Source of the DNA: Macrostomum lignano
Lineage: Eukaryota
Length of the DNA: 33,938 bases
Assembly (NCBI GenBank): GCA_002269645.1
Contig: NIVC01004832.1
Coordinates: 1 to 33,938 of the forward strand
Reading direction: 5' to 3'
Shown: positions 1-33,938 of the stretch, in pieces
Layout: each line of letters opens with the position of its first letter
Numbering within the stretch: position 1 is the first letter of the stretch
Program-made: the position numbers and the translations under genes
The notes under the pieces: model-generated
Databases searched by the model: none
What the model was told of the DNA's origin: nothing
What the model saw: only the letters and a program-made list of their open reading frames with translations

Positions 1-300
1 CAGTCACATTAATTTGGGGCCAAATTGGAATCTCGGCTTGGCTCTGCTTGTGAAATTAACGCCATTGAGGGCCAACCCCAAAGCACACTGAAGTGTACAT
101 GCCTAACGATAAATAAAGTTAGGGCCGCTGTACACTCCTGTGTGAGTGTGTGCCTGCGCGTATGACTGCGTACGTATCCGCGCGCTTGTGTGCCTGCTCA
201 GGGGAGTTGGCGGAATGTGCAGCAATGCCTCTTGCCGGTTGTGTGACAATGTCGCATAAAGTGCACCAGGGTGCACACAGCCCCTGCCTCCAATTAAAAA
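1..300 (+). mobile_element. tRNA-derived SINE family A, body and 3' end (head lies off the window edge), inside the HERC intron
   Basis: Colinear and highly similar to the full-length copy at 12050-12410 (CAGTCACATTAATTTGGGGC...CCTAACGATAAATAAAGT...CAGGGTGCACAC...A-tail). Confidence 0.85.
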
Positions 301-362
301 ATTTTCCGAGACTTCATAAGCGCGAGCTCGTTATACTTATCGCCACTAAAGTAGGGACTCAC

Positions 363-3300
363 CTGCACCGGCACGCGTCGCTTCCCGTGAGGAAGCGCAA
401 GAAGCGCCGCTTATTATCCTCGTCCAGATCCTGGTGAAACACCGACCAGAAGTTGGCGATGAGCTGCTGGTAATCCGGGCTGGGGTTCAACGTAGATGGC
501 CCCCTGCTCCAGCTGGTCCCAGTCGAAGCAGCCGCTCTCGCCATTGATGATCGCCTGCAGCTCCTGCGGCTCCAGCAGCGGCAGCACCGGGCTGCCGCAG
601 GCGCGCTCGAATCCTGCCTGAAAAGCATCGAAGGCGTCGCGACAGCTGCGGTTCAGCACGAAGTCCACATAGGCGGACACGTAGGACTCTCGGTTGCCAA
701 GGGTGACGCGGTCCTCCGGACTAGCCGACAGCGGCACGCGCTGCACGTGGTCGAACATTTTGGTCTCGATCTCGAAGTTCAACTCGAGTTCTTCCACTGA
801 GTTCGCCGTCTCCGCATCAAGCAGCGACTGCAGGCTGTTCCCCACGGTCGGGTCGAGCTCTTTGAGGTCGTCAAGAGCAACCGGCTGTCGCAGAAGCTTC
901 TAAGAGAGCCATCGGGAACGGCACAGCGGCCAGGATGCTGTTGTAGATTGCCAGGCCCAGCAGTGTTCCGATGAGGCTGAAGTTCTCGGGGCACTCCAGC
1001 GTGCTGTGGTTGAACCAGACAAGATTCGAGTCAAAGCAAGTGAACATGCCGTACACGGGGTCAAGGATCTGGCGAAAGATCAACAGAAAGAATTCTTTTG
1101 TTAGGCCACCCTCGTCAACGGCTTCTTCGCCCTTGAAGGTGATCCGAAGCGGCTTCTTCAGCTCGGCCGGGTGGCAGCTGCTGAGGCTGACTACTGCATC
1201 CTGGATCAAGGCCTGCCGCGCCACCCGCAGCACTAGGAAGGGGCTACGCATGTCAAAGATTGCGCCGAACGTAAAACCCTGAAATAGGTTAAACATCATC
1301 GCCTCGCGAAAGGCCTGCTCCATCTGCATCCGAGCGTCAACCTTCAGCAGCTCCATCTTGGCGTGACCGTCGAACACGAATGGATATTTGAGAAAGCTAA
1401 ACTGGTTCCGGTTTTCCGTCCAGGCGCGGTAGTCCTTCTCCAGGGGCACCCGGTCGCGGATTTCCGCGAGGTGAAACGAAGATGCGGGCAGGCGATCGCG
1501 TCGGTCACTGTTGAGGGCGTGCAATCGCTTCAGAAAGTCCAGGCACGGTCGGAGACGCCGGATCCGCTGCTCGTCTGCGTCGACTTTTGCAGCCTCATTT
1601 GCCTCACCATTGGCGTCGCAGTCGCTGGACACGAGCAGGTGCTGAGCAGCCCGGATCAGGCAGCGCACCAGGCGGGCAAAGTGGCGAAGCCGGAGCTCCA
1701 TGATCCAACTCAGCAGGACAGTCATCAGAGGTCGCGGTAGCCGGAGCACCAGCTCTGCCAAAGCCGGCTGCAGCGGTCCCGGTGACTCGAACTCCGGACT
1801 GAGCGGCAGAAGCAGCAACAGACGAAGGCATTCGGCGTCTGCCAGGTGGGCTTCTTCGCGTTCTGTCAAGTCCGTTAGAAGCTCGGTCTGCGCCGCCAGC
1901 AGCTCCTGGCGTCTCTCCGGGTTACTGACCGCAGCTGCGCCCAGCCGTTTCTGCAGAAACTCGGCCGCTGCGTCGAGGTCGAGGCCATGCCAGCCCGGCC
2001 GAGGATTCTCGTGTTCAATATCGGGGAGCAGGAAGGCGCGGGCGTAGGCAGCGGGACACGCGGCGATGGCCAAACAGCCCGGCCAGTCGCCGTCGGATCG
2101 CACGAGTCGAGCGACAAAAGGCCCTCCGGGATGGATAACTTTGCGGCCATCGGAGGCCCGCCGACTCGTAAGAATGCACGCCCACCGCCAGCGGAAACAT
2201 CAACGTCACCTGCACCGCCTGGGCCCAGGGTCAACGGCCAGGGTTTATTGCGGACGCTAGCTGAGGGACCAACAGTACCAAATGCGTAAACCCGGCCTCC
2301 TTGACAGCTGGCGTACGTGACTGAGGTGCCGCAGTCGGCGGTTACCACCCGAGAGCCCATCAGCTCCGCAACCTGTCGCGGTAGCGACTCGCTGGAGTTG
2401 CTTCCGTGGCCCAGCTGCCCGAGGTCGCCGGCGCCAAATGTAAAGAGGCCGCCATCAGCAGTGACGGCAGCGGTGTGCTCGTGCCCGCAGGCAATCCGAC
2501 GCACCCGTCGGTTGCGCAGGGCGGAGCACTCGACTGGTAGCGGCCGGCTAGCATTTCCGTCCTCGGTGCCGCATCCGAGCTGGCCGCGGTCATTGGAGCC
2601 CCAGGCCAGAAGGACAGCGCTGTGCGACAATACAAAGCTGTGCCGCCCACCGCAAGCGATCTGGCGGACTGGCAGACCGCCAAGGCGGCGCACTGGCGCC
2701 AGTCCGGAGCCGGTCTGACAGTGGCCGCGGCCCAGCTGGCCATGCGAGTTGTCGCCGAACGCAAATACCTGGTGGTCTGCGGTGAGCACCAAGCTGTGGC
2801 CGCCTCCAGCAGCCACCAAAACCGCCCGGTGACCCATCAGGGGGGTCACCGGCCCTACTCTGAGCGAGCCACCGCCGCCTGACCCATCGTCCGCTCTGGG
2901 GCCCAGTTGGCCGCAGGAGTTGCTGCCCCACGCTAAGACCTGGCCTTCCGAAGTCAGCGCCAGCGAGTGCCGTCCACCGGCCTCCAGCTGCGTCACTCGA
3001 CTCGACGTTGCCAGCGACTTGGCGAGACCCGGCACTGGCGCGAACTCTTCGTCCTCGCCGTCGCCACTGCGGGACAGTGCGCTGCCGTCAGATGTCAAGA
3101 GCAGACAGTGACTGTCACCAGCTGCCACTGTGAGAACAGCAGCCGCCAATGTCGGTTTCAGGGCCACTTCGGTTGGCAGAGCCTGCCACGAGGTACGCGA
3201 GTCGTTAGCCGGGGACTTGGAGAGCGGCTCGCCAACCATCAGAAGCTTCGGTGTAGAATGCTGAGGTTCGCTTGTCCTGATGCTCTGCTTGGGAGCTGGC

Positions 3301-3431
3301 GGTTTTTTCCGGGTTGGCTGCTGATCAGAGAGTTTGCCACCACTCTGCTGCGTTGACTTTGGCAGTAGTTTCCGCGAATCAGTTTGCTGTAGCAGTGGCT
3401 GCTTCGGGCGAGCCTTCTCGGCGCTGTCCAT
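363..3431 (-). CDS. HERC4: Small HERC E3 ubiquitin ligase (HERC3/4-like): low-complexity N-terminus, RCC1 repeats, middle helical region, HECT domain. One ~3 kb exon; final exon is off-window. Four apparent single-base frameshifts.
   Basis: RCC1 motifs (VAAGGGHSLVLT, IACGHEHTAAVTADGGLFTFGAGDLGQLGHG). HECT motifs (LKKPLRITFKGEEAVDEGGLTKEFF, LLGLAIYN, LDDLKELDPTVGNSLQSLL, RFLRFLTGSD-R-VP). Frames join after 1-nt shifts near 2100, 900, 482-485 and 378. GTGAG donor at 362-358. Symbol is family-level only. Confidence 0.88.
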
Positions 3432-4169
3432 AGCTTGGATGTTGGATGCACTTATAAAATCACCGCGACCCGACGGCGGTCTTTCCAGCTTGTCCCCCTG
3501 TCGATTCAGGTAAGCCCTACTCAGGCTCTAGCTTGTGTTAGCATAAAAAACTTTTCTCGCTTTATACTGTGGACTGGCTGTGAAGCTGTACGAGTCGTTA
3601 TAGCAGCCATTTTTGTTGAACGGCTCTCTGTACTCTCAGGCAGCGCGCGCCGCTCAACTCTGCCCTCGGGCGCCCATCCCCCTTCCCCGTGCAGCCCCAC
3701 CCCAACCCCCGATAGCCCGGCGCACGGGGCGAGAATTTCATAACCGCGCGCGCTCCCCGACGTTGCCCGGACAGACACACTCACCTAAAACTATGCTGTA
3801 GACAAAGTACACGCTAGATAAAGATAGTAAGCACTGACTTCTGCGCGCAGTTACTACCCCATTACTTGCCACCAAGCAAGTACACGAACTCAACTGCAGG
3901 ACAGGGAGGTTGCAATTTTCCAAGACCTCCTGCACCCAATTCCTCTGCCTTTTCATGCCATCAAGGACGCTTGACTACAAATCTGTTCCGAGAGGTAATG
4001 CGCTTCTAACTAACAGGCCTGCTCAAGAAACAAGCTTAACATTCTCACGTAGATGCAATAAGCAAACTGCAGGTACTGTAAATGCATGTACGTGCGTTTC
4101 AAACTCCTAAGGCATAAATATGATGCAGTACAGATTCATCGAGTACATACACGTACGACTGTTCAGTGA

Positions 4170-4238
4170 GCTAATGCTGGCACCCATTTTACAGCTGGGT
4201 GAACTGTAGCAATGCAGAGTTAAATGTCTTGCTCAGGA
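4170..4238 (-). mobile_element. CORE-SINE (family B) central-domain fragment
   Basis: Reverse complement (TCCTGAGCAAGACATTTAACTCTGCATTGCTACAGTTCACCCAGCTGTAAAATGGGTGCCAGCATTAG) matches the middle of the full copy at 19637-19883. Confidence 0.8.
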
Positions 4239-4719
4239 ATTTTTTTAAACCTGACTACTCGTAGTAGCAATAAACAAATTAAAAAAAAACTCGCATCGTT
4301 GCGAAACAGTTGCAGAAAATTTATTCAAAACGACCAAGTCTACAGGACTAACGCCTTTCTTTGGTTAATATTAACTTATTTTATTAAGGAATAAAAACTG
4401 GACCGACACTACTACTAGAAGCCAAGAGAAGTGAGTAGCAGCGACTGCATTTTTACAGAAAAATTAGATATGCGTCTTTTCAACAGCTGGTGCAGTCAAA
4501 AAGACGAGATCAATTTGCAATTACGGTAAAGTCCATCGCAAGACCTACCGAGTGCTTGCTAGACCGGGGGTCACAGCCTCAGTACGGTCACCCGCCCGCA
4601 TCTTTAGTTCAGTCTGGAGTTCGAACTGCAGCGATTGTGCATGGTCTACAATAATATTGCACAACAGTAAAAAAACACGTGTGTTGAAAAACGGAGCAGA
4701 GACACTTCAGAGCCTCCGA

Positions 4720-4781
4720 CTACTCAATCAGCTTGGACTTCAGGAAGTCAACGAAGTCGTCAATAAGCGACGGCCAGGCGC
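4720..4781 (-). CDS. DCUN1D1: DCN1-like protein, exon 4 (G-AWPSLIDDFVDFLKSKLIE*)
   Basis: TTTCAG acceptor, phase 1 matches exon 3. AWPxLIDDFV is the conserved DCN1 PONY-domain C-terminus. TAG at 4722-4720. Confidence 0.92.
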
Positions 4782-4925
4782 CTGAAATGTCGGATTGCAG
4801 AAATGTACTTTTATTTATCTGCGCTTTTGCCTGTACCACAGGTACTAGAATAACTAGATGGGGCACTCGGCGCATTTGCGACCCCCCCGTCCTTGGACTG
4901 AAGAGCCGTACGCAGCCTTCAGATA

Positions 4926-4978
4926 CACATCTGCCCAGTGGGGCAGGTGTAATCAATAATAATAATAAACATTGTGCC
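4926..4978 (+). mobile_element. CORE-SINE family B 3' tail fragment in DCN1 intron 3
   Basis: CACATCTGCCCAGTGGGGCAGGTGTAATCAAT(AAT)n matches the 3' end of the copy at 19637-19883. Confidence 0.7.
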
Positions 4979-5004
4979 ACATTGCTCAATAGCCCGCAGC
5001 CTAC

Positions 5005-5187
5005 CATTGGGATCATAGTCGGCCAGGTTGTCCGGGTTGCTCACAAAGTCGAAAAATAAATTCCAGGTGTCGCGAGAGACTCCGCGCACCTTGGCCTCGC
5101 GCAGGAAACGAAACCAGGACTCGAGCAGCTGACCGAACGGCCCGCCATTCAGCAGCAGGTTCCAGTAGGGGATGGCAGTCTCCACAG
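5005..5187 (-). CDS. DCUN1D1: DCN1-like protein, exon 3
   Basis: CCGCAG acceptor and GTAGG donor, phase 1/1. Encodes VETAIPYWNLLL...SRDTWNLFFDF...DYDPNG, matching the DCN1 AIAYWNLVL/KDTWNLLLDF/YDEEG motifs. Confidence 0.92.
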
Positions 5188-5244
5188 CTGCGGGGTGGCG
5201 AATTCGTCAGATGAAACTACTAACAGTAGAATAAAATCGGCGAA

Positions 5245-5775
5245 TCGGTGAGTGGGGATAGGGATAGGGATCCGGGAGTCGGGATTTCGGAAGTCAGGAT
5301 AAGGACTCGGGGGTCGGGATAGGGATCTCGGTAGTCGGGATAGGGATTTCGAGAGTCGGGACCTCGGGAGTCGGGACCTAGGGAGTCGGGACCTCGGGAT
5401 TCGGGATCTCATAAGTCGATATCCGGATCGGGACCTTTGGAAGTCGGGATCTCCGGAGTTTGGGATCTCCGGAGTCGGGATCGGGATCTAGGGAGTCGGG
5501 ATAGGGATTTCGAGAGTCGGGACCCCGGGAGTCGGGTCGATATCCGGATCGGGACCTTTGGAAGTCGGGATCTCCAGAGTCGGGATCTCCAGATTCGGGA
5601 TCGGGACCTCGGGAGTCAGGATCTGGATCTCAGGAGTCGGGATCGGGATTTTGGGAGTCGGGATCGGGATCTCGAGAGTCGGAATCGGGACCTCGGGAGT
5701 CGGGGTCACAAAACTCGGGATAGGGACCTGGAGTCGGGATCGGGATCTCGAGAGTCGGGATCTCGGGAGTTGGGA
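5245..5775 (+). repeat. Degenerate 6-7 bp G-rich tandem repeat (TCGGGA[G/T]-type) filling DCN1 intron 2
   Basis: Recurring GAGTCGGGAT/CTCGGGA units, with a longer internal duplication (GATATCCGGATCGGGACCTTTGGAAGTCGGGATCTCC near 5420 and 5540). Confidence 0.9.
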
Positions 5776-5813
5776 TTGGTTTATCAAAGATCCGAATTTC
5801 GTCGCAGACTTAC

Positions 5814-6114
5814 GCAGCACTTTGGAGTCCCGCGACTCCCTAGCGAAGTCAAACGTGAAGGCGTGCAGGTCGCGCAGCTGCCCGACGTCCTGGGCCAGAG
5901 CCCGCTCGGTCTGGGCCAGCCGGGAGCGCAGCTTGTCGAGGCTGTCGGCGCCCAGACGGCCGAGGCCGGTGACGAATTCGGCTCTGGAGAACTCGCCCTG
6001 AACACCGGCCTGCAGCTTCCAGGCCAGCACGAGGGCGGTGAGGGACACCGGGTCGATGCGCAGATCGTCTAACAGGCGACAAACTCCGGTAGGGTTGATG
6101 CGGTCGGGGTCATC
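5814..6114 (-). CDS. DCUN1D1: DCN1-like protein, exon 2
   Basis: TCTCAG acceptor and GTAAGT donor. Encodes DDPDRINPTGVCRLLDDLRIDP...LAWKLQA...GEFSRAEF...FTFDFAR, the DCN1 EF-hand-like/PONY region. Confidence 0.93.
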
Positions 6115-6234
6115 CTGAGAGTAAAGGCAGCGGTGCACAATACTGCTCATAAGCCTTGGTATACGGTTCGGGAACCTTAGTTGAATTTGGCGTTCCCAGG
6201 CAAACCGCCTTTGAGAGTCATTCACAGAACATGT

Positions 6235-6342
6235 GGGCTGTCGTGCGATTCACAGCCATGAAGGCCAGTTCCAAAGGCACAGAGAGTCAGGACCGCTGTA
6301 CACCCTGTGTGAGCGTGTGAGTGCGTGCCTGCGTACAGTATA
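6235..6342 (+). mobile_element. Diverged SINE family A fragment leading directly into the 50-bp array
   Basis: GCCATGAAGGCCAGTTCCAAAGGCACAG and GTCAGGACCGCTGTACACCCTGTGTGAG align to the SINE A body (GCCTTGAGAGCCAACCCTCCCAAGGCACAG...GTCAGGGCCGCTGTACACTCCTATGTGAG). Confidence 0.7.
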
Positions 6343-8927
6343 GGCTCAGAAGTCAGTGGAATGGGCAGAATTGCCTCAGCGCTGGTTGTGTTGGCTCAGA
6401 AGTCAGTGGAATGGGCAGAATTGCCTCAGCGCTGGTTGTGTTGGCTCAGAAGTCAGTGGAATGGGCAGAATTGCCTCAGCGCTGGTTGTGTTGGCTCAGA
6501 AGTCAGTGGAATGGGCAGAATTGCCTCAGCGCTGGTTGTGTTGGCTCAGAAGTCAGTGGAATGGGCAGAATTGCCTCAGCGCTGGTTGTGTTGGCTCAGA
6601 AGTCAGTGGAATGGGCAGAATTGCCTCAGCGCTGGTTGTGTTGGCTCAGAAGTCAGTGGAATGGGCAGAATTGCCTCAGCGCTGGTTGTGTTGGCTCAGA
6701 AGTCAGTGGAATGGGCAGAATTGCCTCAGCGCTGGTTGTGTTGGCTCAGGAGTCAGTGGAATGGGCAGAATTGCCTCAGCGCTGGTTGTGTTGGCTCAGA
6801 AGTCAGTGGAATGGGCAGAATTGCCTCAGCGCTGGTTGTGTTGGCTCAGAAGTCAGTGGAATGGGCAGAATTGCCTCAGCGCTGGTTGTGTTGGCTCAGA
6901 AGTCAGTGGAATGGGCAGAATTGCCTCAGCGCTGGTTGTGTTGGCTCAGGAGTCAGTGGAATGGGCAGAATTGCCTCAGCGCTGGTTGTGTTGGCTCAGA
7001 AGTCAGTGGAATGGGCAGAATTGCCTCAGCGCTGGTTGTGTTGGCTCAGAAGTCAGTGGAATGGGCAGAATTGCCTCAGCGCTGGTTGTGTTGGCTCAGA
7101 AGTCAGTGGAATGGGCAGAATTGCCTCAGCGCTGGTTGTGTTGGCTCAGAAGTCAGTGGAATGGGCAGAATTGCCTCAGCGCTGGTTGTGTTGGCTCAGA
7201 AGTCAGTGGAATGGGCAGAATTGCCTCAGCGCTGGTTGTGTTGGCTCAGAAGTCAGTGGAATGGGCAGAATTGCCTCAGCGCTGGTTGTGTTGGCTCAGA
7301 AGTCAGTGGAATGGGCAGAATTGCCTCAGCGCTGGTTGTGTTGGCTCAGAAGTCAGTGAAATGGGCAGAATTGCCTCAGCGCTGGTTGTGTTGGCTCAGA
7401 AGTCAGTGGAATGGGCAGAATTGCCTCAGCGCTGGTTGTGTTGGCTCAGGAGTCAGTGGAATGGGCAGAATTGCCTCAGCGCTGGTTGTGTTGGCTCAGA
7501 AGTCAGTGGAATGGGCAGAATTGCCTCAGCGCTGGTTGTGTTGGCTCAGAAGTCAGTGAAATGGGCAGAATTGCCTCAGCGCTGGTTGTGTTGGCTCAGG
7601 AGTCAGTGGAATGGGCAGAATTGCCTCAGCGCTGGTTGTGTTGGCTCAGAAGTCAGTGGAATGGGCAGAATTGCCTCAGCGCTGGTTGTGTTGGCTCAGG
7701 AGTCAGTGGAATGGGCAGAATTGCCTCAGCGCTGGTTGTGTTGGCTCAGAAGTCAGTGGAATGGGCAGAATTGCCTCAGCGCTGGTTGTGTTGGCTCAGA
7801 AGTCAGTGGAATGGGCAGAATTGCCTCAGCGCTGGTTGTGTTGGCTCAGAAGTCAGTGGAATGGGCAGAATTGCCTCAGCGCTGGTTGTGTTGGCTCAGG
7901 AGTCAGTGGAATGGGCAGAATTGCCTCAGCGCTGGTTGTGTTGGCTCAGAAGTCAGTGGAATGGGCAGAATTGCCTCAGCGCTGGTTGTGTTGGCTCAGA
8001 AGTCAGTGGAATGGGCAGAATTGCCTCAGCGCTGGTTGTGTTGGCTCAGAAGTCAGTGGAATGGGCAGAATTGCCTCAGCGCTGGTTGTGTTGGCTCAGG
8101 AGTCAGTGGAATGGGCAGAATTGCCTCAGCGCTGGTTGTGTTGGCTCAGAAGTCAGTGAAATGGGCAGAATTGCCTCAGCGCTGGTTGTGTTGGCTCAGG
8201 AGTCAGTGGAATGGGCAGAATTGCCTCAGCGCTGGTTGTGTTGGCTCAGAAGTCAGTGGAATGGGCAGAATTGCCTCAGCGCTGGTTGTGTTGGCTCAGA
8301 AGTCAGTGGAATGGGCAGAATTGCCTCACGCTGGTTGTGTTGGCTCAGAAGTCAGTGGAATGGGCAGAATTGCCTCAGCGCTGGTTGTGTTGGCTCAGAA
8401 GTCAGTGGAATGGGCAGAATTGCCTCAGCGCTGGTTGTGTTGGCTCAGAAGTCAGTGGAATGGGCAGAAATGCCTCAGCGCTGGTTGTGTTGGCTCAGGA
8501 GTCAGTGGAATGGGCAGAATTGCCTCAGCGCTGGTTGTGTTGGCTCAGGAGTCAGTGGAATGGGCAGAATTGCCTCAGCGCTGGTTGTGTTGGCTCAGAA
8601 GTCAGTGGAATGGGCAGAATTGCCTCAGCGCTGGTTGTGTTGGCTCAGAAGTCAGTGGAATGGGCAGAATTGCCTCACGCTGGTTGTGTTGGCTCAGAAG
8701 TCAGTGGAATGGGCAGAATTGCCTCAGCGCTGGTTGTGTTGGCTCAGAAGTCAGTGGAATGGGCAGAATTGCCTCAGCGCTGGTTGTGTTGGCTCAGGAG
8801 TCAGTGGAATGGGCAGAATTGCCTCAGCGCTGGTTGTGTTGGCTCAGGAGTCAGTGGAATGGGCAGAATTGCCTCAGCGCTGGTTGTGTTGGCTCAGAAG
8901 TCAGTGGAATGGGCAGAATTGCCTCAG
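6343..8927 (+). repeat. Highly homogeneous 50-bp tandem array (~52 copies) in DCN1 intron 1
   Basis: Unit GGCTCAGAAGTCAGTGGAATGGGCAGAATTGCCTCAGCGCTGGTTGTGTT with only sporadic single-base variants and no spacers. Confidence 0.98.
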
Positions 8928-8979
8928 AAGGCGTTGCGTCAGGGCGGCCGCACCTATCCAGCAATTAGTAATATTATTA

Positions 8980-9644
8980 CGAGGGGTGTCCCCGAAAAGT
9001 TCTGACACTTTTAATTCCAGAGCAAAAACAGTCGCAACTGCAAGCACAACTTTGGTGTCATTTTAAAGCGGCACATCTCTGCTTTCCACTGAATTAAGTC
9101 GCGTGTATTTTGGTCATTTCATTCAAAAGTTACGTGTCTTAGAGTAAAAGTTAAAAAATATAAAAGTCGATTTTTTGTGTTCAAAGAAACGAATTGTAGT
9201 CATTCATCATTATCATCCTTCAAGGCAGCCTTGTCAACGTAGTCTCCACCTGTAGCAACACACTTTTCACATCGCTTGAGCATTCCGTGCCTTCGGCCTT
9301 TCAAATGCACACTCATGATGGTGTCAAAAATCACAAAAATCAAAACACTTGACCTTTGCAAGGTGCAAAACAGTGAGATTTGCTTACAAGTGACGGAGTG
9401 TATAAAATACTCAACACAGAAATGGTGGACGGTAAGAGAGGGATGCACTGTAAATTAGAGCCGTTTTGTGTACGCTCGTAAACGATTGTACTTGCGTGCT
9501 GCAAACAAGATCCATAAAAAGCTATGTACTTCACCTTTTACTCCTGTAAGACTATCTGCAGCATTTTGATGGTTTTTCACACACAATTTTTGAATGAAAT
9601 GACCAATATACACGCGACTTAATTCATGACATGGGCACCCCTAG
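8980..9644 (-). mobile_element. Non-autonomous Tc1/mariner deletion derivative
   Basis: TA on both sides. Termini are CGAGGGGTGTCCC and (reverse complement) CTAGGGGTGCCC. A ~38-bp inner inverted repeat lies at ~9090-9128/9588-9626. The minus strand at 9230-9274 encodes RCEKCVATGGDYVDK, resembling the mariner transposase C-terminus (RWxKCVxxxGDYVEK). Confidence 0.8.
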
Positions 9645-9864
9645 TATATTATCTTTAATGTATTATTCTATTCTTTTTCATTTATATGATCCTACTGCTC
9701 AACTTCCCTCAACCGAATGCATTCAACGACACCACAGTGATCGCTAGCCAATGGCAGGCCTCCCGCACCTGACTAACAACATCACCCCCAATTAGGCAGC
9801 TTCTGAGTCCTGGTTCTCAGGGCGGGAGGGATTAAGATCGCTACGTCCCGTGGTTGAGTCTCAC

Positions 9865-10080
9865 CTGAGACCGGTAGGAGTTGAACAGCGCGGCCACCTT
9901 TCTGGTGTCAACAGACAGCCGCTCGTCATATTTGGCGGGGCTGCTGTAATAATCGTCCACTGCTGCATCCAGGCGCCAGGCATTCTGGCTGAGGCACTGC
10001 AGCGCCACCGGCTCCTGCGCCTCTGTGCACTGCACGAACCGCTGCACGAGCTCACGCTGTTCTCGCCGTAGTCGGTTCAT
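9865..10080 (-). CDS. DCUN1D1: DCN1-like protein, exon 1 (UBA-like domain); the four exons join to ~253 aa
   Basis: MNRLRREQRELVQRF...CLSQNAWRLDAAVDDYY parallels DCUN1D1/2 MNKLK...CLSQNDWKLDVATDNFF. GTGAGA donor, phase 0 compatible with exon 2. Confidence 0.92.
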
Positions 10081-10739
10081 GCGCCAGATTGCACCGGATG
10101 TCAACTAATCTAGCTTTTGTTTTTGTTTGTAAAAGTACATTTCAATAACAACTAGCTAATTACTTTCTTTGTTGTCGATCAATTTTAAAGACTAGGGCAT
10201 AAAATAGTTCTAAATGCTAGTTATATTAGTTAAATTGTTTAAAACACAATTGAGTCACAATTTCATTTTGTGCTCAAGCATATACCTTGCACATGTTTAA
10301 TTTTTGTATAGAACACACATTGACTTTGCACAGTTTTTATTAGAATTCAGGTTGCCATTTACCACAAGTGCCCAAAAATTGAGGTGAATTTTTTTCAAGT
10401 TAAATGTAGCATTAAAACAAATTTTGCAAACCGAACTTATGTTAAAAGTGCAAAGCAAAATTAAAGGCTAACAAACTATGATATTATTCCTTTTTTATCT
10501 ATCAAAGAATATAATCAAAATGCATGCTAAAACTTTAATGTTTCTCTTCATATATAATTTGCAATAGATTAAACTAATAGATTGGCTCAACCAATTTCTA
10601 CCAAACTTACATTGTTAGTTAGAGATTTATTTGAATTTTGTTTTTTGGCCATGAGAATGCTTATTGCTAAGGGAGATTAACCATTCAATGCTAAAGATGA
10701 TCTATTCTATACTACAAGCAAATTTTAATATCTCTCCTA

Positions 10740-11703
10740 TATAGAGATGCTAATACTGGGATCCTAGTTTTGAAAAATACTAGTTTTGGGCCATTTTTTG
10801 GTATTACCAATACCAGTATTAGGGTCCAGTATTGGTCCAGTATTGGTCTAAAATTATGTCTGTTTTTTTTTACAAATTTGCAATTTTTTATTTAAATTGC
10901 ATTTTCCTAGACATTAAAAAATGCTTTTGCTTTGGCTTTTAGCTTTAAATTTACTTGGAATTTGAGGATTTCTTAGAATTGGGGAAAATGTTCAACTTAT
11001 GCTACTATAAGGAGTAAGCCTGGGGATACTCCTGGTTGCATGAGTGTCTGAGAGGCAAGACACTATCTAATCAATCCAATGGAGAGAGAAAGGAGAAGGG
11101 CCATGTGGTGGATTGGAGTTGCCTGGGAAATGGACATGCAAATGGGGAATAGATTTACAACCATTTACAACCATATATTTGCTTGTATTTATAGTAATTT
11201 TACTAAATATGGTGGACAATTATTAACAAAATTTAAGCAATAGTATGTATATAGTAAGCATAGTAAAGCAAGGCAACATATTTAACCACTTAATAAGGAA
11301 AAATAGAATTGAAATATGAGTAGCAGATACATGTTTTTGTGATCTATTTAATGAACAATATAGCTGTATTAAGGTGAATATGATAAGGCAATCAATAAGA
11401 CAATAAGGTAAGGCTATTAAGAATGCTACTAAAATGATAAATACTGTACAAACAATTACTATTATTTCACAAATTGATTGGATTTAAAAGTCAGGACAAT
11501 TCAGTAAATGATTTATAATGCATTCAAAAGATAGGCAATACAAAAATAATAGGTAAAATGCAATAAAATTAGATTTTTTTTATTTGGGAGCTAAATATGA
11601 AAAAAGCTATTGAATTCTAGTATGCAAAACCAGTATTGGCAAAATTCTGGTATTGAATATTGGGATCCCAGTTTTGTGCAAGTCTGGTATTTTAGCATCC
11701 CTA
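10740..11703. mobile_element. Non-autonomous hAT-like element
   Basis: Termini TAGAGATGCTAATAC and (reverse complement) TAGGGATGCTAAAATAC. Subterminal CCAGTATT/AATACTGG repeats. 8-bp CTCTCCTA at 10732-10739 and 11704-11711 (putative TSD, with 2 extra nt on the left). Confidence 0.7.
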
Positions 11704-12049
11704 CTCTCCTATGGCTATACCTAATTTTTGACTGTACAAATTATTGCATAGAACTTTTTATCAACATTTATAAAAATAACAAAGATCAAAGCCTAGTATA
11801 ACACATTTGCTAATTGCCAATATATGCAATATGGGCAATATGTGTTTTATTGAACTACATTAGTAGTTTATTTAGCTGCAGCTGTTTTTGCTAAAATCGA
11901 TCACATAGATAAGATAGATACCTAAACCTACCAACAAACCATTTTTAGTATAATGGAAGTCACAATTCTTTTCCTTTATTGGTAAGGTGAACTATGCTAT
12001 GTACATACATCAATAATTAAAATAGTAGGCCTATTTAATAGATATGTTT

Positions 12050-12410
12050 AGGGGGGCCATAGCCCAGCAGTAGTGCAGCTGCTTTGGTATGCCAGTGACC
12101 CAGGCTCGATTCCAAGTGCAGTCACATTAATTTGGGGCTGAATTGGAATCTTGGCTTGGCTCTGCTTGTGCAATTAATGGCCTTGAGAGCCAACCCTCCC
12201 AAGGCACAGTGAAGTTTACATGCCTAACGATAAATAAAGTCAGGGCCGCTGTACACTCCTATGTGAGTGTGTGCTTGCATACATAACCGCGCACTTGTAT
12301 GCCTGCTCAGGGGAGTTGGCGGAATGGGCAGTAATGCCTCTCGCCAGTTGTGTACCTATGTCGCTTAAAGTATGCCAGGGTGCACACAACCCCCCTGCCT
12401 CTAATAAAAA
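12050..12410 (+). mobile_element. Full-length tRNA-derived SINE family A
   Basis: GGGGGGCC start, A box (TAGCCCAGCAGTAG), B box (GGCTCGATTCC), A-rich tail. 13-bp TSD AATAGATATGTTT at 12037-12049 and 12411-12423. Confidence 0.9.
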
Positions 12411-12859
12411 AATAGATATGTTTTGCAATTTAGATACTAGACTGATTTTTTAAGCAACAAGAGATTTTTGCATTTTCAAGGGTTATTAAAGTATTGTACG
12501 TAACGCAATAAGTACTACACATTTCAGAAATTTCCATATACCATTGTTGCAAATTGTAGCAGCTCATGATTATTATTATCACAAATTATGTAAACCTATG
12601 TGAATAGTAATTTTTGGATATTAAAGATGTATGTTCAGTCATGTTTACTACATAGCAATCAAACTTTTACTTTTTAGTTATGCTTAAAAAATTTTCCTCA
12701 TAGAATATTTTCTACAAAGAGCAGTAGGAAAAGTTTAAGGATCTGAAATGTAATATTAAATTGCTTTCTTATTTTTGTATGCACTTTCAAACAATTATCG
12801 AAAGGTGCTATATTATCGGTGGTGTGCGCACTGTGCGGTCATTCATTTTGTCTGCTGCC

Positions 12860-13150
12860 TTTTTGTCGTCGGGCCTTTTCATATTGCTTGCTCTGGTTCC
12901 AGAACCAGAACCAATTTGTGAAGTATAACTTTTTGTCTCCATAACTATAGGGAAATACGTGCTATAAAGTTTTTATTATTGAATGACAATCGCCAAGAAG
13001 AAAGTGAAAAATTGTGCTAAGTTAGGTTGTTAAGGCAGTCAAATATTAACAGAGTTTAATAGTTATACTGGTGTTTTTCTTGGAATTCCGAACCGATTCT
13101 GCTTCTGTAATTGGAGGCATTGGTAATATGAAAAGGCCCGTCGTCGTCTG
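12860..13150. mobile_element. Degenerate inverted-repeat element (MITE-like)
   Basis: CGGGCCTTTTCATATT (~12870) pairs with AATATGAAAAGGCCCG (~13125), and AGTATAACT (~12922) pairs with AGTTATACT (~13061). Ends not defined. Confidence 0.45.
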
Positions 13151-14334
13151 CCGGCAGACGTAAAAACTTTTTTAAAAAGTGAAATATAGCTACGAAAACT
13201 GTTAAGCTTAATTTTCATAACAAGAAATTGCAAGTCATGCAAAAAGTTATTATGTAATATTTTTTTGCATGCGTAATATTGTTTAACGCAGTATTTCAAA
13301 GAAAGATATATAATTTAAACATCCGTTAAAAAAGTGAATGCTCGATCATGAGCATTGTTATGATCCCTGGCCCCATCCCGATGATAATAACGTATTTGCT
13401 GTCCTGTTGCAAAGTTTATATAAACTTGTAACTTCGAATTATATTTATTAATTTTAAATTTAATGATAAAATTCATTATTTCTTGACCTATATTTGACTA
13501 GAATTTCTCCTTTGATATCGAATTTCTCTTTCTCATAAGTTAAAATAATGCATGCATTAGACCCCTTATGGCCCTATTCAAGGGTGTTGCCATAGATTTT
13601 ATGGTAGAGGGGATAAAGCCAAGAGTTCTACATGTAAATGTACACTTATACATATTTTTTAGTATTTTCAGCACTCAGCACTCATTTTGGTGTTGCAGCC
13701 ACTTTATTTTAGTGCCACAGGCACATTTTGGTGCTGCAGATATTATGTTTTGTTACACTTAAGCAAATTGATTTCTATACTGGGATACAAACTTGGGAGA
13801 CAAAGCAATGGTATTCCCCACCATCTTTTACTGGAAGTATGTCCCTTTGGCAATACTTGTAAAATATAAGTGCATTTGCTGCTGCTATGCTAGGCCCACC
13901 TTTTTTGTCTGTGCTTATAGTATTATAATATAGTATGATACTATAATATAATACAATAACACTCAACTCCAATGAGCCAAAAGTAAAAGACAGCCAATTC
14001 TAGAATAAATTTCTTAAAAATTTTGTTTTGTCAATTTTTCTCTAAAAAACAATTATTTAATTTTTAGTACTAGTAAATCTTTTTTTTTCATTTTTTAATG
14101 CCAATGCCAGCAATCTTTTAATCAATATTTGATATGGACTGATAACCTATATATTTATTTCAATCACCTACTGTGTGATTTGCTCTCCATGAAGTGTACA
14201 TAGTACTTATTTTATAATTACTTATTTAAATTCTTTTCGTTTCATTAGCCATGAAATTTTGTTCAAAGATTCATAGAAAAATTCTAGCTGCTCTTTCATA
14301 TACTATATTTTTTACAAAACTTTACTCACTAAAT

Positions 14335-14560
14335 GACCTGTATAACTTTTGACACATTTTTACAACACTTTAAAAGCTGCAAAAAAGTGTTAAAAAAAGT
14401 GCTATAATAGTTAACTTTTGCTGACACATTTTCTAACACTTTTTGCAATATTTTAATGTGTTTTTAGAAAGATTTGTTAGCAAAAGTTACATTTTAAATG
14501 TTGTAAAAGTATTGGAAGATATATCTTGTCTATAGTTGACAAAAGTTATAAAGGTAGGTC
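14335..14560. mobile_element. Small palindromic MITE-like element
   Basis: GACCTGTATAACTTTTG versus CAAAAGTTATAAAGGTAGGTC, plus an inner AACTTTTGCTGAC / GTTAGCAAAAGTT pair. Confidence 0.4.
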
Positions 14561-14730
14561 TACTAAATTGCTTACATTTACATACATGATACATGTATAT
14601 AAAATATTGTGTTAATTGGAAAAAAATAAAAGAAGTCTACAAATTTCTGCAAAAATATATCATTGCTTAACTAATTTATACTTAGACCAATTCAGCTGCT
14701 CCCATTTTTGTCTATGACACTGGTTACTTT

Positions 14731-15345
14731 GGTTTCCAGTTCATTTGTCTACTAACAGTTCATCTGCTAAGTAGATGAACCAACTTTTTCTTATAAAACT
14801 GTTTGTCTACTGGGAAATAGGGTGGGGATGATTGAGGAGTAGGGTGGGGACTACGGAACTACCCAGCAACCTCTCTCCATTGGCGTCAACATTGTTAAAG
14901 TGGTTCACAATGGGTCTTTCATTGTTTGTTAATTTCACAATATACACCTACAATAAGTCCCCCTCTCTCTAAACTGTTTTCCTTAGTAAACTTGCATGTT
15001 GCTATAGCTGCATCTAGAGCATGCATTAAAAAATGTAATGCATTTCAAATTTAAAAAATTTTCAAAGAAGTCCCTAATAGGCCTATATATATGGATGACA
15101 TTCGTCATTCAAAGAGACTAACTGTCTCTATAGCATTTTAACAATGTTAATGACAAGGTTGTGGGTTGGGCAGTTTCCCACCCCACCCTACTCTTTATCC
15201 TCACCTCAATTCCTAGTAGACAAACAGTTTTACAAAGAAATAACTTTTTGTCTACTCAACAGATGAACTATTAGTAGACAAAACAACTGGCATCCATTAT
15301 TTTTGCTAGCAGCCAAATTGTCAGCAGACAAATTGACTGGGAACC
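14731..15345. mobile_element. Foldback-type non-autonomous DNA transposon with long inverted arms
   Basis: The left arm (TTTGTCTACTAACAGTTCATCTG...AAAACTGTTTGTCTACT...GAGTAGGGTGGGG) is the reverse complement of the right arm over >100 bp. Outer ends are GGTTTCCAGT and ACTGGGAACC. Confidence 0.75.
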
Positions 15346-16399
15346 AAATTTTTCTTAGTTAGGCTTATCAGTTGTTAGGGTCTAAAATATTGACATAATT
15401 TAGGCATAATATTTTCTCCACTCAGCTTTTTATAAGATTAGTTCTAATGTAAAACCAGACTAATTCTGATTTCAGAACCAAATTAGTAGGAAAATGAAAC
15501 CATCAAATGTATTCTATATCTTTAAATATTAGTCTTTTTAATTAAGCATAATATTTAGGCTACTTTTGTCATTCTTTGACTTATTTCATCCTTTCAGCTA
15601 ATCTATATGACAATTTTATATTGTTTGTCCATCTTTGTCTGTCTTTGATTTTTTGAAAACTATTAAAATTAGCTTTAAAAAGGTCTAATCTTCTGGCAAC
15701 CATTTATAACCTTTTTTGATAAAAAATTCATATGGGAAGTAGGTCAATTGTTTAGAAAGAGTTTTTTCATTTTTTTCAATAGGCACCTTTATTTTTTAAT
15801 TTAGTTGCTTAGTTCAACCATTTAGGCCTCTCCTTGGCCTTTGTACAGTGTTCAATATTCACAATATAGCTAAGGAGTTTTATGACCCTTTATGTGGCAG
15901 GCTTGCAATTTAATTGTGGTATTGATTGATTTTTATTGTTTATTTAACTAGTCTGATAGCCAATGATTAATGAAAGTATAGGGAATTATAAAGATTTTTT
16001 TGTTTCTAGATCAGAATTTTAAGGCCATGCTTAAGAAGTTAACAGGGTATATATTAGAATGAAATTTTGGCAATAGCTAATTGTGTTCAAAAAAATGAAA
16101 TTCTGTACCAGGAATATCTCTCTAAAAAGGTCATTTAAATGAAAGATTTTTTATTTTTATATGGCTTACCAGACTGTATACCAAATATACATAAAAAATG
16201 TAGCATATAAGGTACATTTTTTAAAGCATGGAAATAAAGTCTAGGCCTAAGGATAATAGATCAATCTGTGATTAAAACAGCTAGTTAAAGCAAGCAACAA
16301 AATTAAGTTTGTTTATCTTTCATGATTGGCTAGATAAAAAGTGACAAAAGAAGTTGTTATGATTTGTAGAAGTGTAGCTTGTCTAACAAATAGTAGGAA

Positions 16400-17400
16400 A
16401 ATAAACGTCAACAAAAACATAAAAAGTAAACTTTGGTAAATTCTAGCCAACGCATTTCATCAAACATAAGACGTCGTCAGGGCAAATTCAATCAACCTAA
16501 GATCACACCACCAATGTATTTAAGCAAAATCACTGTACAGTCCAGAGGCGGGTCAACACAGTCCGGTAGAATTTAGAAAATGCCAAGTACACAACAAAGT
16601 GAGAGAGAAAAAAAAATAATAAATAGGCATAGCTCTGCTCACAGTACTCTTAGCTTACGCTCCACCCCATTGCTAGCAAGCTGCACATTCAGGTTGGGTT
16701 TGTGCATTCTGATATATGAAGCTTCGATAATCTTAAGCTGGTGGTCAAATTTGCACCCATCCAGCACTTTAAAGAGCTGAATCGGTTCACCGTCACAGCA
16801 TTTTTTACAAACAAGCAGATGGTCATTAATCGCAGAGCTTTTTAGCCAATGTTCCCTAGCTCTAGTGTGCAGGTGTCGCTTCGTTTTTCCAATGTAGGAA
16901 ATGCTCTGATCCTCAGAGCAGCGAAATTGGTAAACAACACCAGCCCTTAGAGCAAGTGGAACAGCTGACTTGAGCCTGCTAGCATAGCAACCAATCTTTT
17001 CGGTGCGAAACACAATCCTAACGGTGCACTTAAGCCATTTGCTAAACATTTTCTCAAGTTTTTTCTTAAAGTCAAGTGAAGCGTTGCCAAAAAATAGGAG
17101 AACCAACAGAGCGTCCCAAGAATCTATCTCCGGTTGCCTGGGTCTCGCATTGCTAGAAACTTTCTTAGTGACAAATGCATTGATAATACGGCTGACAAAA
17201 CTAAGAGGGTAACCGTTAGATCTAAGGATTTTAGTCAGGGCACAAACCTCTTGGTAAAATAAACTCCAAGAACTGCTCACCTCGTAGGCTCCATGAAGAA
17301 GGCACCTAACTAACCCGGATTTCCAGTGAGTTGGACATAAAGCATGAAAACTTAACATCAGCCCAGTAAATGTCGGTTTACGGTAAACTTTCATAAGAGG
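16400..17400 (-). mobile_element. 5'-truncated Penelope-like retroelement (RT thumb/C-terminus + GIY-YIG endonuclease; ORF 16639-17394) with 3' pLTR region
   Basis: VYRKPTFTG...LRSNGYP (PLE RT C-terminus) followed by GVVYQFRC...SYIGKTKRHLHTRAREH...IIEASYI...KPNLN (GIY-YIG). Boundaries approximate. Confidence 0.9.
16440..16489 (-). ncRNA. Minimal type I hammerhead ribozyme, probably decayed, in the PLE 3' region
   Basis: Minus strand reads GAAUUUGCC-CUGACGA-C-GUC-uuauguuu-GAU-GAAA-UGCGUU-GGCUAGAAUUU: catalytic core, 3-bp stem II, near-palindromic stem III and stem I GCC/GGC. Confidence 0.6.
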
Positions 17401-17717
17401 ACAGTGTCCAGAACAGAAAGAAATGTTATGATTTCTTCTCTAGTGGAAGACAATGAGCGAAGACCTCTTAATAACTGCTCTCTAAACAAAGTTTCTTATT
17501 TCATGTTGTCATAACATTATTTTTTTATTTTCAAGCTTGAAGCATCGCTTCTTTAGCTTATGGCTAGGTGTATGTGCGACTGAGTCGTCTATGGCCACAC
17601 CCAACAGAAGTGTCTTCCCCATACTGCTAATGGTATCCTATTGCAGCCAATGGCCATTTTCAACTATCTAGCATCTGTGCATTTAGCACAGATTGGTCTT
17701 TAGCTATATAGGCACAG

Positions 17718-17910
17718 CGTGGGTGGCGGGAGGTTGGGGCACCAGGGGCACATGCCCCCCCCCCCCCCTAGAAAATGAGTCTACATGGTATAGCATTTTT
17801 AGTGCTTTTTCTGATTTTAGGCCCTAATTAGCAGCTTATAAAGGTACCTGTGCCCCCTTTGCCCTGTGCCTGATGCCCCCCCCCTAAAATATTTGGCTCC
17901 ACTGCCCCTG
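17718..17910. mobile_element. Possible hAT-type MITE remnant
   Basis: GC-rich island with GGGGCACATGCCCCC and GTGCCCCCTTTGCCC motifs, ending GCTCCACTGCCCCTG. AGGCACA flanks both sides. The left TIR is not clearly recoverable. Confidence 0.35.
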
Positions 17911-18178
17911 AGGCACAATCTAATATACTGATATAGTCTAGCACTAGAAAAGGGGGCATCTGGCACAGATCAGACCTTGACTACAAATGGGTGATAATAT
18001 AATACCTAGAGTAAGAAAATATAGCATATAGTATTAGCTAGTTTTTTCAGTAGAATAATGGTGCCATTTGGCATTCTAGGTCCAAAACCCTGATGCCAAA
18101 CTGAAAACTAGAATTCCAGTTGGCATCAATAAAAAATGTTGAAATTAAGAAAATTCCTATCTTTCATCTGCCCCTCAC

Positions 18179-19037
18179 CAGTGTTGTTATAGGAATTTCT
18201 GAAAAAAATTCCGCAGATTAAGAAAAATCTGCAGAATATATTTCTTATGAATTAGAAAGTTAAAAGATCCATTTTTAATCCTCAAAATACTTGTTCACAA
18301 TATTATTAAAACCAATTTCAACAACATCCTAACCAAGGAATCTAAATCCTAATGTATTTCAGGTCTCCTAAAGTAAAATGCTAACAATATAAAATTAGCA
18401 TAGTAGCAAAGCATATAAAATTAGTGGAGACATATAGAGGGAAAAGGAGAGATAGACGGAAAACAGACAGAGACAAATGCAGAGAGACAGAGAAAGAGAA
18501 AAAGTATCAATAGCAGCCTTGAAGCTCTGCATGTAACTGTTATCCCAATGAAGCACATTTTTCAGTATCTCCAATAGCTGAGGGTTGAGCCCTTGCACCA
18601 TCTCCTGCCTCGTTTGAAGTTCGGTGTCACAGAAGAACAGCCTGCAGAACTTGAATGAGCTTCTGTCACCAGGAAGAAGGCTGTCGATTTTATGGTAGAT
18701 TTCCCTGTGAATGATCACACTGAGGTATCCACCAGGCATTTGCCGCTCCTCCACTCCTATTTATTTATATTCTATCAGCCAGATGGAACACTAGCTGATA
18801 CAAGTCTGTCAGTTCAGCTATATTAAAAAAGTTAAGTGATATAACAAAAAAATAAATGAAAATAGAAAACACAAAAAAGATAGGAACCATACTTGTAAAT
18901 GTAAAACATTGTTTTTATATACAGTTTTGCAAAAAAAAAATCCACAGAAATTCAAAAACAAATAAAATAATCAGCATTTTCCTCAGAAAGCTAAAAAATC
19001 CGCAATGCAGAAATTTCCACAGCTTGTAACACCACTG
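18179..19037. mobile_element. Non-autonomous hAT-like element carrying a Helitron Rep fragment
   Basis: Termini CAGTGTTGTTA...GGAATTTCTG and (reverse complement) CAGTGGTGTTA...GGAAATTTCTG. Flanking 8-mers CCCCTCAC and CCCCCCAC (7/8 identical). Confidence 0.65.
18505..18754 (-). pseudogene. Helitron RepHel N-terminal fragment
   Basis: IHREIYHKIDSLLP...KFCRLFFCDTE...LNPQLLEILKNVLHWDNSYMQSFKAAID resembles the Helitron consensus I.G..YH.IGSLLP...P.FAQLY..DT...L...L..ML...NPY...F..A.D. Confidence 0.75.
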
Positions 19038-19515
19038 CCCCCCACAGTGCTCTTTCTAAGTCTAGGATACCAAAATAAAAGTCAGGATATCATGGCACCT
19101 ATATACCACAGAAAACCTAGAGTAATAGTAACCTATGCACTAAGGTTTTTATCAATAGGGTTGCTACATAGGCCTAATAACTTTCCAAATTATATAATTC
19201 TAGCCTATGCAAAGAAATTTTAGCAACTGCATTAAAATTTATTGACACTTTAGATAACTATCAATAAAAAATAGGCCTCGATACTCAAATTTTTGCATTT
19301 TATTTGCTATTGGCTAATGCTAAGCAATGTATCTAGTTATTCTAATATCTGTAAGTCAACCAGGTTGTAAAAAATGGTTTTTATTGCAATAGTTATTTGT
19401 ATTTATTTTATTTTTATATAGGTTAATCTAATATTTCATCAAATTACTTAATATTAGTAGACTTTAATACTTTATAATTACTATTCATGTTGTCAATATT
19501 AGTACAAAGCCACAA

Positions 19516-20674
19516 ATGTTATCACAAGACTCGCAGTATGGAACTGTTAATGGAGCTCAAGGTTCTTCTGATGCTGCCATTGATCGTGTAAGCTCATAAA
19601 TCATAATGAGAGATTAACAAGATTTGTAGTTGGCATGGGGGTTGTAGCCTAGTGGTCAGAGCATTGGACTCATGACTTGAAGGTTGGGTGTTCGATTCCC
19701 GAATCCCACTGGAGCAATTTGTGTCCTTGAGCAAGACACTTAACTCTGCATTGCTTCGGTTCACCCAGCTGTAAAATGGGTGCCAGCATTAGCGTGTGTG
19801 TGGCGACCGTCAGACAGCTGCGTCTGAGCTGTTGGTTGCACATCTGCCCATTGAGGCAGGTGTAATCAATTATTATTATTATTAGTTGGTATGCTCTTGT
19901 CAAAGTAAAAATGAAACTTAATAGTATAAAAAAAGTTATTTGCTTTAAAGCATTGTATTTTGGTATTACAGTATACTTATGGTACTTTCCATGACACCAA
20001 ATTGCATTATTTTTATTTTAGATCGTTTGTGACATGCCCGGTACCTCACACAGTTCAGCTGCCAGAGATGAGTAAGTTTACCTGCCATTTTTATTGACTA
20101 AAGTTTGAAAATGCATATGTTATTTATTATGTCTGACAGTCACAGAACCCTATGGGATAGAGAAAGAATGTTCTACAGTCCCATTAAGAATGCCCGATTC
20201 GTTTGCAGCGCCGATGCAGAGCCGGGTCCCGTGCCCAACATGAGCTTCAGCTATCAGGTCAGAACACACCGTACTCCGGCTCCATCGCGGCTGGATGTGA
20301 TCAAAGCGCCACTGCTCAAATACGGTCCTAGGTGAGTAAACTTTACAGCTTCTTTTAGTCGACTAAGGCTTGATTTGAATCGAACAGCAACGTCTTGTAT
20401 ACTGAAATCTTAATTTCTAGCTGGCTGTCCCATCCTGAGATCCAGCATCACTGTCGCCTCATTCTGCTTTCGTCGTTTTTCTGCACCTTTGGCGTTGGTA
20501 AGCTTTATAATGTTTGTGTATTTGTTTTACTTCTAATGTCATTTCTTTCATCTCCTCTCCGTCTGGCTCACGCAGTGCTGCTGATAGTCGGCGTGTACAT
20601 CCTGAGCGCGCCGCCGCATCCGAATTTCAGCGCCATCTTCATTGTTGGCGGAGTGATCATCTTCATTCCCGGCA
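19516..20674 (+). CDS. TMEM134: TMEM134-like membrane protein, exons 19516-19587, 20022-20071, 20140-20331, 20421-20497, 20576-20674; last exon not in window
   Basis: All junctions are GT-AG with compatible phases (0,2,2,1,1). The spliced SWLSHPEIQHHCRLILLSSFFCTFGVVLLIVGVYILSAPPHPNFSAIFIVGGVIIFIPG aligns to TMEM134 W.QHPLI.KN.RVVLASF...LG.VLILVG...SAIF.VPG.LLLVPG. The start codon and first two exons are less certain. Confidence 0.75.
19637..19883 (+). mobile_element. Full-length tRNA-derived CORE-SINE (family B) in TMEM134 intron 1
   Basis: A box TAGCCTAGTGGTC, B box GTTCGATTCC. The central TGTGTCCTTGAGCAAGACACTTAACT...CTGTAAAATGGG resembles the MIR CORE domain. (ATT)n tail. TSD TAGTTGGCAT / TAGTTGGTAT. 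Confidence 0.88.
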
Positions 20675-21226
20675 GTGAGATTCTGACTGCTAATTTTGGC
20701 AGTAGTATAGGAAAAGTAGGTTTGAGCGCAACCCATTTTGAAAAATCACAAAAAACAGATAAAAATCGACTAAAAACAGGTGAAAATTGTCTGAAAACAG
20801 TGATTTTAGTGATTTTTCAAAAGTTTCGAAAAATTGCTTTTTGCGCGATTTCGTGAGTAAAACCACAAGAAATTTTTGATTCGTGGGTTAAAATAACCTA
20901 TTTTCATGTTTCATCATTTCAAAACTAGCATCAAATTTAATAATAGTCTTTTCTCCCATTGCATAACGCCCTTCAATAAGCCAATCTTACTAGCTTTGCT
21001 TTTAACGATCAGTCAGCTACCATCTATGCATAAAAATTGTCCACTCGAGGCATACAATGCTTTTACAAAAGTCAATAATTTGCTCCTGCACATTCGCTTT
21101 GTCCCGAGGCTTTGAAATGGCTTTAATGTTGTTCTAGATTTGTACTTAAAGATAATAGAAGACATTCAAGAACATGGAGCGCTAATTTAAATTTTTCGTG
21201 GCATGCATACTCGACTACTAGAGCAC

Positions 21227-21780
21227 TAACCGCAGCACTCAACATTTCTATTGGCTGCCAAAATTTCTGCCAAAACCAAAATTTTTGCCAAAATTTCTGC
21301 CAAAAAGTGTTTGGTTTTGGCATCCAATAGGAGTGGCTCGTGCAAATCTTTTGTGTTCACCCTCTATCTAGCTGTAAAAAAAGACATGAAGTGGGCCACG
21401 CAAGTTACAAACGAACAATGCTCTCGCGACCCTACCTACGGACGATTTCACTAACCCTTTTCTAAATTATGTATCTTAAAAATGGAACAAATAGCAGGAG
21501 AAATTCTCCTCAAAGCAATTTTTATATTGTGACTCAGCTTTAACGTCGTGCGAAACCCACACTGAGTGAAGCGTATGGTCAAATAGGCTCTCGCAGGAAC
21601 TCACCAAACTAACTATACATAACCGCAGCACTGAACATTGCTATTGGCTGCCAAAATTTCTGCCAAATCTTGCGACCAAAATTTCTGCCAAAAAAGTTTT
21701 GGTTTTGGCAACCAATAGGAGCGTCTCATGCTAGTCTATTGTGTTCACCCCCTTTCTAAAAAGACACGAAGCGCACCACG
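21227..21780 (+). repeat. Two ~160-175 bp direct repeats (21227-21400, 21620-21780), each with a 16-bp inverted repeat enclosing GCCAAAA iterons
   Basis: Both copies begin TAACCGCAGCACT. Arms CTATTGGCTGCCAAAA and TTTTGGCA(T/A)CCAATAG occur at 21248-21330 and 21641-21718. Confidence 0.9.
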
Positions 21781-21790
21781 TTACAGAATC

Positions 21791-21958
21791 ATGCAAGATA
21801 AGAGACTATACAATAGGCGAACCACTAGAGTATAATGGAGAAGGTCTTTTTTGATACTATAAGCACCATATCAAACTTAGTAAAAGACAAATCTACCTTT
21901 CATAGAACAGGCAGGTGCAGCAGCAGGCTCTATTGCTACAGCAGTTAACGCAGCCTAA
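21791..21958 (+). pseudogene. Small frameshifted ORF, probable amphipathic core peptide
   Basis: Joining frames gives ...NGEGLFDTISTISNLVKD-LPFIEQAGAAAGSIATAVNAA*, resembling the EGEGIGDMISGVTNFL segment of the 23303 ORF. Needs about three indel corrections. Confidence 0.4.
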
Positions 21959-21991
21959 GTCTGTAGATTACTTAAATTTATTTTTATAAAA

Positions 21992-23349
21992 ATGGCCTTC
22001 AGTAAACCATTATTTCTAGGTTCTGCATTGGATATTCAGTCAGCTATAACAAAACTACCACCCATCTTCGCCACTGGAAAATATCCTGGCGAATTTCATA
22101 TTCCAGGGTATTCTTTCACTGGCCCAGGTACAAATTTAGACAAGAGACTCAATCCAATTACAGACTGGCCTCGGTATGTAGTCTACCAATTAATCCAATT
22201 GATTGGACTGCTTACTATCATGACAAAAGCTATAGAGATGCTGAAAAGACGTCTTCAACTCCAGAGGAAGCCCTAGCAAAGAAGCATATTGCTGATGAAA
22301 AAATGATAGCTGATTTAGATGCTATTCCAACCAGCGACTTGTCGGTAAAGGAGAGACTCATTAGAAATCTAGTAAAGCGTATTATCAATGCTAAAGTTCG
22401 GTTTGGATTAGGAATTCATACTCACAACCCCAACAATTGTATAGACTGTCTAACAATTTATGGTAAGGGTCTTAGCTATGAAGATGCAGTAAAATTGCAT
22501 AGGGAATACAGAAAGCCAAGAGTATTTAGAAAAATGATTCACTATGCAAAAGACACAATTTGGCATGCAGATATCATTATCCTACCGCCCGAAAGAGGTT
22601 ACAAATATGCTCTCACTATCATAGATGGTTTTACACGTTACGCCTGGGCAGTTCCTTTGAAAACAAAGACGGGAGCGGAAGTTGCAGAAGCTTTCCAAAA
22701 AGTATTTAAGGAATCAGGAAGACGATCAGAGAGACTTTGTGTAGATGAAGGCAAGGAGTTTTATAATCAGCATATGTACAAGCTATACTCGTTTTCAAAA
22801 GACAACATTAGAAAGAAGGATGAAAGGGGTGAATATATTAACAAGATGTTTTCAATTTATGGCGAGTCCAAGAATGCAATGATTGAGAGGTTCAATCGTA
22901 CTCTCACAAATAAACTCTGGTTTGAATTTGATCTACAGGGTAATCAGAAGTGGCTCCACACATTGCCAGCTATTGTTGAAAAATACAACAACACAATCCA
23001 TTCTGAGATTCTGATAACTCCTTCAGAAGCATCTAAACATCCTGAGCGAGTACCAAAGCCAACTTTCGAGTATTCAAATGAGAAACCAAACTTCAAAGTA
23101 GGTGACAAAGTTCATATCTATAGATATAAGGAGCACTTTGAAAAGGGTCGAAGAGGATATTGGAAAATTTCAGAAGTGTTTAGGATAAAGAAAATAGTTT
23201 ACTCCAATCCCATAACCTACATTATTGAGGATGAGAATGGAGAAGAAATCATTGGATCATTTTACAAATCCCAGCTTCTACCAGCAAATTTTTCAACTAA
23301 AAATGAGCGCCTATCGAACAAACTGCAAACGGGCGAAAGGTCAGATTGA
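21992..23349 (+). CDS. Parvovirus-like phospholipase A2 (PLA2X) domain joined to a retroviral-type (rve) integrase; one frameshift near 22170
   Basis: GYSFTGPGTNLDKRL (Ca-binding loop, frame 2), then LPINPIDWTAYYHDKSY (catalytic HD, frame 1). Frame 1 stays open into WHADII...IIDGFTRYAWAVPLK...VDEGKEFYN...IERFNRTL (DDE) and the C-terminal FKVGDKV...SFYKSQL. Confidence 0.88.
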
Positions 23350-23725
23350 AACGTCTGATTCACAACTACTAGCTGATAAAGAGGGTGAAGGAATTGGTGA
23401 TATGATCAGTGGTGTCACAAACTTTTTATCAAATCATGGAAGTAAAATTGTGAGTGGAGCTGATGCAATAGGTAAAACAGCTACCACAGCGAAGAACATA
23501 TTCGATGCGAAGAAATCATACAGTGACATGTCTAAAGCAGGTGAGGAACTGGAATATATTAAAAAGAAACGTAGAGATAAAGAAGCAAAGAAAAGAATGG
23601 AAGAAGAGCAACAGATAGCTTCTCAATCAAATAAGGCTATTCAAGATATTGTTAAAAAGGCTCTAGGAACAGCAGAACAGTCTCAAGTGTCTTTGAGACA
23701 AGGCAATGGTTTGAAGAAATTCTGA
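23303..23725 (+). CDS. Basic, amphipathic putative virion core / membrane-active protein
   Basis: ATG in TAAAAATG context. EGEG then the amphipathic IGDMISGVTNFLSNHGSKIV, a K/R/E-rich coil and a C-terminal QGNGL. Confidence 0.7.
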   Translation: MSAYRTNCKRAKGQIETSDSQLLADKEGEGIGDMISGVTNFLSNHGSKIVSGADAIGKTATTAKNIFDAKKSYSDMSKAGEELEYIKKKRRDKEAKKRMEEEQQIASQSNKAIQDIVKKALGTAEQSQVSLRQGNGLKKF

Positions 23726-23733
23726 CCTTAAAA

Positions 23734-24186
23734 ATGAGCGAGAAAAACACTGAAGCAAGACTCAATCGATATGTTCGAGAGGGAAAACCAAGATATGTTA
23801 CTGTAAATAAGCAAAAGCAATATCTTTCTAAAGAGAAGATTCGAGAATTGCAAGAGAAACAGAAAGAACATGAAGGTGGAATAATTCCTCTATTAGGCTT
23901 ACTACCAGCAATATTGGGTGGTATCGGAGCAGCCTCCGGAGTTGGTACAATGATTGCAAAAAGTGTTAATACAGCCAACAATGCTAAGCATAATAAGACA
24001 ATAGAAAGCATTGAACGACAAAAACTAGAAGAGTTGAAAAAGGCTCAAGGGAGTGGAGTGTTAGTTGATGCGGCTAAAAGAGTCGAACAAGTACCCAGCG
24101 AAGCAGTCAAGTGGCTGCTAAAGACTTTTAAAGTTGAAAAGGAGAAACAGGGTAATGGGATAATTCTTAGACCTCACGAAGCTTAG
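23734..24186 (+). CDS. Putative membrane-lytic core protein (adenovirus pVI/pX-like role inferred)
   Basis: Basic N-terminus, then GGIIPLLGLLPAILGGIGAASGVGTMIAKSVNTANNAKHN, matching the GG-hydrophobic-AKAV..A...RHN pattern common in Polinton small proteins. Confidence 0.75.
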   Translation: MSEKNTEARLNRYVREGKPRYVTVNKQKQYLSKEKIRELQEKQKEHEGGIIPLLGLLPAILGGIGAASGVGTMIAKSVNTANNAKHNKTIESIERQKLEELKKAQGSGVLVDAAKRVEQVPSEAVKWLLKTFKVEKEKQGNGIILRPHEA

Positions 24187-24206
24187 TTGAAATTTCTCGT
24201 ATAAAA

Positions 24207-25572
24207 ATGGAGAACAAAAAGGATATACTGAACCTATATGAGGACAAAACTTTTAGCTTTTTCAAAAAGAAAGAAGACTATATTAAGATTTCTCCAACAC
24301 CAGGTAGCACTAATAATCTCAATGTTGCAGGAGGTCAAATAGTTCATGAAGTCAATTCAACAGAGTCATACATTCTCATGTCAGAGGCATTCGGTTGTAT
24401 AAAATACTCAATAACACAAAGAGATAAACACCGACTTGAATACGAACATTACTCTAGAACATAATTGGCCTATGAGACTTTTCTCTCAACTCATAGTTGA
24501 CATTGGAGGAACAAAGAAAGTCTATAATGATCCTGGAGAGTATGACACAATCTTAAAGTCCGTAATGTACTCAAAATTGATGAATGAAGTTGGAGAAGCA
24601 TACGGATGGATTCCAGACACTGGAGATGCTGGGACTGTTTCTGATATAGCTCTAGCAAACAACGCAGATGCTGAAGCTGTGAGAACTGCAGCAATCGCTA
24701 TGAAAAATAGACTCAATAAGAAGGATTCGAATACTGGATACATTAGGAGGCTTGAAAATTATAACAATGTCACTAATGCTCCAAACAGAGGTGGAACAAT
24801 CAAACTATCATTAACACCCCTCATTGGGTTCCTTGATTGGCAGAAGATTAGCAAAGGAATTAAATATAAATTCACATGGACAAGAAAGACTAACGATGCT
24901 GAAATTTTCTTTGGAGCTGCCGGGACGGAAGCTAAGTTAACTATTAATAGCTTTGAGATTTGGATCCCTGCTATTACTTTGTCACCCAGTGCTGAAGCAG
25001 CTTTTCTAAAATCACTCAACAAGGACATTACAGTATCATTTCCAGAGAGGGTAACGGTTCCGCCACAACTCATTCAAGGAAGTCCATATACATGGAACAT
25101 AGCCAACATCTCCAATATGCCACTTGCAATCTTTGTAGCTTTCAAATATGACGTAAACAACCCATCATATATAGTTAATGATCACAAGTATGTGTCTTAC
25201 AAAACTGGAGCAAATGCAGTGAAAATAACCCAGCTTCAAGTCAGATTAAATCAGGTGATGTATCCGAATGATTATGTTGAAATTGATCCAGTAGCTCAAG
25301 ACATTCACAGAGCATATGAAATGTACGAGGACATCTGCAGCCGTTTCGGTGTAACTCCACCATTCAATAAACAAGACTTTCTAACAATCTATCCAATATT
25401 CTGCTTTGATCTAACAGCTCAGGATGAGTTTCTTGTCAAGAGTGGAGTGAATATTCAATTATTTATCAAGAAGTCAACTAATGTTGAGCTGACTGCTTTT
25501 GCACTAATTCTTGAACAAACAAAGAATGTAATAAAAGTTACCAGTGAATATCAAATGACCCGCGTCGAATAA
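24207..25572 (+). CDS. Major capsid protein (double jelly-roll, hexon-like); one frameshift near 24420
   Basis: ORFs 24207-24464 and 24436-25572 join to ~455 aa. Polinton MCP-style motifs: LFSQLIVDIGG, WIPDTG, LTINSFEIWIP, ITQLQVRLNQVMYP, YPIFCFDLT. Confidence 0.85.
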
Positions 25573-25593
25573 GGTCATTTTTTCTTTTTTTAA

Positions 25594-26367
25594 ATGCCCA
25601 AAGTAAAATTTCGGCATGATCCTATTTTCCCTAATCCTCTTTTATGTTGTATTATCGGCGCTACAAATACGGGTAAAACATATTTACTATTCCATATTCT
25701 TACAAGTCCTGAAAAACTAGTTGACTTTAATGAGTTAGTTTTATATGTTCCCAGAGCATCTCAAATGGATCCAGAGTATCAGTTTCTAAAATATGGCTTT
25801 GAAAATGGTCTCCCACCTTCTCTTATCAACTCACTCTATCATGTCTACCAGGTGAGTGAGGATGCATCTCCTGAAGATATTAGACATATTTGTCGAGAGG
25901 CAGCCAACCCTGGTCGAGTGCAAAGCACATCAGAAAATTCAGAAGTAATAGAGAAAATTCCTGTCACTCTTTCCCATACTCCAAATGAAGAAATTTTTCA
26001 TAATGGACTAAAGACATGTGTGATATTGGATGATGTTTTGGGAGAGGCTAATCAAACATTTCAGGAAAGTCTGTTTCAGAGAGGCAGGCATGGAAACTGT
26101 TGTGGTTTTTATCTAGCTCAAAATTTTACCAAACTAGATCGCAATACTGTCAGGGAGAATACGACATGTTACATAATCTTTAAACAAAAAGATACAAACT
26201 TAAATCACATTGCTAGAAATATAGAAACGAATTATGAACCCGCTATATTCAAGGCTAAATGTAGAGAGGCTTGGAAAAAGAAGTATGGCTATATCTATAT
26301 AAATACAAGAGCTGATGAGGATGAGCAAGATTTGTATAAGGATGTTCTAACTAAAATCCCATTGTAA
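25594..26367 (+). CDS. A32/FtsK-like DNA packaging ATPase
   Basis: Walker A IIGATNTGKT, Walker B VILDD, and the RGRHGNC...LAQ...VREN arginine-finger region. Confidence 0.93.
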   Translation: MPKVKFRHDPIFPNPLLCCIIGATNTGKTYLLFHILTSPEKLVDFNELVLYVPRASQMDPEYQFLKYGFENGLPPSLINSLYHVYQVSEDASPEDIRHICREAANPGRVQSTSENSEVIEKIPVTLSHTPNEEIFHNGLKTCVILDDVLGEANQTFQESLFQRGRHGNCCGFYLAQNFTKLDRNTVRENTTCYIIFKQKDTNLNHIARNIETNYEPAIFKAKCREAWKKKYGYIYINTRADEDEQDLYKDVLTKIPL

Positions 26368-26369
26368 AA

Positions 26370-27100
26370 ATGACTAATGAATATATAAGAGAACTCATTA
26401 ATTTAGCAAAGCAGCGAGAAATGTACAAATCCAGAAATGATGCTCAACGCTATTTGAAAATTGGAGAAGAGAGTTTATATGCAAGAGTGGCTCCATTAGC
26501 TCAAAAACCTGTCACAGAAAAGCTCGATGAATTTATTGATGTCAATGCCAACCTTGTTGATAAACTTCAGAATCAAAAAGTTCCAGTTCCGCAATCAAGT
26601 ACACCAAAAGGCCGATTTGAACCCCTAGAAGTATTTGACAAAATAATTGAAGAAATTGGAAAGATTCCAATAACTCAAAGACCAGCGCCTAGTATACGGA
26701 TTCAAAAAACTGATGCTGGATATATATTTGGATCATCTGTAATAGATGTTGAATTCCATGAACAAGGTCGAGACATCATTGTCAACGAATTTCGAATGCC
26801 ATTTTCTGAAGATCTTGAAGAGTTGTTCAAAATGCCTAAAGTAACTGAAAATGGTGAAGAGCTGAAGCAATTCAAGATGCAAACATTGCAGGATTATGTT
26901 AACCTCATTGAACATTGTAAAAATCCAGCGGCCAAATCAAGTGGGAATTATAAGCAAGCAGTAAGGATATTGAAAGATAATCCACCAGGATATCGAGTAA
27001 AACCGGGATCTGGACTCAGTGAAAGAGTGTTGACATTACTAGCCGCAAAAGCAGAGGACATAACAATGTTGATAAAGAGCTAGCAGAATTACTTGCTTAA
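26370..27100 (+). CDS. Conserved Polinton protein of unknown function (PZ-like); probable frameshift near 27055
   Basis: N-terminal YLKIGEE...KPVTEKL pattern. Adding one G gives the C-terminus PGSGLSERVLTLLAAKAGGHNNVDKELAELLA*, whose TAA abuts the next AAATG. Confidence 0.6.
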
Positions 27101-27102
27101 AA

Positions 27103-27892
27103 ATGGAAAAAGAAATAGAAAAAGTCAACATCCTCTTGAGTAAAAAGTTTCAACGCACATTTGACTTCTTTTCAATTAAAAACCCATTTCGACAAACTCT
27201 AGGCACTCCGATAAATTTGTATGAAGATCGAGAATACGAAGCTGGTATAAAAAAGTTTGCAGTCTTTGATGCTATTAACAATATTGAAGGAGGCAATAAT
27301 GAGTTGCGATACTCGAGGGATAGTGGTAGAACATGGAAAAAATAAAGATTCAAGCAGGGATCTTGGGAAGTTAAAAGTCTGTCAAGCGAGATTCAAAGAT
27401 TGCTAACAGCTGCAAATGATTGGAAAGAGGGGGCTATTGTTTTCAGTGCAAGCCTAGACACGCGTAGAGTTGAGTTACGGTTAGCCACAGATTATCAAGT
27501 TGATTTCAGGGATGCACATTCCAATAACTTTAGAAGACTGTTGGGATTCAATTCGGAAGTGTATTTGAAACCATTTGAGAGAGCTCCAAATCCAGCTCGG
27601 ATAGACGGAGCTAGAAGTGCGATCATGGTTCGTTGTCTAAATACAAAGGGGGTTTATCACTGATCCAGCTAATGGAAATCATTTAATTGATAAGCAAATA
27701 CTTCTTTCAATTCCATCGTTCTCTGTCCCAATGGGAAGTAAAATTATTCAAGAGCCCGCAAATCCTGTGTACCTACCACTAACTACAAACATGTTGAGCA
27801 CATTCGACTTTGTCATCGAAGATGAGTCTGGTGTTCTATACGACTTTGATGGCGAGGAAATATTTATAAATCTTCACATACGACAAATATGA
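27103..27892 (+). CDS. Minor capsid protein (penton-like single jelly-roll); breaks near 27340-27355 and 27650
   Basis: NNIEGGNNELRYS...TWKK-I-GSW...LLGF, with C-terminal EPANPVYLPL...FVIEDESGVLYDFDGEEIFINLHIRQI*, the typical Polinton penton ending. Confidence 0.82.
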
Positions 27893-27901
27893 GTGTTAAA
27901 A

Positions 27902-28332
27902 ATGAGCGAAGCTGAGACATGGAATGCATTTAAACAAAAGTTTGGGACTGACACTACGACTAATATTGATCTGATAATTGGGCAAAATATCTCAAGTTAA
28001 AACCATTTCGCTATGCCATGAGAGATGAAATTGTTGATTTACCACAGTATGGTTACTTTATGACAAATATTCACACTTCGAAAGAACGGGGTATACATCA
28101 TTCAGCTATATTTTCAGCTCCTGATAAGGTTTATTTTTTTGATTCCTATGCACTACCGCCCACACTGGAAATTATGGAAAAGTTTAATCACACAAAGAAT
28201 AGAATATGTGGAGACATGGAAGAACAAATTCAAACTTTTGATAAGAAATATTGTGGTCAAATGTCGCTGTACTTTTTACACCGAATCGATAAAGGAGATA
28301 GCTATAACGAAATTTTGCAGCAATTAAAATGA
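27902..28332 (+). CDS. Adenain-like cysteine maturation protease; one frameshift near 27980
   Basis: TNIDL-NWAKYLKL...MTNIHTSKERGIHHSAI (His), YFFDSY (Asp), QIQ...YCGQMSLYFL (oxyanion Gln, Cys). Confidence 0.88.
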
Positions 28333-29707
28333 GTTACAAGAATACTGCCAATCAATTTGGTTACTCGTCAAATTCAAATGATATAGCACCTGGTATAACA
28401 ATAGCGTTAGCTGATGAGCGATACATCAATGAAAATGAAGTATATAAGAGAGAGGAAATAGATAATTTATTGTTAGCAAAGAGAAATGTTTCAGACTCTT
28501 ATTCAAAGGAAGATAGTGACGCAATGAATATCACCATGCTACAATTAATTGACGATGCTCATGGGCGCGTAAACAATGTCTACACAAAAACCGAAACTGA
28601 CACTAAGATGTATTCTAAAACTGAGATTGACACTAAGATGTATTCTAAAACTGAGATTGACACTTTGTTAGCAGAATGGCAAGGTACTGCGGGAGGTACA
28701 GAGAGTTCGAAATTAGTCAATATTCTTTCATTACTGACTTCAAACGCTTCCCATTCTGACATGAAAGTGACCGCTTCTCATAACTCTTCAGCAGCATATC
28801 ATGTTGCAGATTCAAACCCAGCTTCAGATTGGAGCAGTGCAGATGACTCAGACAAGTGGATACGATTTCAATTTTTGAAAAGAGCTAGGAAAGTTGTAGA
28901 GATAAAGTTGGAAGGAGAGGTGTGGCCTGGTTGGTCTGTTAGTGTGAGCCTAAATGGAACAAACTGGACACCTGTTGAACAAAGTGCACCCATTGAACTA
29001 CGAAGGGCAATGCACATCTTAGGAAAAAAATACCCAATCCCTCATATTATTTCCATTATTCTCTTAATTTTTCTGGTTCCGTAAAGCTTACAAAAGTTGA
29101 ATTACTTGAGAGACAAACAGTGGTTAATGATTTAGTGTGGCCTATAGATAGACTTCAAGCTGTACCAAAGCTATACGTAGACAATGCACTTGAATCAGTG
29201 GAGCTGCGACTAAGGCGGGGACTAGGTTTCAAATCTTATACAGGATATATTCCCTCACTAGCAACACGTCAAAACTATAGAGAAAGGGGTTTCAATGTAG
29301 CGTCATCAGGAGCATTTGAAACGTCAGATAATTGGGGTTATATAGTATCTAATTCAGAATGGGCATCGAGGAATGAACCCAATTCTTACATTGAAGTACA
29401 ACTTCCCGAGTCTATTCAAATTTGGAAATTCGGATTGAAAGGAACCAAAGCAGTAGGTAGTGAAATTATAAAAAATCAACCAAAAAGTTTTATTCTGAAA
29501 GGGAGCAATAACAAGAGAGACTTTAGGAATATTTTTTCTACCGAAAACGCTGGTTTAGTTCCTGGAGTCATGAAATATTTTGAAGTAGCTTCCACCGAAA
29601 AATTCTCTGTTTATAGAGTGCATATTAATTCAGCCACTGAAGGATCAACCGTTCTTATTGTTTCAGGCTTTCAACTTTATCCGATTTTAGACATAATCGC
29701 CACATAA
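28329..29707 (+). CDS. Fiber/receptor-binding-like protein: YxKxEID repeats plus two F5/8 type C (discoidin/CBM32-like) domains; one -1 shift at A7 29024-29030
   Basis: Three 30-bp repeats YTKTETDTKM/YSKTEIDTKM/YSKTEIDTLL. Domain 1: VTAS...W...WIRFQF...SVSLNGTNWT. Domain 2: SS...W...YIEVQLP...FILKGSN...YRVHI...FQLY. The -1 frame from 29024 is open into ORF 29120-29707. Confidence 0.7.
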
Positions 29708-29709
29708 AA

Positions 29710-30450
29710 ATGAATGAAAAAAATGAACACATCTATCCTGTGGTTGAGCTGCATGAAGCAGATTTGAGGGAGCGGGACTATTTCAATCAGAGAAAGGGTG
29801 AAATCAAAGGCAGTATTGAATGCATTACTAAAGATCTTACAATTTATAGCAAAAAGGTAAAAAAGTACAAACGGCAAAGTAGCAGGATAAATTGGATCAA
29901 CATTGTGACAGGAAATGTAAGTCTCTTGGCTGCTACAGGAATTGGCATAGCAACATCGATACTGACATTGAATCCCTTAGTTATTGGAGTAGTAATCGGG
30001 GCAATGAGTGGTTTTGAAGCTGTAAAATCCACGTCGTTGTTTGCAACTGTGAAAATGCATTGCCAAAAGCAGAAGGCAAAATACATTTTTCTCAGAGATC
30101 TGGCAAATCAATACAGAGAGAGATTGTATATTTACTCCCAAAAAGCAGTTGATGATTATAGATTAACTCTTGAAGAGGTTCAAGCAGCTGCTGCAATTTA
30201 TTCAGAATACAGAGAAAAAAGAGATCAATTGTTAGACGCCTGTGTTGCGCCTGAAGAAGTTAACCATTCGGAAGTCGTTGATAAAATCCTCAAAGAGAGT
30301 AGACTTGGTCATTCAGCGAAGGAAAAAATTAAAAAGGAATTACTAGAAAAAGATCTGAGAGAAAAATTGGGTCTAGCTGATAAGCCAAAAGAGTACTCGG
30401 CAACACTCAATCTTCAATCAAATGCTCCAAGTGCACCTCCCTACAATTAA
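29710..30450 (+). CDS. Polinton coiled-coil/transmembrane protein (possibly the family annotated GasderminX in adintoviruses) with C-terminal PSAP
   Basis: IYP start, KKYKR before a long hydrophobic Gly-rich segment (VTGNVSLLAATGIGIATSILTLNPLVIGVVIGAMSG), then SQKAVDD..LTLEE. Ends NAPSAPPYN*. Confidence 0.7.
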   Translation: MNEKNEHIYPVVELHEADLRERDYFNQRKGEIKGSIECITKDLTIYSKKVKKYKRQSSRINWINIVTGNVSLLAATGIGIATSILTLNPLVIGVVIGAMSGFEAVKSTSLFATVKMHCQKQKAKYIFLRDLANQYRERLYIYSQKAVDDYRLTLEEVQAAAAIYSEYREKRDQLLDACVAPEEVNHSEVVDKILKESRLGHSAKEKIKKELLEKDLREKLGLADKPKEYSATLNLQSNAPSAPPYN

Positions 30451-30475
30451 TATTGTATAATTTTTTTTCTAGAAA

Positions 30476-30781
30476 ATGGCTGCAATAAAAGTTCTCCTAA
30501 ATGCATACCAAGATGAAATAAAGCGCATTGATAGAGAAATACAAATAAATAACTTTAGGGAGGTGCGTACACATTGTGGAATAATAGAACCGGATTATGG
30601 ATATATTGATAAATTAAGTGATCGCAAATGTTTTCTTGAAACTGCTATTGTTTTTGCAGAAGCATTTATTGAAGATGAAATCGACAAGTTAGTTAAAAAA
30701 ATAAAAGAGATCAGGAAGTATGTTGAGTTTAATGATCAGCGCAAGAAACTTCTTAAGCAATTGAATTGTTTGGTTTTTTAA
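30476..30781 (+). CDS. Hypothetical protein (101 aa, helical)
   Basis: Clean ORF with AAAATG start, packed between the neighbouring genes. No recognised motif. Confidence 0.55.
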   Translation: MAAIKVLLNAYQDEIKRIDREIQINNFREVRTHCGIIEPDYGYIDKLSDRKCFLETAIVFAEAFIEDEIDKLVKKIKEIRKYVEFNDQRKKLLKQLNCLVF

Positions 30782-30783
30782 AC

Positions 30784-33700
30784 TTATTTGAATCCATGAG
30801 GATGTGTTATAATTCCATTGGATTCAATGTATCTTTTGTCATCGAAAGGACTAATAGCCTTCTTATTTTGTTCTATTAAAGTCATGTTATGCTTGTCTGA
30901 TCTAAGGCTATACACTTTCCTATAGACTGGTTCGTTATAATCAAGTAGTATATTTCTATAGTCATCATATTGTACATGATGCTTCACTGTTGACTTTGAG
31001 ATTCCCTTTAATTTTTTCTCTTCCTTCCCTTCCTTTTGAGTGCTGACATAAACTGTTTTAAATGAATATGCTTTCGATCTTAGAGCGGTTACTTCTGTCA
31101 TTATGCAATCATATTTTGCCAATTCATCCTTGAATGTTCCCAGCTTTCCACAATTATTCATATCATGTAAATCAATCGGAAAATTTTTAGTATACAGCGA
31201 CAAATCGAAATGCTCCTTCATCTGAGCAATGTCTTTATAAATATTTTCTGTCTTTATATGAAGAATGAATGAGTCGGTGTCAGAGGTAACAATCTCAACA
31301 TTATCCCCCCATTTGGACTTGAAAACTTTGTAAAATGTTTCATACATATGCAATTTCGAGAGATCCAGAATTGCTTGTCCAGCGTATGTTGGCTTTGTTC
31401 CAAGAGGGATATTCTTAGGTCGCTGGTGAATGCAAATTAGATTTTCATTGAAGATTTTGAAGTCTATGAAATCTGGCTTGGATATTATCTTAGATATCTC
31501 ATCCTCACTTGTCAGCAACTCAAATCGCTTTCTCTTTTTAACATCCTCCATTGTCTTGCCAAAGATGCTTACATTAAGCATTTTGAACTGATTGTCTTCG
31601 AACTCAATTTTTGCTTCTTTTGCCTTCTTTCTTTCTATCGTATTAAACTCGATATACTCCTTTAACCATGGCTTTTCATTGAATGAAATCGTCCTATGTA
31701 CTTTTGTCACTTTCAAGCCCATCTCTTCATAGAATCGCAATAGCTTATGATGTACGATATATTTTGTTTTATTTTTTAAATTAAGGATCAATTTAGGAAC
31801 TTTTCCAATCTTTTTCATTTCGACTTCTAGACATCCTTTCTGATATTCACTCAATTCACTTTCTGACACAGTTGTACTTTCAGGTGCTAATGGGAAGGCA
31901 TACGTTTTCTTTTTTGATTCTTTTGTATATTCAAGATCACATTCAACAAGACAGCCCCGTCCTTCAGGAGGATTTTTATAATAGTTGGAATCAGCTTCCC
32001 ATTTAAAGTCAGAAAAAGGAAGGGGTTCCAACATACTATAACCATAGAGATTTGTACAATCAACGTAAAGTAAGTAGGAAGTTGGTTTTTCTAAATCATA
32101 GCCTGGAAGATAAGGATTATTTGCCTTTACATATCGTGACCCTAGAACTCCGCTAAATCCACCTCTTATTCCACTATCAATCATATGAATCATATCGATA
32201 TCCGCCAGCAAGTCTAACTCAACTTTACTTTTCTTCAACCCAGCATTCCAACTCAATCCTGGTGCTGAGAAGCATCTGGCTGGATCAATCTCAAAGTGTT
32301 TCAGGAAGAATGTTCTATAGCGTTCGAATACATCTGCTAATAATAGAACGTCAACCTTAAGATACAGCATCATATAATCCTCCAAATTCTTACAATTAAA
32401 AGTTTTCCACATTTGTTTTGCAAAATCATATTCATCTGAAGAAATGTCTTCACCTTTCAACCTCGAGTAAAACTCTTTCAATGGTGGTAACTCAGTTTCT
32501 GCTAATCTTCCAAAGCTTCTGATATACTCATATGGGAATACACCCTTGCGCTTAACATATTGAAAATCGCTGTCGTTTTTAAAGTATTTCTTTGTTATGA
32601 TGAAGTCTTCATCCTTCAGGGACTTTGCGCAGATATCCAGCGAGGAAGCCAAGAACCTGTATGAATCTAGGAACCTCAGTACTACTTTGTTACATCCAAA
32701 CTCGAGAGAAATGTACTCTTCAGAAGTTTTAGATAGTGGAGGAAATAATTTATCCTCCATGGTCTCTTTGCTCTTTAAGTGTGTCACTAAGAAGTGAAAG
32801 TCATAGTGGGATCCATTCTGGAAGTAGATTGGGATTACTCGCTTCTTACTCTCGAGAGCATTGCAGGATTTACAGGCAGCCCCTCTATATTTGCCACTAT
32901 AGTGACAATGTTCTCTTACCTTACCTAGCTTAAGTGTAAAGTCATTTTTACAATTCGCACATTTTTCAGCCCTGTAAAACTCTTTCCATTGTTGCTTTGT
33001 GATCTTATATTTACTTATATTATTGCTCTTGTTCAGACATTTTTTGCACCAAGATTCTATAGTAACTTTACTGTCAATTTCCTTCACATGCACCTTCATA
33101 TCTGGAACCATATCAAACTCCTTCTCGCATATGTAGCATTGTTTAGCCTTACAGAAAGAAGCCTCCTCTTGCGATGTCAAATTATGATTAATATGCTTAG
33201 GCTCCTTCAGACCATTCTTAATTTGTTGATAAATTTCAACCATTCTATCAACATATTTTTCCTTGGCATCTGTGCCACAATATCCTTCATACTTCGATTT
33301 AATTACCTCGGGTAACTCAGAATGGATATAAAAACCGTAAGCTATTGCGTTCTGATTTGCTACTTTTAGAGTATATGACTCTTTGTCTAAAATCTTAGTG
33401 AAGCTTTTACTTTGTGCTTCAATGGGTTCAGTTGTTGCTTCAAAGTCAGCATAGATAGCGATGGGTAGCTTTAGTTTGAATATATGATTCTTAAATTTCA
33501 GCTTCGATTCTTCCTTAGGTAATTTATAAAGACCGGGTGCATTTTTACCGCACAACCTTGAGTGCTCGGCCAACACGTTTTCACTTGTGTAAACAGTCAT
33601 GCATGTTCTGCATAAAAATGACTTGTGATTTACACGCTTTCCAGTTTGTTTTGAAACTAATGTTGTAAGATTTTTTATCAGACAATAATGAGTCTTACCA

Positions 33701-33938
33701 TCTTCCTCCAGGTATAGTAAATCTACTACATAAGTTCGTTGATTATGAGGTGAGACATAGAGATGTTGTAGTGTATCTGGGAATTTACCTTCATAATACA
33801 GCACATTAACAGCAAACTCTTCATTTAGTCTTTCAAACTTTTTTATATCTTTTATTCTCATGGGAATTGGATATCGGTGAGATTAAGTTCTTTTCATATG
33901 GTTTATATTTTGACACTCGATAACCATCTTTATTTGTG
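30784..33938 (-). CDS. polB: Protein-primed family B DNA polymerase; N-terminus continues off-window via a frameshift near 33865
   Basis: Exo I IYADFE, Exo II NGSHYDFHF, Exo III YLKVDVLLLADVFE. Pol motifs YVDCTNLYG, KMLNVSIFGKT, SDTDS and KLKGI. Endonuclease VII-like REHCHYSGKYRGAACKSCN. Upstream KYKPYEKNL-LTDIQFPM joins after a 1-nt shift. Confidence 0.95.

Follow-up and report, generated by a model that had tools for sequence, protein, structure and literature searches.

A Polinton provirus with a PLA2-integrase fusion in the genome of the flatworm Macrostomum lignano

Complete Polintons are common, a full virion module is their normal state and an AG-type terminus is typical of them. Members of the group, also called Mavericks (Polintoviricetes), are gene-dense arrays integrated in host DNA, with pPolB, an rve integrase, an A32 ATPase, a cysteine protease and a DJR capsid. 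The available parts of two surveys count Polintons of this kind by the hundreds to thousands and include flatworms among the hosts (PMC10748475, 10.1101/2025.04.19.649669), and the second of them, in the same part, already reports Orthopolintovirales-related insertions in Rhabditophora (10.1101/2025.04.19.649669). Literature and supplement searches found no paper on a Macrostomum Polinton. The element described here, which lies in a window of 33,938 nucleotides (M. lignano contig NIVC01004832.1) and is almost certainly a Polinton, has all of these features and is itself an ordinary member of this well-known group, although its integrase is fused to PLA2 and its capsid belongs to a divergent lineage. 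The PLA2-integrase fusion, with its conserved GxG linker, is the one under-described feature of the element.

Among the adintoviruses, the Beta members (Terrapene reference; PMC8502044, PMC11071296) share with the element a non-PF03175 PolB, an adenain, an FtsK-type ATPase, a hexon and candidate membrane-active proteins, and the best fold match of the element's PolB is an adintovirus PolB. Unlike them, the element has no C-terminal chromodomain in its integrase and does have PLA2, which the available parts of the two papers tie to Alpha virion modules (PMC8502044, PMC11071296). It differs from Alpha adintovirus in a PolB without PF03175. Many Maverick integrases also have no chromodomain (PMC5803895). 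The sequence-only reading had called the element adintovirus-type; the functional likeness holds, but strict membership does not, and because of the missing chromodomain the element is not filed under adintoviruses. The PLA2X protein of Alpha adintovirus and the CAP protein of the Sf Maverick (PMC8502044, PMC5803895) have the same parvovirus-VP1-type PLA2, with Ca-loop, HD and a short Gly-containing tail, but are separate genes, whereas PLA2 and integrase form one ORF here. Nematode pPolB2 Polintons (Jeong 2023, PMC10748475) share an HNH/endonuclease VII insert in PolB but differ in that no fusogen is seen in the element; the available part of that study tabulates 748 pPolB1 and 0 pPolB2 for Platyhelminthes.

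The window holds the left ~13 kb of the provirus, from 20701 to 33938, where the element runs off the right edge. The left terminus begins with AGTAGT, which together with its flank occurs once, in agreement with the start at 20701 proposed by the sequence-only reading. The description 'near-complete' is too strong, because the right terminus, the ~6-bp target duplication expected of a Polinton and no fewer than ~185 residues from the N-terminus of PolB lie beyond the window. Only the left end of the element falls within the window, and no partner TIR for it is found there. The terminus and the non-coding subterminal region (20701..21990, plus strand, from sequence inspection) contain a ~170-nt unit in two copies, at 21227-21400 and 21620-21780, that bears inverted CCAAT boxes. 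Just to the left is a host TMEM230/134-like exon (20576..20674, plus strand; its frame matches Pfam PF05915 at E=8.3e-8), with limits set from splice signals. Since its splice donor (20675) is 26 nt upstream of the element, the insertion is intronic, with the last exon of the gene beyond the element. The plus-strand genes of the element run sense to this host intron. TAAAA stands before 8 of the 11 plus-strand starts and before none of 177 other ATGs; a literature search for the TAAAAATG motif found no paper.

The first gene, PLA2-integrase (21992..23349, plus strand, as are all element genes except PolB), consists of a parvovirus-type PLA2, a GxG linker and an rve DDE core, with a frame break at ~22165-22185. 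The integrase matches PF00665 (rve) at E=2.6e-10, with D, D and E all conserved, and departs from its homologues at 7 of 57 conserved columns, all seven departures being common to homologues. The PLA2 match in Pfam is weak and split across two frames, with the catalytic HD present. The start of the ORF aligns with residue 1 of P0010, and its end lies ~20 codons beyond the ends of close homologues. No PF00385 match to a C-terminal chromodomain is found, and the ORF stops ~20 residues past an SH3-like tail; a chromodomain occurs in 15 of the 120 integrase homologues listed (401 matches in all) and in none of the best 71. The fusion is not unique to this element, a notion that is ruled out by PLA2 and integrase sharing one ORF in 60 of the 120 homologues listed. 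The GxG motif of the linker is kept in 47 of 54 homologues, the 54 being the fusion homologues left when six unparsable ones are set aside. No description of the fusion was found in a literature search, though it may be drawn in the figures of the Starrett maps. Since GxG is conserved in the linker and is also common to the small virion-type proteins, the sequences suggest that PLA2-integrase may be a protease-processed, packaged precursor.

The DJR capsid (24207..25572; PF21738, E=1.6e-13) is 99% identical to P0001, a whole 454-aa M. lignano protein, with 4 substitutions over 454 aa, an amino-acid distance of ~0.9%. It departs at one of 54 conserved columns (invariant in 7 homologues), and P0001 has the same departure. 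The capsid lineage is divergent, since the search gives only 8 matches at E<=0.001, the next best after P0001 being 63%. The fold model of P0001 has a pLDDT of only 61; each of its 9 best VIA matches is a DJR capsid or scaffold protein (Z 8.5-11.5, rmsd 3.3-14.5, 152-302 aligned). In BFVD the top 50 capsid fold matches all have identities of 7-12%; an adintovirus entry and a MELD virus occur once each among them, and no close adintovirus hexon does. A GTDB scan with the capsid alignment gave 25 pattern matches, 0 of them confirmed.

The capsid gene is followed by an unbroken A32/FtsK-type packaging ATPase (25594..26367; PF04665, Pox_A32, E=1e-5) with Walker A, Walker B and GRH. The ORF at 27103..27892, which from Polinton motifs, size and position we take to be the penton (minor capsid protein), has an in-frame stop at 27343 and a frame break at ~27650, placed from ORF layout and codon track. 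It has no jelly-roll family in Pfam; matches of its pieces to crystallin, BNR and uDENN were dismissed as below cut-off. The adenain-like cysteine protease (27902..28332, frame break ~27975) has no Pfam match and is recognized from its His, Asp and Gln/Cys motifs and from the Atlas, where its ESM features are 0.96-0.97 to Preplasmiviricota clusters (210-218 of 256 features) and Peptidase_C5 is found on 15-62% of members in the matching clusters. The fibre-like protein (28329..29707, frame break ~29020-29060) has a shaft repeat with a 30-nt period and two F5/8-C (galactose-binding-like) domains, at E=5.8e-6 and 3.3e-3. Thus, of the gene inventory first proposed, the MCP, ATPase, protease, integrase, pPolB and fibre are supported by tools and the penton is not.

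Several small ORFs accompany these genes. A 140-aa basic ORF with GxG motifs (23303..23725, unbroken, no noteworthy Pfam or NCBIfam family) is a candidate small core or membrane-active protein. The unbroken 150-aa ORF at 23734..24186, a candidate membrane-lytic core protein, has GxG motifs and one Gly-rich hydrophobic segment (hydropathy 1.96 at aa 49) and presumably resembles Cupiennin and pVI. An ORF of ~240 aa (26370..27100) has one GxG near its C-terminus and, from the codon track, a probable but weakly indicated frame break at ~27050. Neither the candidate at 26370 (GasderminX) nor that at 23734 (Cupiennin) has a family or Atlas match. From its hydropathy and its terminal PSAP motif, the unbroken 246-aa ORF at 29710..30450 is read as a SLATT-like membrane protein; its NCBIfam SLATT_1 match (E=2.3e-4) is below cut-off. 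The claim of membrane-active proteins is not confirmed; it draws on the weak PLA2 match, hydropathy and the sub-threshold SLATT. Finally, an unbroken 101-aa ORF (30476..30781), convergent with PolB, matches no family.

The protein-primed PolB (30784..33938, minus strand; PF02945, E=7.7e-8) continues beyond the window at its N-terminus, the end at which adintovirus PolB has an OTU domain, and its homologues align at the window edge from residue 105-334; neither TP nor OTU is seen within the window. Its fold model has a pLDDT of 88; the best Foldseek match is an adintovirus PolB (E=3.6e-58, TMq 0.71), phi29 DNAP is matched at E=2.2e-16, and the best BFVD identities in the model comparison are 17-23%. 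No PF03175 match is found at E<=0.05, and PF03175 is present in one of 12 homologues scanned. Across 118 conserved columns PolB shows 7 departures, a number that 24 of 53 homologues match or exceed. Motif B had seemed damaged, but its unusual residue is common to P0131; likewise the HNH/endonuclease VII insert is not unusual, being present in 10 of 12 close homologues scanned. A PDB sequence search gave only a FYVE match, put down to chance. The stretch of 1025 codons without a stop is real, but two frame switches (~33864 and ~33890) lie just upstream of it. In line with the sequence-only reading, the catalytic motifs are present: the DDE, Walker A/B and GRH, the His/Asp/Gln-Cys triad, the PLA2 HD, and Exo I-III and Pol A-C of PolB.

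By analogy with known Polinton and adenovirus biology, PolB would copy the linear genome by protein priming, and the A32 ATPase would load it into a DJR capsid that bears penton and a lectin-tipped fibre. Maturation of the particle would fall to the adenain-like protease, with cuts at GxG in the small core proteins and in the stretch that joins PLA2 to integrase; the endosome might be breached by PLA2 together with amphipathic peptides, and the integrase would insert the genome. That particles form in vivo is doubtful. The wider proposal of a widespread Polinton lineage, in which a PLA2-integrase polyprotein is packaged and cut by the protease of the same element at GxG and whole, transcribed M. 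lignano copies form particles, is unlikely as a whole; if true, it would bring a retrovirus-like Gag-Pol logic to a DNA virus and give a handle on animal Polinton virions. Infectious particles from animal Polintons are a long-open question, and the available part of one account records no extracellular form as of 2021 (PMC7805220). The fusion and its putative conserved cleavage site offer a concrete route by which integrase could travel in the particle, and a family whose capsid gene is whole and looks transcribed, in a flatworm that regenerates, is tractable and serves as a transgenic laboratory animal, offers a place to look.

As written, the element has 9-10 breaks across 7 of its 12 genes and a single in-frame stop, at 27343, which may be either a nonsense change or two compensating indels. 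The codon track dips there, although the stop itself lowers the score; the earlier count of about ten lesions with one stop is thereby confirmed. The best explanation, to which we give a probability of about 60%, is an integrated provirus of a recently active Polinton family in Macrostomum, with most breaks in this copy being sequence errors. The error component is, on its own, quite probable. The host HERC (RCC1-HECT) gene at 377..3431 (minus strand) serves as a yardstick: compared with the whole 1081-aa GenBank protein P0279 it has 8 substitutions in 1019 aa and three frame breaks (~2094, ~901 and ~488) with no stop, so that the claim that it is broken like the element is sound. Three breaks in 3.06 kb is about the 0.75-0.84 per kb of the element. 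Stops number at most one among 13 lesions, while 5.5% of random substitutions make stops; the shortage has P from <0.001 to 0.10 for assumed indel:substitution ratios of 0.03-0.15. Read or assembly error thus draws on the few stops, the whole HERC reference and the 99% capsid sister, but falls short of proof, and its proposed link to homopolymers is weak, with 3 of 7 precisely placed breaks near a run >=4 against a background of 22.5%.

The weakness of that link, together with a near-clean satellite, speaks for a copy that is truly decaying through real frameshifts, in a family with other copies that are still whole and active. Over its 2,585 nt the satellite shows no more than one independent indel (P=0.11-0.36); it was rejected as an error yardstick, as two of its 49-nt units carry one change at the same unit position and so look like a copied variant. 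The 3,075-nt PolB stretch without a break has P=0.05 if breaks are even. The ~0.9% separating the two capsids means that the sequences are not identical, and selection is relaxed in duplicated genome regions. M. lignano has 312 Mb of duplicated sequence according to the available part of its genome paper (PMC5730564), so HERC here may itself be a duplicate undergoing decay, and P0001 may be a homeologue of the same old insertion. Real decay of this copy is nevertheless an improbable account, since stops are too few, conserved sites are uneroded and HERC, whole elsewhere, has an equal density of breaks.

Whole copies of all element genes are somewhat favoured to exist in the species. The capsid is the one gene with a whole sister among the matches listed: the 120 integrase homologues listed, out of 401 matches, are all at 75% or below, and the 150 PolB representatives listed are all at 59% or below. 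We take the BOX15 tag to be tied to the published genome annotation of the species. The available part of that publication describes the GenBank models of the M. lignano annotation as built using RNA data (PMC5730564), so that the whole sister capsid gene looks transcribed. This one gene gives indirect support to a young, possibly virion-competent element. The missing integrase and PolB sisters among the matches listed would also suit a family that is dead or non-autonomous in the species, with the capsid ORF surviving by chance or as a homeologue and its RNA made by host read-through, to which genes lying sense to a host intron could give rise. A capsid with so few substitutions, whose one change at an invariant column is shared with its sister, and a start-context motif intact at most genes make this very unlikely.

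Least probable of all, and far below the sequence-error reading, is that some breaks are programmed, by ribosomal frameshifting or as separate genes, for example at PLA2/integrase or between the two fibre halves. Slippery sites are proposed for some adintovirus pentons in the available part of one paper (PMC11071296). However, the PLA2 break separates the Ca-loop from the catalytic HD within one domain, P0010 and P0013-P0029 are continuous there, and the capsid runs without interruption in 8 of 8 homologues.

The element at 20701-33938 is a real Polinton (general definition in the available part of PMC6431247), as the sequence-only reading had held, and every Polinton feature tested was found in it. 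Its genes, 11 on the plus strand and one, PolB, on the minus strand, form a dense array between 21992 and the window end. Pfam recognizes rve (E=2.6e-10), a DJR-like (double-jelly-roll) capsid (E=1.6e-13), Pox_A32 (E=1e-5), two F5/8-C domains, a weak PLA2 match split over two frames and an endonuclease VII domain within PolB, with no PF03175 match in PolB. The protease piece gives 0.96-0.97 against clusters bearing Peptidase_C5. The PolB model (pLDDT 88) matches an adintovirus PolB (TMq 0.71, 20% identity) and also phi29 polymerase. For the whole sister capsid, P0001, a model with pLDDT 61 matches DJR capsids. The catalytic motifs are in place, as had been stated. In PolB, 7 of the 118 conserved columns depart from the homologues, and 24 of 53 homologues have as large a fraction or a larger one. 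Of the genes claimed earlier, the capsid, ATPase, protease, integrase and PolB have tool support; the penton, without such support, is putative, assigned by position, size and known Polinton motifs. Pfam and NCBIfam scans found no family for ORFs 23303, 23734, 26370 and 30476, and a sub-threshold SLATT match is the sole one for ORF 29710. The C-terminus of ORF 29710 (30420-30450) carries a PSAP motif followed by PPY, which we take to resemble ESCRT late domains.

The adintovirus definition of Buck et al. includes an OTU-PolB, a reference-recognizable hexon and an integrase chromodomain (PMC11071296, in part). The position expected for the OTU domain in the TP-vOTU layout (PMC11161782, in part) falls outside the window. 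For the hexon, the 50 best fold matches of the P0001 model share 7-12% identity with it and include one adintovirus entry. Neither Pfam scan nor homologue comparison found a chromodomain on this element's integrase, and many Maverick integrases also lack it (PMC5803895, in part). The element is therefore filed only as a Polinton; of the proposed adintovirus type, the adintovirus-like working and the Beta-like PolB stand, the latter beside a PLA2 associated with Alpha adintoviruses. In Jeong et al., 266 Polintons are recorded for nematodes and 748 pPolB1 loci for flatworms (PMC10748475, in part), and Orthopolintovirales insertions are reported in flatworms (10.1101/2025.04.19.649669, in part); the literature and supplement sections searched yielded no paper on a Macrostomum Polinton.

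Seven of the 12 genes are broken, and the ATPase is the only core gene whole as written. Comparison with natural homologues places breaks inside PLA2 (~22165-22185), in the capsid (~24426) and in PolB (~33864 and ~33890). ORF layout and a codon-usage track place four more on the plus strand, in the protease (~27975), putative penton (~27650), fibre (~29020-29060) and, weakly, ORF 26370 (~27050). The putative penton is also interrupted by a stop at 27343. The integrase is ~20 codons longer at its end than its close homologues. The count of 9-10 lesions in ~11.95 kb agrees with the ten or so reported earlier. The 1025 PolB codons described as free of stops are indeed clean, with both PolB breaks directly upstream, <80 nt from the window end.

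Most of these breaks are, with a probability of roughly 0.65, sequence errors. The HERC gene and the capsid have named Macrostomum lignano proteins as top database matches (~99% over aligned blocks), which makes this flatworm very probably the host. The GenBank capsid protein BOX15_Mlig029656g2 is whole (454 aa) and differs from the window capsid at four residues. Over 3.06 kb the host HERC gene is interrupted by three frame breaks but by no stop, a break density equal to the element's; the gene's GenBank counterpart BOX15_Mlig004553g1 is whole (1081 aa), with eight substitutions in 1019 aa, which bears out the similar indel pattern noted before. Stops arise from 5.5% of random substitutions in these sequences, and at most one stop among 13 lesions has P <0.001 to 0.10 if the indel:substitution ratio is assumed to be 0.03-0.15 (0.001-0.2 when only the 10 lesions of the element are counted).

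Other observations weigh against error. Lesions were said to lie often in runs, but three of seven precisely placed ones have a run of at least 4 within 6 nt, against 22.5% by chance in 15-nt windows. The long unbroken PolB stretch has P=0.05 if breaks are even, and the host satellite, in which one change is common to two 49-nt units, contains no more than one independent indel (P=0.11-0.36). Since the M. lignano assembly contains 312 Mb of duplicated sequence (PMC5730564, in part), the HERC copy here could be a duplicate in decay, and P0001 could be a homeologue. A near-identical integrase is missing from the best 120 of 401 matches (closest listed 75%), as is a near-identical PolB among the 150 representatives listed, from a library of one protein per 50% cluster (closest listed 59%). 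The earlier attribution to read or assembly error has the whole capsid, the HERC breaks and the stop shortage on its side; its argument from runs is weak, and the clean PolB stretch and satellite speak against it. The element is probably nearer to intact than its sequence reads.

Its interest lies in a tractable host and in the idea of a PLA2-integrase precursor. PLA2 and rve occur together in 60 of the 120 listed integrase matches, so the fusion is widespread. The GxG motif stands in the linker of 47 of 54 parsed fusion homologues, mostly 47-66 residues past the PLA2 HD, with 56 occurrences in 5,468 linker residues against 2 in the remaining 12,950, counts drawn from related, not independent, sequences. 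Within the window, a GxG with L, I, V or F directly after it is found twice each in the PLA2-integrase linker and ORFs 23303 and 23734, and also in ORF 26370, the fibre and a hydrophobic stretch of ORF 29710; it is absent from the capsid, ATPase, protease and 1025 PolB residues, the penton being left out of the count. Adenovirus protease cleaves G-x-G-type sites with a hydrophobic P4 residue, whereas P4 here is mostly K or R. Tentatively, the PLA2-integrase may be a packaged precursor that the element's own protease would cut. In the available part of Starrett et al. (PMC8502044), PLA2X has a gene of its own and ends in a pX-like tail, unlike the fused PLA2 here. No description of the fusion was found in the sections searched of the literature, including PMC4642659, PMC3671162, PMC5803895, PMC11071296, PMC11131425 and 10.64898/2026.10.13.758929, or in the part of the supplements covered.

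Of the 11 plus-strand starts, 8 are preceded by TAAAA, as against 0 of 177 other ATGs, and TAAAAATG has 8 occurrences where shuffles give 0.75; one of the starts, 23303, was selected using the motif itself. A TAAAAATG start at 21477-21535, upstream of the integrase gene, opens an ORF of only ~16 codons, perhaps the relic of a gene, perhaps an upstream ORF. The BOX15 tag presumably belongs to the RNA-based annotation of PMC5730564. The species' GenBank gene models derive from an RNA-based transcript assembly according to the available part of that paper, which makes transcription of the sister capsid gene probable.

The left 20.7 kb of the window is host DNA by repeat and Pfam scans, with the HERC gene, genes resembling DCN1 and TMEM230/134, a 50-nt satellite and part of a GIY-YIG retroelement. 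Polinton ends are typically AG-type, and the element starts with AGTAGT at 20701, which lies 26 nt downstream of a splice donor in the TMEM230/134-like gene; a repeat search of the window found no second end. The 11-mer across the junction (20692-20702) is the exact reverse complement of a motif at 21255-21265 and 21648-21658, giving 3 matches against 0.07 expected in a post hoc comparison; this may reflect chance, target preference or a boundary that lies a few bases more to the left. That motif belongs to a ~170-nt unit present twice (21227-21400 and 21620-21780), each with two inverted-orientation CCAAT boxes around GCCAAAA repeats, which looks like a promoter or origin. The DCN1-like gene (4922-10104, minus strand; UBA_4 at 9844-10104, Cullin_binding at 4922-5206) contains in its region the satellite (6343-8927; 51.7 copies, 98% matches) and a GC-rich 7/15/21-nt repeat array (5273-5776). 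The GIY-YIG endonuclease ORF (16642-17439, minus strand, E=2.2e-6) is probably a fragment of a Penelope-like retroelement. A dispersed repeat at 19640-19800 matches 4170-4235 in inverted orientation (95% over 66 nt), and its head looks, by eye, tRNA-derived and SINE-like.

Follow-up and report, generated by a model that had tools for sequence, protein, structure and literature searches.

In a Polinton/Maverick element from Macrostomum lignano, the first large gene encodes a parvovirus-type phospholipase A2 (PLA2X) in frame with an rve integrase, as our analysis of the window (the whole stretch of DNA under study, 33,938 nt of contig NIVC01004832.1) confirms. We propose, with a probability of about 0.6, that such a fusion would serve as a Gag-Pol-like precursor, cut by a protease, through which the integrase is packaged. 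This proposal draws on the conservation of the fusion among relatives, on a glycine motif at the junction, and on the ways in which relatives join the same integrase to its upstream partner.

The element occupies the window from about position 20,701 to its end (Table 1), with its probable left end inside the window and its right end outside; the left end carries AGTAGT, which we take to be a Polinton terminus motif. Its gene set comprises a double-jelly-roll (DJR) capsid protein, an A32 ATPase, penton-like fragments, a protease-like ORF, F5/8-domain ORFs, one ORF with a weak likeness to SLATT and, on the other strand, a polymerase; the element combines the D-D-E rve integrase, protein-primed family B polymerase (pPolB), DJR capsid protein and packaging ATPase that characterize Polintons/Mavericks. 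The polymerase ORF (1032 aa) matches polymerase ORFs of related loci in tblastn, down to E 1e-169, and Pfam finds only endonuclease VII in it (PF02945, E 7.7e-8); beside these matches, we assign it to PolB by motifs that we presume to be those of the family. The pX-like protein has no Pfam pX match, and similar ORFs at related loci match PF05829 weakly (E 0.005 in L004, E 0.046 in L001); the protease fragment has no Pfam match either, and homologous domains reach Peptidase_C5 weakly. In the window copy, the capsid, penton-like and protease genes (24171-28332) are each broken across frames, and the stretch 28308-29707 holds fibre-like ORFs in which short repeats occur along with two weak matches to F5/8 type C (carbohydrate-binding) domains; L030 has a similar domain. 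The flanking DNA contains eukaryotic genes in fragments: minus-strand ORFs at 400-3530 are presumably an RCC1-HECT ligase-like and a DCN1-like host gene. A 50-bp unit, tandemly repeated about 53 times, fills 6188-8960. Since at least half of the sampled window words are present in 20 public runs from 8 studies, we regard the element as one of a multi-copy family.

Table 1. Features of the element, in window coordinates.
Feature	Position	Strand	Basis
Putative Polinton left end, AGTAGT	20701..20706	+	Loose contig ends at 20700/20701, runs X2 and X15
Element-type start motif TAAAAATG with the fusion-gene ATG	21987..21994	+	Motif count
PLA2X N-terminal part: short leader, FLGS..LDIQ, YSFTGPGT calcium-loop motif (22109-22132)	21992..22174	+	Alignment of relatives
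Frame break within PLA2X	~22170..22190	+	Contigs of other runs; unbroken relatives such as P0002
PLA2X catalytic half (His-Asp, Tyr, Asp), ending in KVRFGLG	22180..22413	+	Alignment, profile, motifs
K-x-[KR]-[LF]-G-x-G motif (KVRFGLG in the window); putative protease site	22393..22413	+	Conservation in relatives
Lineage-specific linker with Cys/His segment and second Gly motif	22414..22494	+	Common to P0001 and P0007; not in P0002
rve integrase, intact D-D-E, without N-terminal domain and chromodomain	22495..23349	+	PF00665, E 2.6e-10
pX-like core protein, separate gene, HEGG-IIPLLGLLPAILGGIGAA, more G-x-G motifs	23734..24186	+	Motif list
Double-jelly-roll major capsid protein, two frames in the window copy	24207..25572	+	PF21738, E 1.6e-13
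A32-type packaging ATPase	25594..26367	+	PF04665, E 1e-5
Adenain-like maturation protease, stop-to-stop fragment	27970..28332	+	35% identity to the L001 protease ORF, E 4e-17
Protein-primed family B DNA polymerase with endonuclease VII-like insert	30784..33882	-	5' end towards the window edge

The sequence-only reading held that the PLA2 catalytic half runs into the DDE integrase with no stop between them, and this is what we find: the frame 22006-23349 is open throughout and contains the PLA2 catalytic half, KVRFGLG, the linker and a full D-D-E integrase. Specifically, the catalytic motifs of the phospholipase are DWTAYYHD (22201-22224) and a second Asp in ADEK (22291-22302), the linker carries HTHNPNNCIDC (22417-22449) and IYGKGL (22456-22473), and the integrase triad lies in WHAD (22561-22572), VDEG (22741-22752) and IERF (22882-22893). 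The features of a parvovirus-type PLA2X (His-Asp, Tyr, Asp and GPG loop) are all present, split across two frames in the window copy, and FLGS..LDIQ aligns to the GG-DIQ motif of relatives. The C-terminal pX-like domain of PLA2X is absent from the window protein, where the integrase takes its place and the pX-like ORF is separate. The combination of PLA2 and rve in one reading frame is that of the proteins called PLA2-Integrase in the supplement of PMC11071296. The window protein has no C-terminal chromodomain, a criterion for adintoviruses in the same source, and some fused relatives have one. With PF08398, the split window halves score E 0.025 and 0.011, both under the cut-off, and the unbroken relative P0002 scores E 3.5e-10; the PLA2X profile finds AAV VP1 (E 2.5e-5) and, at a weak level, secreted PLA2s. 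The predicted structure of P0002 (pLDDT 84, pTM 0.60) consists of a helical N-domain and an integrase core that matches foamy virus integrase (E 5e-11), and the fold search yields retroviral integrases. Because the matches listed by Foldseek for the two-domain model are all of integrase type, the PLA2 assignment rests on sequence profiles.

A single indel in the PLA2 region had been suggested to separate the catalytic half from the ATG at 21992, and we locate this break at about 22,170-22,190. At this position, contigs of 4/4 runs, from four studies, differ in length from the window; therefore, the break is either private to the window copy or an assembly error. The same can be said of the break in the capsid gene, since contigs of the same four runs also differ in length near it. 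At the junction itself, a stop or frame change after FGLG, which would have spoken against the fusion, was not found: the frame is open and two X15 contigs span the passage from FGLG to the integrase without a gap (22291-22583 and 22353-22609), with no indel in 22,250-23,030 among the 12 indel rows listed of 23. Comparison of the window with contigs of other runs further shows that, of the 12 codons of this frame hit by 13 listed substitutions, 9 are changed synonymously and none to a stop, a count that covers the 40 listed of 185 differences.

The fusion gene begins at a motif that recurs in the element. TAAAAATG has 19 matches in the window against 3.7 expected, and 10 on the plus strand of the element, of which 9 lie at or just 5' of ORF starts; between 21,995 and 23,297, a stretch that includes the separate integrase start near 22500 by which the sequence-only reading would have been refuted, it has no match. 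Most of the element's ORFs over 21477-33620 have the motif at their start. Ahead of the fusion gene, a unit is repeated in two copies (21227-21400 and 21620-21780, 86-96% alike, about 390 nt apart) that carry ATTGG and CCAAT boxes and GCCAAAATTTCT repeats and look promoter-like, and the gene is directly preceded (21790-21960) by a short, interrupted ORF that contains NGEGLF, ends in an Ala/Gly-rich stretch and resembles a minor core peptide. No RNA run with the window sequence was found among the 24 runs listed.

The same architecture is widespread among homologues. PF08398 and PF00665 occur together in 60/120 of the homologues listed (401 found), at 32-70% identity, and with our own PLA2X profile the count of fusions rises to 77/120. 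In an alignment of 32 rows (31 of the 60 fusions and the window piece), the PLA2 residues D71, H77, D78, Y81 and D99, the junction residues K132 and G136, and the integrase residues D179, D237 and E284 are invariant, and G138 is conserved at 90% or more. Most of the fused integrases in this alignment have no N-terminal domain; integrases with that domain are fused as well (P0321, L076 and L048). On a quick tree of 113 integrase cores, for which the sample was seeded with a fusion and which gives no order of events, the window falls in a clade of 23 rows (SH-aLRT 100), 22 of them fusions, and the fused state requires at least 7 changes. These patterns of sequence conservation indicate that the PLA2X-integrase fusion is old and selected.

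Judged over PLA2X proteins at large, the fusion is, by the sequences sampled, a minority state. A search for PLA2X only returned 3,965 representatives, and the best 150 of these comprise 7 integrase fusions, 48 short-tailed proteins, 89 with long other tails and 6 partial ones. In a family around L051 (P0340-P0493), a DUF5679 zinc ribbon (PF18930) mostly lies N-terminal of PLA2X, a domain that the window is without. In P0316, P0208, P0234 and P0252, PLA2X shares one ORF with pX-like and protease or penton sequences, with repeated GxG-LY motifs. The scan of IMG/VR gave 23 loci and no further PLA2X-integrase junction, and that of GTDB gave 2 loci, L121 and L122, which are Polinton contigs within two bacterial MAG records and are probably misbinned.

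The linker is where the sequence-only reading had to be revised. Of the features that it emphasized, the first Gly site, K-x-R-F-G-L-G, is conserved: the first G-x-G after the PLA2 domain is found in 28/32 dereplicated fusions, and three of the remaining 4 have GxG or GG by eye. Both IYGKG, the second site, and the Cys/His segment are lineage-specific; neither was retained as a general feature, since a second Gly motif occurs in 4/28 linkers and CxxC in 2/28, at linker lengths of 0-69 aa. The first motif is also present in 80/89 long-tailed stand-alone PLA2X proteins, and GG or GxG stands ahead of the PLA2 domain in 18/30 fusions. By this distribution, the first Gly motif is likely to be a protease site. 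The cleavage consensus of adenain is (MIL)XGXG (10.1101/341131), which the window's I-Y-G-K-G fits; the conserved site has Lys/Arg at P4 in 25/28, where the consensus has Met, Ile or Leu, so that a relaxed specificity of the protease has to be assumed. Such a relaxation is plausible because the position that corresponds to the pX cleavage site varies as well: the window has HEGG there, and relatives have VEGG, IEGG, RVGG or KRGG. A precedent for a cut core protein is LO6 of adomaviruses, which carries adenain motifs and is apparently cleaved in virions (10.1101/341131). On the other hand, the glycines could be structural, since the AlphaFold model of P0002 runs the last PLA2 helix (H116-143) through the motif, with confidence below 50 at 137-142, the motif itself. 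Gly motifs seem more frequent in the element's presumed core proteins (8 sites) than in its other ORFs (3 sites); we did not count this as evidence, since the motif itself had helped to assign the core label.

PLA2X is not the only partner of these integrases. An adenain-like protease is fused ahead of the integrase in six rows of the tree, at three places, and also in P0087 and L133; the in-frame fusions of this kind are L059:128-1471, L083:1787-3145, L090:535-1899, L048:274-1803, L133, P0077, P0087 and P0101. Peptidase_C5 scores below the cut-off in 5/7 of the protease-integrase fusions scanned and gives nothing in 2/7. Their junctions read RGSG, VTGSG, HLGG, MIGGG, MVGG and LTGAG; at P4, MIGG, MVGG and LTGAG carry a hydrophobic residue, as the adenain consensus does.

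Many relatives do not join the two genes in one frame. PLA2X lies directly ahead of an integrase head at 43 of 122 loci, with 19 junctions in -1, 6 in +1 and 18 in frame 0 (counted over loci without dereplication), and a stand-alone PLA2X-like gene is found at 14 more loci. A heptamer X_XXY_YYZ that is in phase and leaves the shifted frame open occurs at 13/19 of the -1 junctions, 3/6 of the +1 junctions and 1/18 of the in-frame ones, compared with 32/563 background windows. At 17/19 of the -1 loci, no Met precedes the first catalytic Asp in the integrase frame; L003, counted as -1, is actually in frame through the first motif and breaks later. When all 19 -1 junctions were folded, 4 had a strong stem and 15 none at z -3 or lower. 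The stems, with z from -3.8 to -4.2, begin 5-7 nt after A_AAA_AAC (5, 5, 7, 7 in L036, L051, L076 and L028); refolding of seven junctions left the three others without a stem. The spans of heptamer and stem are L036:736-800, L051:1521-1585, L076:1964-2030 and L028:1004-1085, and they comprise three unrelated stems. An alignment of two stem sequences contains no double change in the main stem, which shows little. On the starred branches of the quick tree, the -1 state requires at least 4 changes.

To these loci a protein census adds a footprint of the slippery site. With the PLA2X of L051 as query, in a search that left out long proteins, 109 clusters were parsed among the 120 listed of 548; the tails of all 109 stop at most 35 residues past the Gly motif, and 105/109 contain [STPA]-K-N, the translation of xxA AAA AAC, compared with 73/904 body windows and 3/68 long tails. 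The complementary search for long proteins yielded 44, 41 of them with an integrase domain, and [STPA]-K-N is present in 1/35 of those parsed. Since the census consists of proteins without their DNA, adjacency of the integrase is known for the loci only. For the L051 family, the census answers the objection that the shifted junctions are errors, and we regard -1 ribosomal frameshifting as probable in this family. Heptamer and stimulator are both present in relatives as sequence signals. The window copy has neither: its fusion is in frame, and the longest A run in 22414-22494 is four. Many junctions contain A7-A9 runs; for those of them without structure and for the +1 loci, polymerase slippage, decay or assembly error could fit as well. 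As a splice donor, a GTAAGT near three of the +1 junctions was discarded because about 17 nt separate it from the integrase.

What the sequences establish is a conserved fusion, together with the states of the junctions and the signals at them; from these we infer translation of a shifted product, cleavage, packaging and an entry function. The fusion gene would yield a single precursor, leader-PLA2X-GxG-linker-integrase, in which PLA2X, as a virion core protein, would bring the integrase into the assembling particle. The adenain-like protease would then cleave the conserved Gly motif, and probably also the Gly motif ahead of PLA2, releasing an active phospholipase for escape across a membrane and an integrase that would act on the incoming genome. 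The released integrase would start where the stand-alone integrases of sister lineages start; these often begin a few residues ahead of the ELHKP helix, the same helix as in the fusions. In the lineage of the window, the join would be fixed in frame, at a ratio of 1:1, whereas in many relatives most ribosomes would end past the Gly motif and a minority would slip by -1 at A_AAA_AAC into the integrase, so that recoding may keep the dose of integrase low in some lineages. The case for packaging and cleavage is strengthened by the frameshift-type junctions and the protease-integrase fusions of relatives, because one account then covers the in-frame, recoded and protease-carried states: the integrase would ride on a core protein and be released by the protease. 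Packaging of an integrase has been described for mavirus, according to a review (PMC6723459). We give about even odds to a broader version, in which a large Polinton branch would have its integrase only as the passenger of a virion core protein, with the dose set by programmed -1 frameshifting at A_AAA_AAC, with repeated switches between recoded and in-frame states or between carriers, and with convergence on the Gag-Pol strategy.

Other explanations share part of this evidence. The fusion may work uncut: PLA2X would stand in for the missing N-terminal domain of the integrase or anchor the complex of integrase and genome at membranes or at the capsid, and the Gly motif would do no more than cap a helix. 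The helix predicted through the motif, the non-canonical P4 residue, linkers as short as 0-5 residues and the lack of the N-terminal domain from most fused integrases would all suit such a protein. We nevertheless consider it improbable, given that the same motif stands in stand-alone PLA2X before unrelated tails and at protease-integrase joins, that integrases without the N-terminal domain also stand alone, and that integrases retaining this domain are fused too. Similarly improbable, in our judgment, is a passive fusion, in which a stop between adjacent genes was lost and an existing cleavage site rendered the join harmless, with expression coupled and packaging independent. Such accidents would explain why PLA2X is also fused to pX, penton or protease (P0316, P0208 and P0234; names such as 'PLA2X-Adenain'), why the two genes are separate in many Polintons, as at the 14 stand-alone loci, and why the fused state changes so often on the tree; but a slippery site with stems and no start codon for the integrase would be costly for a neutral join, and the protease has been used as a second carrier at least 3 times.

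The integrase might also be made mostly as a separate protein, from Met 22534, by splicing or from a non-AUG start, the out-of-frame junctions of relatives being decay or homopolymer error. Met 22534 lies in the fusion frame 5' of the first catalytic Asp, in a GAAAAATG context with one mismatch to TAAAAATG, and some Met is present in the equivalent stretch of 9/32 fusions; moreover, A7-A9 runs and +1 states occur, and several loci are broken elsewhere too. However, this Met is missing in the close relatives P0002 and P0007, and a start there would remove the conserved LHxxxRKP helix. Nor does homopolymer error predict what the independent clusters show, 105/109 of which keep S/T/P/A-K-N and a short tail, a segment that in-frame members lost. 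We therefore hold a mostly separate integrase to be quite unlikely. Lastly, several genes of the window copy have frame breaks, so one might ask whether its in-frame join is itself an assembly artefact; the gap-free contigs over the junction and the dozens of independent full-length fusions make this very improbable.

With its in-frame fusion, the window adds one more case to an architecture that has already been given a name: supplementary file 2 of PMC11071296 (Buck et al. 2024 preprint) lists 'PLA2-Integrase' proteins for Adinto15303 and Adinto6405, together with several PLA2X-Adenain proteins. They have the same order as the window protein (GG-D leader, PLA2 domain, K-x-G-x-G and LxxELH integrase), and the linker of the window is longer. 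'PLA2' has 0 occurrences in the main text of that preprint, its section 16 does not include PLA2-Integrase, and the relevant parts of PMC11071296 offer no cleavage, packaging or frameshift model for the pair. Section 16 does predict -1 frameshift isoforms for adintovirus Penton and Hexon-Adenain; these are other genes, and PLA2X-to-integrase is not among them. In Alpha adintoviruses and group 2 Mavericks, PLA2X is reported to have its own gene and to carry a pX-like domain at its C-terminus, and a role in entry has been proposed for it (PMC8502044, Starrett et al. 2021; 10.64898/2026.06.19.733378). Both that protein and ours place a parvovirus VP1u-like PLA2 in a Polinton virion module, whereas the window has an integrase at the pX-like position and the pX-like gene apart. 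An integrase and an Ulp1-like protease are also found in one polypeptide in a Ginger 1-like transposon (PMC4405056). That transposon is without capsid and PLA2. In the Polinton relatives the protease is N-terminal.

In retroviral Gag-Pol and Gag-Pro-Pol, the integrase is a C-terminal extension of a virion protein and is freed by the viral protease, with the dose set by -1 frameshifting at a heptamer followed by a stem; A_AAA_AAC is the gag-pro slippery site of MMTV and HTLV. In contrast to retroviruses, the Polinton is a dsDNA virus with pPolB and jelly-roll capsids, its carrier is an enzyme (PLA2X or protease) and not a capsid protein, and the window copy joins the two domains in frame.

As far as the literature could be searched, neither the recoded junction nor the change of carrier appears to have been described. 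Hyphenated names of the fusion had no match in a full-text search, and for Polintons a PLA2X-integrase fusion, a PLA2X-integrase frameshift and a protease-integrase fusion are all undescribed in main-text passages of the literature covered (including PMC3671162, PMC5803895, PMC11296320, PMC8097293, PMC4405056, PMC11131425, PMC10748475, PMC6723459, PMC8502044, PMC11071296, 10.1101/341131, 10.64898/2026.10.13.758929 and 10.64898/2026.06.19.733378); subscription journals, Repbase reports and other supplements may differ.

If the broader version of our reading is true, many annotated Polinton integrases would be truncated and start at a Met behind the first catalytic Asp. The 'Integrase' of Adinto13074 exemplifies this annotation trap: as listed in the supplement of PMC11071296, it starts behind the first catalytic Asp, after a short-tailed PLA2X. 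Beyond annotation, the passages of the literature that bear on them describe Maverick-Polinton virions as unobserved to date. That integrase and core protein are linked in a conserved, apparently cleavable and often recoded way makes sense mainly if particles deliver the integrase at infection, and for this reason the link would constitute genomic evidence for a true infectious cycle. Altogether, the proposal suggests that these DNA viruses, like retroviruses, may load their integrase into particles in a Gag-Pol-like manner.
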